Positions 1 through 58,885 of a DNA stretch of 58,885 bases are shown here, in pieces (the stretch's first letter is position 1; every line of letters begins with the position of its first letter). The notes under the pieces are model-generated. The model saw only the letters and a list, made by a program, of their open reading frames with translations. It was not told the DNA's origin and did not search any database. Source of the stretch: a virus (lineage: Duplodnaviria > Caudoviricetes); IMG/VR virus record IMGVR_UViG_3300020123_000348, positions 1 to 58,885 of that record; one strand, given 5' to 3'. A program made the position numbers and the translations under genes.

Positions 1-1
1 A

Positions 2-463
2 GAAAAGCAACAAAAGCATTTTACAACAATTGTCGCATGTTTTAAGAAAGACAACTGCCTATACATTTTAGATGTTGTTTTATATAAGAAAGAATTTTAT
101 CAGTCATGTGAATTCATAAGGGATTATGTTTATAAGATGAGATATACATCTTTAAGCAAAGTAAAAGTTGAACCAAAATCATCTGGTAAGTCAATAGTAA
201 GTCAATTGAAAGCGACAACTAAATTGAATGTACAAGAATTGAAACCGCCAACTGATGATAAATTAACGAGAGTAAAAGCAATTCAACCAGCATGTGAAAC
301 CAGAAGAATAATATTGGTTGAAGGGGCATATACAGAGAAGTTTTTAGATTCTTTATGTACGTTTCCATTAGCGGCTCATGATGATGATGTAGATGCATTT
401 GTTCACGCTGTTACAGATAATCTTTTAGATGATGGTTTTGATTTTGGATTTGTTGATTTATAA
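2..463 (+). CDS. terL: Terminase large subunit, C-terminal nuclease domain (5'-truncated by window edge)
   Basis: Frame is open from position 2 (EKQQKHFTTIVACFKKDNCLYILDVV...) into the tracked ORF; VEPKSSG, DKLTR and FPLAAHDDDVDA motifs are typical of TerL RNase H-like C-termini; lies upstream of the portal. Confidence 0.85.
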   Translation, partial: EKQQKHFTTIVACFKKDNCLYILDVVLYKKEFYQSCEFIRDYVYKMRYTSLSKVKVEPKSSGKSIVSQLKATTKLNVQELKPPTDDKLTRVKAIQPACETRRIILVEGAYTEKFLDSLCTFPLAAHDDDVDAFVHAVTDNLLDDGFDFGFVDL

Positions 464-465
464 TT

Positions 466-1272
466 ATGGCAAAGAGAAATATAGTAAAGAAAAAGGTTAT
501 AAAAAAACCAATTGAAAAAAGAAAAAACATTGTTCTTAAAGATGGAGAACGTGATAATATTACTAATAAAATAATCTCTATTTATAAAGATGGTGGAAAT
601 ACTGAAGACATTGAAGAATATCTTAAAAGCATTGGTAGAGAAAAACAAATGCGTCAAGATATTTTTAATGCAAATTTGGTTGTGAAAAGAAGATCAAAAG
701 AAGAGAGAGAGTCATTAATAAATACGCATGTTAAAAGATATGAAAAACTATATAGAGATAATAAAAATAAAACAGTAAAAGATTTTCCAGGTTTACCAGG
801 TCATATAGCTAAATATTTAGTAATAGATTCATTAGTAATTTCATTAGATGCCCTTGTTGCTAAAGAAAGAGTAATGGGTTTGCATACTAAGAGATTCAGA
901 GTTCAGTTGAATAGTTTTTTTAAGAAGAAAATAGTTAAAAGTTATAATTTTAATTCTCATGATTTAGATGATTTGATACGGCTTAAACAATTACTTGAAA
1001 AGATGAGAAAAAATAAACCAGATGAAACACAGCAAATAGAAGAATTAGCTGATGTAAAAGCTGAATTGAAAACCATTGATGTTGATTATGTTGAAGTAAA
1101 TACTGAAGTTAGTGATAAGATTAAAGAGACTGTTGAAATTAAAAAAGAAACTATAGAAAGACAAGAAGGAGAAGTACTTGAAAATCTTACTCAAAATATC
1201 TTAAAGAAAGATTTAGAAAAAACAAATACGAAAAAGAAAAGTCTTTTGAGTAAGATTAATAAAATGAAGTAA
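466..1272 (+). CDS. Hypothetical protein, possibly terminase small subunit-like
   Basis: 268-aa basic/helical ORF directly after terL; ALDALVAKERVMGLH loosely resembles TerS oligomerisation segments; function is a weak inference. Confidence 0.45.
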   Translation: MAKRNIVKKKVIKKPIEKRKNIVLKDGERDNITNKIISIYKDGGNTEDIEEYLKSIGREKQMRQDIFNANLVVKRRSKEERESLINTHVKRYEKLYRDNKNKTVKDFPGLPGHIAKYLVIDSLVISLDALVAKERVMGLHTKRFRVQLNSFFKKKIVKSYNFNSHDLDDLIRLKQLLEKMRKNKPDETQQIEELADVKAELKTIDVDYVEVNTEVSDKIKETVEIKKETIERQEGEVLENLTQNILKKDLEKTNTKKKSLLSKINKMK

Positions 1273-1344
1273 TATGGAAAATAAAATTGAAACTTTTTCT
1301 AAAAAAAAGATAAAAATTTATGAAAAATTTGAACAATATAAATA

Positions 1345-1527
1345 ATGGAAGAAATAACAATATATAAATTTCAATTAGAAACTATTTTAGAAGCATTAAG
1401 AATAACTTCAAATATTCATAATAGTAGTGAAGGTAAAACATGTCATGATAGAAAAGTAAAACAAGCTTATGAATATGCTAAAAACGCTTTGAATAAAGAA
1501 AAAGATAAAACTGTTAAATATGGATAA
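1345..1527 (+). CDS. Hypothetical protein
   Basis: 60-aa ORF with A-rich leader, overlapping the next start. Confidence 0.55.
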   Translation: MEEITIYKFQLETILEALRITSNIHNSSEGKTCHDRKVKQAYEYAKNALNKEKDKTVKYG

Positions 1528-2050
1528 ACAAAAATGTAATGGTTGTGGAGATCCAAAATATATTGTCAATAAGAAATACGGTTTTTGTGATGAGTGCAAT
1601 TTTAAAAGATTACATAAAGGACAATCAAAATTTGAATATAATAAAACTAAGAAAAAATCAATTGAAAATAAACCTAAAAAAAGAAAAGCAAAAGTTCTTA
1701 CTAAGACTCAAGAATTCAGATTTGAATTAAAAGAAGAGTATAAAAAAGTTTGTGATAAGATTGATAATGAAAGAGACCATTTATGTACAGGTTGTGGAAC
1801 ACATGAAGCATTAAGTCATTCACATATTATATCAAGAAAAGATTGTGCAGCTATTAATAGATTAGATTTGATAGTTGATGAGAAGAATATTACTTTTCAC
1901 TGTATTGATAGAGGACACTTAAAAGGTTGTCATCAAAAATGGGAAAGTAAGAATGAAGAAATCATGAAAACACTTTTAGATTATGAAGATAATATGAACT
2001 ATGTAAAATCAATAGATGAAAAATTATATAACAGATTAAAAAATAAGTAA
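1520..2050 (+). CDS. Zn-binding HNH endonuclease (NinG-like or packaging-associated)
   Basis: N-terminal CNGC..CDEC; C-terminal CTGCG..HSHIIS..N..C..CH HNH pattern. Confidence 0.7.
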   Translation: MDKQKCNGCGDPKYIVNKKYGFCDECNFKRLHKGQSKFEYNKTKKKSIENKPKKRKAKVLTKTQEFRFELKEEYKKVCDKIDNERDHLCTGCGTHEALSHSHIISRKDCAAINRLDLIVDEKNITFHCIDRGHLKGCHQKWESKNEEIMKTLLDYEDNMNYVKSIDEKLYNRLKNK

Positions 2051-2071
2051 AAATATTTTTGATAAAAGTAA

Positions 2072-2100
2072 TTTATTTAAAATAAATTTTGTATATTTGC
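2072..2100 (+). promoter_or_regulatory. Class A promoter: TTTAT-N5-ATAAA dyad plus Bacteroidota -7 element
   Basis: TTTATttaaaATAAA (2072-2086), 5-nt spacer, TATATTTG (2092-2099). Confidence 0.7.
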
Positions 2101-2134
2101 ATTATATTAAGATAAACAATTAAAAAAAATTAAA

Positions 2135-2305
2135 ATGGGAGAAGATCAAGATGAAAACGCCAAAGGTGTTGAAAGTACAGACTCAGAAGAAACTACTGAA
2201 AATGAAGTAGCAGAGTCAACCGAAGAAGGAGCTTCAGAAGAAGGTTCTGAAAATGAAACTAAAGAATCTGATGAAACAGATTCTGAAGGCGAAAATCAAG
2301 ATTAA
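2135..2305 (+). CDS. Very acidic 56-aa protein (not in ORF track)
   Basis: ATG 2135 to TAA 2305 behind a promoter and A-rich leader; MGEDQDENAKGVESTDSEETTENEVAESTEEGASEEGSENETKESDETDSEGENQD, 24 D/E versus 2 K. Confidence 0.7.
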   Translation: MGEDQDENAKGVESTDSEETTENEVAESTEEGASEEGSENETKESDETDSEGENQD

Positions 2306-2316
2306 TTTCTTGTGTT

Positions 2317-2391
2317 GAGATTTTAGCTCAGTTGGATTAGAGCATATCACTTTTAATGATAGGGTCATTGGTTCGATTCCAATAAATCTCA
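2317..2391 (+). tRNA. trnK: tRNA-Lys (anticodon UUU)
   Basis: Acceptor GAGATTT/AAATCTC, D arm GCTC/GAGC, anticodon arm TATCA-CTTTTAA-TGATA, T arm ATTGG-TTCGATT-CCAAT; CCA not encoded. Confidence 0.95.
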
Positions 2392-2426
2392 CAATAAAAA
2401 ATAACAGTGAAAATAAAAAGTTTTAA

Positions 2427-2660
2427 ATGAAATTAGGAGACAGTGAGTATACTATACAATCTTTGATCATTTTTCTAAATGAGAAGTTTGGAAGTAAAAA
2501 GTCAGGAAAGCCATTCAATAATTCAGATATAGCTCAATATGAAAGAAGAGGTTATCTTCCATATCGTTATGGAGGAGATAAAATTATTGCTACTGATTCA
2601 ATGGGTGTTAAATTATTGAAACTTAAAGAAGATGAAAATCTTAAAAATAAAGTAAAGTAA
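2427..2660 (+). CDS. Hypothetical protein, possible small DNA-binding protein
   Basis: 77-aa ORF coupled to the next gene by TAATG. Confidence 0.6.
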   Translation: MKLGDSEYTIQSLIIFLNEKFGSKKSGKPFNNSDIAQYERRGYLPYRYGGDKIIATDSMGVKLLKLKEDENLKNKVK

Positions 2661-3406
2661 TGGCAAAACAAAAGGCTCATAATATTCCAGTTTTTGATTG
2701 TGAAACTGGAGGCATTGATAGAAAAGATAATTTACATGCGATAAAATATCCAATGACTCAAATAGCCTTTGTTATTTTAGATGGATTTTCATTAAAAGAA
2801 TTTGGAAGATATTCATCGTATGTGAAAGGAAAAAAAGAGCCAATGTTTGAAAGTAATGATCCTGGAATTGTAAGTGGCTATGTTGGATATGGTTTAAATC
2901 AAGTTTATCAATATGAAGCTTTAGATATTACAGGAACGACTATTGAAAAACTTGAAAAATCAGGACAAGATATAAAAGTTGTAGTCAATCAAATTATTGA
3001 ATTATTTGAAGAAACAAAAAGTGGAAGTTCATTTCATAAATTCATATTAGCTGGTCATAATGTTGTTTATGACATACCATTCTTACAATATGCTTTTAAG
3101 TTATGTAAGAAAGATTTGTCAAAATGGATTCAAGGTTATTATGATGCTTATGGAAACTATCAATTTGTTTTTATTGATTCACAATTTTTATCAAGATTAA
3201 AGTCAGTTGATGAAGATGAAAAACATAAGTTAGAAATAGTAGCTAACAGAGAAGGCTTTGAAATCAATGATGCACATGATGCTTTGAATGACACACTTGT
3301 TACAGCTGAAATCATAAAGAAATATATTTTAGCTTTAAGAAATACTGGTGAAGGAGAAGTAATTGCATCTGGAAGATATAGAGATGATTTTAAATTTGAA
3401 TATTAG
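2660..3406 (+). CDS. DEDDh 3'-5' exonuclease (DnaQ/RNase T family)
   Basis: ExoI FDCETGG, ExoII AGHNVVYDIPFL, ExoIII AHDALND. Confidence 0.92.
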   Translation: MAKQKAHNIPVFDCETGGIDRKDNLHAIKYPMTQIAFVILDGFSLKEFGRYSSYVKGKKEPMFESNDPGIVSGYVGYGLNQVYQYEALDITGTTIEKLEKSGQDIKVVVNQIIELFEETKSGSSFHKFILAGHNVVYDIPFLQYAFKLCKKDLSKWIQGYYDAYGNYQFVFIDSQFLSRLKSVDEDEKHKLEIVANREGFEINDAHDALNDTLVTAEIIKKYILALRNTGEGEVIASGRYRDDFKFEY

Positions 3407-3409
3407 AAT

Positions 3410-3793
3410 ATGAAAGCAATAATAGCAGTAAACAATTTGGGTTTTATTGGATTGAACAATAAAATTCCTTGGAGAAGTAGTGAAGACTTTAAGCACTTTA
3501 AACAATTGACAATTCAAGGTGGAAGTTTATTAGTTGGATATAATGCCGAACAAGATCTACCAGAGTTAAAAGGCAGATTGATATTTGTTGATGATAGAGA
3601 ATGTTTTGATGCAGAATATGATTGGCTTATTGGTGGTAAAAAAACTTATGAAAAATATGCGCCTTATATTACAGAGCTTCATGTTTCTCATATCAATGAT
3701 AATACAATTGGAGATTGTTTGTTTCCAGATTTGAGTAAATTGAATCCAAATTGTAAGATTTTTAATTATAATTTTGAAGTAAACAAACAATGA
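3410..3793 (+). CDS. folA: Dihydrofolate reductase (compact, 127 aa)
   Basis: IIAVNNLGFIGLNNKIPWRSSEDFKHFK, LIGGKKTY and GDCLFP motifs. Confidence 0.9.
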   Translation: MKAIIAVNNLGFIGLNNKIPWRSSEDFKHFKQLTIQGGSLLVGYNAEQDLPELKGRLIFVDDRECFDAEYDWLIGGKKTYEKYAPYITELHVSHINDNTIGDCLFPDLSKLNPNCKIFNYNFEVNKQ

Positions 3794-4194
3794 ATATAGT
3801 TAAAGAACAAGAAGACATTTCAGAAGAAGAAAAGATTCAAATCTTTTTATCAGATTCAAAAAATAAAGAGATGGCTTTAGAATCAGCTAATGTCATTAAG
3901 AATGGACTTGGTGAATTAGGAAACAACTGGTTTAAAGCTATGGATGTCAGGAATCATTTAAAAATGGATTTGAATGAAGTCTTTACAAGTTTACAATTAT
4001 TAATCCTATTTGGATTTTGTTATTCAAGATTTGATGCTCAAAAAGAACAAGAATACATTATCATATTTTCAGACGAAGAAAGACTTATAATTGTCAATCA
4101 AGATATAGCTTTTTATAATGAGAAAATAATCAATCTCAAAAAAGAAGCTGCTAAATTAAAGTCGCAAATAAAAGTAAAAATTAAAAGTTTATAA
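3790..4194 (+). CDS. Hypothetical protein
   Basis: 134-aa ORF, ATGA overlap with DHFR. Confidence 0.65.
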   Translation: MNIVKEQEDISEEEKIQIFLSDSKNKEMALESANVIKNGLGELGNNWFKAMDVRNHLKMDLNEVFTSLQLLILFGFCYSRFDAQKEQEYIIIFSDEERLIIVNQDIAFYNEKIINLKKEAAKLKSQIKVKIKSL

Positions 4195-4199
4195 ATTTT

Positions 4200-4212
4200 T
4201 AGTAATTTTGCA
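4200..4212 (+). promoter_or_regulatory. Class B promoter (TAGTAnTTTTGCA)
   Basis: TAGTAATTTTGCA upstream of the 4240/portal unit; same motif at 8721, 31392, 37626, variants at 44881 and 48077. Confidence 0.65.
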
Positions 4213-4239
4213 TAATTAATAACTAAAATTTTTATTCAA

Positions 4240-4797
4240 ATGAGTAATCAATCAGTTCTCGCAGACCACGTAAAAAGTGAAAGAAAAAGGATTTCAGATA
4301 ACATTTTGAAATCATATTCAAATATTGGAGACGTTACAACACCAACTATTGATATTGAAAAATTCAATGAACAATATTTTGAAAAATCAGAACAATTCTC
4401 TGTTATCTCAGATGTTGTGATGAAATCTTATGTTAGTGAATTGATTGAGACAATCAATGAAACTGAAGGACAAGAAGCAAAGATTGAATTGCTTGAAAAA
4501 GCAAAAATAGACATTCAATTATATAGAAAATTCAACGTACAACCAGAAAAAGGTGATGCAATTGTTTTTTATGTGAAAGATAAGATAGAGAAAGGAGAAG
4601 ATTATTCAAAATGGACTGCTAAACAACATGAAGATAGAGCTAAAGAATATGAAAAACTTGGCGATAAAGATTTTTCAAAAACTTCTTTTAACGGTAATAA
4701 TCAAAGATATAAAAAATGGAGAGCATCTAATAAAAATTATATTGAGATGAACAAACATAAAGATTTAGCAAAACAAAAATCTCAAAAACAAGACTAA
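4240..4797 (+). CDS. Hypothetical protein, candidate internal head protein
   Basis: Precedes portal; carries ILKS, FEKS, VMKS, LEKA and IEKG motifs. Confidence 0.6.
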   Translation: MSNQSVLADHVKSERKRISDNILKSYSNIGDVTTPTIDIEKFNEQYFEKSEQFSVISDVVMKSYVSELIETINETEGQEAKIELLEKAKIDIQLYRKFNVQPEKGDAIVFYVKDKIEKGEDYSKWTAKQHEDRAKEYEKLGDKDFSKTSFNGNNQRYKKWRASNKNYIEMNKHKDLAKQKSQKQD

Positions 4798-4832
4798 TAA
4801 TTCATTCATAATTTTATAAAAAGAAAAGATGA

Positions 4833-6548
4833 ATGGCCAAAAAGACCAAAAAACAAATCGAAAAATCTCATCAAGAACTTGATGTAATAAATACATTAGG
4901 AACTTACGATGAATTCATAGCAAAAGCAAACATTGAAAAATCACTAATCTTACAAAATGCACTAAGAGGAAACGACATAGATGCAATTTATAAGGCACAA
5001 CAATACTTAAACAAAAACAAAAGTTCGAATCAACGAACTGATGATGACAGAATAAAAACAATGTTCGTAGATCCAATGTCTACGAATGTTGGTTTAGGCT
5101 ATCAAGACAAGCAGATGAAAATCTCATTTGCTATGTTACGGCAAATGGGAAGAGTACCGGTGATTAAGTCAATTATTGGATTGAGGATTAATCAGATTAC
5201 GAAGTTTGCACAACCTCAGACTGATAAGTATAGCACTGGATTCATCATACGACCAAAAAAGAAAGTGATTGGAGGTGATGGTGAATATAAATTGAGTAAA
5301 GAACAGGAATCTAAAATTAATGACATTACTGAATTCATTCTTAATTGTGGAGTAAATGAAGTTGATCCTTATGCGCACGATGGATTCGAGACTTTTTTAA
5401 CTAAGATAGTGAAGGATAGTTTGGAATTGGATCAGGGATGTTTTCAATTAACTCAAAACATTGCTGGCGATCTGTTCTCATTTGAAGCAGTTGATGGAGC
5501 TACGATAAGAATAGCTGATACATATTTTAAACAATTTGATAATGATTACAAGGAAAAAAATCAACATGAATTAATTGATGACTATTTGCCGTTTTATGTT
5601 CAGATTTATATGAACAAAATTATCAATGAATATCGGCCGTGGGATTTAGCTTTTAATGTTAGAAATCCTCAGACTGATATTTATAAAAATGGATATGGAA
5701 TTTCAGAGTTGGAAGACCTTGTGAGCATTATTACAAACATTTTAAATGCTGATTCATATAATGCTAATTTTTTTAAAATTGGATCTGCACCTAAAGGAAT
5801 TATAAGAGTTAGTGGTAATTTTAATGCTTCAAGACTTGAAGAGTTTAAAAATCAATGGCAGGCGAACATAGCGGGCGTAAGGAATGCTCATCGCACGCCC
5901 GTGATAGAAGCAGAAAAAATGGATTTTATTCAAACAGGTTCTACAAATAGAGACATGGAATATTCGAGATGGTATGAGTTTTTACTAAAGTTAGCTTCAG
6001 CAGTATATGCTTGTGATCCAGCAGAAATAAATTTTCCATTGGGTGGTAGTTCAGAACAAAAAGCCATGTTTGATAGTTCACAAGAATCTAAAATAAAGAA
6101 TAGTAAAGATAAAGGATTAAAACCGTTACTTTCACATATTTCGAGATGGATAAATAAACATATTGTTCAAAAATTAGATAAAGATTTCGAATTTGTTTTT
6201 TGTGGACTTGAATCTGAAGATGCTCAAGCAGAACTTAATGATAATATTATGAAGCTTCAAAACTTCATGAGTTTAAATGAAATTAGGGCTAAATATAAGT
6301 TGAAAGAATTAAGTGAAGAAGATGGTGGTAATATGATTTTGAATCCTTTGCTTTTTCAAATGAAAATGCAAGATAAAATGATGTCTCAACAAAATCCAAA
6401 TGGTCAACAAGAAGAGGATGAAAATCAAGAAGGATATGAAGATGAGAATTACGATCGAAATGATAGAAAGAAAAATCCGTTTGAAAAAGGATTAAAAGTT
6501 GATGAAAAACTTTCTGAAGAAATAAGTAGAATACTTTGTGAAGATTAA
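4833..6548 (+). CDS. Portal protein
   Basis: 571 aa; AVDGATIR, RNPQTD..GYGISELE, FFKIGSAPKG, DMEYSRW, DPAEIN, GLKPLL motifs as in SPO1/Twort-like portals. Confidence 0.93.
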   Translation: MAKKTKKQIEKSHQELDVINTLGTYDEFIAKANIEKSLILQNALRGNDIDAIYKAQQYLNKNKSSNQRTDDDRIKTMFVDPMSTNVGLGYQDKQMKISFAMLRQMGRVPVIKSIIGLRINQITKFAQPQTDKYSTGFIIRPKKKVIGGDGEYKLSKEQESKINDITEFILNCGVNEVDPYAHDGFETFLTKIVKDSLELDQGCFQLTQNIAGDLFSFEAVDGATIRIADTYFKQFDNDYKEKNQHELIDDYLPFYVQIYMNKIINEYRPWDLAFNVRNPQTDIYKNGYGISELEDLVSIITNILNADSYNANFFKIGSAPKGIIRVSGNFNASRLEEFKNQWQANIAGVRNAHRTPVIEAEKMDFIQTGSTNRDMEYSRWYEFLLKLASAVYACDPAEINFPLGGSSEQKAMFDSSQESKIKNSKDKGLKPLLSHISRWINKHIVQKLDKDFEFVFCGLESEDAQAELNDNIMKLQNFMSLNEIRAKYKLKELSEEDGGNMILNPLLFQMKMQDKMMSQQNPNGQQEEDENQEGYEDENYDRNDRKKNPFEKGLKVDEKLSEEISRILCED

Positions 6549-7510
6549 TGGAAGAAATTCGTGAACAATATGGATATGTCTATTTAACAATATGTTTAAG
6601 TAATTTAAAGATTTATATAGGACAAGCTAAAAGAAAAGAATTTGATAAAAAATATTTAGGTTCAGGTAAGTATTTAAAAAGAGCTATTGAAAAACATGAA
6701 AGAGAAAATTTTGAATGTAAACAAATAAATATTGCTTTTTCAAGAGAAGAACTTTGTGAACAAGAAAAATTTTGGATTAAATATTTTAGAGATCTTGGTT
6801 ATATTATGTATAATATAACTTCAGGAGGCGAATTTGGAGATGCGATGACATATAATCCAAATAGAAAAGAAATTGGAAGAAAAATAAGTAAAGGCCAATT
6901 AAATTCAGAAGAATTTCAAAAAGCAACAAGATCAAAAGAACGTGGTGATAAAATAAGTAAATCAAGATTAGCTTCTAAGAAAGCTAAAGATTCATATTCT
7001 TCAAAAGAAAGAAATGATAAAATAAGTAAAAAACATAAAGGAACAAAATCAAAAAGAGATATTTCTCCTCATTGTTTAGAAAGTCATGCTTTAAATATTT
7101 TAAAACAGTTTCATAATGATAAATGTTGGAAAAATCCTAATTATACTTATGAAGAACAAAAAGAAAGACGTAAAATAAATATTTCAAATAGAGTTGGTAA
7201 AAAAAGAGAAAAGTATAAAAAAAGTAAAAAAAAAAGAAAAATTAGAACAAAAGAACATTCTGAAAATATTAGTAAAAGTAAAATAAAAGCTAATAAAAAA
7301 CGTAAAGAACTTGGAATTAATCTTCTTAAAAGAAAAAAATTTAAACAAAAAAGAGGAACTTGCCAAAATTGTTTAGAAGAATTTGCTTTAAATATTTTAA
7401 CGAAATATCATGGAGATAGATGTTTTAAAAATCCTAATATAGACATCGAAGCAGAAATTTTAAGACGGAAAAAAGGTAAATATAAACCTAAATCCAATGA
7501 AACCTCTTAA
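6548..7510 (+). CDS. Free-standing GIY-YIG homing endonuclease
   Basis: GYVY..KIYIGQ..YLGSG..YNITSGG catalytic domain, basic NUMOD-like repeats and C-terminal CxxC..H..C motif. Confidence 0.88.
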   Translation: MEEIREQYGYVYLTICLSNLKIYIGQAKRKEFDKKYLGSGKYLKRAIEKHERENFECKQINIAFSREELCEQEKFWIKYFRDLGYIMYNITSGGEFGDAMTYNPNRKEIGRKISKGQLNSEEFQKATRSKERGDKISKSRLASKKAKDSYSSKERNDKISKKHKGTKSKRDISPHCLESHALNILKQFHNDKCWKNPNYTYEEQKERRKINISNRVGKKREKYKKSKKKRKIRTKEHSENISKSKIKANKKRKELGINLLKRKKFKQKRGTCQNCLEEFALNILTKYHGDRCFKNPNIDIEAEILRRKKGKYKPKSNETS

Positions 7511-7742
7511 AATCTTCGATAACAAATTTACAGTTGAGAAAGATGAAAAAGGGCTTTTAAAATATACTGCGAATATTGATGCGATATTTAAGGCTTATAT
7601 AAGAAAGCCATTAACTAAGAAAGAACATCAAAAACCCGCGTTTCAAGTCATAATCGAAATAGAATCTAATGCTAAAAAGAGTGCTTCTGAATACTTTGAA
7701 AATCTTACATTAGATTTAGTAAAAACTCTCAAAAACTTATAA
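7497..7742 (+). CDS. Hypothetical protein
   Basis: 81-aa ORF between the endonuclease and the head morphogenesis gene. Confidence 0.6.
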   Translation: MKPLKIFDNKFTVEKDEKGLLKYTANIDAIFKAYIRKPLTKKEHQKPAFQVIIEIESNAKKSASEYFENLTLDLVKTLKNL

Positions 7743-7744
7743 GG

Positions 7745-8683
7745 ATGTTATTCTCCCAAAAACAGATTGAAGAGTTATTAAAGGTGATTGAAAAAAACAC
7801 TAACATCTTTATAGCAAAGCATATTGGTTCTGAGTATTTGACTCAGGATGAAAAGAAATCTTTAGAAAGTATTGGAATCAATCCAAACAAACTTTATTCA
7901 TTAGAGAGTGATTTGGTAACACAGAGCTTCAATTTTGGGATTTTATCAGATGCTATTGGAAACATCGATTCCAAGAAACTCACATTCGATAATCTTTTGG
8001 ATTATTTCAAACATCAAAAACATATACCACTTTCAGAAATCGACAAAGCTACGATTGAATCAATTAAGCACCAAAGTTTAAGTGACATTCGTGCGAATAA
8101 GGGAAGGATCTTCAACGATGTGAATAATGTGATTTCAAAAGTTGATAAGAATAATCGAGTTGCGTACGAAAAAATAATACGAGATAGAATATTAGAAGGA
8201 ACTTTGAAAAAAGAGTCTGTTGGAACTATTTCTCGTGAACTCGGAATTTTGACAGGAGATTGGAGTAGAAATTTCACAAAATCCATAGAATTCATTTCTC
8301 ATTTAGCGCTTTCAGAAGGACGTCTTTCAATAATTGAGAAACAAAATCCAAATTCCAAAATTTGGATGAGCGTATATGACAAAGCTTGTCCTTCGTGTAT
8401 TAAATTATATTTGACTAAAGGAATCGGTTCAGAGCCCAAATTATTTACGATAAATGAGTTGAAAAATGCTGGCTCAAACATAGGTAGAAAAGTTTCAGAG
8501 TGGAAACCTGTCATACCGCCGTGCCATGTCTATTGTCGTTGTATGATAAACAAATTTCAAATCGGAAGTCAATGGGATCCAAAATTGAAGAGATTCGAAC
8601 TTATCAAACAAGAGAAGCCAAATCGGCCGCTTATACATTTTAGTGTTAAAATAGGAAGTGAACAAAAAGAATATTATGTTTAG
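7745..8683 (+). CDS. Head morphogenesis protein (MuF/SPP1 gp7-like)
   Basis: ACPSC and PPCHVYCRC motifs; located downstream of portal. Confidence 0.8.
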   Translation: MLFSQKQIEELLKVIEKNTNIFIAKHIGSEYLTQDEKKSLESIGINPNKLYSLESDLVTQSFNFGILSDAIGNIDSKKLTFDNLLDYFKHQKHIPLSEIDKATIESIKHQSLSDIRANKGRIFNDVNNVISKVDKNNRVAYEKIIRDRILEGTLKKESVGTISRELGILTGDWSRNFTKSIEFISHLALSEGRLSIIEKQNPNSKIWMSVYDKACPSCIKLYLTKGIGSEPKLFTINELKNAGSNIGRKVSEWKPVIPPCHVYCRCMINKFQIGSQWDPKLKRFELIKQEKPNRPLIHFSVKIGSEQKEYYV

Positions 8684-8763
8684 AAAATAAATAGCTATTA
8701 TGTTTAGTAAATAAAAATTTTAGTATTTTTGCAATATTAATAATAAACTTAAAAAGAAATAAA

Positions 8764-9138
8764 ATGAAAAATTTCATATTTACCGGAACATTAAGAAGCA
8801 GAATTGCTAATCCTGGAGTTAGCTTTCCAGTTAATATTACTTTTAAAACTGATTTGATTTCAGATGGAAATGATCAAGAGGATTTCAATATTCTTAGTAT
8901 TCATACTTTAGATTCAGATTACGCTGGTTCTCCACAAACATCATCTTCAACAAATGTAAAACAGCATGCTGAATTCTTCGGGACTATGTTTTTGAATGTG
9001 AAATATTCGGTTAAAGATTTCATTGATAAAGCCGTTGGATTGAATTTGGTATTGAAAGTTGTTGATACTAATGGAAGCAATTCAATAACTATTAATGATG
9101 ATATTTCAGCATCTGGTTCATATAGTTATGAACACTAA
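8764..9138 (+). CDS. Hypothetical protein, possibly virion-associated
   Basis: 124 aa, beta-rich; own class B promoter (8721-8733) and terminator. Confidence 0.6.
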   Translation: MKNFIFTGTLRSRIANPGVSFPVNITFKTDLISDGNDQEDFNILSIHTLDSDYAGSPQTSSSTNVKQHAEFFGTMFLNVKYSVKDFIDKAVGLNLVLKVVDTNGSNSITINDDISASGSYSYEH

Positions 9139-9169
9139 ATAAAGGCATCGGATTAAGTTTCGATAAATA

Positions 9170-9210
9170 AAGAGAGTTTGGTTGATAGCAATATTAATTA
9201 AGCTTTTTTT
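9170..9210 (+). terminator. Intrinsic terminator
   Basis: AGAGAGTTTGGTTGATA-GCAA-TATTAATTAAGCTTTTT stem rich in G-U pairs, GNRA loop, T tract. Confidence 0.65.
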
Positions 9211-9244
9211 ATTTTAAATAAATTTTTTGTATTTTTGCATCATA

Positions 9245-9895
9245 ATGAAAAACATAATTTATACAGCAATAATTGGAAGCTACGATGAGCTTAAAGAGCC
9301 GCTTATAATTACTAAAGATGTTGATTATTTTTGTTTCACTGATGATGAAAATCTTGTAAGTGATAATTGGAAAGTTGTTGTCATTAAGAATAAAAGAAAC
9401 CTAACACAAGCTCAATTAGCAAGAGATGTGAAGATAAACATACATAGATATATGTTAGAATTCAATAAAGCATTATGGATTGACGCTAATCAACAAATCA
9501 ATGCAAATTTGATGTTTTTATTTGAATCTAATATAGAATATGATTTTACGCTTTTAATGCATCCAGATCGTAACTGTATTTATGATGAAGCTCTTAAATG
9601 TATTCAGTTAGAAAAAGATTCTCAAGATGTCATTAATAATCAAATGAAAAAGTATTTTGATGATTCTTATCCAAGAGATAATTCTTTAGCTGCAACAGGT
9701 TTAATGATTCGTAATAATAAAGAAGAAACAAATAAGTTTTGTGAATTTTGGTTTAATGAGATTTTACACGGAAGTCATAGAGATCAACTTTCTTTTAATT
9801 ATTCTTTAGTAAGTTTTAATCCAAAAATATCATTCAAATTTTTAGAATTCAAAGTTCTTTTAGATAATTTTATACGATGCAAACACAAGAAATAA
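9245..9895 (+). CDS. DUF616/TOD1-MUCI70-like glycosyltransferase
   Basis: IYTAIIGSYD, YFCFTD, LWIDAN, HPDRNCIYDEA, RDQLSFNY; ATG 9245 preferred over TTG 9227, which lies inside the promoter. Confidence 0.82.
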   Translation: MKNIIYTAIIGSYDELKEPLIITKDVDYFCFTDDENLVSDNWKVVVIKNKRNLTQAQLARDVKINIHRYMLEFNKALWIDANQQINANLMFLFESNIEYDFTLLMHPDRNCIYDEALKCIQLEKDSQDVINNQMKKYFDDSYPRDNSLAATGLMIRNNKEETNKFCEFWFNEILHGSHRDQLSFNYSLVSFNPKISFKFLEFKVLLDNFIRCKHKK

Positions 9896-10416
9896 TTTGG
9901 CGCAATGATGATATTGCTTTCAACCATATAGCTCATAATGGTGAGAAAGTGATGGATGAGGATTTTCTTTTTAATAGGTTTGTTGAAGTTGATAAATTAT
10001 TTATTAAATATGGAGTAAAACATACTATTGCAGTTATTTGTCATGACTTTTATAAAGCTGAAAAAATGATAGCTTATATAAAAGCTCATTCACATATTGA
10101 TGTTCAGTTGCATTGTTACAGACATGAAGACTATACATTGTTAGATTCTATGACTATTGAAGAAGAGTTGATAAAAGCTAAATTTATTCTTTTCAATATT
10201 TTTAAAAAAATGCCAACTATTTTTTATCCACCATTCAATAAAGTAGAAGATCTACTGATAAAAGCTGTTAAACATATTAATCTTGAAACTTCATTTGAAA
10301 AGATGAGTTTAAATGGTTATTTGAAAGGACAAACAAAGAATGTCATTAACTTTCATTCATGGGCTGATGAGTGTGTTGATTTAGAAGTAGCGTTGATTAA
10401 ATATACTACGAAATGA
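9877..10416 (+). CDS. Polysaccharide deacetylase (CE4/NodB-like)
   Basis: RNDD, LHCYRH, FYPPFN and NFH motifs. Confidence 0.78.
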   Translation: MQTQEIIWRNDDIAFNHIAHNGEKVMDEDFLFNRFVEVDKLFIKYGVKHTIAVICHDFYKAEKMIAYIKAHSHIDVQLHCYRHEDYTLLDSMTIEEELIKAKFILFNIFKKMPTIFYPPFNKVEDLLIKAVKHINLETSFEKMSLNGYLKGQTKNVINFHSWADECVDLEVALIKYTTK

Positions 10417-11078
10417 AAGTTGCTTTAATAACAGCTAATTTAGGTAATATAGATGAAGACATTCATTTAGATCAGATAGTAAAACAAGATTATGAATTTT
10501 CATTTTTCAATTTTCATTTAAATAGTTTGCCGTTTCCACTGCCAAACTTAGATAATAGGACAAAAGCAAGATATTTAAAAATCATGACTCATCGTTTTTT
10601 ACCTGAATACGATGTTTATGTTTGGATTGATGGAAGAATTAAAATAATTTCAGAACTATTTATTTCAACTTTTGTAAAACATTTAGAAAATAAAAAAGAA
10701 TTTGTTGTTATAACTCATCCAAAACGAAAAAGTATTTATGAAGAAATTGAATTCATATTGCACCAAATGAATAGTGGCGAACATTATTTAATAGGCCGTT
10801 ATGGTCATCAAGAATTAAGAAAAGAATTAGAGTTTTATAAAAGTGAATTATATCCAAATGAAAATGTTCCATTATTTTCATCAGGTGTTTTAGGAAGATT
10901 GAATAATGAAAAAGTAAATAAAGCTTGTGATGAATGGTTTTTAAGAAGTATTGAATTCTCTAATTTTGACCAAGCAATGTTATCATATATAATTTGGAAA
11001 CATGAATTGACTTCAAAACATTTATTATATGAAAACTGGTTGTTTGCAGTTATGGAACATAATAAGATAATTTACTAA
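10413..11078 (+). CDS. DUF616-like glycosyltransferase (second paralog)
   Basis: ARYLKIMTH, VWIDG, HPKRKSIYEE, DQAMLSY. Confidence 0.78.
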   Translation: MKVALITANLGNIDEDIHLDQIVKQDYEFSFFNFHLNSLPFPLPNLDNRTKARYLKIMTHRFLPEYDVYVWIDGRIKIISELFISTFVKHLENKKEFVVITHPKRKSIYEEIEFILHQMNSGEHYLIGRYGHQELRKELEFYKSELYPNENVPLFSSGVLGRLNNEKVNKACDEWFLRSIEFSNFDQAMLSYIIWKHELTSKHLLYENWLFAVMEHNKIIY

Positions 11079-11584
11079 TGAAAAACATTGATTTTGGTTA
11101 TAGAGTTGCTCCAACTGATATTCATTTAGTTGGAAATAATTTAATCGGGGTTGAAGTTGGAGTTGATGTTGGAGCTCATGCAGAAGCATTATTGACTTTT
11201 TGTAGAATTGAAAAACTTTCATTAGTTGATATTTGGGACAATCCTCAACAATATGGTTATTGTTTAGGAAGACTTGAAACTAAATTTAAAAGAGGAAGTT
11301 TTGAAATGATACCAACTACATCTATAAAAGCAAGAGAATTGTTTGAAAATAATTCTTTAGATTTTATTTATTTTGATCACTTACATGATTATGATTCTGT
11401 AAAAAATGATTTGAATTTTTGGTTAATAAAATTGAAAAGAAAAGCTATAATAGGTTATCGTCATTATATGAAATATCCAGGACTTACAAAAGCAATTGAT
11501 GATTTTTTAAAAATGACTAATTTTAAATTTATTGTTGATAATGAAGAAATTATAATTTTTAATAATATAAGTAAAGATGAATAG
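11078..11584 (+). CDS. Class I SAM-dependent methyltransferase (Methyltransf_24-like)
   Basis: GVEVGVDVG, LVDIW, LDFIYFDHLHDYDSV..DL. Confidence 0.82.
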   Translation: MKNIDFGYRVAPTDIHLVGNNLIGVEVGVDVGAHAEALLTFCRIEKLSLVDIWDNPQQYGYCLGRLETKFKRGSFEMIPTTSIKARELFENNSLDFIYFDHLHDYDSVKNDLNFWLIKLKRKAIIGYRHYMKYPGLTKAIDDFLKMTNFKFIVDNEEIIIFNNISKDE

Positions 11585-12149
11585 AATTGAAATCATCCAA
11601 CATTACATTGATAAGATTAAAGCTATTTCATATCTTGAAATTGGAGTTCAAGATGGTCAGAATTTTAATAAGATTGTTTGTGCTAAAAAGGTTGGAGTTG
11701 ATCCTGATAAAAATTCTAAAGCAACTGTAAATTTAACAAGTGATGAATATTTTGATACTCATACAATAGAAAAATTCGATGTCATATTTTTAGATGGTTT
11801 ACATCATTCAATGCAGTTATTAAAAGACATTAATAATGCTCTTAATTGCTTAGCAGATGGTGGCTATATTATATGCCATGACATAAATCCAAAAGGAGAG
11901 AAAGAACAATTAGTACCAAGAGAAACAAGACATTGGAATGGAGATTGTTGGTTAGCATGGACTATATTAAGAGCGACAAGAAGTGACTTAAAAATGTTTG
12001 TTGTAAATACAGATGAAGGTTGTGGAATTATAAGAAAAGGAAAACAAGAAACAATAAATATTGATTGTAATTTGACTTATGAAAGATTTAGAAATAAAAA
12101 AGTTTATTGGTTAAATTTAGTTGATGTTTCTCAATTTAAACATTTATGA
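11577..12149 (+). CDS. Class I SAM-dependent methyltransferase (Methyltransf_24-like)
   Basis: YLEIGV, GVDP, FDVIFLDGLH, GGYIICHD, WNGDCW. Confidence 0.85.
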   Translation: MNRIEIIQHYIDKIKAISYLEIGVQDGQNFNKIVCAKKVGVDPDKNSKATVNLTSDEYFDTHTIEKFDVIFLDGLHHSMQLLKDINNALNCLADGGYIICHDINPKGEKEQLVPRETRHWNGDCWLAWTILRATRSDLKMFVVNTDEGCGIIRKGKQETINIDCNLTYERFRNKKVYWLNLVDVSQFKHL

Positions 12150-12727
12150 AAATCTGGTATTTCACTCCTTATGCTTTAGATGGTAATCTTGGAAAAGCTT
12201 ATAATGAATATTGTGAGTTAGTTAAAAATGAGAATGATTGGATTTGTTTTATTGATGGCGATGTTGCTTTTTTAAATTCATATTGGGGAAAACATTTTGA
12301 AGATCTTATTAAAAAATATCCTAACGCTGGAATCATAACAGCATATACTAATAGGGTTGGTTGTTTAGAGCAATGTTTGAATGGAATGATTTCAGATGAG
12401 AGTGATATAAAAATCCATAAACAAATAGCTTATAAATGTTCAGCAGAACACTATTTAGAAGTAAAAGAAATCAATCATGTCATATCAGGTCATATAATGT
12501 TATTTAAAAAGAAAACTTGGATTGATGCTAAAGGATTTCCAGAAACGTTGAGAGATAAGGATTTGAACAAATATAGTAAGAATATGGCAACCGTTGATAA
12601 TCGCTTTTCAAGAAGAGTTTTGAATTTAGGAAAGAAAATCTTACTTGCGAAAGGAATGTATGTTTTTCATTACTATAGATTGAAAGAAGGTATTCATTCA
12701 AAAGAACATTTAGGGTTATTAACATAA
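12146..12727 (+). CDS. GT-A fold (GT2-like) glycosyltransferase
   Basis: LGKAYN, WICFIDGD (DxD), VDNRF, YVFHYYR. Confidence 0.78.
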   Translation: MKIWYFTPYALDGNLGKAYNEYCELVKNENDWICFIDGDVAFLNSYWGKHFEDLIKKYPNAGIITAYTNRVGCLEQCLNGMISDESDIKIHKQIAYKCSAEHYLEVKEINHVISGHIMLFKKKTWIDAKGFPETLRDKDLNKYSKNMATVDNRFSRRVLNLGKKILLAKGMYVFHYYRLKEGIHSKEHLGLLT

Positions 12728-12745
12728 CAATGTTCAAAACTTTTT

Positions 12746-12806
12746 CATTTTATTTTAAGTAAAATTTTTTTATCTCAAATAAAAGTTATAATTTTGCATC
12801 GTCAAA
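12746..12806 (+). repeat. 61-bp promoter-containing repeat, copy 1
   Basis: 60/61 identical to 54858-54918; contains TTTATctcaaATAAA and TAATTTTG. Confidence 0.9.
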
Positions 12807-12842
12807 TTTAAAACTAATGTTTCAAACTAAAAACTTATCGCA

Positions 12843-13469
12843 ATGGAAAATGATAAAATCATCAATGCTCTGATTAATCACTTTGACTACAAAATCTATC
12901 TTGAAATAGGCACTGTATATAAAGATGATTGTTTTGATTATGTTACTTGTAATAATAAATCAAACGTAAGTCTTGAGTATAAAAGTCAAACAGATCACTT
13001 TTGTGATACTGACTATTATTTTAATTTCTTTGGAAAAGAGCAAAGAAAAGATATTATATTTATAGATAATCCTAAAAGTTGTGAACAACTATTAAGAGAT
13101 TTGGATCATTCTCTTTATAACTTAAATGATAATGGAGTTATACTTATAAATAAATGTTTACCAAAGTTAAAGTTTAAAAGAGATGTTAATAATAAACTTT
13201 ATGTTGATTGCGATTGCGATTTTTATAAAGCTTGGTTATATCTTAGAAAAACTCAAGATGAATTAGAAATGTTTGTCATTGATAATCTTGATATGGAAGA
13301 TAATACAAGTTGTGGTGTTCATAATCATGGAGTAGGTGTAATATTTAAAGGCAAACAAAAGCTTTTGAATATAGAATCAATTGATATTTCTTATAAAGAT
13401 TTTATTGAACATAGAAAAAAACTAATGAATACAATTACAGTTGATGAATTTGAAAGTAAATTTATTTAA
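12843..13469 (+). CDS. Degenerate methyltransferase paralog of 11577-12149
   Basis: Colinear with the 11577 ORF (YLEIG, DIIFID, EMFV, KGKQ) but DGLH is replaced by DNPK and HD by NK. Confidence 0.7.
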   Translation: MENDKIINALINHFDYKIYLEIGTVYKDDCFDYVTCNNKSNVSLEYKSQTDHFCDTDYYFNFFGKEQRKDIIFIDNPKSCEQLLRDLDHSLYNLNDNGVILINKCLPKLKFKRDVNNKLYVDCDCDFYKAWLYLRKTQDELEMFVIDNLDMEDNTSCGVHNHGVGVIFKGKQKLLNIESIDISYKDFIEHRKKLMNTITVDEFESKFI

Positions 13470-13480
13470 AGTAAAATGTT

Positions 13481-13510
13481 TTTATCTCAAATAAATTTTA
13501 TATATTTGCA
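13481..13510 (+). promoter_or_regulatory. Class A promoter
   Basis: TTTATctcaaATAAA, 5 nt, TATATTTGCA. Confidence 0.7.
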
Positions 13511-13536
13511 TTATCAAACAAAAAATAGTAAAGAAA

Positions 13537-13761
13537 TTGAAAACACAAATTGAACTTACAAAAACTGAAAGGCAACAGAAAGTTGAGAAAGACTATCCAA
13601 AAGGAACTCAACTTCGATCAATAAGAAATTCGCGAATAATTTATAAATCATCTGGTGTTTTTATTGAATCAGATTTTGATGAATCAATATTAGATCAAGA
13701 AACTAATGCAGTTATTTGGTCAAGTGAAAGTAAAAAGTTTGCAGAAATAGTTAAAAATTAA
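13537..13761 (+). CDS. Hypothetical protein
   Basis: 74-aa ORF (TTG start) after a class A promoter. Confidence 0.55.
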   Translation: MKTQIELTKTERQQKVEKDYPKGTQLRSIRNSRIIYKSSGVFIESDFDESILDQETNAVIWSSESKKFAEIVKN

Positions 13762-13787
13762 TCCGAAAATTTTTGTAAATTTAAAGC

Positions 13788-14462
13788 ATGAAAGAAATAG
13801 TTTATATATCAGAAAATTTAAAATATGTTCTTGAGAATTGTAATGAACAAGAAAAATTTGTAATATTTAAAAATCTTGAACATTTTGAAAATGAATATGA
13901 ACAAGCTTTAAAAAAATATGATGCTTTAAGTTGTGCAGTAACTTTTCAAGAATTCATTCAAGAAATAATTGATGAGAATCTTAAAAAATTTAAAAAAGAA
14001 ACTAATAAAGAAATTTTATGTAAAAAAGGTTGTGGATTTTGTTGTCACTTGCATACAGACATTACTAAAGAGGAAGCTAAACTATTAGTTGAATATTGTG
14101 AAAGTAGTTTAATTGAAATTAATTGGGATAGATTAAAAATACAATCTGAAAAATCACAAGAAACTTGGAAAGAATTAAATCCAAAAGATAAAAGATGTGT
14201 ATTTTTAAATGATGAAATAATGTCGTGTAAAGTTTATCGATATAGACCAATTAGTTGTAGGAAACATCTTGTAATATCTGAACCTAAATTATGTGATATT
14301 GAAAATAATACAACTGAACAGATTTTGAAAGTAAATACAATAATGGCTGAAATAGTTGCGACGGCTATTTATTCAATTACAGAAACAAATTCAATGAGTA
14401 AACAGTTGATGAAATTTTATGTTGAAGATGATCCAATAAACCAAAATCAAGTATTCATATAA
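13788..14462 (+). CDS. YkgJ/CxxCxxCC cysteine-cluster protein
   Basis: CKKGCGFCC..CVFL..CKVYRYRPISCR. Confidence 0.88.
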   Translation: MKEIVYISENLKYVLENCNEQEKFVIFKNLEHFENEYEQALKKYDALSCAVTFQEFIQEIIDENLKKFKKETNKEILCKKGCGFCCHLHTDITKEEAKLLVEYCESSLIEINWDRLKIQSEKSQETWKELNPKDKRCVFLNDEIMSCKVYRYRPISCRKHLVISEPKLCDIENNTTEQILKVNTIMAEIVATAIYSITETNSMSKQLMKFYVEDDPINQNQVFI

Positions 14463-14463
14463 A

Positions 14464-14712
14464 ATGCAAGTAGATACATTTGTAAATTCAGATGGTGAAG
14501 TATCAATGTTGATTTCAGCAGATACGCCTTTAGATGAAGAGATATTGAAAAAAGTTGCTAAACAAGTAACAACTGGATCCTCAATAATGATTGAAGTCAC
14601 ATCAGCAATAACTATTTTCAATAAGAATTCAAAAGGTTTATTAATTGGTAAAAAGAATGGAAATGGAGTAATTGGAAAACAAGAAGATAATAATAAAGAA
14701 GAAAAGAAATGA
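14464..14712 (+). CDS. Hypothetical protein
   Basis: 82-aa ORF in a tightly packed run. Confidence 0.6.
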   Translation: MQVDTFVNSDGEVSMLISADTPLDEEILKKVAKQVTTGSSIMIEVTSAITIFNKNSKGLLIGKKNGNGVIGKQEDNNKEEKK

Positions 14713-14870
14713 AAATAACTAAAATTATAATTATAATATTGATAATTACTTTATTTGCTCTTTATGTAGGTAAAACATCTATAATAGATGGTAAAATTCA
14801 TATTGAGAGACCGGTTACATTAATATGTTTTATAGTTACAGTAATTGTATCACAATTAGAAGATAATTAA
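14709..14870 (+). CDS. Small membrane protein (not in ORF track)
   Basis: ATGA overlap; 53 aa with two hydrophobic stretches. Confidence 0.5.
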   Translation: MKITKIIIIILIITLFALYVGKTSIIDGKIHIERPVTLICFIVTVIVSQLEDN

Positions 14871-14871
14871 A

Positions 14872-15081
14872 ATGAAAAAACAAAAAGCTAAATTACTTCA
14901 TATATTACATGGATTGTATTGGACTGTATTTACAACAACTATGGTTCCAGGAAGTAAAGAACATATCTTAATAACTGAAATAAGAGAATATCACTTTTTA
15001 GGAATTACATATTATAGAAAAGTGACATATTTAGGTTGTAGTTGTGGAAGAAATTTTTATAGTAAAAGTTTAATTAAATAA
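14872..15081 (+). CDS. Hypothetical protein
   Basis: 69 aa, CSCG motif. Confidence 0.5.
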   Translation: MKKQKAKLLHILHGLYWTVFTTTMVPGSKEHILITEIREYHFLGITYYRKVTYLGCSCGRNFYSKSLIK

Positions 15082-15087
15082 ATAATT

Positions 15088-15465
15088 ATGACAACTAAAA
15101 AAGAAAATAAGAAATTAAATGATTTGAAACTACTTACTTCAATTGTGTGTAATAAGCTACAAATAGATCCTCATTTAGTAATGGAGACAGAAAAGCGAGA
15201 ATACATTTTTGCTAAAATGGTCATAGCTTATTTAGCTGAAATAGATACACTTAATATAGCAACGTGGTCAGAAATAGCAAAATATCTTGGCTATAAAAAT
15301 CATGGTTCAATTGGTAATTGCAAAACAACTATAAAGAATTTAATAGATGTTTATAAAGACAAAAGAGAAATTATTGAATATCTTAAAGAAAGATGTAAAG
15401 ATCTTAATATGTATAAAAGTAAGCATTTTGTTACATCATCTTATTTTTTAATACCTGGAATATGA
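15088..15465 (+). CDS. DnaA C-terminal-like helix-turn-helix protein
   Basis: KREYIFAKMVIAYL..TWSEIAKYLGYKNHGSI resembles DnaA domain IV (R..v.aR.iamYL..sl.eIG..f..rdHttV). Confidence 0.62.
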   Translation: MTTKKENKKLNDLKLLTSIVCNKLQIDPHLVMETEKREYIFAKMVIAYLAEIDTLNIATWSEIAKYLGYKNHGSIGNCKTTIKNLIDVYKDKREIIEYLKERCKDLNMYKSKHFVTSSYFLIPGI

Positions 15466-15839
15466 ACAATCTGTTTTTATATATTTTTATCTTAGTTTAT
15501 ATTTTAATGTCAAGTATGATATTAGGATTGACCTGGTACATTCTCTTTTGCACCAGAGTGCAAATAAATATAAAAGTAATAGAAACCATTAAAGAGATAG
15601 AAATCGTTAAATCTGAGCGATTTTATGAAATTGGGAAAATTTCTTATGAAGAATTGATAAAAAATTATCAAGAAAGACAAAAAGATGAAAAGTTAGTTAC
15701 AATAAGAGATTGGGCAGATTTAATGAGATATTGTAAGAATATTATTACAAAAAACCTGCAACATGAATATCCATTCGTCTTCAATAGAGAAACAAATGAG
15801 ATAGTTAAAATAAGTAAGTTTGACAAATTAGGATTTTAA
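15462..15839 (+). CDS. Membrane-anchored hypothetical protein
   Basis: N-terminal hydrophobic helix. Confidence 0.55.
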   Translation: MNNLFLYIFILVYILMSSMILGLTWYILFCTRVQINIKVIETIKEIEIVKSERFYEIGKISYEELIKNYQERQKDEKLVTIRDWADLMRYCKNIITKNLQHEYPFVFNRETNEIVKISKFDKLGF

Positions 15840-15840
15840 T

Positions 15841-16014
15841 ATGAAAAGTAAATTGATAGAATTGTGGAATAAATTTGATGAATTTTTAGGAAAATTAGCT
15901 ACATTAATAGTTATAGTTTTACTATTTTATTGGTTTATAAATATGTGGTATCAACAAAGAGTTGATATTGTGAAAGAAGGTTTAAAACAATATAACCAAG
16001 AACAAAGTAAATGA
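15841..16014 (+). CDS. Small membrane protein (not in ORF track)
   Basis: 57 aa, one hydrophobic segment, ATGA overlap with the next gene. Confidence 0.5.
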   Translation: MKSKLIELWNKFDEFLGKLATLIVIVLLFYWFINMWYQQRVDIVKEGLKQYNQEQSK

Positions 16015-16376
16015 AAGAAGTAAAAGTTAAAATCTTACAACAAGTTCAGTTAGAATATGTAACTGAAAGATTCAAAGCAAATAACTTCAATAGAGAAGAT
16101 ACTTGCAAAGAATTAGCTATTTCAATAAGAACATTAGGAAGAATCTTAATGAATTTCAATGTTCCAAGACCAAAAAGAGCAGCGAATAAAATAACAGATA
16201 AAATAAGTGATGATATAATATTTTTCATAATATTAGAAATAGGAGGAAAATATGCAGTAAAAACAGCATCAAAGTTTTCTAATAAACAAACAACCGGAAT
16301 TTTAAGATATAAAATACGAGAACTTGCTCAACAAAAAGCTGATGAATTAAATAATCAACCAATTAATAAAAAATAA
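16011..16376 (+). CDS. Fis-like HTH protein
   Basis: ANNFNREDTCKELAISIRTLGRIL matches the Fis/NtrC HTH_8 pattern. Confidence 0.7.
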   Translation: MKEVKVKILQQVQLEYVTERFKANNFNREDTCKELAISIRTLGRILMNFNVPRPKRAANKITDKISDDIIFFIILEIGGKYAVKTASKFSNKQTTGILRYKIRELAQQKADELNNQPINKK

Positions 16377-16783
16377 AATGAATAATTATTTAGTAAAATT
16401 TAAAAACAATGATAATGAAATTCATATCATTACAGTTAATAGAGACAATAAACAACAAGCATTAGAAACACTTATTGATTGTAAAGAAATCATTTTGAGT
16501 CATAAAGTATAAATAAAAATAATGAAATTAAAACTAATAAGCTATGGCATCATGAGTTAGCGATTTCTTGCTAAGAGTTAGGTATATCTCCATTCATCAA
16601 AAATGGCAAATAGGAGCCATAGAACCTCTAAAGTAGGTCATTTGTAGAAACCTATAAGATATATCAAGAATGACTTTTCCAGAGTTCAAAGTAAACTGGA
16701 ATTTGAGAGAAAAGAAGTTTAAGTAAATGATTGATAATTAAATAAAAATGATAATTTTGTAACATGAAAAAAAGTTAAATAAT

Positions 16784-17185
16784 ATGAGAATAATACTTGA
16801 AATATATTTTGGATTGAATTGTATATTATGCGGATTAATGTTTGGTATTTATTGGAAAGAGGCTTCTTATAGAAATGAAAAGATAAATGTGATATTATTT
16901 TCAATAATAGCTTTATTGTTCGGAATTATTATTGTGATGTTGTTAGTTATTTTTAAACCTATTCAATTGTTTTTCAATTATTTAGATGGAATTTGGCAAA
17001 TACGTTTTTTCTTTTGTTATTATGTGTTGAGAAGGCCTTATAAAAATAGAAGTATTGAAGTATTAGAAAGAGTTAATAATCAACTGAAACTTCAAGATGA
17101 AAAATCAATTAAATATAAGATGATGAAGATAGTAGTTGAGAAAGTCAATAAAATAAACAATTACATACCAGAAGGAACAAAATGA
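16784..17185 (+). CDS. Membrane protein
   Basis: Two hydrophobic helices, 133 aa. Confidence 0.6.
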   Translation: MRIILEIYFGLNCILCGLMFGIYWKEASYRNEKINVILFSIIALLFGIIIVMLLVIFKPIQLFFNYLDGIWQIRFFFCYYVLRRPYKNRSIEVLERVNNQLKLQDEKSIKYKMMKIVVEKVNKINNYIPEGTK

Positions 17186-17667
17186 AAAAAGTCATAATAT
17201 GTTGTGATAATTGCGATCAACCAATGAGGTTCATAAAAGATCTTCAAAGTAAAAGCAAGTTTCAAATGAAACGCTATCATTGTGATATATGTGACATTGA
17301 CAAAACAGTTTCAGGAACTGGAATTTATGATGAAGAGATAATTCCGGAAGTTACAGTCAAAAAAGTTGAAAACATTGATGGAGAACAAAATGTAGATATT
17401 GTGTTAGACAATATGGAAAACAATGCTAATTTCAAAAAAGAGAAGAAAAGAATAAAAAGCTTTGATGAGAAATTTGTTGTTTACATTCATTCAGAATCTG
17501 ATTGTGTTGGAATAATGAAAGCAAAAGAATATAAGAAAGCTGTTAAATTAAATGGAGAATTAATAGTTTCAAGAAGATTTGTAAAAATAGAAGCAGCAAT
17601 AACACACGCTCAAACAATAGCTAAAAAGAATAATTTAAGTTTTGAATATGAAACAGTTAATATATAA
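17182..17667 (+). CDS. Zn-ribbon hypothetical protein
   Basis: CDNC..CDIC at the N-terminus. Confidence 0.6.
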   Translation: MKKVIICCDNCDQPMRFIKDLQSKSKFQMKRYHCDICDIDKTVSGTGIYDEEIIPEVTVKKVENIDGEQNVDIVLDNMENNANFKKEKKRIKSFDEKFVVYIHSESDCVGIMKAKEYKKAVKLNGELIVSRRFVKIEAAITHAQTIAKKNNLSFEYETVNI

Positions 17668-17917
17668 ATATCTAAAAATTGAAGTTTATAAAAGATATAA
17701 ACTTATAATTTATAAAAATAAAAAGAGACTTGAAAGACTTATTGATGCTAAAAATTATATTAATGATAATTCAGATATTCCTTTAAGTTGGTTATTTGAT
17801 AGATTTTGTCAAAAATTAGAGATTCAAATGGATGATGCTTCATTTAAGTTTCTAACAAGAATAGCAATGAACAATAATCTTAATTTAATAGAAGAAATTA
17901 AAAAATTGCCGTTATGA
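17648..17917 (+). CDS. Hypothetical protein
   Basis: ATG 17648 in frame with tracked TTG 17642; overlaps both neighbours. Confidence 0.5.
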   Translation: MKQLIYKYLKIEVYKRYKLIIYKNKKRLERLIDAKNYINDNSDIPLSWLFDRFCQKLEIQMDDASFKFLTRIAMNNNLNLIEEIKKLPL

Positions 17918-19725
17918 AAGTTGATTTAGTATACAAAATAGGCAAAAGAGACAACGATACAAACTTCGAGTTAAGACACTCAATAAGAAGTGCTGTAGAG
18001 AACTTCGTGGATCTTGGTAAAATTTATATTGTGGGACATAAACCAGATTGGGCTATAAATGTCATTCATATTCCAATAGGAGATCCATATAAAAACAATA
18101 AGGATGCTAATCTCATAAATAAGCTATTAAGAGCTTGTCAAGAAGAAAGTCTTAGTCAAGAATTCTTAAATATGAGTGATGATTACTTTTTCTTAGAAAA
18201 GATTGGTAAAGATTATTTTGATACATCAATCTATGATAATGAGATAATCAGTAAAATCACTCCAGAAAGCAAATATTCAAAATGGGACAGAAGACTATTA
18301 TCAACATTACAAATCCTAAAAGAAAAAGGATATGAACAAAATATCTATGATTTACACATGCCAGTATTGATTGACAAAACTAAATACAAGGAAGTCATGC
18401 TGAATTATGATTATGGTTGGGATAACGGATATTGTGGTAATACATTGTATTTCAATACAATAAAAAAGAAAGGAAGAGAAGTTGTGAAGAATAAGAGCAA
18501 AGAACAATTGATTGAAAACAAAAGACAAAACGATTTTGTAAATTCAATGGCTAATTTAGCTAAAAATATTGATGATGAAACTGATAAGCAAAATTTTCAT
18601 ATAGAACCAGGATTTGATAGTGAAGGAAAACTAATTGAAGTTTCTATTTGTAAGAATAAAAATGATAATAGATTTCCAGTTCAATTAGGTTATGAACAAA
18701 AAGATATTCAATATGAAAATGAAGTTTCAAAGGTTATTGATGATAAAATTGAAGAATGGCATAATAGTAATTCAGATAAAACATTACAAGAATATTTAGG
18801 TTTAAGTAAAGAAGACTATAAATCATTTGTTGAGAACAATAGTTTCGATGAAATCATATTAGAACAAGAAGCAAATCAATTATATGACATCAATGAAAAG
18901 ATCAAACAATTAGAAGAAGAAAGAACTAATTTATGGAATAATGCCCCAACTTTAAGAAGTGGTGAAAAATGGGAAAAAATAGATCAAAGAACAAGTGAAA
19001 TAGGGCATCAATTAGTTGATTTATATGAACAAAAAAGAAATCTCGAAATAAGAGAAGAAATTGAATGTAAAGCAGATGGAAGTATAAATACATTAGAGAG
19101 TGAAGAAGAGTTTCTTGATTTTACTAAATGGAAATGCCAAAAAAGAGTTATACTATTATATGAAGATTATGATATTGAAGAATTATATTCAGAATATCTT
19201 AAAGAAAAAAGTGAAGCTGAAAGAATAGATAATAAAAATAGTAAATTGAGCAATAATGAAACAGAAGCTCAAAGATTTGAAGTTCCGATTAATGTGAATA
19301 ATGAAACAAAAATGAAATTGTTTCAAAATATAACAGCTAAGCGAATATATGTTGAAGGCGAGAATATTGGATCCGAGGATTTAAGAGCTCCAATTAGAGC
19401 TATTGAATTTACTTTATTGAATGATGAAGGACAAGAAGTAAAAGTTATAAAGACTTTACAAGAGTTAGGAGAAGTTGATAAATATATGATAACCCATAGC
19501 GAAGAGAAGTTTCGTAATTGGCTATTAAATAATAAAGAAAGTGTTGATTATCAATCATTCAATGATATTTGTAGACTTTATAAACAATCAAAATCAGTAG
19601 AAGAGATTCAAATCTTTACAACTCAAAATCTTATAGTAAATTATTCAGCTATTGCATTTAATAAATCTATGGAAAAATTTTTAGCATTGAGATTCAATAA
19701 GTTATGCATTTATGAAAGTAAATAA
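17914..19725 (+). CDS. Stealth-like glycosyl(phospho)transferase domain fused to a long acidic/coiled-coil region
   Basis: VDLVY, ELRHSIRS, IYIVGHKPDW, FLNMSDDYFF, HMPVLIDK in the first ~185 aa. Confidence 0.65.
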   Translation: MKVDLVYKIGKRDNDTNFELRHSIRSAVENFVDLGKIYIVGHKPDWAINVIHIPIGDPYKNNKDANLINKLLRACQEESLSQEFLNMSDDYFFLEKIGKDYFDTSIYDNEIISKITPESKYSKWDRRLLSTLQILKEKGYEQNIYDLHMPVLIDKTKYKEVMLNYDYGWDNGYCGNTLYFNTIKKKGREVVKNKSKEQLIENKRQNDFVNSMANLAKNIDDETDKQNFHIEPGFDSEGKLIEVSICKNKNDNRFPVQLGYEQKDIQYENEVSKVIDDKIEEWHNSNSDKTLQEYLGLSKEDYKSFVENNSFDEIILEQEANQLYDINEKIKQLEEERTNLWNNAPTLRSGEKWEKIDQRTSEIGHQLVDLYEQKRNLEIREEIECKADGSINTLESEEEFLDFTKWKCQKRVILLYEDYDIEELYSEYLKEKSEAERIDNKNSKLSNNETEAQRFEVPINVNNETKMKLFQNITAKRIYVEGENIGSEDLRAPIRAIEFTLLNDEGQEVKVIKTLQELGEVDKYMITHSEEKFRNWLLNNKESVDYQSFNDICRLYKQSKSVEEIQIFTTQNLIVNYSAIAFNKSMEKFLALRFNKLCIYESK

Positions 19726-19727
19726 GT

Positions 19728-19757
19728 TTTATTTTAAATAAAATTTATAAATTTGCA
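19728..19757 (+). promoter_or_regulatory. Class A promoter
   Basis: TTTATtttaaATAAA, 5 nt, TAAATTTGCA. Confidence 0.68.
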
Positions 19758-19785
19758 TTATTAAATAAATTAAAATTTATAAAAA

Positions 19786-20136
19786 ATGGAAAATGAATTA
19801 GAAGTAAATGGTGTGAAATACATCAGAAAAGATTCAATAAAATTTAAAGAAAAAATAATTGAATTAGATGGAACTGAATCGTTGTGGGAAATTGATAAAA
19901 ATTATCTTATAAGAACAGTAACTATGATTCAATTGGGAAAACTTAAAAAAGTTACTGATAAAGAACTTTTATTATCAGAAGCTTGTTGGGTCGCTGATAC
20001 TGGCAGATTTAATGAATCACTTAAAAAAGGAACTCTTAAAGAAGTAGAAATGTTTCAAAGAGATGTTATTGTTTCAAGAGGAGGGATTATTGATGCTACA
20101 GAATGGCTTTTAGAATTACCTAAAGAATCAAAATAA
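19786..20136 (+). CDS. Conserved phage hypothetical protein (DUF6948-like)
   Basis: KNYLIRTVTMIQLGKL..EACWVADTGRF pattern. Confidence 0.6.
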   Translation: MENELEVNGVKYIRKDSIKFKEKIIELDGTESLWEIDKNYLIRTVTMIQLGKLKKVTDKELLLSEACWVADTGRFNESLKKGTLKEVEMFQRDVIVSRGGIIDATEWLLELPKESK

Positions 20137-20204
20137 TGACTCAAGTTATATTAAGAAGAGGTTTTGAAAATCTAAGGAGCGGGAGCAGGAGCGGGAGCAA
20201 TTAA
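20136..20204 (+). CDS. Tiny RS/GS-repeat ORF (22 aa; possibly contracted)
   Basis: TAATG-coupled MTQVILRRGFENLRSGSRSGSN; (AGGAGCGGGAGC)x2 at 20175-20198. Confidence 0.45.
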   Translation: MTQVILRRGFENLRSGSRSGSN

Positions 20205-20216
20205 ACAAATACTAAA

Positions 20217-20489
20217 ATGGCTTTCAAATATTTAATAGTAGATAATAAGTTGATAATAGGAAATGCCGACTATCATACTCAACTTGTTCGAAAAGATATT
20301 GAAAAGTCTCTTATCGCCAGCGAAGGGAGACTGGATTTGAATAAGACAGATAAAAAAGCTTACTTTTATGGAACTTCATTTGATTATGGTTCAGTTACAA
20401 AAGAACAATTCATAACTTCAATTAATAATTCATTAATAAGTCAATCATTATTAGAATATGAATGGACTTTCACAAATGATTTGAATTAG
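20217..20489 (+). CDS. Hypothetical protein
   Basis: 90-aa ORF. Confidence 0.6.
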   Translation: MAFKYLIVDNKLIIGNADYHTQLVRKDIEKSLIASEGRLDLNKTDKKAYFYGTSFDYGSVTKEQFITSINNSLISQSLLEYEWTFTNDLN

Positions 20490-20511
20490 AGTAGTAATAA
20501 TGAAATAGTAA

Positions 20512-20775
<264 letters not shown>

Positions 20776-21120
20776 GAGAAAAAAGAAAAGTAAAATTTAG
20801 ATCAACTGCAGAACATGGAACACTAATTTATGGAGTTCCACAAGCGTCATATTTAGAACCTGGAACTAAAGTCATCATGACATTTGTTGCTGATCTTTCA
20901 AAGAAAGAACAAAACAATTAAACTAAATTTGAAGTGATATGAAAGATTGTACTATCCATTCATTTAAAAGGTGGAATACTATTATTGACTATGAAAGTGA
21001 TGAAGGTTCTGTTGTTTTGATTAATAGTAAAGGCAAAAAAGTTGTTGAATTTGGTTATGTAAAATTCACAAAAAAAGATTTTGATAAATTTAAAAATAAT
21101 TAATATGGAATCAAATCAAA

Positions 21121-21309
21121 ATGTTGCAGAACAAAAAACTGAATAAATATTGGTTCATAATAGAATTTGAATCAGATAGCTCATTACCGACTTTCTTGAA
21201 TAAATTATCATCTTTTGAAATAGATTCATCAGAGATCAAATATTCACGCTATAGAAACACTCATACAGTTTGCTATCGGCATACAATTGAAATAACTAAT
21301 TTGAAATGA
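21121..21309 (+). CDS. Hypothetical protein
   Basis: 62-aa ORF overlapping the next start. Confidence 0.4.
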   Translation: MLQNKKLNKYWFIIEFESDSSLPTFLNKLSSFEIDSSEIKYSRYRNTHTVCYRHTIEITNLK

Positions 21310-21506
21310 TAATAGCTTTAAATATAATTTGGATATTTTATACAGCCTATATAGCAATTGGAATATTAGGCTGTATTATAAGCAGAGAAGTTCAACCAAT
21401 ATTCAAATGGCATGATTTATGGATTGGTTTCTTTTGGGATTCTAAAAAGAAGTGGTTGTATATATTTTTAATCCCATGTTTAGGTTTAATTTTTAAATTT
21501 GATTAA
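21306..21506 (+). CDS. Small membrane protein
   Basis: Hydrophobic, with WHDLWIGFFWD motif. Confidence 0.6.
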   Translation: MIIALNIIWIFYTAYIAIGILGCIISREVQPIFKWHDLWIGFFWDSKKKWLYIFLIPCLGLIFKFD

Positions 21507-21668
21507 AATGATAAAATATCAGATAAGAAAAGTTCAATATCAAACAGCATTAGGTTGGCGCCCATATTTCAGTTATAGTTTTTATTTTTTGTTTATTTGG
21601 TTTGAAATTGCCTGGTCAATAGATGAATCTTTTCTTGAAACTAAATATTCGCACAATCTGATAAAGAA

Positions 21669-21965
21669 ATGAAAACAAAAAAGCCAGCCAAGATATTCAT
21701 AGATGATGTCAAATGTGAAGCAGAGTGGAAAAGTTTTACAAAAACTTATGATTCAAGAACAGATTTATATATTGGGAACATTTTCATCGCGAGTTATAAA
21801 TACAATAAACAAGCATTAGAAAAAAAATATCAATACATAGTTACATCAGAATTTAAAGGAGTTTCTTTATTAAAAGTTGGGCAAGAATATGCTTCAACAG
21901 TTTCAGAAGCTCAAGATAAATGTATTGAAATAGCTAAAGAATTTTGTAAGCAGCTTCAAAGCTAA
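21669..21965 (+). CDS. Hypothetical protein
   Basis: 98-aa ORF. Confidence 0.55.
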   Translation: MKTKKPAKIFIDDVKCEAEWKSFTKTYDSRTDLYIGNIFIASYKYNKQALEKKYQYIVTSEFKGVSLLKVGQEYASTVSEAQDKCIEIAKEFCKQLQS

Positions 21966-22245
21966 ATTTATCTATTCATAGTAATTTTGTATTTTTGCAA
22001 ATCATAATAAAAATGTATTGTCAAAAACATAAAGTATTTACTGAGAAAGATATTGAATATCTTTCAAATAATCAAATTGAAACCGGTGTTGTTTCAAATG
22101 AGCTTGTAAATTTGATGATAGTAAGTTCATTCTTTTCGTATGGTTTGTTTCCAATCAATCATTGATCAGTAAAAGAAAGAGGAATCATAAAAAAAGAATT
22201 TGAGATAGATTTAAAAGTAAATTTGTTATTTTGCGATAATTAAAA

Positions 22246-23817
22246 ATGAAAGATAAGAAAGAACAAAAGAAAGAAAGCATTGAATATTTGAAGAAATCAT
22301 TTGAAGAATTAGGTGTTGATAAGTTCATCATCAAAAATGTTGTAGAAACTGATCTTCAAAAATCGCATAGAATTCTTAGTTTACGACAAAATGGTGAAGA
22401 TGAGATTGAGAAAGGAACTCCAATGGCTTCACATCCTGGATTAATAAAAAAGAAAGTCACTATTCGCATGGGTGGTAAAACGTTTGAAGGTTATCGTTAT
22501 GTGAAATCTGATACTGGAGCCGCTGCAAGTCATCCAAAAGCAAGCAAGGACGTTCAAGAGACAAATAAGAAACAATCAGAGAAAGTTGAAGCAAAAAAGA
22601 AAGTCAAAGATAATCTTGATGAGAATGGAAAACATGGTAACGAAGATGTAAATGATGAAGAAGATAATGAACAAACAAATCCCGAGTTAGTTAATCAGAT
22701 TATCAAGATAGCTCAAACAAAAGGAACTAATGCAAGCAAAGTAAGAGATTTTATTGGTCTTGGCATTTATGACGCTCAATTGATGTTAAGTTTATGTCCA
22801 CAATTAAAAATAGCAGACATTAATTGGTATGGTAAAGAAGCTGGTTTGGATATGAAAGAGTTTCAGAATAATGTTGTTGGTAAAGTGAATGGGTTTTTAG
22901 GAAACATTGGTTCAAATGATAAAAAAGAATCTGTTGAGGAATTGAGAAAAGTAATGAATGATAAGAATTTCCAAAAGCAATTAGAGCAATCTAAAGAAAA
23001 GCGATTGGAAGATCTTGGAATGTCTCCAGATGAGGTGATGAATATGAAATGGGATGCTTATGATTTGAAACTTAAACAACTTATTGTTAAAAGACAAATT
23101 CCATCATTATTAGTTTATGGAACTGGTGGTATTGGTAAAACATTTGGATTATTGAAATCTTTAGAAGCAGCTGGAAAAGTTGCTTGGGATCCAGAGCTTG
23201 ATTTGCAAGCAAATGAATATGATTATGTAAAAATCAATGGAAACACAAATGCTTCAAGTATGTATAATCTTCTTTATGAGAATCCAAATAAGTTGATTAT
23301 ATATGACGATTGTGATTCAATGTGGAATGATCCAGATTCACCAATGGCAAATATGCTAAAAACAGCTTTAGATGGAACTGGTGATAGGATGATAACGTAT
23401 GACAATCCAAAAAAATTAGAAGATGGAACTAAACCTCCAACTAAATTTAAGTTCCACGGTCAAGTGATATTCATAAGTAATTTACCACGAACGGCTTTTC
23501 CAAAACCAATCGTTGACTCAAGAGCATCAGCTTTAGATTTAACTATGACAATGGATCAAACATTAGCTAAATTAAATAAGATAAAGTATGATGTTGAATT
23601 TAAAGATGTTGATAGTAATGAAATAACTGTTGATAAAGAATCAAGAGATGACATTATGAAATTCTTAGAAGAATATAAAGGCGATTTAAGAGTTGAACAA
23701 GTAAATGGAAGAACATTAGCTAATTTAGCTAAAATGAAAGTTCAATTAGTTGAAGATGGAAAAATTTCTCATAAAGATTTTGTAAGACAGGCAATGATAG
23801 ATTTAGATTTAATTTAA
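22246..23817 (+). CDS. AAA+ ATPase with an N-terminal K|S/G-tagged extension (candidate capsid cargo)
   Basis: Walker A GTGGIGKT, Walker B LIIYDDCD, sensor VIFISN; N-terminal LKKS, LQKS, IEKG. Confidence 0.82.
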   Translation: MKDKKEQKKESIEYLKKSFEELGVDKFIIKNVVETDLQKSHRILSLRQNGEDEIEKGTPMASHPGLIKKKVTIRMGGKTFEGYRYVKSDTGAAASHPKASKDVQETNKKQSEKVEAKKKVKDNLDENGKHGNEDVNDEEDNEQTNPELVNQIIKIAQTKGTNASKVRDFIGLGIYDAQLMLSLCPQLKIADINWYGKEAGLDMKEFQNNVVGKVNGFLGNIGSNDKKESVEELRKVMNDKNFQKQLEQSKEKRLEDLGMSPDEVMNMKWDAYDLKLKQLIVKRQIPSLLVYGTGGIGKTFGLLKSLEAAGKVAWDPELDLQANEYDYVKINGNTNASSMYNLLYENPNKLIIYDDCDSMWNDPDSPMANMLKTALDGTGDRMITYDNPKKLEDGTKPPTKFKFHGQVIFISNLPRTAFPKPIVDSRASALDLTMTMDQTLAKLNKIKYDVEFKDVDSNEITVDKESRDDIMKFLEEYKGDLRVEQVNGRTLANLAKMKVQLVEDGKISHKDFVRQAMIDLDLI

Positions 23818-23827
23818 AATTTTAAGA

Positions 23828-24346
23828 ATGGATAACTTAATTGATAAAAAGAAAATATCTGCAAAAGATCTTGAAGGAAATTTTGAAGAACATAAAACTC
23901 AACAGCTTGAAAATTTGCTTCAAGTTTTACTTTCAACAGAACATGATGATGATATAACTGTCAATCTCATTATAGCTGAATTATTGAATCGAGGAATCTC
24001 AAAAGATGAAATCAAAGAGAAATCAAAAGATAAGAAAGTCAAAGATAAAATTGAAAAAGCTTTTGACATTTTAGGAATTGATAAGATTCAAAAAGGAACT
24101 CTGCATAAGACTCATAAATATCTTAAGATAGTTAATGGTCATTATATTTACAAAGAAAATGAGATGACAAGCAAAGACCATTCAGAAGCCGCAAGTCATC
24201 ATAAAATGGAATTTGAAAAGTTGAATAAGACAAATAAAATTGATGAAAAGCATCGTAAGAAACTGAAATATCATCAAGATGTAGCTGACAGGCATGAGAA
24301 GTTGGCAAAAGATAAAATAAAAACAGAAAAACTTTCTAATAAGTAA
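23828..24346 (+). CDS. Candidate internal head protein
   Basis: IEKAFDILGIDKIQKG followed by HKYLKIVNGHYIYKE and a His-rich helical tail. Confidence 0.6.
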   Translation: MDNLIDKKKISAKDLEGNFEEHKTQQLENLLQVLLSTEHDDDITVNLIIAELLNRGISKDEIKEKSKDKKVKDKIEKAFDILGIDKIQKGTLHKTHKYLKIVNGHYIYKENEMTSKDHSEAASHHKMEFEKLNKTNKIDEKHRKKLKYHQDVADRHEKLAKDKIKTEKLSNK

Positions 24347-24348
24347 AA

Positions 24349-27117
24349 ATGAAGCCATTCCCAGCGGGGACAATTCGTGATTGGGAAGGTGGAACTTTCA
24401 TTAAAGCTTGTGAGCCTTCAAAATACAACCATTCAGGTTGGATTCCATTACAAACAAGTCAAGCATTAGAATCAATAGGAAGAGAATGTGATTCATTAGC
24501 AAGTAGTTGTTTAAGTAAGAAAGAACCTATCGCTGGAGAAATCGCACTTGATCACGAAATTGATAACTTTGAAAAAGATGCTAATGGAGATCATCCATAT
24601 ACTGCAAATGACTTTAAGAAATATGAAGGTTTTTATGGTTCAGGAAGATACTCATTTCGTAATGAATTTTCACGAAGATTCATGGCTGAAAAACTTGCGT
24701 TGCAAGAAGCTATCAATAAAGCTTACGATGATGCGATGCCAAGTAATGCTATGAAAGGATTAGATGCAGCTACAAAAAAAGAAATAAGAAATGAAGTCAA
24801 AGCTAATTTCAATTATAATTACGAGCCATTCAAAACAACTCAAGCAAATGAACTGAAAGGAATCATTGAACGCACTAAAAAGCAATTGGATATTGGATTT
24901 AATTTTGAGGGTGAGCAGAAGAAAGTTTATGATGAGGCTTTAAGTGTTGTAAAATCTCTTCCATTAGAATATGATAGAATAGCTAAAAAGCGAAAACAAA
25001 AAGAAGATGCATTAAAAGCAATCAATGAGATTTTCAAAGATAACTGGGGAGCAAGAGAGGCAGTAAAGAAAAAATTAGATGATGCTTATGGAGAATATGT
25101 AAGGAAATTCTCAGATCAAATAAGAGAAGGCGAAGGCAAATCACAAGAAGAGACTTTTGGAGTTACAATTGATGAACCTTATGAAACATTTTATCCAAAG
25201 TTATTTGACAAGATTCAATTAGACAGAAATAAATTCAACAAATATAAAGTTGAAGACATTGAGTTAGATAAATATGAAGGAGAAGAGATTGCTTTAGAAG
25301 GAATTTCATTCATTTTGAAAAAAGATAAAAATGGACATTTATATTTAGTTAGATCTAATCAAATATCTGGAAATCCTAAATTTAATATAGATGCTATTAA
25401 AGACCATGAGCGATTATATCCACAAGGATATTTAGAAATTGATAATCGACTTGAATTACCAGTAAAACAAGGTTTAGTTGATAAGCTAAACATGTTTGAT
25501 TTATTGAGTCAGCATATTGGGGAAGAAATTGAAACTATTACGAATTCCCATTATGGTAAATCAAAAAATATTTATAAAATAAAAAAAGACAAAGAGAATA
25601 AAATTTATTTAGAAGATTTTGTTGGAAACAGAAAAAACTTTAATGAATATTCAAAAACATATAGTGTTGTAGCAGAACAATTACATAAACAATCCAAATC
25701 ATATCCTTTCAATGAACTTCTCTATTTACGTTTTGAAACTTTATATAGTAAACAATTTGATGGTGATTGGAATGAATCGATGTTACCAGTTATTTACAAT
25801 ATCGAAAAGTTATTGAATACATTACCACTAGGGCATGCTATCAATAATGGCGAATTGAATCAAATCACAAATAAAGAATATGGTGACAATAATGGTTATG
25901 CTTGGTATTCATCAAATGAAAGACGAATCAATTTCAGTGACAAAGCGGCGAATGCTTTTTCAATATGGGGAGATTTAAAAGGTTCACAAGAATTCAATTC
26001 AGTTGTTGCTCATGAAATTGGTCATGCTGTAAGTTATAAATTGGGAAGAAAACCTAATTTAAACTATCGTAAATTTGGAAAAGAATGCGGCTGGGATTGG
26101 TCATATTTGAGGCCGTTGGGAGACGATTATATAAAAACAGGAGATCAAAAAGGAGTTGAAAGAACTGGAAGTGAATCTCATCAACCATTATTGACTGCTT
26201 ATGCTGAGACAAGTCCTGAAGAAGCTTTTGCAGAATATTACTCAATCTATGTAAATAACAAAGAAGCCATTGATTCATATTTAGCAACTAACAACAAAGA
26301 ATTCTTATGTAAAGTGAGTAAAATAGTTGCTCAATCAAAACCAGATAGTGATTTGAAAAATGTGAAAGATTATAGTGGTTTTCAGAATAAAGATCAATAT
26401 AAACAAGATAAAGAATGGTTAGCTAATAGAGTAAATAAGAGAACTATTGAAATTCCAAAAGAAATCGAAAATCTTCATTTACAAGATAAGAAAAATTTTG
26501 ATGTTGAATTGATAAATCCTTGGATGGTAAAATTTGACAAAGGAATCAAAGAAGAAGCTGAATATATAAAAACAGGTTTATATAATGCTCGCATAAATGA
26601 ACCTCATCCAATAGTTGTAATTCAAAGCAAAACTAATATATATCATTGTTTGAGATATGAGAATTATTGTATGGCATTCAAGAGAACACATAAAATGGCT
26701 CCGGCATTGATTATAAGTGAAGAAGCGTATTCACAATTAAGTCAAAAATTCACTAAAGAAGAAATCATTGATTATGCTATATATTTTTTAAGAGATCGAA
26801 AAGTACCATTGCAAAATAATGTAGCTAAATTTAAAAAAGGATTAGAATATAGGAATGAAGTTTTAAGTGTTGAAGATCTGGTTCATAATAAAAACCGCTT
26901 TTTAGCAATGAAAAAAATATTTGATTCTCCTTCATTACAAAAAGCTTTAAAAGAATTATTTGGTTTGAATCATCTAAGAGATGTTTTTGCAATCAATCAA
27001 CCAATTCAAGATAATGCATTAGAATTACAGAAAAGTGAGTTGAATAGTATTCTATCGGAATTGGAAGAAAATGCATTAGAGCTTAATCTTGTAATGCGAG
27101 AAATAGATTCTAATTAA
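24349..27117 (+). CDS. Large multidomain protein with a zincin metallopeptidase domain
   Basis: VAHEIGHAV (HExxH at 26011-26025) and YAETSPEEAFAEYY; C-terminal LQKA and LQKS. Confidence 0.78.
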   Translation: MKPFPAGTIRDWEGGTFIKACEPSKYNHSGWIPLQTSQALESIGRECDSLASSCLSKKEPIAGEIALDHEIDNFEKDANGDHPYTANDFKKYEGFYGSGRYSFRNEFSRRFMAEKLALQEAINKAYDDAMPSNAMKGLDAATKKEIRNEVKANFNYNYEPFKTTQANELKGIIERTKKQLDIGFNFEGEQKKVYDEALSVVKSLPLEYDRIAKKRKQKEDALKAINEIFKDNWGAREAVKKKLDDAYGEYVRKFSDQIREGEGKSQEETFGVTIDEPYETFYPKLFDKIQLDRNKFNKYKVEDIELDKYEGEEIALEGISFILKKDKNGHLYLVRSNQISGNPKFNIDAIKDHERLYPQGYLEIDNRLELPVKQGLVDKLNMFDLLSQHIGEEIETITNSHYGKSKNIYKIKKDKENKIYLEDFVGNRKNFNEYSKTYSVVAEQLHKQSKSYPFNELLYLRFETLYSKQFDGDWNESMLPVIYNIEKLLNTLPLGHAINNGELNQITNKEYGDNNGYAWYSSNERRINFSDKAANAFSIWGDLKGSQEFNSVVAHEIGHAVSYKLGRKPNLNYRKFGKECGWDWSYLRPLGDDYIKTGDQKGVERTGSESHQPLLTAYAETSPEEAFAEYYSIYVNNKEAIDSYLATNNKEFLCKVSKIVAQSKPDSDLKNVKDYSGFQNKDQYKQDKEWLANRVNKRTIEIPKEIENLHLQDKKNFDVELINPWMVKFDKGIKEEAEYIKTGLYNARINEPHPIVVIQSKTNIYHCLRYENYCMAFKRTHKMAPALIISEEAYSQLSQKFTKEEIIDYAIYFLRDRKVPLQNNVAKFKKGLEYRNEVLSVEDLVHNKNRFLAMKKIFDSPSLQKALKELFGLNHLRDVFAINQPIQDNALELQKSELNSILSELEENALELNLVMREIDSN

Positions 27118-27134
27118 TTTGTTAGTTTTGCATT

Positions 27135-30100
27135 ATGAATGTACAAGAATCTTTAGAAGTAATTAATCAAGCTTTCAATCAAGGTTTAATAACTGGTGAG
27201 AAATACTTTGAGACTCTTGAAAAAGCTCGTGGTAAAGTAGCTTTTTTAGATGGAACGATTTCAAAGAATGGTTTATATAGAAAAGATTCATCAGCTAAAA
27301 GTGGTTGGACGAAGATTGAAAATAAAAGAAAGAAAAAAGTTGTTGAAGAGAAAAAAGAAAGTAATAGTGAAATATTTATTCCAGAAGGAAAATTTCAATT
27401 AAAAATTAAACCATTAAAGGAAGGAAAAGATCCACTAATAGTTGAAGCAATTTCAGATAATTATGGAAAAGGAATTACAGTTTATATGGATGGAAAAAAT
27501 TATTATTTAACTGGAAAACAAATTCAAAATTTCTTAAAAACAGGAGAATATGAAATTATAAAAAAAGAAATCTCAAAACCTATTCAAGCTAAAAAACTAA
27601 ATGAAGATGATGAAGATGAAAACTTCGACCAAAAAGAACAATTTGAAACTAAAGAGCAATTAAATGAATTTATAAAAAATGGAGACATTACAGAACAGCA
27701 AGTTGAAGAATTCGGACAAAGAACAGAAGAACAAATTACAGAGCTTGAACCAACTATTAAGACTCTTGAAAATGAGACAACTGATCTCACAAGAACGACT
27801 ACGGAGAAACTTAGTAGATTAGATGATCAAATTGATGAGCTTATAAATAGCTCACATAAAGCGACTCCATTATTAGATGCTTATGAAAAGCGATTTGATG
27901 AATTGGATATTGAGACGTCTCATAAAGATCCAGATAAAATTGAAATTGGAGATTATGTAACCACAAAACGAGCTTTCAAAAAAGAGCCAATGAATGGTTT
28001 TGTAACTAAAATAGAAACAAAATCAATTACCATAAAGCATCCAAAAGGTGGTTGGACAGGTGACGAGAATGACTTTAATTTTATTCAGGAACATAAAGTC
28101 TCGAAAACTGATGTTGAGAGTTATTATAAATTGAAGAAGAAAATAAATGTAAATTACAATGATAATATTAGTCTTAATGAAAGTGAAATATCCGAAGATT
28201 CAACTGAATATAAACGAAACAGTGGATCCAAAAGTGAAATACAAAACTTCGAAGAATTTGAAAAAGAGCAATTACCAAGATATGCTGAAAAAGTTAAATC
28301 ATTAATTGAAAAAGTAATTGCTAAAGAATATCTTTCGGATGAAGAAGTTTCAGATTTAGGTTTTAGTATTATTCAATTAAATAAATATCAATATCAAGAT
28401 ATTTCTCAAGATTTTATTTATATTGGAACTTATTTGTCTATTGGGCGAAACAAAATTTTATTCAATAATGAAAAAACAAAAGAAACATTTATAAATAAAG
28501 GAAAAGAGCTTTTAAAACAATATCAAGATAATAATATTCAAAAGTCTGAAGAATGGTTTTTCAATCTCTTAGAACGAAAGAAACAACTGCAAGAACAACT
28601 TATAAACATAGTTGATGCAAATCCAGAATTGATAGATGATGAGATAGTAAAATCTTCAACATTAGATACTTTAGTTCCAGGATTTACAGATAATCTAAAA
28701 GAAGTTCTTCATAAAAATAAAGTCAAAGGAAAACAACATTTCTCAGATGCAATTATCATGAATGACAAAGGAGAAATTCTTATGTTATTTAGAAACATTA
28801 ATAAGAATCCAGAATTATCACATAAATGGTCATTACCAGGAGGACATATTGACAAAGAAGAAAATGCACAAGAAGCATGTATTCGTGAAACTCTTGAAGA
28901 AACAAATTTAGTTGTTGATTCATGTCAATTGTTTTATGTTAAAGAATGTGATAAAGCTATAATTAACTTTTTCAAATGCGTTATTGACTTAAATCAATTA
29001 CCTATTTTAGATGCTATGGAACATTCAAATCTTAAATGGGTGAGCAAAACAGAACTTCAAGATTTAGATTGTATTTATGACTTAAAAGATACGTTGAATA
29101 AATTGGTATTTCCTGATTTAGGTGGATTAGATAAAATTGAAAAAGAAGTTGAAATTGAGGATGATATTGTTAATGAGATAACTAAAGCTCGAAAAGTTGG
29201 AAGTTTAAATAAAGTTCATAAATTTATTAGAAAAGAAAATGGTGAATATATTTATGAAGATAAATTAGAACCAAATGTTCATAATAAAATTGATTGTAAT
29301 GAAGTTTTTGAAAATAAAGTATTTCAAAAAAACATAACAGATTTAATTAAATGGTTTAAAAAAATATTTAATGTTAAAGAGCAACATAATATTCCACTTG
29401 ATAAAAGAAAAGATCTTTGGGATGAAAATAAATTTTGGCAAAAAGATAATTTTATAAATAAATCTTTTATTGAAAAAATAAAACTTGAAAATATTTTTCC
29501 ATCACAAGAATCAACATTTATAGAACCACTTTTAGATAAACTTAATGGTTCTAAAAGTCATAGTACAGATTTACCTTTAGGTTTATTAATTGGAGATACT
29601 GGAAAAGTTTTATTATTTGATGGACATCATAGAATAGTTACTGGAATCATTAAAGGAGAAAAAGAATTTGATATTAAATTAATAAAAGTTGGAACATATC
29701 ATTTTTTTAAATATTTTGATAAGTTTAAAAACGATATTGAAAAATCTGAAATAAGTATCATTTTAAAATCAGTTGATGCTTCAATTTCAATCATTCAAAA
29801 AGCATTTGATGCAGATCAGATTAGTGAAGAAGAATATTTTAATGCACTTAAAAAAGCTCGTCATGCACATCATAAATATTTGAGGATTGAAGGTAAGAAA
29901 TACATCTATAAAGAGAATGAAGGAAAGTTAAAAGTTGATTGGAACAAAGATCTCATAAGTGATGAACAATATTTTCAAGCATTAGAAAAAGCTAAACATA
30001 TTGAAAAACGAATTCATACATCTAAAAAGACTGGAAAAAAATGGTTGGAGAATCATGAGGTTGGAAGTGATGAAGAAGAGAAATTAATTCAAACAAATGG

Positions 30101-31394
30101 CGAACTTGATAATTATGTCGAAGAACTCACTAAAGATAATGTTGAATTAAAATTTGAAGCAGGAGAAAAATCATTGCATCTTAAAATCATTGATGTAAAT
30201 AAAAATAGAAACAAAGGTCTTGGTTCTCAAGTTATGAATAAAGTAATTGAATGGGCAGATAAGAATAAAATCGTTATAGATTTAGTTCCAGCTGGAAGTT
30301 ATATTAATTCAAGAACTTTTCTTATTAATTGGTATAAGAAATTTGGATTTATTGAAAATAGAAAAGAAAATTCAAATGATGATTTTCTTTATATGTATAG
30401 ATTACCAAAACAAAAAGAAGAACCTTCAACTCAACATCAATCATCTCAATTGATAACTTATTTAGAACAACTTTCAACTTTGATGAAAGATAATCCTCAA
30501 CAAAAAGCATTTTTTGATTGGGAGAAAAACAATGCTAAACAAGTGAAAATAGTCTCAACAGCAGAAATACGATTAAAATATCCTAAGATTGATGAATATT
30601 TAAAACAAGAATGGAATCAACCAGAAGTCAAACAATGTTATTCAAATGCAGCTAAATTAGCAACTAATATTGAGAGAGTAGAATATATTGAAGGCATGAT
30701 TTCAATGATGGGAATTCCTATTGATCACGCTTGGAACAAGGTTGGTGATGAATATTTTGACATAACTAAAGATATTGCTTTGAGTGATGCAACAATTTCT
30801 AATGATGAATATCTATCAATCATAGAGTTAGATACAGAAACTACATTAGAATATATGTTAGAAACTCAAGTTTATGGCGGTTATATTCAACAAAAATATA
30901 TGCGAGATAATGGATTAACAAAACCTAAAAGTAAAACATATAAAATAGAGAAAGCTGAAAAGAATAAAAAGATAGAACTTAATCAAAATGAAAAGAAAGA
31001 AAAGAAACTTCAACTTCATGAATATGAAGATGATGACTTAAAATTGCACGCAACAAGAACAAGTGAAAAGCATTTGAAACGAATTATAAGTGAATCATCA
31101 AATCCAAGATTAAGACAATTTGCTCAAGAAGAACTTGATAATCGCGATCCAAAGAAACAAAAAGAAGTAGAAAAAGAAGATAACTTATTTGATTTGATGA
31201 TTAGTGAAGAACCGGATATTAAAAGAGGTCGTAAACCAGAAAGTGAAACGATTCATTTTGAAAAAGAACCACCGAAAGATGTCATTGAAAAACTTCATGA
31301 ACATAGAATCAAATATATGATTGGAACAACAGAAATTGAGGATGAAGAAGAAAAGTTACAAAAAGCTTTAATGTTAGAAATGGAATTAATTTAG
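27135..31394 (+). CDS. Polyvalent protein: NUDIX + ParB-like + GNAT + papain/transglutaminase-like domains
   Basis: Nudix box GHIDKEENAQEACIRETLEETNL (~28840-28910); LFDGHHR (~29620); RNKGLGSQVM..WYKKFGF (~30200-30350); QCYSNA..HAWN..YFDIT (~30630-30770). Confidence 0.82.
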   Translation: MNVQESLEVINQAFNQGLITGEKYFETLEKARGKVAFLDGTISKNGLYRKDSSAKSGWTKIENKRKKKVVEEKKESNSEIFIPEGKFQLKIKPLKEGKDPLIVEAISDNYGKGITVYMDGKNYYLTGKQIQNFLKTGEYEIIKKEISKPIQAKKLNEDDEDENFDQKEQFETKEQLNEFIKNGDITEQQVEEFGQRTEEQITELEPTIKTLENETTDLTRTTTEKLSRLDDQIDELINSSHKATPLLDAYEKRFDELDIETSHKDPDKIEIGDYVTTKRAFKKEPMNGFVTKIETKSITIKHPKGGWTGDENDFNFIQEHKVSKTDVESYYKLKKKINVNYNDNISLNESEISEDSTEYKRNSGSKSEIQNFEEFEKEQLPRYAEKVKSLIEKVIAKEYLSDEEVSDLGFSIIQLNKYQYQDISQDFIYIGTYLSIGRNKILFNNEKTKETFINKGKELLKQYQDNNIQKSEEWFFNLLERKKQLQEQLINIVDANPELIDDEIVKSSTLDTLVPGFTDNLKEVLHKNKVKGKQHFSDAIIMNDKGEILMLFRNINKNPELSHKWSLPGGHIDKEENAQEACIRETLEETNLVVDSCQLFYVKECDKAIINFFKCVIDLNQLPILDAMEHSNLKWVSKTELQDLDCIYDLKDTLNKLVFPDLGGLDKIEKEVEIEDDIVNEITKARKVGSLNKVHKFIRKENGEYIYEDKLEPNVHNKIDCNEVFENKVFQKNITDLIKWFKKIFNVKEQHNIPLDKRKDLWDENKFWQKDNFINKSFIEKIKLENIFPSQESTFIEPLLDKLNGSKSHSTDLPLGLLIGDTGKVLLFDGHHRIVTGIIKGEKEFDIKLIKVGTYHFFKYFDKFKNDIEKSEISIILKSVDASISIIQKAFDADQISEEEYFNALKKARHAHHKYLRIEGKKYIYKENEGKLKVDWNKDLISDEQYFQALEKAKHIEKRIHTSKKTGKKWLENHEVGSDEEEKLIQTNGELDNYVEELTKDNVELKFEAGEKSLHLKIIDVNKNRNKGLGSQVMNKVIEWADKNKIVIDLVPAGSYINSRTFLINWYKKFGFIENRKENSNDDFLYMYRLPKQKEEPSTQHQSSQLITYLEQLSTLMKDNPQQKAFFDWEKNNAKQVKIVSTAEIRLKYPKIDEYLKQEWNQPEVKQCYSNAAKLATNIERVEYIEGMISMMGIPIDHAWNKVGDEYFDITKDIALSDATISNDEYLSIIELDTETTLEYMLETQVYGGYIQQKYMRDNGLTKPKSKTYKIEKAEKNKKIELNQNEKKEKKLQLHEYEDDDLKLHATRTSEKHLKRIISESSNPRLRQFAQEELDNRDPKKQKEVEKEDNLFDLMISEEPDIKRGRKPESETIHFEKEPPKDVIEKLHEHRIKYMIGTTEIEDEEEKLQKALMLEMELI

Positions 31395-31419
31395 TATTTT
31401 TGCAATAAATAAAAAGAAA

Positions 31420-31686
31420 ATGGGGCAGATAATAATTTCAAGTTTAACGAAAGGCGTTGAAGTAATAAGAGAAGATGGCAGTGGTAAAATCTTTGCTAAA
31501 GATACCGTTGAAGCATCTTGGGACATAACTCAAACTATGGTTACTTTAACTAATAGATTTAATGGTAATGTTTTGTTGAAAGCGAATTATAAAAATATAA
31601 CTTTAGGAACCGATGAATCAGACCATGGAGTTTATGATAATGCTCAAGATTTATGTGAAGATCTTGATGCAATATTGAATAAGTAA
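31420..31686 (+). CDS. Hypothetical protein
   Basis: 88 aa behind class B promoter 31392-31404. Confidence 0.6.
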   Translation: MGQIIISSLTKGVEVIREDGSGKIFAKDTVEASWDITQTMVTLTNRFNGNVLLKANYKNITLGTDESDHGVYDNAQDLCEDLDAILNK

Positions 31687-31716
31687 GTGTTTAAAATTTA
31701 GTAATATTTATTTGAA

Positions 31717-31749
31717 GATCCATCTGTGAAAGCAAGTGGATTTTTTTTA
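31717..31749 (+). terminator. Intrinsic terminator
   Basis: GATCCAT-CTGT-GAAA-GCA-A-GTGGATT plus T tract. Confidence 0.65.
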
Positions 31750-31828
31750 TTTAAAATAAAAGTTATTTATTTTTTTAAAAAAGTTGTTACTTAAACTAAA
31801 ATAAGTAATAGTTATTTTTGCAATTGTA

Positions 31829-33592
31829 ATGAGTGATAAAATAAGATTTGGCATACCAATTGACATTATTAAAAGCAAAAATGCTAAAGGTGATGATGTT
31901 TATAAATTTAAAGGATTAGCTTCAACTAATGATAAAGATAATCAAGGAGAAACCTTGTTAGCTAAACAATTTGATTTGAATGATTTTAAAAATGTCAATT
32001 ATAATCATCAAGGTGCAAAAGATGCGAACGCTGTTTTAGGAGAAATTACATCTCATAACTTTGATAGAGCTGGTTTGAATGTCGAAGGAGAATTGTGGGG
32101 AGATATGCCGATGACTCCTGCTGTTGTATCTTTGATGAAACGAAAAGCTAAACAAGGTAAGAAATTGCAACTTTCAGTTGAAGGTCAGGTTTTGCAACGA
32201 GGTGCAAACAAATGTTCAAAATGTGGTAATTCATTAGAAAAATCAAGTGTATGTACTAAATGCAAAGCAAACACTCAAGGATTTAATAAGATAGTGAAAG
32301 CTAAATTAACAGGTGTTGCAGTTACATTGAATCCAATCAATGGTAATACGTTTTGTGATTTGATTGAAAAAGGGATTACTAATAATGAGTGGCTTTATTC
32401 TGATGAAGATGAATTGTTGATGAAAGCCGTTGATACTAAAATGAAAAAAGGAAAATCAATCACTAATGAAAGTGATGATGATGGAGATGATGATATGCAA
32501 ATGAGTGAGAAAGATGATTTGGAGAAATCTAATTGTCCTAAATGTAAAACATTACTTCAAAAAGGACTTTGTTCAAAATGTGGTTATACAATAGAAAAAG
32601 CTATGTCAGCAGGTTCTGATACTGGAACTGATATTACAAATAAGCAATCAAATGGTTCTGCTTTAAAGAAAGAAGATGTTGAAAGTAAAAAGAATTTATC
32701 TAATACTTTAAGTAAGTCTGAAGCTTACTCTACTATCTTTGATTATTTTTACCCTACAATTGATTTTAAAAAAGCTGGTGAAATTTATAAATTAACAGAA
32801 AAAATAAGTAAAATGGAAAAGAAGCCAATTTCAAAGGAAACTTTAAGTAAAGCATTCGAAATAATCGAACTTGCCATTAAAGAAAATGAAAATTCAGAAG
32901 TCAATGAAGCTATTGATTTGATTAAATCAGATTTCAATGATTTAGAAAAATCAGAACAAGTTGAAGAGCTTATAAAAGCAGGATATGATGAAGAAGTAGC
33001 TAACAATGCTGCTGATAAGCATGAAGATGATGAGAAGGATAAGAAAAAGAAGAAGAAACATGTTGCAAAAAAGAAAGATGATGACAATGAAGAAGAGGAA
33101 GATGAAAACTTTGAAAAAGCTTTAGGAGCAATTGAAGAAATTTCAATCAATCAAGATATGAAATTCGGAGCTCTTGGAGTCATTATTAAATCTCAATCCG
33201 AAACAATTGAGAAAATTTCCACTCAATTAGAAGAAACTACTGATGCTTTGAATGAAGCAAAAGAAGTGATTCAAAAATCTTTTGATTTGATTGAGAAAAT
33301 TTCGAAAACTGCAGTTAAATTCAACCGTCCAATTGGTGGAGCAAACGGCGTTGAACGATTTAAAGAAAATAAAGAAAATGGAAACAAGGTTTATAATATC
33401 AATAACAGAATTCAAAAAGCTGAATTGATTCAGACTCTTGATAATTTAAGCAATCTTGGTGGAAAATTCAATGAAGATCTTTTGAAAGCAGCGAGTGATT
33501 TGGAAATCGCCGGTGTTTTTGGAGACAGGAGAATGATTCCATATTTGAAAGATGTTCACAATATTGAAGTTGTAACATCTGATGGTGAGTAA
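31829..33592 (+). CDS. Prohead protease fused to scaffold
   Basis: FKGLAST..DNQGE..NYNH..LSVEG..GVAVTLNPIN HK97/S78-like protease; acidic coiled-coil C-terminus; directly upstream of the capsid gene. Confidence 0.88.
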   Translation: MSDKIRFGIPIDIIKSKNAKGDDVYKFKGLASTNDKDNQGETLLAKQFDLNDFKNVNYNHQGAKDANAVLGEITSHNFDRAGLNVEGELWGDMPMTPAVVSLMKRKAKQGKKLQLSVEGQVLQRGANKCSKCGNSLEKSSVCTKCKANTQGFNKIVKAKLTGVAVTLNPINGNTFCDLIEKGITNNEWLYSDEDELLMKAVDTKMKKGKSITNESDDDGDDDMQMSEKDDLEKSNCPKCKTLLQKGLCSKCGYTIEKAMSAGSDTGTDITNKQSNGSALKKEDVESKKNLSNTLSKSEAYSTIFDYFYPTIDFKKAGEIYKLTEKISKMEKKPISKETLSKAFEIIELAIKENENSEVNEAIDLIKSDFNDLEKSEQVEELIKAGYDEEVANNAADKHEDDEKDKKKKKKHVAKKKDDDNEEEEDENFEKALGAIEEISINQDMKFGALGVIIKSQSETIEKISTQLEETTDALNEAKEVIQKSFDLIEKISKTAVKFNRPIGGANGVERFKENKENGNKVYNINNRIQKAELIQTLDNLSNLGGKFNEDLLKAASDLEIAGVFGDRRMIPYLKDVHNIEVVTSDGE

Positions 33593-33632
33593 TAATAAAA
33601 AATAGTGTATATTAAATTTATATTTAATTAAA

Positions 33633-35132
33633 ATGGGTTCAGAATTTACCTCTTTAGAGGATTACAACAATGGCTTCTCAGATGGGGAAGTTGGAAGCAC
33701 GGCAGAGCTTTTAAAAGCTATGCAAGCAGGACAAATCACAGGTCGTGATACTGCAAATTTAGATTTAACTATTGAGCCTTTGAAAGCTGAATCGTTAGAG
33801 AGAACACTGAAACTCTTAGATTTCAGGACAAAAGACATTCGCTTGTTAAATGCAATGCCTAAAATGACAGCTTACAATACTGTAGAAGAATTTTTGCAAT
33901 TGAAAAGCTATGGTACTGATCGTGGAGGTTTTTACAATGAAGGCGAACTTTCTGATGTTGAAGATTCAACATACGTAAGACGTTCTGAATTGATTAAATA
34001 CATTCAGGTTACAGGTGAAGTTACGTTGCAAGCTCAAATGGTTCATTCATTTATTGATGCTTACAAAAAAGAAGTTGAAAACAAGACAATGTGGGTAATG
34101 CGTAAAGCAAATTCCGCAATGACTAAAGGTGATGCTGATATTGTACCACAACAATTCAATGGTTTATTCAAACAACATGCAAATATCGGATCAGGTGGTG
34201 GTCTTGATTATTTGTATGCTGATTTGGAAACTTATATGACAAGTGATGTTGTCATTGACAAACGTGGAGAATCATTGACTCAGTTCGATATTGAGAATGC
34301 AGCTGTAATTGGCGATGGACATTATGCTACATTTACTGATTTATTTGCTCCAACAAGTGCTATTTCAGCTTTGATTCAAGATTATTTCAAGATTCAAAGA
34401 TTGATTAAAGGAACTAATAATGGAGCAGTTGGTGTTACGATTCCTTCAATTGATACATCGATGGGTAACATTAAATTGTCAAGTGATAAGTTCATGAAAG
34501 CTGATTCTTCAAGACTTTTGACTGATGGGGCAACATCTCCAAAAGCACCAACTATTCCAACAATTTCTTCTCAAGCTATTGAAATAGATTCTCACAGTAA
34601 AGTAACTGCTGCTGACGCAGGTTCTCGTTACTATGCTGTTGCGACTGTAAACCGTTATGGTGAATCTGCTCTTGTTCAAATGTCAGCTTCTGCATTAGCA
34701 ATGGTTGCTGGTTATTCTGCTCAATTAGGATTTGATTACACAAATCAAGTTGGTAGTCCAACTGGTTTCAGAGTATATTCAACAAAGGTTACGACTGCTG
34801 GAGCAAACACTGGATTGAAGTTTTATCCTTTGTTTTATGTTTCAACGGCTCAACGTGCCGCTGGATATGATGGCGCCGCTGCTAATTATGTTTGGGATCG
34901 CGCAAGATTCTTGCCGGGAATGGAACAAGCATTTATGACTCAAATGGATGAGGAAGTAATGTCATTCAAGCAATTAGCTCCAATTTCAAAATTGGATTTG
35001 GCTGTGATTTCGATGAGCAAGCGATTTATTGCATTTAATTTCTGTTGCCCTAATTTATATGCTCCACAAAAGATGGTGAGGTTTGTAAATTGTTCACCAA
35101 CATTGAATGTGTCAGATCCTGATCTTGCGTAA
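33633..35132 (+). CDS. Major capsid protein (SPO1/Twort-like)
   Basis: LLKA maturation-like site, PLKAESLE, NTVEEF, QQFNGL, FN3-like insertion YYAVATVNRYGES, KQLAPISKLDLA; followed by a strong terminator. Confidence 0.92.
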   Translation: MGSEFTSLEDYNNGFSDGEVGSTAELLKAMQAGQITGRDTANLDLTIEPLKAESLERTLKLLDFRTKDIRLLNAMPKMTAYNTVEEFLQLKSYGTDRGGFYNEGELSDVEDSTYVRRSELIKYIQVTGEVTLQAQMVHSFIDAYKKEVENKTMWVMRKANSAMTKGDADIVPQQFNGLFKQHANIGSGGGLDYLYADLETYMTSDVVIDKRGESLTQFDIENAAVIGDGHYATFTDLFAPTSAISALIQDYFKIQRLIKGTNNGAVGVTIPSIDTSMGNIKLSSDKFMKADSSRLLTDGATSPKAPTIPTISSQAIEIDSHSKVTAADAGSRYYAVATVNRYGESALVQMSASALAMVAGYSAQLGFDYTNQVGSPTGFRVYSTKVTTAGANTGLKFYPLFYVSTAQRAAGYDGAAANYVWDRARFLPGMEQAFMTQMDEEVMSFKQLAPISKLDLAVISMSKRFIAFNFCCPNLYAPQKMVRFVNCSPTLNVSDPDLA

Positions 35133-35157
35133 ATTGTAAAATCAATTTAACAATAAG

Positions 35158-35191
35158 AAAGAGTAAGTGTAAAAGCTTACTCTTTTTTTTT
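35158..35191 (+). terminator. Intrinsic terminator after the capsid gene
   Basis: AAAGAGTAAG-tgtaaaag-CTTACTCTTT plus T tract. Confidence 0.85.
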
Positions 35192-35248
35192 ATTTATCTT
35201 AAATAAATTTTGTTAATTTTGCATTATTAATAACTAATAAATTATAAA

Positions 35249-35812
35249 ATGAAAATTCAATCAAAAGTATTAAAAGGCCAGAGTACACATTTACCAATAG
35301 TTGGTGAAGTAAAATTTGACAACAATGGTCTTTGCAACAAAGAAGTATCACAAGTAGATGGTGAGAAACTGTGTGAATTGATTCCTCACTTAGAAGACGT
35401 TGCAAATCCAAAACAAGATGTAATTGTTACTTCTAAGAAAACAGTAAAGGAACCTGTTGATGAAGGTGATGCTATGAAAAGGCTTAATAAAAAAGCTGCT
35501 GAATTAATCAATAAGGAAAATCAGTTAGAAACTAAAGAAAATTTCTTGAATGAAAAGGAAGCATTGTTGTTAGGAAGAGAGATGGTAATTGAAGCTAAGG
35601 AAGCTGAATTAGGTATTGAGCATCCAGAAAAAGAAGTTGGAGGTGAAGAAAAAGATGAGGAAACTGATAAAACAGAAGCTATCAATAAAATCATGAAAAT
35701 GAATCGTAAGCAATTGATGGAATTGGCTGCTGAATATCCTGAAGAAGAAACTCTTGCTTTAACTTCAAATGCTGATTATAAGAATTTCTTAGTTAAGAAA
35801 ATAGAAGAGTAA
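35249..35812 (+). CDS. Hypothetical virion-associated protein
   Basis: Position after the capsid gene; coiled coil and short helical C-terminal domain; class A-like promoter at 35193-35221. Confidence 0.6.
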   Translation: MKIQSKVLKGQSTHLPIVGEVKFDNNGLCNKEVSQVDGEKLCELIPHLEDVANPKQDVIVTSKKTVKEPVDEGDAMKRLNKKAAELINKENQLETKENFLNEKEALLLGREMVIEAKEAELGIEHPEKEVGGEEKDEETDKTEAINKIMKMNRKQLMELAAEYPEEETLALTSNADYKNFLVKKIEE

Positions 35813-35895
35813 TAATCTTAAGAATCATTAATGTCAATACGTGAAGCTGAATCAATCTTCTTGAGATATTAATGGTTCTTATTTAATCATAAGTG

Positions 35896-36669
35896 ATGGG
35901 ACAAATAACTTTAAAAGTGAAATATGATATTCAATCTGACTTAGTTATAAGTGTGGATGAGTTGAAATCAATTTATTTGTTCGGACTTCCATTGAATAAT
36001 ACAAATGGAGTATCAATCTCAGATGACACTATTGCTTTTAATATTGCTTCAGCTCAAGAGCAAATGGAGAATTTTTTATGCGTTAAATTTAAAAAACAAA
36101 TTTATCAAGAAAAATTATCATTTGATGCTGCTGATTTTTATAATTGGTCATATCTTAAAGCTACATATATGATAGTAAAACCTTTATTATTAGAAGGTTA
36201 TTTAAACACTACGAAGCAAGTTTCATACCCAACTGATTGGCTTTCAGTTAAACAAAGTTCAGATGGAATATTGTTTCATCGTAACTTATACATTGTGCCA
36301 GCAGGAAATTCATCAGCTTTAACACAAGCACAACTATTTACCGGGATAATTCCTAATCTTACATATCTTGGTTTAGCGCGAATACCGAACTATTGGGATC
36401 TTACCTATTCAACAGGCTGGAATAAAGTTCCAAAAAATATTATTGATGCTGTAGGTAAACTTGCAGCTTTGTCAATCTATCGTATCTCTGGTGATTTAAT
36501 TGTAGCGCCAGGTATTGGATCTTTTTCTATGTCAATTGATGGTTTGAGTCAATCTAAGAGCATCAAATCCTTCGATCAAAGAATTCAAACTATGTTGCAA
36601 GATTTGACTCAACGGATTTTGCCTGAATTAAAGAATTATTATGTTGGTTTAACTTTTACGGTTTGTTAG
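35896..36669 (+). CDS. Head-tail adaptor (neck protein)
   Basis: YLFG, YSTGWNKVPKNIIDAVGKLAA, GIGSFSMSIDGLSQS as in SPO1/Twort neck proteins; start GTG 35893 or ATG 35896. Confidence 0.8.
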   Translation: MGQITLKVKYDIQSDLVISVDELKSIYLFGLPLNNTNGVSISDDTIAFNIASAQEQMENFLCVKFKKQIYQEKLSFDAADFYNWSYLKATYMIVKPLLLEGYLNTTKQVSYPTDWLSVKQSSDGILFHRNLYIVPAGNSSALTQAQLFTGIIPNLTYLGLARIPNYWDLTYSTGWNKVPKNIIDAVGKLAALSIYRISGDLIVAPGIGSFSMSIDGLSQSKSIKSFDQRIQTMLQDLTQRILPELKNYYVGLTFTVC

Positions 36670-36790
36670 ATGGGTCAATATTTACATTTAAGAAGTAAAA
36701 ATCCAAGATTGGAAAAAGTAAGATTGAAGTTATTGAAATTAGAAGTCAAAGATAGAAAAGAAAAAGAATTAAATGGTAATTTAAGAAACA

Positions 36791-37621
36791 ATGAAAGTCG
36801 AAATTCAAAATCCTCCAGATAATCTTCAGCCAACCGATCCGGGCTTTGAAGAAGGAAGTTTTGATAAATTCATTTGGGATAAGGGTTATCGAGTTATCCA
36901 TGAGAAAGTTCTACAATGTCCTTGTAAATCAGTTCGAGTAAATCAAAAATCAAGTTGTAGAAATTGCGGAGGCTCTGGTTGGATTTTCATTAATCCCGTT
37001 GAAACGAGAATGAGCATCAATGGGATGAATAAGGATACGACTTTCAAAGAATGGTCTCAAGAAAACAGAGGTACTGCTGGAATAACTTGTATGACTGATA
37101 TGACTCTTTGTTTTATGGATAAGATTACAATCGTTGAAAGTGAAAATTTATTCAATGAGGTTCGTCATTTTGTAAAAAGTGAAGATGATAAATTGTTCAC
37201 TTATTGTTCATATTTGATTAAGACAATAGAATATATAGGTTTGTATGTAGATGATGACTCAGCGTTGCAGATCCTTATAAAGGATGTAGATTATACAACA
37301 GATGGTTATCGTATTTATTTAGATGATTCTTATTTAGAAGATTATGTTGATGACAATACATATTCTATAACTGTAAGATATTATCATCAACCTCAATATT
37401 TAATCATTGATGCTAATCGTTCGGTAATGAATTCAAGAATAAGTTATGAAAGAGTTGAGAAAGAATTCAAATTACCGTTACATTACATAGGACGATTAGC
37501 AGCTTTTGTTTTAGATATGCCTAATATAGCTAATGACAGATTAATCAATAATTCATATATAGATGACAAATGTTCAAAGACAATAGTTGATGTAGATAAC
37601 TTTGCTCAAATATGTTCATAA
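36791..37621 (+). CDS. Head completion/neck protein with Zn site
   Basis: CPC..CRNCGGSGW motif typical of the second Herelleviridae neck protein. Confidence 0.75.
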   Translation: MKVEIQNPPDNLQPTDPGFEEGSFDKFIWDKGYRVIHEKVLQCPCKSVRVNQKSSCRNCGGSGWIFINPVETRMSINGMNKDTTFKEWSQENRGTAGITCMTDMTLCFMDKITIVESENLFNEVRHFVKSEDDKLFTYCSYLIKTIEYIGLYVDDDSALQILIKDVDYTTDGYRIYLDDSYLEDYVDDNTYSITVRYYHQPQYLIIDANRSVMNSRISYERVEKEFKLPLHYIGRLAAFVLDMPNIANDRLINNSYIDDKCSKTIVDVDNFAQICS

Positions 37622-37659
37622 ATTTTAGTAATTTTGCATAAACAATAAAATAAAAAACA

Positions 37660-38619
37660 ATGAGAAAAAATATAACTGACTATCCTGGCCTTGATGATTT
37701 TAAGGATTCAAACATTCAAAAATCTTATTCTACTCAAAGCATTGAAAAAGCTTCAAAAGGTTCTAAAAACAAAGAAGTAAATATTAAAGATATTTCTACA
37801 GCGGCTGAAGATATAAAATATAATGGTGATTATGGTCATCTTTTTTATCATCCAGAAAGAAAAGAAGTTTTTTGGAATGGAGCTGATGGAGATGATGAAA
37901 ATGAAGGATATTCTTCTTGTGATGAAATTAAAAAATTATTAAAAATAGAAGGAGTTAATAAAGTTCATATTGAATCAGAAGCAAATCCAAATTTAGAAGA
38001 TGGTTGGGAAAAAGTAGAGTTTGATAGAAATAAAAATAAAAAGTTTTTAAAAGATAAAAAAGAAAACTCAAACATCAAAAAATCTTCAATAACTGAAACC
38101 GAAGCTTTCAACATCCTCAACATAGATACTGTGAAGGGAGAGAAAGTTATTGTAAAAAAAAATAAAGTTGAAAATAAAGATGAAATTCAAAAATCAGAAA
38201 TCTTCTACGCCTTTAATAGTTCATTATCGGGATTAAAAGAATCAAATTCATCGGGAGCTTTATTATTCAAAAAAACAGGAAGTGAATTAAAGTCATTGGT
38301 GATTGCTAAAAGAGATTCTTTACAAAGTCAATGTAGTGAAATTCAAGAAAAAATCTTAACCGTAAAGACAAAGTTAGAAGAAGCCGGTGTTGAGTTTACA
38401 AAGAACTTCAATAAAATGGAAGCTACTGAAAAGCCAGTTTATTCTTATAATGACACTGATACGACAAAGATGAGTTTGATAAATGAATGGTCAGATTATA
38501 ACTATACTTGTCGCTCAAATAAAGAAGACATGAAGATCTTGAATGTCTTGATAAATAATTTAAGCGATAAAGAAAAATATACTTTGAATGCTCAACAACT
38601 TTCATTGTTAGAAGTTTAA
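37660..38619 (+). CDS. Candidate internal head protein
   Basis: IQKS, IEKA, IKKS, IQKS motifs and EAFNILNID; own class B promoter 37626-37638. Confidence 0.6.
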   Translation: MRKNITDYPGLDDFKDSNIQKSYSTQSIEKASKGSKNKEVNIKDISTAAEDIKYNGDYGHLFYHPERKEVFWNGADGDDENEGYSSCDEIKKLLKIEGVNKVHIESEANPNLEDGWEKVEFDRNKNKKFLKDKKENSNIKKSSITETEAFNILNIDTVKGEKVIVKKNKVENKDEIQKSEIFYAFNSSLSGLKESNSSGALLFKKTGSELKSLVIAKRDSLQSQCSEIQEKILTVKTKLEEAGVEFTKNFNKMEATEKPVYSYNDTDTTKMSLINEWSDYNYTCRSNKEDMKILNVLINNLSDKEKYTLNAQQLSLLEV

Positions 38620-38620
38620 T

Positions 38621-39433
38621 GTGGAAATTTTTATCGACACTCAGCAAGTACGAGATGCTTTCAATGTTTCAGAAGAGCAAGTTGGAAACATCATAGATGG
38701 TGTTATAAAAAATATCACCTTAAGTTATGCTGCAAGATTATCAAGATTAGCTGGTGAAGAATTAAAATCCACGAGAGGAAGATTTCAAAAAGCAATTCAA
38801 GTTTTAGACGAGGGAAGATTTAAAGGAGCAATTTTATTGTCTTACGAAGATCCAATGGTAAGAATGATTGAAGAAGGACAGCCGGCTTTTGATGAAAAAT
38901 ACTTTTTTGAAAATTCACATAAAAAACATTATAAAAAAGACGGTTTAGGTTGGTGGCTCACCATTCCAATGTCAAAAGGGACTCCAGATGCTGTAGGTGA
39001 ATCAGATCCATTTTCATCAATAATGCCAGATGAGGTTTATCAACAAGTAAAAAATAAGCCAACTGATATACCAACAACTACAGGAATGAGAAGCTCTGGA
39101 TTAGCTTTATCAGATATTCCAACTCCATTTGATATTCCAAAGACGAGAAAAGCAATTGAAGCGACACCAACAAATTCTCGTTATGGAGAATATGTAAATA
39201 AGACAAGTATTTATGCTGGAATAATAAAAGTACAAGATGCAGTAACTGGACAAAATACATATATCTCATTTAGAAGAGTAAGTGATAAATCAGATCCAAA
39301 TTCGTGGATATATCCGGGTATCGAAAAACATGATTTAACTGGAAAAGCAATGGTTGAGTTAGAAAGTCATTTAGAAGAAGAACTTCAATCAGCAACAAAT
39401 GAAATCTTAAATCAATTAGGAATAACAGAATAA
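38621..39433 (+). CDS. Tail completion/neck protein
   Basis: MIEEGQPAFDEK..WLTIP..YISFRRVSDKSDPNSWIYPG motif; synteny. Confidence 0.72.
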   Translation: MEIFIDTQQVRDAFNVSEEQVGNIIDGVIKNITLSYAARLSRLAGEELKSTRGRFQKAIQVLDEGRFKGAILLSYEDPMVRMIEEGQPAFDEKYFFENSHKKHYKKDGLGWWLTIPMSKGTPDAVGESDPFSSIMPDEVYQQVKNKPTDIPTTTGMRSSGLALSDIPTPFDIPKTRKAIEATPTNSRYGEYVNKTSIYAGIIKVQDAVTGQNTYISFRRVSDKSDPNSWIYPGIEKHDLTGKAMVELESHLEEELQSATNEILNQLGITE

Positions 39434-39439
39434 GAAACG

Positions 39440-40171
39440 ATGCCAGATACACAATATATACCGCCGTTGATAATACCTGAAGTAGTTTTCTTCAATCATC
39501 TTAAAACGATTCTAAAGATGATTAGGGATGATTATAACGACAACCTTAGTGATACTACTAAGACAATCTTATATAAGACATTCTATCAATCCGGTGCACT
39601 TGAAAAATTCTCGTTTTATGAGCAATTGGTGAAAATATTAATAACGAAAAAAGACAATCCTCGAACATTTGATTTTTCATTAGGATTCAATATGGAAAAA
39701 TCAACGATTCCTCATTTACATATAACGTTACCAAATGAAAACTCTAGTGGAAATGGAATTGGTTTAGATGAAGGGCAATATGATGAAATCTTTGATGATG
39801 AAGCTCAAGCTTACCATAAGATTTATACGAGACGATTCGATTCACAATATAACTTTACGATAACAAGCGATAATATGAATGAGGTAATTGTTCTCTATCA
39901 TTTTATGAGAACCATTTTCATTCAAATGATAGATTCAATGAATCAATTTGGAATTGAGAAAATTCAAATAAGTGGACGAGATATTCAATTAAATAGTTCA
40001 TTAGCTCCAAATGTGTTTACAAGAAACATTGCTTTATCATTTAGTTATGAAGTTTCTGTTCAAGATTTGCCAGCAATTGATTTTATTACAAAGTTGATAT
40101 TTGAAATGGATCCTCCAACGATAAGTGATAGTGAAGTAGATGAAAGTCAATCTCTTATTTTAGAAAGCTAA
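39440..40171 (+). CDS. Tail terminator-like protein
   Basis: Synteny before the sheath; 243 aa; PHLHITLPNE. Confidence 0.62.
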   Translation: MPDTQYIPPLIIPEVVFFNHLKTILKMIRDDYNDNLSDTTKTILYKTFYQSGALEKFSFYEQLVKILITKKDNPRTFDFSLGFNMEKSTIPHLHITLPNENSSGNGIGLDEGQYDEIFDDEAQAYHKIYTRRFDSQYNFTITSDNMNEVIVLYHFMRTIFIQMIDSMNQFGIEKIQISGRDIQLNSSLAPNVFTRNIALSFSYEVSVQDLPAIDFITKLIFEMDPPTISDSEVDESQSLILES

Positions 40172-40178
40172 TTTTACA

Positions 40179-40865
40179 ATGGGAAAGATAGTTACGAATA
40201 AATTTCCATTAAATAAGCTCATCAAAGAATTGACTTTGATGATAGAGAAAAATCCAGGTGGAGACAAAGGGATTCCATTTTTCACAAAAGAATTAGCAAA
40301 GATTCTTAAAAGTTATTTTCAAAATAAGCATTCATTAATAAGTTCAATTGTAGATCCACCTGATTATGAATTTGATGGAGAATTTGTTGGGCAGTTTTTA
40401 TTGAATGTTCATAACTATAATCTTTGGCAATATCAGACAAACAATAAAATTGATTCATGGATATTTATTTGCAACGTTAATAATTCAGGAGGAAGTACAA
40501 CAACTAACTATTTTGATTTAGTTTTTACAGCAAGTGAAGATATTTCTCAATATGATATAGTTACTCAAAATGGTTATATTGCAGATTCAACAAGTACAGA
40601 TCAAGAAAATATTATAGCAGGAATGAGTTTATATGACGTTGCAAGTGGTGATAAAGGAATAGTGAGAGTTTATGGCGAAATATCAGATTCATCTTGGTCA
40701 TGGGATATAACAAAACCAATATGGATAAATGGAACATCAATTTCTCAATTACCTCCAGATTTTGTGAATGATGATACACAAAAATGGATTAAGATAATAG
40801 CTAAAGTATATGAACCAACAAGGATTTGTATAGTTGATGGTGGAATAGTAGAAGTCAATAGGTAA
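40179..40865 (+). CDS. Virion protein with capsid-cement/fibre-anchor (DUF2190-like) C-terminus
   Basis: ASEDISQYDIV..IAGMSLYDVASGDKGIVRVYGEISDSSWSW. Confidence 0.5.
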   Translation: MGKIVTNKFPLNKLIKELTLMIEKNPGGDKGIPFFTKELAKILKSYFQNKHSLISSIVDPPDYEFDGEFVGQFLLNVHNYNLWQYQTNNKIDSWIFICNVNNSGGSTTTNYFDLVFTASEDISQYDIVTQNGYIADSTSTDQENIIAGMSLYDVASGDKGIVRVYGEISDSSWSWDITKPIWINGTSISQLPPDFVNDDTQKWIKIIAKVYEPTRICIVDGGIVEVNR

Positions 40866-40889
40866 AAGTAAATTTGTAAATTTGCATTA

Positions 40890-43979
<3,090 letters not shown>

Positions 43980-43981
43980 CA

Positions 43982-44143
43982 ATGGAAGAAAAACAACAAT
44001 TACTAAACGAAAATGCCGCCATTGAAGTGGCGATTGAAATCTTGCAGAAACAAATCGCTGCGAACCTTACTAAAGTGGTGGCGATTGAAAAGCAACTGCC
44101 TGATGGGAAGTCAATAACTAATCCGCCAGCATCTATGACTTAA
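43982..44143 (+). CDS. Small coiled-coil protein, possible fibre chaperone (not in ORF track)
   Basis: 53 aa MEEKQQLLNENAAIEVAIEILQKQIAANL..., starts 2 nt after the fibre stop. Confidence 0.5.
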   Translation: MEEKQQLLNENAAIEVAIEILQKQIAANLTKVVAIEKQLPDGKSITNPPASMT

Positions 44144-44461
44144 TCTTATATTTGCGCCATGAAAACAGGACAAAAGTATTTCAGAAAGTTCATGTACCAA
44201 GATTGTAATATATGGAAGGTGATTGACACCGAAACGGACAAGGAATTGTATAGCGGGACTTCAAAGGAGGATGCTATGAGTGAACTATTAAATATTCAAT
44301 AATGAAAAAGAGTAAATTTATAGGGGAGTATTTGGATCGCAAGATGAATAATCACGGATTACCTTACGTCATGGAATACTTGAATCTATTGTATAAAATG
44401 GAAGCTAAGGCGGAAAGAAAATGGTTAAAACTAACTAAATAATAAATAACTAAAAAATATT

Positions 44462-44827
44462 ATGACTTTAGAAGACAAAGTAGATATTTGTTTACAACAA
44501 AATACAAAAATACTTTTAATAGTAGGTGGTGATTTAGAAACAAATTCTAAAGGTGTTGTACAAAGACTTGATGAACATGAAAATAAAGACGAACTTATAC
44601 ATAAAGAATTTTCTGAATTTAAAAGTGATGTAAAAAGTAATATGAACTTTATTAAAGGTGCATCTTGGATGATTGGTTTGTTATTTATAGCAAGTACAAC
44701 AATAATTACATTAAGATTCAATTCAATTAAAAATTCTCAAGAAGCTTTAATAAAGCAACATGATACCATTGTTGTTAAACAATATATTCCATTTGATTTT
44801 AGAAGAGCTACGGATGCAGAAGAATAA
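44462..44827 (+). CDS. Coiled-coil plus single-TM membrane protein (holin/XhlA-like candidate)
   Basis: GVVQRLDEHE coiled coil followed by GASWMIGLLFIASTTIITL. Confidence 0.5.
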   Translation: MTLEDKVDICLQQNTKILLIVGGDLETNSKGVVQRLDEHENKDELIHKEFSEFKSDVKSNMNFIKGASWMIGLLFIASTTIITLRFNSIKNSQEALIKQHDTIVVKQYIPFDFRRATDAEE

Positions 44828-44920
44828 TAAAAAGTTTTTATTTTTATTTAAAAGTTAAAAAACATAAAAAAGTTTAAAATAAGTAATTTTGCAATATAAA
44901 ATAAGTAAAAAGAAATTAAA

Positions 44921-46582
44921 ATGGCAACACAACATATATTTGGTGGAAAAGTAATAACAATTCCAGATGTTTATTCTCAAATTTTAAGTGGTTTTAAAAA
45001 TCCCCCAAGCGATGTTGATTATGGACACGTACTTATTATTGATACAGGTTCGGGAGCAGGTGGTGGTGGAGGAGCGGGAATAGCTGGAACATTATCAAGC
45101 GGAACCGATGCTGTTTATGGTTTTGATAATATTGATGACTTTAAAAATTTTATTGAAAAAAATTTTTGGTACTTACTTGCAAAACCATTGTTTGAACCAT
45201 TAACAGAAAATCAAATCAAACAACCGGGAGTCTCTAAAATAACTTTTATAAAAGCAGCAACGACTGTGCCGGCATCAATGACATTTCATCCAACCGGTGA
45301 TTTTTCAGATTCAATGGGATATGCTGGAACTATTATTATCAAAGTAAGAAACGAAGGTTTAGTTGGAAATGGAGCTCTGAATACCAATTCAGAATTAAGC
45401 CGAGGTTATGCTTTTAAAGTAAAAGCTGGAATAGTTGATTCAACTAAATTCATCATGAATTTTTATCGTGGAACATTCAGAGGTTTAGATCAAAACAACA
45501 ATCCAATTGGAGGAATCGCAGAAGCAGATACAACAGCTCAATTACTTTGCCAGTCAGATGAATTTGCAACATTAGCAGAATTAGTAACCTGGATGGAATC
45601 ATCAACTGATTTCGGAACATATTTTTATTACGATTCTGCAAACAGTTCAGTTACTCACAGAGGTTATGTTGATGCAGATGTTTTGGTTGATTATCTGGAT
45701 TATACACTTGCATCAGGCGGAACTGAATCATACACCGCAGATGATTTAACTGCTGCTTTATTAGCTGTGAAAAAATTACCTTGTGATTTTATATTCTGTG
45801 ACAAATACGGTTCAAATTCATATCACGCTAATAACTTAGCAATTGTTGATGCTGCACAAAACGATATGAAATTTAAACCACAGGTTTATATTGCAAGTGG
45901 AAGCACAAAAGCACAGTTTACAGCCAATTCAATAGTTGATGCTCAAGCCTACGACAGTCAGCAAGTCACAATCTGTCACGGTGGATCGAGAATCTCAAAT
46001 AGAGCGAGTTCAATTGGATATTATCAATTCGATTCGTATTATACAGCAGCCATTGCTCTTGGCCGTGAAGCTGGATTATTTCCGTCAAAACCAATAACTT
46101 TTAAAAACATCTCAGTTAATGGATTACAACATGTATTAAACGAGACAGAAGAAAAACAAGCGTTAAAATATGGCGTATTAACAGTGCGTCCAGATGCAGG
46201 TGTTTTTGAATGTATTAAGGATGTAAATACACTTCAAAACAATCTTTATTTACAAAATTCTGATGGATCAACTGCAAATAAACAGTTATATCGTATTTGT
46301 GCTTATTTGAATAAGTTGATTATGATTCGCGCTAAAGCAGAACTTTTAAAAGATAAAAACGGAACAAATAGGAATACACTCTCTGAAAGTGACGTGAATC
46401 AGTGGCTTAAGAGACTATTAAAATCCGTTCAAGCAACTCCAACTCAAGATAATATTATTCTTAGTTTTGAAGATCCAATTACAACTCGAGAATCAGATGC
46501 TTATTTTTCTAATTACCGTTTCATTCCAAACACTGAAATAGCGTTCCTTTTCTTCACTGGTTCAACTATTGAGATTAATTAA
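44921..46582 (+). CDS. Tail sheath protein
   Basis: 553 aa; IPDVYS N-terminus, AAIALG..PITFK, ALKYGVL, DVNTLQ; upstream of the tube gene. Confidence 0.9.
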   Translation: MATQHIFGGKVITIPDVYSQILSGFKNPPSDVDYGHVLIIDTGSGAGGGGGAGIAGTLSSGTDAVYGFDNIDDFKNFIEKNFWYLLAKPLFEPLTENQIKQPGVSKITFIKAATTVPASMTFHPTGDFSDSMGYAGTIIIKVRNEGLVGNGALNTNSELSRGYAFKVKAGIVDSTKFIMNFYRGTFRGLDQNNNPIGGIAEADTTAQLLCQSDEFATLAELVTWMESSTDFGTYFYYDSANSSVTHRGYVDADVLVDYLDYTLASGGTESYTADDLTAALLAVKKLPCDFIFCDKYGSNSYHANNLAIVDAAQNDMKFKPQVYIASGSTKAQFTANSIVDAQAYDSQQVTICHGGSRISNRASSIGYYQFDSYYTAAIALGREAGLFPSKPITFKNISVNGLQHVLNETEEKQALKYGVLTVRPDAGVFECIKDVNTLQNNLYLQNSDGSTANKQLYRICAYLNKLIMIRAKAELLKDKNGTNRNTLSESDVNQWLKRLLKSVQATPTQDNIILSFEDPITTRESDAYFSNYRFIPNTEIAFLFFTGSTIEIN

Positions 46583-47436
46583 TGTATGGTTATATTTATA
46601 TAACGATTTGTATAGTTAATAAAACTATTTATATTGGTCAGCATAAAGCTAAACAATATAATCCTAAATATTTGGGATCTGGAACTATTTTATGGAATGC
46701 TATTAATAAACATGGATGTGAAAATTTTGAGAACACTCAAATTGATGTAGCTTCTTCTAAAGAAGAACTTAGTAAAAAAGAAATTTCTTGGATTTCATAT
46801 TTTCGTAATAATGGTTTTATAATGTATAATATCTCAACTGGAGGAGAATGGGGTGATAATTTTACAAATCATCCAAACAAAGAAATTTATAGAGAAAATA
46901 TTAGCAAAGGTTTAAAAGATTCTGAAGAATTTCAAACAACAGTTAGATCTCCGAAAAGAAGAAAAAATGTAAGTGATGGAATGAAAAATTCTGAAAAATG
47001 GAAACTTTCTCATAATACAAAAGAATATAAAGAAAAATCAAGTAAAGCTTTAACTGGAATTGAACGTAAAAAAGGAACCTGTATTTATTGTGGAAAAACA
47101 ATGCTAATGAGTTTATTAATTCAATTTCATAATGATCATTGTTATCACAATCCACTTATTAATATTGAAGCAGAAAGATTAAGACGTAAACCTAAAAAAG
47201 AAACTTTAGAAAAAAGAAGCAAATCTTTAAAATTAGTTAAAAGAACTAAAGAATGGAATGAAAAAATAGGTCTTGGTAATGTTGGAAAAAATCCTACAAT
47301 TGAAACAAGAAAGAAAATGTCAGAAAAAGCAAAATTAAGAAAAAGAAAACCTTTTACTAAAGAACATCTTAAAAACTTAAGTATTGCTGCAATTAAAAGA
47401 GAAAGAAAAAAGAAAGAACTAAAATTAGCATCTTAA
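46582..47436 (+). CDS. Free-standing GIY-YIG homing endonuclease (paralog of 6548-7510)
   Basis: GYIYIT..IYIGQH..YLGSG..YNISTGG; NUMOD3-like ETRKKMSE; CIYC..H..C. Confidence 0.9.
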   Translation: MYGYIYITICIVNKTIYIGQHKAKQYNPKYLGSGTILWNAINKHGCENFENTQIDVASSKEELSKKEISWISYFRNNGFIMYNISTGGEWGDNFTNHPNKEIYRENISKGLKDSEEFQTTVRSPKRRKNVSDGMKNSEKWKLSHNTKEYKEKSSKALTGIERKKGTCIYCGKTMLMSLLIQFHNDHCYHNPLINIEAERLRRKPKKETLEKRSKSLKLVKRTKEWNEKIGLGNVGKNPTIETRKKMSEKAKLRKRKPFTKEHLKNLSIAAIKRERKKKELKLAS

Positions 47437-47451
47437 TAAAAATAAAATAAT

Positions 47452-47979
47452 ATGGCAGCTATAGATTTAAAAACATTCACGGGGGCACTTGGAATCATAA
47501 AAATTAATGGAGTTCCAGTAGGAAAATGTAGGGATTTGAGAATTTCAGAAAATTTTCAACGAGTTCCTGTAAGTAAAGGTATAGGGTCAATTTACAAAGA
47601 TGAAATTTGTGTAATTGGTTTTATGGGATCAGTGACTATGGATTTCATAGAAATATCTTTTGGAAAAAGCGGGGTGACCGATGCACTCAAGCGAGCATTA
47701 TTTACAGCTTCAAGTTTAGCATCGCAGGTTGCTACAGGTAATTTTGCATCTAATTTTGAAGATCAGTTACTTTTGGATGATGTGGGCGTAGCTTTAGACG
47801 TATATAAAAAAATCTCAGATGTGCAATATTCTGGGCAGGGTTTGATCATCCCTGATGCTGGAATTTATTGTTCAATAAGTAAATTGTTTATTGAAGGTGA
47901 TTCAGTAAATATAAGTGACGGTGGAGTGACGGGAAGAAATCAGACATTTCAATATTTAGATCCATTGGTCATTAAGTAA
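47452..47979 (+). CDS. Tail tube protein
   Basis: FTGALGIIKING..PVSKGIGSIY..E..FQYLDP; follows the sheath. Confidence 0.82.
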   Translation: MAAIDLKTFTGALGIIKINGVPVGKCRDLRISENFQRVPVSKGIGSIYKDEICVIGFMGSVTMDFIEISFGKSGVTDALKRALFTASSLASQVATGNFASNFEDQLLLDDVGVALDVYKKISDVQYSGQGLIIPDAGIYCSISKLFIEGDSVNISDGGVTGRNQTFQYLDPLVIK

Positions 47980-48026
47980 AAAGTAAAAGCATTTCTTAAC
48001 TATATATTAATTTTCTAAACAAGGGT

Positions 48027-48062
48027 GGGAGAGCTTCAAGTCACATTGAAGCTTTTCTTTTT
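48027..48062 (+). terminator. Intrinsic terminator after the tube gene
   Basis: GGGAGAGCTTCAA-gtcaca-TTGAAGCTTTTCT plus T tract. Confidence 0.78.
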
Positions 48063-48094
48063 ATATATGAAAATTTTAGTAATTTTACATTATA

Positions 48095-48328
48095 ATGAAA
48101 TCGCATATCCCCATATCTACCAAGAACCTTGTTTTAGGTTTCATCTTATCTTTGTTAGCTCCATTCATAACAATAGAGATCAATCATTTCTCTCAGAAAG
48201 ACAATATCATACAATCTGAAAAAGAAGTGAAAGCTCATGGTGACACACTACATGCTGAACGCTATTATATGGAGAAAGATTTACAAGATTCATTGAATAC
48301 ATTATTAGAATTAATAAGAAGCAAGTAA
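48095..48328 (+). CDS. Small membrane protein
   Basis: Hydrophobic N-terminal helix. Confidence 0.5.
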   Translation: MKSHIPISTKNLVLGFILSLLAPFITIEINHFSQKDNIIQSEKEVKAHGDTLHAERYYMEKDLQDSLNTLLELIRSK

Positions 48329-48462
48329 TGGAAAATTGCCAGCATGAATTTGTAGTCATATCAACTTTGCATAAGAAATGCAAATATTGTGGTCTGATAA
48401 AAGATAATCAAAGACATTTAGAAACATTATTTAGAAAATTAATAATTAAAAAATAAATAGAA

Positions 48463-48867
48463 ATGCAAGAAGAAGTAAAAACAGAAAAGAAGATGCCATT
48501 GAGAAAAATGACATTCAAGATTGAACAAAACTCTTATGAAGTTGAGTTTCCAAACACCGGCGGTTTGATTGAGATTGAGGTATTGAAGGCTCAGTTAAGT
48601 AGAAACCAGTATCAAGCAATATCGCAATCAGGCTCAACAGGACTTTACAGCAAATTCATTATAGACATGATTGCTACATTTACAGTGTTGTTTCCTCAAT
48701 TAAAAAAGGACTTGAATGTAAAAACAATCAGTGAATTGCATCCATTAGAAACTAAGAAATTGTTGAAAATTTATTTGAATTCTGTACTTCCATGGCTTCA
48801 AGAATGGGAAGAGATTCTTAATTCAGATGATGAAGAAACAGAAAACAAAAAAGAAAGTAATTCATAA
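48463..48867 (+). CDS. Tail assembly chaperone
   Basis: 134 aa between tube and tape measure genes; acidic C-terminus. Confidence 0.68.
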   Translation: MQEEVKTEKKMPLRKMTFKIEQNSYEVEFPNTGGLIEIEVLKAQLSRNQYQAISQSGSTGLYSKFIIDMIATFTVLFPQLKKDLNVKTISELHPLETKKLLKIYLNSVLPWLQEWEEILNSDDEETENKKESNS

Positions 48868-48870
48868 GAT

Positions 48871-49167
48871 GTGGAACTCAATACGCAAGAGAAGTTTCTT
48901 ATCGAGTGGAATAATCGTTTTCCTATGGACAGAGCATACCGCAAAAAACACGGTATCACATTTGGGAGCAAAGAGCACCGAGAGCTCAACCAAATTGATA
49001 TTTATTTAGATGCACTGGAAGACAGATTATTTGAAAAATTGATTTCTATATATCAGAATGAAAAAAATGATCAGGATGCATACAAGAATGATGGAATTTG
49101 GCTTAAGGAGAATAATGGTGTTGGTACCAAAGAGTTTGACCAATTATTTGATGATATAAAGTTCTAA
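48871..49167 (+). CDS. Second tail assembly chaperone segment
   Basis: WNNRFPMDRAYRKKHGITFGSKEHR; directly precedes the tape measure gene (TAATG). Confidence 0.62.
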   Translation: MELNTQEKFLIEWNNRFPMDRAYRKKHGITFGSKEHRELNQIDIYLDALEDRLFEKLISIYQNEKNDQDAYKNDGIWLKENNGVGTKEFDQLFDDIKF

Positions 49168-51266
49168 TGAGTGAAGGTAAGAAAATAGTTTTTGAAGGAG
49201 TTGATAATGTTTCGAAAGTTGCGAATACAATTACTTCATCTTTTGAAAAGCTCAATAAAGAGAGTTCAAAAGGAACTGAATCAACTTCACGTCTTATAAA
49301 AGAGCAAAATAAGGAGCATGAAAAGCTTATCTCATTGTTAGAGAAAGAAAAAGCTTTAATAAAAGACATTGCAAACTTAGGACACTCATCAGCTCAACGA
49401 AGTTCGACTAATCAGTTAGTCGATAGATTCTTCACAAATCCAGAATCAATTAATCCAGGACAAATAGGTAAATTCTCACATGTACTTCAAAATAATGTCG
49501 ATAAGAATTTAGATGTTAGTGGATTAAATTCTAAGATTATTGAAAAGCTTCAAGAGCTTATTGAATTACAGAAAAAAGATACTGAAGAGACTACGTCAAA
49601 TGATGATAAAAACACCGAACAAATAGTTAGTGAACAAAAAAGATTGTTTGACATTAGAGGAAATGAAGTAACTGGTCGTGGAATTTCAGAATCTAATGAA
49701 AGACGAGTTTATGATGAGAAAGGAAAGTTGGTGAAAGGATATAGATTTGATGAGGAGAAACAAAAACAAGAAAAAAATGGAGATGGTTTAATTAATTCTA
49801 TGCGATCAACTTTAAGTGGAGGCATAGAAGGTTTTTTGCATAATTTAAAAGAAAACTTTTCTGAATTGGGAGAAAAATCTGGAATTGGCGCTGGAGGTCT
49901 TGCTGCTGGATTTCTTGGTTTTGAGGCTATAAGTAAATTATTAGGAACTGTAAAAGAACAGAGAATTGGAGAAGTGAGAGAAAATACTTCAAATATTTCA
50001 GAAGAAGAAAGAGAAATTGAAAGAACAAAAAGACAAAAATATTTAGTTGGTGGCATTTTAGGAGATCCTGGTGGTAATGTTGAAATAGAATATCTGAAAG
50101 CTATGAAACATTATAGAGAAGAAGAAGCTATTAAGTCATCAAAAGCGTCTTTGTTCTCAGTTGCTGGAAGATCAAATTTAGTTGGTGAAAATGAATTTTT
50201 AGGAGAAGAAATGGGGGTTTCATTAGCTGAAACTTATAGTATGGGTGGAAACATAGCAAGAACTCGTGGAAGCAGTAAGAATCTTATGGATGAGATTTAT
50301 GGACAACTAAGAGCTTCTAAAGCTGGCGTTGGAAGTGGAGCTATTTCTGGACTTCAAAATCTTTCAAGATTTGCAACTGGTGACAGATCAACCGGAGAAT
50401 ATGTTGATAAGATGGCTGAAAATACATCTCGTGAAAAATTGAATGAGAATCTTGAATCACTTGTTTCAATAACAAGATCACAAATTGGTGCGATGGAGAA
50501 AGTAAATATTGGAGAAGGAATTGCTATGATAAAAAATTGGTCAAGTATCAATTCTCCATTATTTCAAAATGCTGAGACAAGAAATCAGATTATGAGTAAA
50601 GTTTCATCAAGTATGGCAAATCCACAAAATGATTTTCAAAAAGCAAGAATGTTTTCTATCTTGTCAAAACGTATGCCTGAAGCAAGTTATTCACAATTGA
50701 TGGAAGCTATGGAATCTCCTGAAAGTCAAAAAGGATTGTTTCAAGATGTTTTAGATACCAATCGTTCTCAGTTTGGAAACGGTAAAGAAGCAAGAATAGT
50801 TGCTTTACAAAAACAAACAGGTCTTAGTTTTGTCGCTGCAAGAAAGATAATTGAAGCAGAGGACTCAAATAGAGGTATGTTTAAGAATGATACTTTAGGT
50901 GGAGTTGAAAATTTTACAAAAGCAAGTGGAATTGATATTTCTGGCTCAACAATACAAGCTCAGAAAGATATTGCGAGATATAAAAATAAATGGATGCGAA
51001 GTGGAAATCCAGATTTGAGAAGTGCTGAAGATCTTGAGGCAGAAAAAACAAATTATCAAGATGCACAACATGCAGCTGGTCGTGATGGAGCTATTTTAAG
51101 TGACAGGGTTAAAAATAATTTCGATGCTGCTTCAACTTTAGCGAAAGATGCTGGAACATTGACAAAAGAAGCTGCTGACATTTGGAAAAAGAATGGGGAT
51201 GATTTGGGTAAGGTTTTGAAAAGTATGAAAGATACTTTACTTTCAATTATACCTTATAACAAATAA
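49167..51266 (+). CDS. Tape measure protein
   Basis: KIVFEGVDNVSKVA N-terminus, helical, Gly-rich hydrophobic patch; synteny. Confidence 0.78.
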   Translation: MSEGKKIVFEGVDNVSKVANTITSSFEKLNKESSKGTESTSRLIKEQNKEHEKLISLLEKEKALIKDIANLGHSSAQRSSTNQLVDRFFTNPESINPGQIGKFSHVLQNNVDKNLDVSGLNSKIIEKLQELIELQKKDTEETTSNDDKNTEQIVSEQKRLFDIRGNEVTGRGISESNERRVYDEKGKLVKGYRFDEEKQKQEKNGDGLINSMRSTLSGGIEGFLHNLKENFSELGEKSGIGAGGLAAGFLGFEAISKLLGTVKEQRIGEVRENTSNISEEEREIERTKRQKYLVGGILGDPGGNVEIEYLKAMKHYREEEAIKSSKASLFSVAGRSNLVGENEFLGEEMGVSLAETYSMGGNIARTRGSSKNLMDEIYGQLRASKAGVGSGAISGLQNLSRFATGDRSTGEYVDKMAENTSREKLNENLESLVSITRSQIGAMEKVNIGEGIAMIKNWSSINSPLFQNAETRNQIMSKVSSSMANPQNDFQKARMFSILSKRMPEASYSQLMEAMESPESQKGLFQDVLDTNRSQFGNGKEARIVALQKQTGLSFVAARKIIEAEDSNRGMFKNDTLGGVENFTKASGIDISGSTIQAQKDIARYKNKWMRSGNPDLRSAEDLEAEKTNYQDAQHAAGRDGAILSDRVKNNFDAASTLAKDAGTLTKEAADIWKKNGDDLGKVLKSMKDTLLSIIPYNK

Positions 51267-51296
51267 AAGAAATGTTAAAATTATAAATAAAAATTT

Positions 51297-51326
51297 TTTA
51301 TTTCAAATAAAAGTTATATATTTGCA
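51297..51326 (+). promoter_or_regulatory. Class A promoter
   Basis: TTTATttcaaATAAA, 5 nt, TATATTTGCA. Confidence 0.7.
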
Positions 51327-51352
51327 CTATGAAATTAATAAATAAATATAAA

Positions 51353-51688
51353 ATGAAAAATTTAATTGTAGTTTTAATCATGTTTTTAACAGTAAGTTGC
51401 TCTAAAAACAATTCAAATGTTGTTGATCAGAATCAAATAATTTCTAATGAGGTTTTTATTGGCTCTTGGAATACAGTTGTTAATGGAGTAAATGTTTTGA
51501 TGACAATATCAAAAGTTAATGAAAATGTCTATAATATAGACGTTGAAGGTGGAAAAAATGAAACTTTTCAAAAAGAAAATGAAACAACGTTAAATTGTTC
51601 AAACATTTTATTCATCAACTATAATAAAAACAAATCAATAACTTTGAGTTCAAAAAATAGTGAAAATCCAATTAATTTCACTAAATAA
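51353..51688 (+). CDS. Lipoprotein (lipocalin-like); alternative start 51329
   Basis: MKNLIVVLIMFLTVS|CSKNN lipobox; FIGSW followed by beta strands. Confidence 0.72.
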   Translation: MKNLIVVLIMFLTVSCSKNNSNVVDQNQIISNEVFIGSWNTVVNGVNVLMTISKVNENVYNIDVEGGKNETFQKENETTLNCSNILFINYNKNKSITLSSKNSENPINFTK

Positions 51689-53998
51689 ATGCTCACATCA
51701 TCAAAAACCTACTTTTCTTACACTGTCCGTGATACTTCAGTTTCAAATGTAGAGAATTTACTTTTTGGAGAAAGTTCATTTTTTCAAGGTTTCAAAGGAA
51801 CTACTAAAAATGAACAAGCATATAATTTTCTCATTTATGTTGATGAGACTGGAAACTCAAATTATGATAAATTAAAAGAGCATTGGGATTTAGATCAAGA
51901 AGATAGTTTCAACATTGATTCTAATGAAAATTTTGGTTCATATCCAATAACTCAAGGAACAACAATTCTTATACCTTTTAGTGTAGTTTCAAGAGATGTC
52001 ATACCTATTTTAGGAGATGCAATAAGCAGTGTAGATCAACTAGCTTTTTTAGCTGATGCACTTAAGAGATTTTACGTTAATCCAAAAAATGTAAGAACTG
52101 CTGCATCTAAGGTTAGTGCACTCGGGAGTGTCAAAGATCGCTTTAACCATATATCTGTATGGGTATGGTCAAAATCATTAAATAGTGATGTTTCTGGCGT
52201 ACCTGGAAGTGAACAAATCAGTTATGATAAGACTCTTATTAATATTACCCCATTTATCATTAATATAAATACTCATGTTGGAGCAGATGGTGGAACATTT
52301 TCGTTTTCTTTAGATCCTATAGTTGGTAAAATTGGAGATAATGGAAAATGGGAAATTGATTGGCAACATATAAAATCAACTTTGAATGGAGAATATATTT
52401 CTCAAATTCCAATAAAAGACAGAGATAATTTGAAAAGCAATTTCTTTTTTAGTAATGTCTTATTCTCGAATGATTTAATTTTTATCAGATTTGAAACTTT
52501 AGAGAGTGAACAAGATAGATTTTATAACAATGGGGAAAATCCTGACTTAAATGTACCTAACAATTTTATATTTAGTGCAGATAATTTGAAAGATAAAATT
52601 TTTGATTTTATTGGATTGATTGATACAACTCATCTAACAGAAAATGCTGGAAATAGTGATATAAGTATTGATGTGACAGGAAGATGTCTCACAAAACTTC
52701 TTATAGAAGATGGTGTATATTTTTATCCTTCAGACTTTATTTCTGGAGGAATCTTCGCCAATATAAATGAAGACGATGAAGTATTACAGCGTTTTGATGG
52801 AAAGCTATTGGGAAGATTTCAAGTTGGTTTTAAAAAATTAGATTTTGTCTTACAGTTTATTTTCAATGCGCTTAGCAATATAGAAATATGTAGCGATACT
52901 TTATTTGAATCATATAAGCAAAATGGAGAACTCTTAAAAGCAGACAATAGCAATCACAACACTGCTGATTTAAGAACTCATAAATATAAATTGTTTGAAG
53001 ATCAAACTGGAGAACTTGTTTTAGCGAAGGGTATTTGGCAAATAGTTAAACTTGTCATCGACTCAACTGTTCAAAATAGATTGCTTGCGGATCAAAGTAT
53101 TGGCAACGAATTCGGTAGCTTATTGAATGCTGTGAGAAAAATATGTCAAGAACCTTTTGTAGAATTTTTTGGTGACGTATATGGTGATCAATATTATTTC
53201 ACTGTAAGAAAACAAATTTTTGATAAAGCTGGATTCTCTTCTATGATAAATGGAATTTCTAATAATGAAGCTGGAAAACCAGCATCTCACCCTGATATTA
53301 TTATTGATATAAATTCAGATGACATAACAGATTGCTCATTAGAATATGGAACTAATGATGCATTTTCGTGGTACAGAATAAATCCAGTAGGAAATACAAT
53401 GGGGGGAGATAATTCAATGGCTTTTGCATATTTGAAAGCTGTATTTTTCAAAGAGTATGCTTCAATCTTTGGTAGCAAACCTCTTGATATAAGCACAAAT
53501 TTTATTCCCATTTTTCCAATATTGTCTGGTGAAGATCAGTTTTTGTCAGAAGCATATATGCTTAAACAGGCTATTTATGATTTGAAATTTTTAATAGAGT
53601 CAAATCAATACTTACCTTTTTCAAAATCAGGAAGTATAACTATTCAAGGAGGAAACCGTCGCATTAAAAGAGGGATGTTTGTTCGTCTTGTTGATTCAAA
53701 AGAAATTGCCTACATTGAATCAATTAGTCATTTTGCTTCAATATCTATGAATCAGATCAATAGAACGACAGTCTTACAACTAAGTCATATATTAAAAGAA
53801 GAATACATTCGTGGAATCAATGTTGAAGGAATTGAAGATGTTGTAAGTTATTTTAATATTATCAACATAGAAATTCCAGAAAATTTTGTTACTAATGATA
53901 AAGCTTCATGGAGTAGTTGGAATTCTCAAGTAGTATCGAAGTGGAGAGTGAATGTTCCTGTCTTCAACTATTTTTTACAACAAAGACATCTTCAATAA
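51689..53998 (+). CDS. Baseplate hub/tail-associated protein
   Basis: NITPFI, GTFSFSL, VTGRCLTKLL, EPFVEFFGD, GSITIQG..RIKRG, YIESISH pattern of gp27/gp44-like hubs. Confidence 0.72.
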   Translation: MLTSSKTYFSYTVRDTSVSNVENLLFGESSFFQGFKGTTKNEQAYNFLIYVDETGNSNYDKLKEHWDLDQEDSFNIDSNENFGSYPITQGTTILIPFSVVSRDVIPILGDAISSVDQLAFLADALKRFYVNPKNVRTAASKVSALGSVKDRFNHISVWVWSKSLNSDVSGVPGSEQISYDKTLINITPFIININTHVGADGGTFSFSLDPIVGKIGDNGKWEIDWQHIKSTLNGEYISQIPIKDRDNLKSNFFFSNVLFSNDLIFIRFETLESEQDRFYNNGENPDLNVPNNFIFSADNLKDKIFDFIGLIDTTHLTENAGNSDISIDVTGRCLTKLLIEDGVYFYPSDFISGGIFANINEDDEVLQRFDGKLLGRFQVGFKKLDFVLQFIFNALSNIEICSDTLFESYKQNGELLKADNSNHNTADLRTHKYKLFEDQTGELVLAKGIWQIVKLVIDSTVQNRLLADQSIGNEFGSLLNAVRKICQEPFVEFFGDVYGDQYYFTVRKQIFDKAGFSSMINGISNNEAGKPASHPDIIIDINSDDITDCSLEYGTNDAFSWYRINPVGNTMGGDNSMAFAYLKAVFFKEYASIFGSKPLDISTNFIPIFPILSGEDQFLSEAYMLKQAIYDLKFLIESNQYLPFSKSGSITIQGGNRRIKRGMFVRLVDSKEIAYIESISHFASISMNQINRTTVLQLSHILKEEYIRGINVEGIEDVVSYFNIINIEIPENFVTNDKASWSSWNSQVVSKWRVNVPVFNYFLQQRHLQ

Positions 53999-53999
53999 A

Positions 54000-54785
54000 A
54001 TGAATAAGAAATATGTAAGTACTCGAGACACTGGTGTAAGAAATTCAAGTGGAATAGGTTATGTCATTTGTAAGGCAACTAATGATGCTGAAAGAAAATC
54101 TTACATTAAGAATTCAATTGCTAAAGGAACAATTACAATTTGTTTAGAAGATGGTGGATTCATAGAGAACGTAAGAGTAGGAAAATCTATATGGAATTTC
54201 ATAGAGTTTCCAAAACTTGGAACAGAATTGGGATCTTGCGTGTTATGGTTAAATATTCCGAAACGAAATGAAATTATTGTTACAGATGTTTTACCAAAAA
54301 CAGATGAATTGAACAATTGGTCGGAAGACTCATTCGTTTTAAGCCGCAAATTTTCAGATGGGAAGAAGATAAATAATTATATCGAAGTTAGCGGAAATGC
54401 AAAAGATGGTGTTATTAATATCTCAGTTAGTGGAAGTGAGAATCTTGGTAAACTCAAAATCAATATAGCTAATAAGAATAAAACAGCTTCATTAGATGTT
54501 AATGTCAAGGGTAAAATCAATTTAGTTGCAACCGACGATATTGAATTGCAGAACAATACTATTATATATTTATCTGCGAAGCAAAAGGTTGTTCTCGGAA
54601 AAGGTGAGAGTCCGATGATAATTGGAGACATTTTTAAAGCTTTACTTGATGATTTTATTGATGCTGTTAGTGATATAAAAACAAACACAGCTATTGGAAT
54701 ACAGCCAATCATCAATATAGCTCAAGTTAAGCTTTTGAAGACGAGAACGAAAGAGATTTTGAGCAAATATGGCTTTTTAAAGTAA
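54000..54785 (+). CDS. Baseplate spike/assembly protein (gpV-like)
   Basis: OB-fold-like N-terminus, beta-repeat middle, VVLGKGESPMIIGD; ATG 54000 preferred over 53952. Confidence 0.65.
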   Translation: MNKKYVSTRDTGVRNSSGIGYVICKATNDAERKSYIKNSIAKGTITICLEDGGFIENVRVGKSIWNFIEFPKLGTELGSCVLWLNIPKRNEIIVTDVLPKTDELNNWSEDSFVLSRKFSDGKKINNYIEVSGNAKDGVINISVSGSENLGKLKINIANKNKTASLDVNVKGKINLVATDDIELQNNTIIYLSAKQKVVLGKGESPMIIGDIFKALLDDFIDAVSDIKTNTAIGIQPIINIAQVKLLKTRTKEILSKYGFLK

Positions 54786-54857
54786 GAAATGTTTGATCGC
54801 GGATTTGATTGTTATAACTTTTTCATATTGAAAATCAATACATTTTAGCTTTTTTAA

Positions 54858-54918
54858 CATTTTATTTTAAGTAAAATTTTTTTATCTCAAATAAAAGTTA
54901 TAATTTTACATCGTCAAA
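54858..54918 (+). repeat. 61-bp promoter-containing repeat, copy 2
   Basis: 60/61 identical to 12746-12806; heads a run of small ORFs. Confidence 0.9.
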
Positions 54919-55434
54919 CAAAATTAAAGCTTATGAAAGATCAAGAAAAATTAGAATTTGAAATCATGAAGGAGATAAATGGAATTAAGAATTTTCCTAA
55001 TAATGATGATTATGTTTATGATATTTTAGGTTGTGTTGCAAGAAGAACAGAAAGAAAACCTTCAATTAGCTAAAGATACTATAGCGAAATACTTTGCTAT
55101 TCAAAACAATATTGGAATATTAAATTAATCAAATTAAAAATAGTTAAAAATGAAAAACAGTAAAGAAAAAGTAAACAAGTCTTCTTATAGAGTTAAGAAG
55201 CATGCGAAAGCAATTCGTGAAGAATTGAAGAATTCAAGAATTAAAGTTTCAGCAAAACAAATAACTAATCTTTAATATTATGAAAACATTCATCGTCACC
55301 TTTAAGGATTTATTAGGCATCATCAAAAAGATTCCAGTTGATGCTTACAATAAGGTCAGAGCAGAGATCTTATTTGAACAAGAGTATGTTCATCAAGGAA
55401 TCATATCAATAACATTAAATGAAGAAGAATAATC

Positions 55435-55686
55435 ATGGAAGATAAATTAAAAAATATGAGCTTAAATGAAATAGCTCGTGAGATCCAATTTGATTGGAAA
55501 AAAGTAAACTATGCTGCAAAACCTTATCTTGAAGCAATGGGTTGTATCAAAGATATAAAAGACAAATATGGATTGGATTCAGGTTCATCAATTGTCAGTT
55601 ATTTCTTAACGAATGCTTCAACATGGAAAAGTGAAGTTGCGAAAGCAATTAAGAAAGAATTGAATTTAAGACTTAAAAAGAAATAA
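55435..55686 (+). CDS. Conserved phage hypothetical protein
   Basis: IAREIQFDWKKVNYAAKPYLEAM..YFLTNASTWK. Confidence 0.65.
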   Translation: MEDKLKNMSLNEIAREIQFDWKKVNYAAKPYLEAMGCIKDIKDKYGLDSGSSIVSYFLTNASTWKSEVAKAIKKELNLRLKKK

Positions 55687-55866
55687 GATGAAAAAAAATA
55701 AAGTACTTCTTACAAATAGAGAAGAAAAAATTCTTAATTGTTTAGAATCAATGGTTTTACACTATGAAATATTTGTAGAAGGAGAGTATAATGAAAAACC
55801 AGAAGAGATTCAAAATTTTGATTATAAAAAAGCTAAGAAATTAATTAAAAATTTAAGAAATTAAAA

Positions 55867-56118
55867 ATGGCACGTTATATCCATTGTCCTTTATGTAAGG
55901 ATCGAGTAGAAAAGAATGCTATCAAGTTTGGAGAACTTTATGAAAGCATTAAAGGTACTGCATTAAAATCTATGATTTGTGATGCTAATGGTGAACAAAT
56001 AAAATTTGGAGATGAATGTTATGCTGCAGTTTTATTGCTAAATAAGGAGCATAAGAACTATATCCATCAAAAGCCTGAAGTTTGGATGAATGAATTTATT
56101 AAAGTAGAAGAAGATTAA
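55867..56118 (+). CDS. Hypothetical Cys-containing protein
   Basis: CPLC motif, 83 aa. Confidence 0.55.
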   Translation: MARYIHCPLCKDRVEKNAIKFGELYESIKGTALKSMICDANGEQIKFGDECYAAVLLLNKEHKNYIHQKPEVWMNEFIKVEED

Positions 56119-56119
56119 A

Positions 56120-56449
56120 ATGTTTGAAGCATTATTATCAGTAATTGAACCTCTTCATAAATTAAACAAAGGTAAAGGTTTATATAGAGATGAATATCCT
56201 GTATTTAATTCTGATTTATCAGTTAATGAACGGTGGGATAATTTAACTTATTGTGAAATGATAGATGTGGGTGCTCTTACATTACATTTTAGATATATGT
56301 CTCCGAATTATAAATGGCTTAGAATTGATCAAACTGAGAAATTTTCTGAATTAAGAAAACCAATGAGAAAGATAATTGAGAAATGTTATAAAAGAAGAAA
56401 TGAGAAATACTCAATGTTTGATTTAAAAGCTTTATTTCACTTACAGTAA
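56120..56449 (+). CDS. Hypothetical protein
   Basis: 109-aa ORF. Confidence 0.55.
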   Translation: MFEALLSVIEPLHKLNKGKGLYRDEYPVFNSDLSVNERWDNLTYCEMIDVGALTLHFRYMSPNYKWLRIDQTEKFSELRKPMRKIIEKCYKRRNEKYSMFDLKALFHLQ

Positions 56450-56628
56450 ATTTATAAAATGAAAAAACTAAATAGCTTACAAGATCTTTTAAAGATCAGA
56501 AACCAATTTCCAGAAGGTGAAAAGCAATCTTCTGATGCTAAAACAATTAAGTTGAAAACAAAAGAGAAAGTCAGGATTGACAATGAATCTTTTGAAAAAG
56601 ATGGACGAACAATTAAATATAGAAGATA

Positions 56629-56820
56629 ATGATAAAAAAGTTATGGATTGGATTCCAAAATGGAATCATAGCGATGATTTTAATGTATATCTTTTCAGCA
56701 GTTTTAGTTGTTTGGTGTAACGGAGATAAATCTGCTTATTATGATATATTTATAGGTAAATATACGATTTATCTATGGTTAATTGTTTTATTTATATTCA
56801 CTATAAGAAAAGGAGAATAA
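56629..56820 (+). CDS. Small two-TM membrane protein
   Basis: Two hydrophobic helices. Confidence 0.55.
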   Translation: MIKKLWIGFQNGIIAMILMYIFSAVLVVWCNGDKSAYYDIFIGKYTIYLWLIVLFIFTIRKGE

Positions 56821-56824
56821 AACA

Positions 56825-57013
56825 ATGCCTAAAGTCATAATTCATTCTTTAGAAAATCATAAACATGAAACCATGAATCCTGATAAGAGATGTGATATTG
56901 ACGATTGTAATGAAAAACCTTATCGTGGAGGAAATTTATGTTATGAACATCATACAAAGAAAGCTTATCAAAAAAGAAAAGACAGAAAGAAAAATTTTAA
57001 TAATATATTTTAA
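56825..57013 (+). CDS. Small Zn-finger protein
   Basis: CDIDDC..LCYEH. Confidence 0.55.
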   Translation: MPKVIIHSLENHKHETMNPDKRCDIDDCNEKPYRGGNLCYEHHTKKAYQKRKDRKKNFNNIF

Positions 57014-57151
57014 ACATGGAACCAACATTCACAAAAAAAGAAAAACTACTTTCAATTATAAGCTTAATAGTAGCAACTATTATGATGCTGATAGTTAAAG
57101 TTTTATAATTTTGCAATTGATAATTTGATTTAGTAATATTTGTTTAGAAGT

Positions 57152-57195
57152 GAAAGGCTGCAAGTTTCTCTCAAGTTCTTGCAGTTTTTCTTTTT
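57152..57195 (+). terminator. Intrinsic terminator
   Basis: GAAAGGCTGCAAG/CTTGCAGTTTTTC plus T tract. Confidence 0.75.
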
Positions 57196-57262
57196 ATATC
57201 TAATTGAATAAATTTTTGTATTTTTGTTTTGATTTATTATTTATAAAATAGTGTTATAGGTT

Positions 57263-57305
57263 GAAAAGGCTTCAAGTTTTGATAATTCTTGGAGCTTTTT
57301 CTTTT
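57263..57305 (+). terminator. Intrinsic terminator related to the previous one
   Basis: GAAAAGGCTTCAAG/CTTGGAGCTTTTTC plus T tract. Confidence 0.75.
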
Positions 57306-57342
57306 ATCAATCACTTTCACTTAATTTTTGTATTTTTGCAAC

Positions 57343-58035
57343 ATGTCATTAGAAACAGGTAGAAATATAATTAAAACGCTTGGTAAAGGACTTTTGAGTT
57401 CATTATATCCAGACGACTTTGAATCATATATTTTCGCATTTGAACTTGTTGATAGTCAAGATCAAACTTGTGATTATTTTTTATTTCCGCTCAATCCGAA
57501 GTCAATTAATATTAGTGAGAATCAACTTATAAATATTAAAAAAACAGTTGGTGGTTTAAGTATGGTTTCGACTGACAGTTATATGCCTAAAGTCATTTCA
57601 ATTGAGGGAAATTTTGGTCGGCAATTAAAATTGCTTATAGGAAGAGAATTAATAAACTTTCTTGGATTTTTAAATCCATCACAAAAACAATTCAGTAGTT
57701 CACTCAAAACTGGGTTTGGCTGCTGTAAAATTCTTGAAAGAATGATACAAAATTCTAATCAACTTGATAGTCAAGGTAAACCTTATTTCCTTTATTTTTA
57801 CAATCTTAGCTTTGGTAAAAGTCACCTCGTTAAAGCTATATCATCAGTAACTTTTCACCAATCTTTAGAAACAAATATGGTGTGGTCATATTCATTAAAG
57901 CTACAAACTTTAGCTGACCTTGATATGCTTTCTAATACAGTTTCAAAATCAAACATTACAACTTTTGCTTTTTCACAGGTTCAAAAAAGTTTGAATGTGA
58001 TTTTAGGTAAAGTAGAAACTTCAATTGCTCAATAA
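57343..58035 (+). CDS. Baseplate/tail tube initiator-like protein
   Basis: FLFPLNPKSINISE..KTVGG..ISIEGNFG..WSYSLKL; ATG 57343 preferred over TTG 57328, which lies in the promoter. Confidence 0.68.
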   Translation: MSLETGRNIIKTLGKGLLSSLYPDDFESYIFAFELVDSQDQTCDYFLFPLNPKSINISENQLINIKKTVGGLSMVSTDSYMPKVISIEGNFGRQLKLLIGRELINFLGFLNPSQKQFSSSLKTGFGCCKILERMIQNSNQLDSQGKPYFLYFYNLSFGKSHLVKAISSVTFHQSLETNMVWSYSLKLQTLADLDMLSNTVSKSNITTFAFSQVQKSLNVILGKVETSIAQ

Positions 58036-58885
58036 TGGAATTAAGTGCTGACATATTATTAGATTTTCAAATAAAAACTGGATTTAATGCAAGTGAATAT
58101 TTCACTTCATTCAAAATTTTTATGAAGACTGATTATAATTACTTAGTTGATTATTATAATGGAAAGAATACGACTATAAGCAAATCAGCTTTCAAAAATT
58201 TACAAACTCTCTTAGACTCAAATGACGATGCTCTTTCATTCTTTTCTAATATCAAATATAATCTAAACAATACCTCATGGTGTGATTTGCTCGAATTATT
58301 TGAAGACACAAGTACTGCTTTGATGACTTGCAAAAATCTTAGTAAATGGCTTCGATCTCCAATTACATCAACTGGATTTGGATTGAATTCAGAGGTCACG
58401 ATCTCACTGAATCAATCACAGACATTAGAGTTATTCAATAAAGATATTCTAAATAACTCAGATGAAAATGCTTGGGTTGATACTGCGAAAAGAAATCAAT
58501 TGACTGAAGAAGATTATAATTATGATGGAGGCAATCCTTTAAAAGTTACCTCAACGAGAGGTGGACGATTGATGGTCAATGTTGTAGTTGACAATCTTTC
58601 AAATGAGAATATTTTAGGCATTGATTTAGATCAGATATTGACTTTTATTGACGATGATTTGAAAGCATTATCATACATTGATACTTTTACTCAGTCAGTG
58701 AATATTTTGGCAGGATTAAGAAAAGGAGATGATCCATATTTGCCAAACTTAGGAACTGATAGAAAACTTTTCATAGGTTCAAATGTCAACATTTTAAATA
58801 TCCCAATTCTTACACGTGGATTGAATACTGTTTTTGCAACAGATGATACTATCAAAGGCTTTACAATAACTAATGTTCATAGAGA
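58035..58885 (+). CDS. Baseplate wedge protein with gp25/GPW-like C-terminal part (3'-truncated; not in ORF track)
   Basis: Open from ATG 58035 to the window end; ..LGIDLDQILTFIDDDL..QSVNILAGLRKGDDPYLPNLG..FATDDTIKGFTITNV. Confidence 0.72.
   Translation, partial: MELSADILLDFQIKTGFNASEYFTSFKIFMKTDYNYLVDYYNGKNTTISKSAFKNLQTLLDSNDDALSFFSNIKYNLNNTSWCDLLELFEDTSTALMTCKNLSKWLRSPITSTGFGLNSEVTISLNQSQTLELFNKDILNNSDENAWVDTAKRNQLTEEDYNYDGGNPLKVTSTRGGRLMVNVVVDNLSNENILGIDLDQILTFIDDDLKALSYIDTFTQSVNILAGLRKGDDPYLPNLGTDRKLFIGSNVNILNIPILTRGLNTVFATDDTIKGFTITNVHR

Follow-up and report, generated by a model that had tools for sequence, protein, structure and literature searches.

Candidate capsid-loaded proteins bearing a leader-plus-tag cassette at the prohead protease motif in a myophage of the Bacteroidota-phage clade

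Head genes of the contig

The contig that makes up the window (the whole 58,885 nt stretch analyzed) comes from a low-GC myophage whose clade of Bacteroidota phages includes Chryseobacterium phage MA9V-3 and Bacteroides phage DAC19. The head genes show distant kinship to those of the Herelleviridae, a family to which the phage itself does not belong. All features given below are on the + strand, and genes are named by their start positions where needed. The window encodes a portal protein (4833–6548; phrog_12, E = 3.8e-34), a prohead protease fused to the scaffold (31829–33592; phrog_1028, E = 8e-24) and the major capsid protein (33633–35132; phrog_752, E = 4.8e-62). A preliminary description of this DNA had proposed a Herelleviridae-type, Lys-specific prohead protease whose motif, [ILFM]xK[ASG], is found at the capsid propeptide, in the scaffold and at either end of the portal; such a protease is present. 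The capsid protein reads ELLK28|A29MQAG, as claimed, giving a predicted 28-residue propeptide (33633–33716), and the K28|A29 bond aligns with the annotated mat_peptide start of A511 (K23|S24) and also with the MA9V-3, DAC19 and CampHawk proteins. In the protease-scaffold, a His (NYNH) and a Ser (LSVEG) are conserved in an alignment with the A511 and CampHawk proteases, and the motif, earlier counted by hand at about 19 copies, occurs 20 times against 3.2 expected (2000 shuffles, p ≤ 0.0005), with sites K15 and K181 kept in all seven aligned sequences. The portal sites were also as described, with IEKS twice near the N-terminus and FEKG at K552; within the Bacteroidota-phage clade, 6/6 portals keep the N-terminal site and 5/6 the C-terminal one (NPF.K|[GSA]).

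An excess of the motif was seen in the scaffolds or proteases of every relative examined: 17 sites versus 2.1 expected in the scaffold/protease of MA9V-3, 7 versus 1.3 in the protease of DAC19, 9 versus 0.94 in the scaffold and 6 versus 1.14 in the protease of CampHawk, and 4 versus 0.78 in the protease of A511. Those of three metagenomic loci carry 16–18 sites each.

The intergenic gaps from 22246 to 31686 are only 2–25 nt, and the + strand from 20700 to 35400 holds a single terminator-like site, at 35155–35188, an arrangement that fits one late transcription unit with its end beyond the capsid gene. Between the genes for the 1419-aa protein described below and the protease is an 88-aa ORF (31420–31686) with two sites (0.26 expected, p = 0.02), which has no Pfam or PHROG family and no homologue among the relatives compared. 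Further upstream, 7745–8683 encodes a conserved head-module protein (39% identity to MA9V-3 L001_7944, 29% to DAC19 L002_13586) that is possibly MuF/gp7-like; a Pfam search returned no match, and a PPCH..CRC motif was noted by eye.

Specificity and distribution of the motif

The motif is real and specific, and its position tells more than its count. Nine control motifs (reversed, shifted, K replaced by E, R or N, or with other P1' or P3 classes) gave ratios of 0 to 2.4 in scaffolds and linkers, the exception being [ILFM]xR[ASG] in the window scaffold (2 versus 0.34, a ratio based on two matches), whereas the true motif reached 6.2, 8.3 and 8.7 times expectation in the same sets and was the only one of the ten to be strongly enriched. 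A match does not equate to a cut, because the folded capsid protein holds four further matches, surely not all cleaved.

Expected counts for each of 61 ORFs were derived from 2000 shuffles. Clustering of the motif had been reported in six ORFs besides those of the capsid, portal and protease, and at the level of whole ORFs an excess is found for two of them, 27135 (14 versus 5.46, p = 0.0025) and 4240 (4 versus 0.80, p = 0.0055), but not for 22246 (4 versus 2.41, p = 0.22), 23828 (2 versus 0.90, p = 0.22), 24349 (6 versus 3.71, p = 0.16) or 37660 (4 versus 1.63, p = 0.075); none of the six p values would survive correction for 61 ORFs. The window's remaining 52 ORFs stand at 1.36 times expectation (57 versus 41.9), and after rescaling to this background, p is about 0.02 for 27135 and 0.24 for 22246, 23828 and 24349 pooled (12 versus 9.5). 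The four-gene block preceding the protease, previously taken to be motif-rich as a whole, is enriched only in the 1419-aa protein (27135).

The leader-plus-tag family

The strongest feature, overlooked in the preliminary description, is a conserved leader-plus-tag cassette, with the tag following the motif, that links the 22246, 23828 and 27135 proteins to a wider family. Within the window, a tag HMM matched only these three, with four copies in 27135; the window tags diverge from the canonical tag (E = 1e-6 to 1e-10) and were themselves used as HMM seeds. In the complete genome of MA9V-3 the tag is found in only four genes, all between portal and protease. A search with a tag profile retrieved 58 proteins at E ≤ 0.01, of which 56 were new and the remaining two were the window's own 24349 protein and P0001. 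The metagenomic tags are 32–88% (mostly 69–88%) identical to the MA9V-3 copy, and the bodies attached to them are unrelated, including Topo-IB, InPase, PBECR, NUDIX and an intein-split ATPase, or are without a known domain. Pfam has no model for the cassette. In an AlphaFold2 (AF2) model of the canonical form, the second leader helix ends at the bond, and an 11-residue coil and then a three-stranded sheet (pLDDT 87–89) follow.

The median start of the first tag is residue 33, and 67 of 71 tags begin with the motif, a figure biased by the search profile, which itself started with the motif. The leaders of the 56 tag proteins (1779 aa) contain 71 sites versus 5.7 expected, while their bodies (19,674 aa) are depleted, with 54 versus 91.7; since the proteins are related, the leader sites do not represent 71 independent events. 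A 1459-aa head-module protein of MA9V-3 has 1 site (3.0 expected). In five of seven viral loci the tag genes are placed between those for portal and protease, and in the other two (L009 and L010) they are found amid primase, exonuclease and DNA polymerase genes, away from head genes; the L009 record is about 42% complete and includes no capsid gene.

In the window, the first tag gene (22246–23817; phrog_1250) specifies a 523-aa protein with a leader (sites K17, K39 and K56), a tag at residues 54–91 (tag HMM E = 6.5e-7) and a P-loop NTPase-like body. Three of its four sites fall at residues 1–60 (post hoc p = 0.0055), and its C-terminal half shares 32% identity with MA9V-3 L001_3379, a protein with a tag at its N-terminus. 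The next gene (23828–24346) encodes a 172-aa, lysine-rich (20% Lys) candidate internal protein with K77 and K89, then a tag at 87–118 (tag HMM E = 1.7e-7); it had no Pfam or PHROG match and no enzyme domain, at odds with the earlier view of the block as four genes for enzymes. It is followed by the gene for a 922-aa protein (24349–27117) that has a HEIGH zincin-like motif, subthreshold matches to Reprolysin_3 and SprT-like families, and three sites within its last 95 residues (post hoc p = 0.017). Its N-terminus looks tag-like by eye, and the protein was returned (as P0011) by the tag-profile search, the query alignment of which included 24349; the local tag HMM gave no support (E = 4).

Two candidates lie outside the block. 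Directly upstream of the portal, 4240–4797 encodes a 185-aa protein with four sites, a cargo-type leader and no recognizable tag. It has no Pfam or PHROG family, and the leader of P0056, a tag protein, aligns with its residues 9–61, both sites included (pairwise E = 9e-7). A weak candidate is the 319-aa protein at 37660–38619, with four sites and a leader-like N-terminus (NIQK|SY..IEK|AS), the alignment of which to P0056 was not significant (E = 7.6).

The 1419-aa polyvalent protein

The 1419-aa product of 27135–31394 is a polyvalent protein with 14 motif sites, and its homologues exchange domains between conserved junctions. The order of sites along it had been given correctly, apart from three matches (K455, K776 and K840) absent from the earlier list, and the statement that they fall mostly between domains also holds. 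Of the 13 sites within residues 440–1419, 10 map to the linkers (274 residues in all) that separate homology-defined domains (1.27 expected, P = 0.0002, shuffling within 20-residue windows), and three lie inside domains (2.32 expected). Three to five of the sites are parts of internal repeats, so that the number of independent events is smaller.

The first tag copy (residues 28–69; 27216–27341) comes after LEK30|A (tag HMM E = 1.4e-9). A NUDIX hydrolase domain (529–661; 28719–29117) scores 53 bits against Pfam NUDIX (cut-off 21.1) and is modeled by AF2 at pLDDT >90, with RppH and MutT NUDIX enzymes as the best Foldseek matches in the PDB; in MA9V-3 and DAC19, NUDIX is a gene of its own, placed immediately before the protease gene in the former and two genes before it in the latter. 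Tag copy 2 (682–716; 29178–29282; tag HMM E = 6.9e-10), after ITK684|A, leads into a domain (694–861; 29214–29717) that has stand-alone homologues and contains K776 and K840. Its earlier label, 'ParB-like', found no Pfam match; a DGHHR motif can be seen by eye, and the AF2 confidence is low. Tag copy 3 (905–933; 29847–29933; tag HMM E = 5.5e-6) follows LKK907|A and has an AF2 β-hairpin at 923–935, and tag copy 4 (950–980; 29982–30074; tag HMM E = 2.7e-7) follows LEK952|A, with a hairpin at 956–975. The next segment (985–1096; 30087–30422; phrog_10691), previously called GNAT, is at best GNAT-like, its Pfam match (Acetyltransf_7, E = 1.3e-4) being below the curated cut-off; by tblastn it matches within DarB-like giant proteins of Serratia phage Parlo. 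The domain formerly termed papain-like (1103–1264; 30441–30926; AF2 pLDDT >90) has Cys, His and Asp residues that are invariant across 35 sequences, eight of which show weak YunG matches, and a sequence search of the PDB gave no match of note. Last is a C-terminal domain (1270–1400; 30942–31334), preceded by IEK1273|A and with a stand-alone homologue (P0209).

The two confidently modeled domains, NUDIX and Cys-His-Asp, have no motif sites inside. In homologues of 36–47% identity, the junction sites are retained at K506 in 14/20, at K907 in 8 of 10 covering homologues (within 6 columns) and at K1273 in 12/27, and the 12 with K1273 are all multidomain. The sites are mostly within long AF2 helices rather than loops, K889 and K907 confidently so (pLDDT 83–90).

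A possible route into the capsid

We propose that the prohead protease cuts after Lys in [L/I]-x-K|[S/A/G], and would in this way strip the propeptide from the capsid protein, cut the scaffold some 20 times, trim the portal at both ends and release itself. The genes between portal and protease would specify cargo proteins of one plan: a short helical leader with one to three sites, a final site (canonically LEK|GGK), the tag (a small, basic, three-stranded β-sheet) and a variable body. The cassette would carry them into the prohead, the leaders would then be cut off by the protease, and the bodies would remain inside with the DNA and exit with it at infection. Several cargo genes may have fused to form the 1419-aa protein, which keeps four tags and leader-like linkers at its domain junctions and would therefore be cut into pieces: the N-domain, NUDIX, 'ParB-like', GNAT plus Cys-His-Asp, and tail. 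We infer packaging, cleavage and injection from the motif statistics, site conservation, tag family, gene order and domain map computed here, and give this reading, of tag proteins as protease-trimmed capsid cargo and 27135 as their fused polyvalent form, roughly an even chance. We found no virion proteomics for a relative, and neither 'mass spectrometry' nor 'SDS-PAGE' occurs in the MA9V-3 paper. If correct, a phage of Bacteroidota-type bacteria loads its head with enzymes via a cassette marked by the motif of its own head-maturation protease.

Alternatively, the cassette could be a targeting, anchoring or DNA-binding module, with at most the N-terminal leaders removed and the 1419-aa protein delivered intact, like the N4 virion RNA polymerase; the internal LxK[AGS] copies would then be relics of the leaders of the fused genes, or part of the module fold. 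The helical setting of most internal sites agrees with this, as do the repeated unit to which the tag-adjacent sites belong (AFD..IS.EEY helix, LxKA, hairpin), the conservation downstream of the canonical bond (GGKRA.IGE..), which goes far beyond what a protease site requires, and the precedent of N4 vRNAP, ArdC and TraC1, which travel unprocessed (Iyer et al. 2017, PMC5512222). We regard it as doubtful, given that the 8.7-fold linker excess includes sites away from tags (K455, K470, K506, K870, K878, K1273 and K1410), that K506 and K1273 persist in divergent homologues, and that site and hairpin are separated by a variable stretch (about 3 to 20 residues), which means that the motif has no set place in the fold.

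It is improbable that the tag proteins are intracellular and not part of the virion, the tag being a module for nucleic-acid binding or linked to replication and its resemblance to protease sites a coincidence. The tag is basic, Topo-IB, NUDIX and P-loop NTPase domains are among the bodies, and the tag genes of L009 and L010 sit between exonuclease and DNA polymerase genes, yet sites show a 12-fold excess in leaders and a depletion in bodies, the head module holds 4/4 tag genes of MA9V-3 and 3/3 of the window, and InPase and PBECR, both present on tag proteins, are described as typical of phage-packaged polyvalent proteins (PMC5512222). Self-processing by the proteins' own peptidases (the zincin-like 24349 and the Cys-His-Asp domain of 27135), leaving the prohead protease uninvolved, appears distinctly improbable. 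Autoproteolysis has been proposed for metallopeptidase-bearing polyvalent proteins (PMC5512222), the HEIGH motif and the invariant Cys-His-Asp residues could serve it, and the same zincin-like segment was seen by eye in tag protein P0005. However, the zincin matches are subthreshold, most tag proteins (about 200–400 aa, no Pfam domain) have site-rich leaders but no peptidase, and it would not explain why the junction motif is that of the capsid propeptide, scaffold and portal. Chance, in the sense that lysine-rich helical proteins yield the motif without selection, would suit the elevated background and the three block genes that are not individually enriched, but it is rejected for scaffold, linkers and leaders by local-composition shuffles, the control motifs and cross-phage conservation, and is already disfavored to the point of being highly improbable.

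Relation to known systems

The prohead protease of T4, gp21, recognizes L/I-x-E. The window system appears to be a variant of T4-style head loading, in which a short N-terminal signal brings non-structural proteins (internal proteins and Alt) into the prohead, gp21 cuts it off at a short consensus shared with scaffold and capsid proteins, and the cargo is injected with the DNA (capsid targeting sequence, PMC9024508; Alt packaging, PMC5512222). It differs in having Lys rather than Glu at P1, several sites per leader, a conserved β-sheet tag after the cut that would remain on the product, and one protein that is a fusion of several cargo units, all as deduced from sequence. Cleavage of many head proteins, the protease included, at one common motif is also a feature of giant SPN3US/phiKZ-like phages, whose prohead protease processes head and ejection proteins (14 sites in nine proteins, PMC10052503); these are of another lineage and motif, their cuts rest on mass spectrometry, and the available text of that source reports no shared portable tag.

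Polyvalent proteins of phages and conjugative elements carry 2 to 15 effector domains per polypeptide and are predicted to be packaged and injected (Iyer, Burroughs, Anand, de Souza and Aravind 2017, PMC5512222). Like the proteins described here, they are encoded beside virion genes, shuffle domains among orthologues and draw on a repertoire including NUDIX, GNAT, ParB, InPase, PBECR and metallopeptidase domains, but the processing proposed for them is by the embedded metallopeptidases; in the available text of that paper 'prohead protease' occurs once, and 'linker' and 'papain' do not occur. In the Dar system of phage P1, an N-terminal signal (DarB) loads large anti-restriction enzymes into the head, and some proteins are proteolytically processed, DdrB before packaging (PMC9024508, PMC5512222). 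The resemblance extends to the GNAT-like segment of 27135, with its matches to DarB-like giant proteins, but the signal sequences are dissimilar, P1 loading needs DarA and Hdf, and multi-site leaders are not described in the available parts of those sources.

Crassvirus crAss001, also a phage of Bacteroidota, stores proteins in its capsid that are later ejected (PMC10172136). It belongs to an unrelated podovirus lineage. We know of no link between its cargo and a protease motif. The Herelleviridae (A511 and the SPO1-like CampHawk) have a homologous capsid protein (22–30% identity), protease and portal, an aligned capsid maturation bond, and a scaffold and protease rich in the same motif. Their hosts, however, are Firmicutes, and the portal and protease genes of A511 and CampHawk are immediate neighbors, in that order, without intervening cargo genes.

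Relatives and head genes

The window spans all 58,885 bases of the record of this virus. It has a low GC content (25–41%, mostly 25–32%), and nearly all of its ORFs lie on the plus strand. PHROG profiles place the portal gene at 4833-6548 (+), a head maturation protease fused to a scaffold at 31829-33592 (+; phrog_1028, E=8e-24) and the major head (capsid) protein at 33633-35132 (+; phrog_752, E=4.8e-62), with neck, sheath and tail genes downstream of the capsid gene. No terminase was identified among the window ORFs scanned. Identity of the capsid protein is 54% with its counterpart in Chryseobacterium phage MA9V-3 and 37% with those of Bacteroides phages DAC/SJC, but only 22–30% with those of several hundred Herelleviridae (629 matching records in total), and for this reason we regard the virus as a Bacteroidota-type myophage outside the Herelleviridae. 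Membership of that family implies close core genes and a Firmicutes host, whereas the nearest relatives found here infect Chryseobacterium and Bacteroides. Its head genes are distantly related, by sequence comparison, to those of the Herelleviridae head module.

A predicted lysine-type cleavage motif in the capsid, scaffold and portal proteins

The capsid protein of phage K (Herelleviridae) matures by K|S cleavage near its N-terminus, the bar marking the bond cut. The preliminary description had claimed the same for A511, and this is borne out by an annotated mat_peptide in GenBank (DQ003638.2), the basis for the site used here, which starts the mature capsid protein after residue 23; a literature search for Herelleviridae cleavage sites found nothing specific. 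In a five-sequence alignment, the window sequence ELLK28|AMQAG (K28|A29) falls on A511 K23|S24 (..ALK|SF..), and the same column holds ELQK|AMQAG in MA9V-3, ELQK|AMEAG in DAC19 and ALNK|ALEAG in CampHawk. By this homology, maturation of the window capsid protein is predicted to take off an N-terminal propeptide at the Lys|Ser/Ala bond that corresponds to the cleavage site of A511 Cps.

The window protease is of the HK97/T4 gp21 type by its phrog_1028 match, and has conserved His and Ser columns in common with the A511 and CampHawk proteases. Its fused scaffold had been described as rich in the motif [ILFM]xK[ASG], and the counts agree: 20 matches in 31829-33592 against 3.2 expected (2000 shuffles). 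Related proteins show the same tendency, with 17 sites in the MA9V-3 scaffold (2.1 expected), 7 in the DAC19 protease (1.3), 9 and 6 in the CampHawk scaffold and protease (0.94 and 1.14), 4 in the A511 protease (0.78), and 16–18 in each of the protease-scaffolds of three metagenomic relatives. Among ten motifs tested, strong enrichment was seen for [ILFM]xK[ASG] only; reversed, shifted and substituted controls gave ratios of 0 to 2.4, save one resting on 2 matches, and where K precedes A, S or G the hydrophobic residue at P3 is almost never missing. Helical periodicity was considered as a source of the motif and dropped, the helical, Lys-rich ORFs 35249 (0 vs 0.71 expected) and 17914 (1 vs 1.75) not being enriched.

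Individual sites are also conserved. Two positions carry a motif copy in 7/7 aligned proteases (window K15, just past the N-terminus, and K181, where the protease domain, roughly residues 1-185, ends), an N-terminal copy is kept in 6/6 portals of the Bacteroidota-phage clade, and five of these six have a C-terminal NPF.K|[GSA]. The same consensus is present in the capsid protein, the scaffold and, near their N-termini, the candidate substrates. On homology and motif statistics, the predicted protease specificity, [L/I]-x-K|[S/A/G], is well supported, and we consider it very probable that the protease has this specificity and processes capsid, scaffold and portal proteins.

The window protease also carries two CxxC..CxxC zinc-ribbon-like inserts (32190-32290 and 32520-32590), one after the catalytic-Ser strand and the other after the protease domain, which are missing from the six other aligned proteases. 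Each contains one motif site (K138, K245), and their matches to Pfam DZR are subthreshold.

Motif sites in the upstream genes and in the 1419-aa protein

The motif had been described as clustering in several other ORFs (named here by start position). Whole-ORF shuffles uphold this for 27135, which encodes a 1419-aa multidomain protein (14 sites vs 5.46 expected, p=0.0025), and for 4240 (4 vs 0.80, p=0.0055), but not for 22246 (4 vs 2.4), 23828 (2 vs 0.9), 24349 (6 vs 3.7) or 37660 (4 vs 1.6), none of which reaches significance. The remaining 52 window ORFs lie at 1.36x the shuffle expectation, and against this background the value for 27135 becomes p ~0.02, while 22246, 23828 and 24349 pooled give p=0.24. 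In MA9V-3, a large head-module protein of 1459 aa shows no enrichment, with 1 site against 3.0 expected.

Domains of 27135 were set without reference to the motif, by locating the segments that stand-alone homologues, drawn from 2432 hits, match locally. They comprise a NUDIX domain (residues 529-661; Pfam above the curated cut-off, the fold confirmed by Foldseek), a region called 'ParB-like' from a motif seen by eye (694-861), a GNAT-like domain (985-1096), a Cys-His-Asp domain with invariant residues (1103-1264) and a tail matching a stand-alone homologue (1270-1400). Of the earlier domain calls, NUDIX stands, GNAT is a subthreshold match and 'ParB-like' lacks a Pfam match; Pfam searches of sub-segments returned nothing for this region, the N-domain or the tail. 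Foldseek with a 980-residue model gave NUDIX structures only, among the matches listed. Sites were said to fall mostly between domains, and they do: 10 of the 13 in residues 440-1419 lie in 274 linker residues, where shuffling within 20-residue windows predicts 1.27 (P=0.0002), and three lie inside domains, where it predicts 2.32.

At a number of junctions the site is also present in homologues of 36–47% identity (K506 in 14/20, K907 in 8/10, K1273 in 12/27, K889 in 5/11 and K952 in 4/11), while K870 (0/4) and K1410 (2/17) do not recur. Homologues of 27135 retain the junction units and swap the bodies between them; a Zeta_toxin-like kinase is one of the inserts added in P0001, His_Phos_1 is found in P0002, and P0003 has other bodies.

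A leader and tag shared by otherwise unrelated proteins

The junctions of 27135 share a recurring unit, referred to here as the tag, in which the motif is followed by a short spacer, basic or rich in glycine, and then by a beta-hairpin-like motif. An HMM built from 15 copies detects it in 27135 (residues 28-69, 682-716, 905-933 and 950-980), 23828 (87-118) and 22246 (54-91), and a six-frame scan of the window found no others. In the complete 103-kb MA9V-3 genome the tag occurs in four genes only (five copies; L001 3379-5016, 5683-6129, 6371-7933 and 14001-14708), all of them between portal and protease, and the stand-alone NUDIX protein of this phage has one copy at its C-end.

Searching 5.8 billion proteins with a profile yielded 58 at E<=0.01, of which 56 were new, the other two being the products of window 24349 and P0001. 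The canonical tag, LEK|GGKRA.IGE.RTFGGREYIKT.DGWKFHGKGTG.KAQ.H, is 32–88% (mostly 69–88%) identical to the MA9V-3 copy. The bodies behind it are otherwise unrelated: Topo-IB, InPase (PF18823), PBECR1 (PF18809), NUDIX, a 22246-type ATPase with a LAGLIDADG intein, or no known domain. In the 56 proteins, which are mutually related and were found with a profile that itself opened with the motif, 67 of 71 tags begin with the motif, and the first tag starts at a median residue of 33. Everything that precedes the first tag is termed the leader; across all leaders (1779 residues) there are 71 additional motif copies where 5.7 would be expected, and the remaining, non-tag sequence (19,674 residues) has 54 where 91.7 would be expected. 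Such leader enrichment with body depletion is the pattern that selection by a protease would produce. The leader of 4240 can be aligned with that of P0056, one of the tag proteins (E=9e-7), and both sites then coincide; the resemblance of the 37660 leader to P0056 is not significant.

AlphaFold modelling of a 105-residue member (39 sequences) predicts two leader helices, with the LEK|GG bond ending the second, followed by an 11-residue coil and a three-stranded sheet (pLDDT 87–89). No Pfam family spans the tag in the tag-bearing proteins, precomputed Pfam lists being empty for most of the 58, and PHROGs gave no family for leader or tag in ten of them. The ESM Atlas provided no match usable by its features, with TM below 0.4 in every row except that of an unnamed viral protein of 53 aa, listed at TM 0.51. 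MA9V-3 is the only one of 50,697 deposited phage records to carry the canonical tag.

Two minor observations concern these proteins. P0045, a tag-bearing metagenomic ATPase homologous to 22246 and to MA9V-3 L001_3379, has an intein-like LAGLIDADG-type insert (PF14528, precomputed) directly after the P-loop GxxGxGK. A motif noticed by eye, NRKLGRVG..Y, occurs near the N-terminus of the DAC19 head-module protein L002 14500-16158 and inside the tag protein P0043; it is a possible second loading signal.

Gene context

The protease-scaffold and capsid genes come directly after the 27135 gene, and the window also includes the portal gene. Genes 22246 to 31686 are spaced by 2–25 nt, and from 20700 to 35400 the plus strand has a single terminator-like site, located after the capsid gene. 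A scan for sigma-70-like promoters gave 68 sites vs 80.5 in shuffles, with a model that does not cover Bacteroidota promoters. Stand-alone NUDIX genes lie immediately upstream of the protease gene in MA9V-3 and one small gene away from it in DAC19, and the fused NUDIX domain of the window occupies the matching position. Tag genes are found between the portal gene and the protease-scaffold and capsid genes in 5/7 tag-bearing viral-contig loci.

Possible packaging and processing of the tag proteins

In the account we propose, the prohead protease would recognize LxK|[SAG], and cargo proteins would bear a leader with LxK sites and a conserved basic tag. They would enter the prohead, where their leaders would then be cut off, leaving the bodies with the DNA; 27135 would represent several cargo units fused, and be cut at its junctions. 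Judged from sequence, this is the most economical explanation as a whole, and we give it an even chance of being correct. Taken separately, packaging of the tag proteins seems rather probable, and internal cutting of 27135 falls a little below even. A wider proposal is put forward tentatively: that the leader with LxK|S sites, the LEK|GGK bond and the basic three-stranded tag form a general load-and-release signal, trimmed by the prohead protease, for any enzyme behind it across a large clade of Bacteroidota myophages, nearly all of them uncultured, and that 27135 is a true dsDNA-phage polyprotein of at least five injected effectors.

The main alternative is that the cassette is a loading or DNA-binding module and 27135 is left uncut, which we think unlikely. 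A motif match does not equate to a cut, since the capsid protein itself has four further matches in its folded part. The AlphaFold model of 27135 (94 aligned sequences, mean pLDDT 67.5) bears on the same question. Mapping sites onto it had been suggested, with linkers as the expected location, and the outcome is mixed: the confident parts (NUDIX, Cys-His-Asp and a small C-terminal domain) contain zero sites, but most sites fall in long helices or low-confidence inter-domain stretches, several being modelled within confident helices. Virion proteomics of a relative was not found in the literature (main texts searched), nor in the MA9V-3 paper. Modelling 23828 in complex with the capsid protein and with the scaffold half of 31829-33592 gave an uncontrolled score of 0.00, which is uninformative either way.

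Tag proteins could instead have a non-virion role, an explanation we consider improbable. Tag genes are not confined to head modules, since in the other 2/7 loci (L009 4908-7348 and L010 7047-10377, both partial viral contigs) a pair of tag genes lies between exonuclease and DNA polymerase genes; their leaders carry 2–3 motif sites, and the L009 record is ~42% complete and includes no capsid gene. Cutting of the proteins by their own embedded domains, the zincin-like and the Cys-His-Asp one, seems more improbable still. Such self-processing is how the 2017 description of polyvalent proteins (PMC5512222) proposes that they are cut, the only such mechanism noted there. The zincin match of 24349 is subthreshold, and the Cys-His-Asp domain gave weak YunG matches in 8/35 members (Pfam) and a single, chance-level match in a profile search of PDB sequences (E=0.094).

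Compared with T4, the processing logic proposed here is alike and the chemistry differs. In several features, 27135 resembles the polyvalent proteins of PMC5512222: it combines several unrelated catalytic domains in one polypeptide, is encoded among virion/late genes in a window with a portal gene, and has homologues with swapped bodies. Of the hallmark domains of that collection (MuF, MPTase, DdrB-like ParB, InPase and PBECR), InPase (PF18823) and PBECR1 (PF18809) occur on tag-bearing relatives and not in the window, where the candidates are the subthreshold zincin match of 24349 and the MuF-like 7745, called by eye. Protease-processed head cargo (T4, giant phages, P1) and polyvalent proteins are already known. 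What appears to be new is the use of a Lys-type motif in cargo processing, a leader-tag family lacking annotation, and the suggestion that the prohead protease, not self-cleavage, cuts a polyvalent protein; these three features were not found in print, within a partial coverage of the literature limited to main texts.

If correct, the account would offer the first sequence-readable rule for head-carried proteins across a whole Bacteroidota-phage clade, and a mechanism for cutting polyvalent proteins into working parts, joining the polyvalent-protein idea to the capsid-targeting logic of T4. The head-carried set would include nucleotide-directed enzymes (NUDIX, Topo-IB, InPase and PBECR-type RNase), probably active in the first minutes of infection, and the cassette would be a natural handle for protein delivery into Bacteroidota. 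A cultured member with four tag genes, Chryseobacterium phage MA9V-3, makes direct testing possible.

Other features of the genome

About 13 kb of non-head genes (8764-21965) separate the portal region from the putative cargo block, and MA9V-3 has no comparable insert between its portal and protease. The insert encodes a glycosyltransferase (9227-9895; phrog_26101), a Stealth-CR2-like protein (17914-19725; subthreshold match) and an 81-aa, acyl-carrier-protein-like product with a DSLD motif seen by eye (20530-20775). The product of 7745-8683, a head-module protein conserved with MA9V-3 and DAC19, has no Pfam support; by eye it ends in a C-terminal PPCH..CRC motif, which we take to be typical of MuF / SPP1 gp7 minor head proteins, so that the MuF-like call is also one made by eye. 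Two homing-endonuclease-like genes (phrog_314) are present, one abutting the portal gene (6548-7510) and the other after a 553-aa sheath-like gene (46582-47436). The 1029-aa protein encoded at 40890-43979 starts with a signal-peptide-like segment and contains collagen-like G-x-T repeats; GC there climbs to 41%, compared with ~28% elsewhere, resulting in a long antisense ORF (42470-43498). We take the product as a probable tail fibre with a foreign composition.

Follow-up and report, generated by a model that had tools for sequence, protein, structure and literature searches.

What does a phage gain from a single chain that joins four unrelated enzyme-like modules and is encoded shortly ahead of its head genes? 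This question is raised by P0001, which is encoded in the window, i.e., the whole stretch of 58,885 nucleotides analyzed here (positions 1-58,885 of the IMG/VR virus record IMGVR_UViG_3300020123_000348; Duplodnaviria; Caudoviricetes). A sequence-only reading had recognized a NUDIX box, a ParB/sulfiredoxin (Srx)-like DGHHR, a GNAT motif A and a papain/transglutaminase-like Cys-His-Asp set, and had suggested an injected anti-defence or host-takeover kit. All four motif sets were located directly at their places in P0001 and, judged from the sequence, they exceed chance.

Domain composition of P0001

The following features were assigned within the gene.

27135..31394, + strand: P0001, whole ORF, putative polyvalent polyprotein; 1419 aa, a single uninterrupted frame without stops
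27144..27332, + strand: N-terminal linker/tag copy 1 (aa 4-66); helical motif, then basic hairpin-like motif
27333..28541, + strand: aa 67-469, without family; four sub-regions
28542..29129, + strand: NUDIX module (aa 470-665); family-conserved helical N-extension and NUDIX domain (Pfam 539-641)
28842-28910, + strand: Nudix box (aa 570-592), read from the translation
29181..29270, + strand: hairpin-type linker motif HKF-IRKENGEYIY (aa 683-712), beginning just past the candidate site EITK↓A (K684↓A685)
29277..29714, + strand: ParB/sulfiredoxin-fold cassette (aa 715-860, core 778-852), from structure model and homologue alignment
29619-29633, + strand: DGHHR (aa 829-833), motif in this cassette
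29745..30101, + strand: tandem pair of linker copies (aa 871-930; aa 937-989), from motif and block comparison
30102..30419, + strand: short GNAT acetyltransferase cassette (aa 990-1095), from motif A and Pfam on homologues
30207-30224, + strand: RNKGLG, GNAT motif A (aa 1025-1030), direct reading
30432..30920, + strand: conserved Cys-His-Asp domain, termed Cpep (aa 1100-1262; C1168, H1198, D1209), from homologue alignment and model
30921..31391, + strand: C-terminal tail specific to the family (aa 1263-1419), with predicted helical repeats and a beta-alpha-beta unit

The NUDIX domain was borne out by Pfam, as PF00293 matches P0001 with an E-value of 4.7e-14 and 53 bits, above the gathering score of 21.1. 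Moreover, the Nudix box G-x5-E-x7-R-E-U-x-E-E-x-G-U is matched at all Glu/Arg positions, the sole deviation being an N in place of the last G. Likewise, phrog_1198 (E 1.2e-18) and MutT/Nudix chains of the PDB (best 3e-7) match this module, which scores below every NCBIfam equivalog cut-off.

The acetyl-CoA motif A of GNAT enzymes has the form R/Q-x-x-G-x-G/A, which is fitted by RNKGLG; in addition, WYKKFGF is present at aa 1066-1072. P0001 itself stays below the Pfam threshold (Acetyltransf_7, 17.8 bits versus a cut-off of 27), but its homologues P0056, which is 48% identical over 105 aa, and P0095 exceed the cut-offs for Acetyltransf_7, _10 and _1. The cassette also resembles a stretch of the "DarB-like antirestriction" protein of Serratia phage Parlo (39% over 76 aa).

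The region around DGHHR yielded no Pfam match at E<=1 with the whole of P0001 nor at E<=10 with aa 669-880, and three solo homologues of this cassette gave no ParBc or related match. FDGHH is invariant in four of four aligned sequences, and the following R is present in three of them. A low-confidence AF2 model, built from four sequences with a mean pLDDT of 56.5 (core 60-85), was compared with the PDB using Foldseek. The best match is sulfiredoxin 2rii (E 8.3e-4, TM 0.60 to the target), and the matches at E<0.1 consist almost entirely of sulfiredoxin, ParB, Noc, SbnI and serine kinase structures. The proposed ParB/Srx likeness finds moderate support in the predicted fold but none in the Pfam profile search. 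DdrB-like ParB domains are described as having an Asp/Asn where strand 2 ends, together with an additional helix that bears a conserved Tyr (PMC5512222, in the part of the article available). The G+C content of the cassette (0.205-0.22) is the minimum within the gene.

The Cys-His-Asp set comprises QCYSNA (aa 1167-1172), HAWN (aa 1198-1201) and YFDIT (aa 1207-1211). Of the 79 domain copies examined, 75 retain C/H/D at the triad positions; Cys and/or His are lost in four of nine close family members (P0007, P0010, P0011 and P0012). In the structure model (residue 1 = aa 1100; pLDDT >90 over the first 160 residues), helix 69-79 begins at the Cys, the His lies in strand 95-104 and the Asp directly follows strand 107-109, a predicted layout as in papain-like/transglutaminase-like thiol enzymes, with Cys at the helix N-terminus and His/Asp on the following strands. 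Foldseek against the PDB returned no match at E<=0.001, with a query of 320 aa that included the helical tail, which may have reduced sensitivity; the best thiol-enzyme matches were SseI 4g2b (E 0.69), 3isr (E 0.98) and LapG 4fgp (E 1.1). Moreover, no Pfam match was obtained, a PDB profile search gave nothing relevant, and BFVD returned uncharacterized phage proteins only. Cpep is a phage-specific conserved family, and the papain/transglutaminase fold class suggested by the sequence-only reading was not confirmed by these searches. Solo versions of about 150-190 aa are common, and viral Atlas clusters of Cpep have up to 395 members; in Parabacteroides phage PDS1 and Bacteroides phage BKO1-3 the solo homologues are found among replication/early genes, not head genes.

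The small beta-alpha-beta unit of the C-terminal tail corresponds to TIHFEKE...IKYMI. By eye, P0014 seemingly contains, at the place of Cpep, a second, divergent Cys...His...Asp module.

Within aa 67-469 there are a small region (aa 67-150), one stretch of acidic/coiled character and another that is helical. In addition, aa 251-335 may form a small beta-barrel, in which Phage_ProQ_C_like gave a weak match under the cut-off (E 0.0066). P0030 is 60% identical to P0001 over aa 155-299, and aa 75-150 are replaced by a different cassette. MuF, portal or other known head-anchoring domains were not found in P0001 by Pfam profile search, nor does it contain a zincin HExxH module.

Taken together, these results support four unrelated modules in a single chain, as previously proposed: support is firm for the NUDIX domain, good for GNAT and moderate for the ParB/Srx fold, and the Cys-His-Asp set marks a genuine conserved family.

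Linkers and exchange of cassettes

Between the cassettes lies a stereotyped linker of ~55-60 aa, in which a helical motif is combined with a basic hairpin motif. In copy 1 these read AF-x3-I(T/S)-x2-(E/K)Y...LEKA(K/R) and Y-R-K...G-W, respectively, and the N-terminus of P0001 recurs in P0030, P0014, P0017 and P0023. The module is found between cassettes, at several N-termini of the family and on stand-alone NUDIX and ParB-type proteins. Among the 62 plus-strand ORFs of at least 80 aa in the window, the helical motif was observed three times versus 0.27 expected (reached by 1 of 200 shuffles) and the hairpin motif twice versus 0.02 expected (0 of 200); all occurrences in the window are confined to three adjacent genes. 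The linkers are also detectable as DNA repeats with 65-78% identity. A SHOCT identity, suggested for the helical motif by resemblance, was not supported, as the linker pieces gave no Pfam match at E<=10.

An exhaustive search with aa 220-1419 of P0001 returned 2304 matches at E<=1e-3, 25 of them at E<=1e-30. A module map shows NUDIX, Cpep and C-tail in P0002, P0003 and P0007-P0012, and NUDIX and C-tail in P0013 and P0014. As read from these homologous sequences, the frame of the family is NUDIX, variable cassettes, then Cpep and the conserved C-tail. In line with the swapping anticipated by the sequence-only reading, the middle is exchanged among homologues for kinase, phosphatase, phosphoesterase or nucleotidase cassettes: a Zeta_toxin-type kinase is present in P0002, P0008, P0017, P0023 and L012, His_Phos_1 in P0003 and P0013, and a 2H phosphoesterase in P0009. 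P0023 also carries GNAT and the 5'-nucleotidase NT5C (just under the cut-off), and P0018 contains a UvrD helicase cassette. P0002 and P0001 have seven blocks in common, which are 75-88% identical, with differing cassettes in between. When compared with P0002, the second tandem linker copy (aa 937-989) has the appearance of a deletion junction.

Swap junctions coincide with the helix-plus-hairpin linker and with (D/E)-h-x-K↓(A/S/G) sites; no such site is present at the junctions after VGSDEE (aa 988), at aa 945 and at aa 1092 of P0001.

Gene neighbourhood and candidate cleavage sites

23828..24346, + strand: P0156, 172-aa protein with hairpin motif HKY-LKIVNGHYIY
24349..27117, + strand: P0005, upstream 922-aa protein; hairpin-type GW motif at the N-terminus and zincin-like motif HEIGH...EEAFAEYY
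31829..33592, + strand: P0006, fusion of prohead protease and acidic scaffold-like region; six copies of (D/E)-h-x-K-(A/G/S)
33633..35132, + strand: major capsid protein (MCP) with conserved ELLK↓AMQAGQITG near the N-terminus

The P0001 gene begins 18 nt past P0005 and lies ~430 nt ahead of the genes for prohead protease and major capsid protein, whereas the portal gene (4833-6548) is located ~20 kb upstream. P0005 contains HEIGH and a downstream Glu, but its Reprolysin_3 match is sub-threshold (E 0.005); it is likely a second cargo or processing protein of the P0001 set. In the IMG/VR relative L012, a P0005-like region forms a fusion with Cpep and with a Zeta-type kinase. A comparable gene order is seen in cultured relatives such as Chryseobacterium phage MA9V-3, the capsid protein of which is 54% identical: a solo NUDIX gene of 235 aa, bearing the helical and GW motifs, is located immediately upstream of protease-MCP and is preceded by a 1459-aa ORF. 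In Bacteroides phage DAC19, a solo NUDIX of 226 aa is encoded three genes upstream of the protease homologue and ~1.9 kb upstream of the capsid gene.

The sequence (D/E)-h-x-K-(A/G/S) occurs six times in the protease-scaffold P0006 versus 0.6 expected, a count reached by 0 of 200 shuffles, and EL-x-K↓AM-x-AG is kept at the N-terminus of four of four divergent capsid proteins, following an unconserved leader. Both findings make the K↓A-type site of the earlier reading plausible. In P0001 the motif occurs three times versus 1.04 expected, which is not significant (19 of 200 shuffles); each copy lies at most 5 residues from a P0001/P0002 junction, a fit noticed post hoc. The predicted fragment 685-870 (186 aa) matches solo homologues of 167-190 aa; in one of these, the hairpin motif forms the start.

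Discussion

We consider it probable, with moderate confidence, that P0001 is a phage polyvalent effector polyprotein that is packaged into the head and possibly cut by the prohead protease. P0001 would be made late alongside the head proteins, would probably enter the procapsid and would be delivered to the host with the DNA. The fixed frame, with NUDIX near the front and the Cys-His-Asp domain and C-tail at the end, holds interchangeable enzyme cassettes, here a probable ParB/sulfiredoxin-fold domain of NTPase/nuclease type and a short GNAT acetyltransferase, and the linkers are the place where related phages exchange them. The neighbouring prohead protease is suggested to cut at K506↓S, K684↓A and K870↓S; the NUDIX and ParB-type pieces released in this way would be sized like stand-alone proteins elsewhere. 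Once freed, the enzymes may target nucleotides, nucleic acids or proteins of the host at an early stage. Several observations weigh against this reading: the lack of any known head-anchoring domain in the Pfam search, the distant portal gene, the non-significant motif count in P0001 with three junctions free of a site, the solo Cpep homologues among early genes and the low confidence of the ParB-type model. A more specific version, which we put forward only tentatively and hold to be on the unlikely side, regards the helix-plus-basic-hairpin module as a portable capsid-cargo tag and processing unit: any enzyme flanked by it and by (D/E)-h-x-K↓(A/S/G) sites would be loaded into the prohead, released by the prohead protease and injected, and the linker DNA would serve as recombination joint.

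P0001 may instead not be packaged at all and act as a modular multi-enzyme in the cytoplasm of the infected cell, where nucleotide pools, RNA ends or phage DNA could be its targets, e.g., at a late stage, the adjacency to head genes merely reflecting operon layout. The missing head-anchoring domain and the solo Cpep homologues in early/replication regions of small Bacteroidales phages are in line with this explanation, as is the occurrence of phage Nudix genes in early as well as morphogenesis regions (Iyer et al. 2022, PMC9503650, as far as available). However, the NUDIX gene recurs directly upstream of protease-MCP in MA9V-3 and a few genes upstream in DAC19, the Cpep/Zeta cassettes of L012 occupy the same position, the linker motif is limited to three adjacent head-module genes, and the site motif is common to P0001, scaffold and capsid protein, which renders a purely cytoplasmic role distinctly improbable. 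Very unlikely, in our estimate, is that Cpep is an autoprocessing thiol peptidase that cuts the polyprotein at the linkers instead of the prohead protease, in a role akin to the zincin metallopeptidases of polyvalent proteins. Cpep is indeed the most constant frame module besides NUDIX and the C-tail, its triad is highly conserved with a predicted arrangement of Cys at a helix start and His/Asp in or beside consecutive strands, and P0014 may carry a second such module at the same place. Nevertheless, neither Foldseek against the PDB nor the Pfam and PDB sequence searches link Cpep significantly to any peptidase, the four members without Cys and/or His retain the multi-cassette layout, and the solo versions among early genes have no polyprotein to cut.

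With respect to the target, the kit could represent an RNA-end/nucleotide repair set that counters RNA-cleaving host defences or alters nucleotide pools; its purpose would then not be the degradation of immune signalling nucleotides. The NUDIX domain could act as a decapping enzyme or pyrophosphohydrolase, the relatives add P-loop kinase, histidine phosphatase, 2H phosphodiesterase and 5'-nucleotidase, the cassettes of the family are mostly phosphate- and nucleotide-acting enzymes, and weak sub-cut-off Nudt16-like decapping matches occur in P0003, P0004, P0007, P0008, P0010 and P0018. Phage RNA-repair neighbourhoods with Nudix/2H/kinase associations are likewise described in the available part of PMC9503650. 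This set of targets nonetheless appears rather doubtful: no RNA ligase or other repair hallmark was seen in the family proteins, and the ParB/Srx and GNAT cassettes of P0001 do not suit such a set. Moreover, the Zeta-type kinase matches are to a family known to phosphorylate a cell-wall precursor rather than RNA.

The polyvalent effector reading of P0001 finds a close counterpart in the polyvalent proteins of phages and conjugative elements (Iyer, Burroughs, Anand, de Souza, Aravind 2017, PMC5512222), a published class into which P0001 fits: in the parts available, these are phage-encoded chains of disparate enzyme domains with adjacent virion genes, their modules include GNAT and ParB-superfamily domains, processing into separate units has been proposed and injection with the DNA predicted. 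In contrast, their hub is a zincin metallopeptidase (about 36% of members, not obligatory), which is absent from P0001, no thiol enzyme is among their four peptidase superfamilies in the accessible text, and the constant parts of P0001 are NUDIX, the Cys-His-Asp domain, the C-tail and the repeated linker. In that text "Nudix" appears once and "zeta toxin", "cysteine" and "linker" are absent, though external or supplementary architecture lists may include that of P0001. The head-packaged phage Nudix proteins of T4 NudE type are likewise encoded among late/head genes of contractile-tail phages; their packaging into myovirus heads and their injection have been predicted, and some of them are fusions with head proteins (Iyer et al. 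2022, PMC9503650, part of the article). There the fusions described involve MuF, portal or protease, whereas the Nudix of P0001 is fused to other effector cassettes. The suggestion that this combination may be undescribed is thus only partly upheld: architecture and linker of P0001 were not found in the literature searched, but the class itself and head-packaged Nudix are already in print.

Packaged antirestriction proteins of the P1 DdrB/DarB type are also large, head-packaged and multi-domain, and DdrB combines a ParB-superfamily domain with proteolytic processing (PMC5512222, in part). P0001, however, lacks methylase, helicase and zincin domains, and the likeness is confined to single cassettes. 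In design, P0001 can be likened to the T4 internal proteins and Alt, from which it differs by its multi-cassette chain and the repeated module of about 55-60 aa. These T4 proteins are single-domain proteins that co-assemble with the prohead, lose a capsid-targeting peptide of about 10 residues to the prohead protease at a short consensus site common to scaffold and capsid protein, and are injected with the DNA.

Three uncharacterized, widespread phage modules are defined here, namely the Cys-His-Asp domain, the C-tail and the linker/tag. If the polyvalent effector reading is true, the family would be a clean natural example of phages exchanging injected enzymes, with frame, joints and protease site, and the reading predicts which fragments of P0001 occur in virions and where each begins. 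Should the linker indeed act as a tag, a Bacteroidota-type myophage clade would possess a plug-and-play exchange of injected enzymes. On the polyvalent effector reading, the published idea of head-packaged Nudix proteins would extend to multi-enzyme chains, and because the partners are mostly nucleotide- and phosphate-acting enzymes, the family would be a promising place to seek counter-defence activities against nucleotide-based immunity.

Enzyme modules of the 1419-aa protein

The window, a 58,885-nt IMG/VR record with an estimated completeness of 56%, carries nearly all of its long ORFs on the + strand. One of these, at 27135-31394 (+), encodes a protein of 1419 aa without interruption (P0001; residue numbers refer to this protein). 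Every motif named by the sequence-only reading was found in it:

570-592, Nudix box
829-833, DGHHR
1025-1030, RNKGLG, and 1066-1072, WYKKFGF, GNAT motifs
1167-1172, QCYSNA; 1198-1201, HAWN; and 1207-1211, YFDIT, Cys-His-Asp motifs

The observation itself is confirmed, and the interpretation offered with it is partly supported. When viral contigs were searched with the whole protein, no related locus was retrieved.

The NUDIX assignment is firm, as Pfam PF00293 matches residues 539-641 with an E-value of 4.7e-14 and 53 bits (cut-off 21.1). In addition, the domain matches phrog_1198 (1.2e-18) and yields 36 matches at E<=1 among PDB sequences, nearly all of them MutT/Nudix-type enzymes (best 3.1e-7), and direct reading of the Nudix box shows that every catalytic Glu and Arg position is retained. 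None of the NCBIfam equivalog cut-offs, by which a substrate could be named, was reached.

The assignment of residues 990-1095 to a GNAT acetyltransferase cassette is well supported but indirect: the region itself scores below the Pfam cut-off (17.8 vs 27 bits), with motif A present, and its homologs P0056, which is 48% identical to P0001 over 105 aa, and P0095 exceed the thresholds of several GNAT models. The cassette also matches part of phrog_10691 (a profile of 3925 positions; E 4.5e-10) and stretches of two very large phage proteins, one annotated as 'DarB-like antirestriction' in Serratia phage Parlo and the other as a 'PLxRFG protein' in a Klebsiella phage. In the metagenomic P0056 (233 aa), this GNAT cassette is followed by an 'LLDGHHR' region at the C-terminus, so that GNAT and the ParB-type motif co-occur there too, in the order opposite to that of P0001.

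The DGHHR region, proposed to be ParB/Srx-like, matched no Pfam profile, no homolog in the word index and no relative in viral contigs, and among the 150 best matches listed from an exhaustive search only three proteins, all solo and of 167-190 aa, were homologous to it. FDGHH is invariant in the four aligned sequences, and the Arg is retained in three of them. An AlphaFold2 model built from this 4-sequence alignment is modest (mean pLDDT 56.5, core 60-85). [quoted passage not shown] A ParB/Srx fold is likely but not certain. In a MAFFT alignment of residues 700-1265 with three kinds of solo homologs the ParB and GNAT rows were misaligned, and this alignment was left out of the folding. The G+C content is the lowest of the gene in this cassette (0.205-0.22 vs about 0.26-0.31 in the surroundings).

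The Cys-His-Asp domain

The domain at residues 1100-1262 represents a real, conserved and mostly viral protein family, which occurs as solo proteins of about 150-190 aa or within proteins of 418-1879 aa, where it can be N-terminal, central or C-terminal. In an AlphaFold2 model based on 41 sequences (pLDDT >90 across the first 160 residues) a helix begins with the Cys, and consecutive strands contain or adjoin the His and Asp. Cys, His and Asp are conserved in 75 of 79 copies; in four close family members (P0007, P0010, P0011 and P0012) the Cys and/or the His is replaced.

The structure search against the PDB gave no significant match, papain/transglutaminase-type thiol enzymes appearing only at E 0.7-1.1; the search model included a long helical tail, which may have lowered the sensitivity. 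In BFVD, the matches are exclusively uncharacterised phage proteins (best E 7.9e-5), and in the Atlas they are viral 'hypothetical' clusters at 0.93-0.94. YunG-type families were reached there only at 0.86, and a literature search on 'YunG' returned nothing relevant; we regard this kinship as a lead, not as evidence. In view of the replacements in the four close members, a thiol enzyme is a plausible conjecture, and the designation 'peptidase' is not established.

A constant frame with exchanged cassettes

An exhaustive HMMER search with residues 220-1419 retrieved 2304 proteins at E<=1e-3, 25 of them at E<=1e-30; the module map covers the 150 best of these matches and three further proteins. 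In the core family (P0002, P0003 and P0007-P0012), a NUDIX domain with a conserved helical N-extension is followed by a variable middle, the Cys-His-Asp domain and a family-specific C-tail (residues 1263-1419). P0013 and P0014 have kept the NUDIX domain and the C-tail and lack a detectable Cys-His-Asp domain. By eye, residues about 560-620 of the metagenomic P0014 ('GYCDF...HDHSWFEYNG-x-CYD'), where other members have this domain, resemble a second, divergent Cys-His-Asp module, which phmmer did not detect. The frame alignment (A5) retrieved one metagenome locus of 1264 nt and none in viral contigs.

Cassettes in relatives of P0001
Variable middle, P0002 and P0008: Zeta_toxin-type P-loop kinase
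Variable middle, P0003 and P0013: branch-1 histidine phosphatase
Variable middle, P0009: 2H phosphoesterase
Looser relative P0023: Zeta-type kinase, NT5C-type nucleotidase and GNAT
Looser relative P0017: Zeta-type kinase
Looser relative P0018: UvrD-type helicase

The closest relative, P0002 (1879 aa), whose recorded sequence starts at the equivalent of residue 415, shares with P0001 seven blocks at 75-88% identity, with different stretches between them. P0002 contains a 190-aa insertion before the NUDIX domain, a 400-aa stretch in place of the 193-aa ParB-type stretch, a 437-aa stretch with the Zeta-type kinase that is absent from P0001, and a 126-aa cassette in place of GNAT. P0030 has the first 70 residues and residues 155-299 (60% identity) in common with P0001 and a different, unassigned cassette between them; a guess by eye that the cassette is ART-like was dropped, as Pfam gave no support. 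As the relatives share blocks but differ in the cassettes between them, the proposed swapping of cassettes among orthologs is borne out.

A recurring linker unit

The joints between cassettes consist of a recurring unit, in which a helical motif (h-x2-I-x2-A-F-D-x3-I-S/T-x2-E-Y-x3-L-x-K-A-K) precedes a basic hairpin-like motif that comes in the variants H-K-Y-x-x-K-x-x-G-x-Y-I-Y, K-K-T-G-K-x-W/Y...H-x-V-G and G-x2-R-x-W-x-G-x2-Y/F-x-K...G-W. Copies occupy residues 4-66, 871-930 and 937-989, and a hairpin-only copy residues 683-712.

Linker motifs in the window's 62 plus-strand ORFs with a length of at least 80 aa, compared with 200 shuffles
Helical motif: 3 observed, 0.27 expected; 1/200 shuffles reach the observed count
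Hairpin motif: 2 observed, 0.02 expected; 0/200
GW variant: 1 observed, 0.0 expected; 0/200

The motif copies are confined to three adjacent genes (23828-24346, 24349-27117 and 27135-31394) and remain discernible at the DNA level as repeats with 65-78% identity. A crude HMM built on this unit matched 59 of the 169 proteins examined, often right after the NUDIX domain; this model is rough, and one match inside the Cys-His-Asp domain is probably an artefact. No Pfam model corresponds to the unit, and Pfam did not bear out a suspected resemblance to the SHOCT domain. Relative to P0002, the second linker of P0001 looks like the joint left by a deletion: its first half continues residues 930-937 of P0002 and its second half the P0002 linker at 1375, the 437 aa in between being absent.

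Moreover, the unit is located at the extreme N-terminus of P0001, P0030, P0014, P0017 and P0023, is likewise N-terminal in the upstream protein P0005, and accompanies two solo proteins, the ParB-type P0111 and the NUDIX protein of Chryseobacterium phage MA9V-3. Its presence where a mere spacer would be needless speaks for an independent function. Of particular interest, it may be a portable tag for capsid cargo and processing.

Candidate cleavage sites

The pattern (D/E)-(L/I/V/M)-x-K-(A/G/S) occurs six times in the prohead protease-scaffold protein P0006 (0.6 expected; 0/200 shuffles reach 6) and five times in its MA9V-3 counterpart. Near the N-terminus of the capsid protein, 'EL-x-K-AM-x-AG' is conserved in four of four divergent homologs behind an unconserved leader, which looks like a propeptide site. 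The three copies in P0001 (K506|S, K684|A and K870|S) are not significant alone (1.04 expected; 19/200 shuffles reach this count). In a post hoc comparison, each lies <=5 residues from a P0001/P0002 junction; by a rough estimate the six junction windows make up ~7% of the compared length, so that these coincidences would be unlikely. Cleavage at these sites would release fragments 507-684 (NUDIX) and 685-870 (ParB-type, 186 aa), the latter of the size of the solo ParB-type homologs. A candidate site of the type 'NP-x-F...K|(S/A)' about 35-40 residues from the N-terminus is present in 10 of the 83 NUDIX-bearing matches, which constitute the close family.

The junctions at residues 945, 988 and 1092, however, have no K|(A/S/G) site. 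The claim that swaps occur at K|A sites thus holds for three junctions and fails as a general rule, and 'K|A' is at most part of the story.

Genomic context

The gene is located between the following features:

4833-6548, portal gene, far upstream
24349-27117 (+), 922-aa P0005, which ends 18 nt before the P0001 gene
an 88-aa ORF, next downstream
31829-33592 (+), P0006, a fusion of prohead protease and acidic scaffold-like region (phrog_1028, 8e-24)
after the protease, the gene for the major capsid protein (phrog_752, 4.8e-62)

The capsid protein shares 54% identity with its counterpart in MA9V-3 (103 kb) and about 37% with those of Bacteroides phages DAC19 and SJC03. MA9V-3 has a gene for a solo NUDIX of 235 aa (XQU63093.1), preceded by a 1459-aa ORF (XQU63094.1), directly upstream of the protease and capsid genes; DAC19 encodes a solo 226-aa NUDIX three genes ahead of the protease homolog and roughly 1.9 kb ahead of the capsid gene. 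The gene upstream of protease and capsid in a related IMG/VR contig (L012) encodes a 1303-aa fusion of a P0005-like region, the Cys-His-Asp domain and a Zeta-type kinase.

P0005 carries HEIGH with EEAFAEYY downstream of it, and its residues 5-33 contain the GW hairpin motif. Pfam matches are sub-threshold only, and no relative was found in PHROG, NCBIfam, PDB or isolated phages. The HEIGH/EEAFAEYY pattern fits a zincin, and P0005 may be a metallopeptidase partner of the polyprotein.

Several other genes deserve mention. P0006, with its long acidic region, has two inserts of the type CxxC...CxxC that resemble zinc ribbons (Pfam DZR E 8.2e-5, below the cut-off). Homing-endonuclease-like genes (phrog_314) are scattered in the structural region, both in the window (6548-7510 and 46582-47436 (+)) and in L012 (11383-12153 and 16308-17156); one directly follows the portal gene, and in L012 one separates the polyvalent gene from the protease. 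A 523-aa phrog_1250 protein (22246-23817 (+)) with two K|(A/G/S) motifs is conserved in MA9V-3 and corresponds to the C-terminal part of a 925-aa L012 protein. The 1029-aa protein at 40890-43979 (+), with collagen triple-helix repeats (Pfam Collagen, 6.3e-9), is probably a fibre, and the 342-aa antisense ORF inside its gene (42470-43498) is probably a by-product of the repeats.

A probable polyvalent protein of distinct design

The best-supported reading is that P0001 is a polyvalent protein in the sense in which Iyer et al. 2017 (PMC5512222) use the term. The polyprotein would be loaded into the phage head and delivered to the host together with the DNA. Head loading agrees with a prediction of Iyer et al. 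2022 (PMC9503650) for myoviruses, in which packaging of Nudix proteins into the head would be frequent. The solo genes for the Cys-His-Asp domain in Parabacteroides phage PDS1 and Bacteroides phage BKO1-3, which are located among replication/early genes, speak against an exclusive link to the head.

Unlike described polyvalent proteins, P0001 has a constant frame of NUDIX, Cys-His-Asp domain and C-tail, its chain is devoid of a zincin hub, and its linker is stereotyped. Furthermore, it contains a Cys-His-Asp domain, whereas the four peptidase superfamilies of Iyer et al. 2017 include no thiol peptidase. Literature searches, whose scope did not extend to the complete architecture lists of that paper, returned no description of this architecture.

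The cassettes of the family lean towards nucleotide- and phosphate-acting enzymes. This leaning would fit either the degradation of nucleotide-derived immune signals or the remodelling of RNA ends and nucleotide pools.
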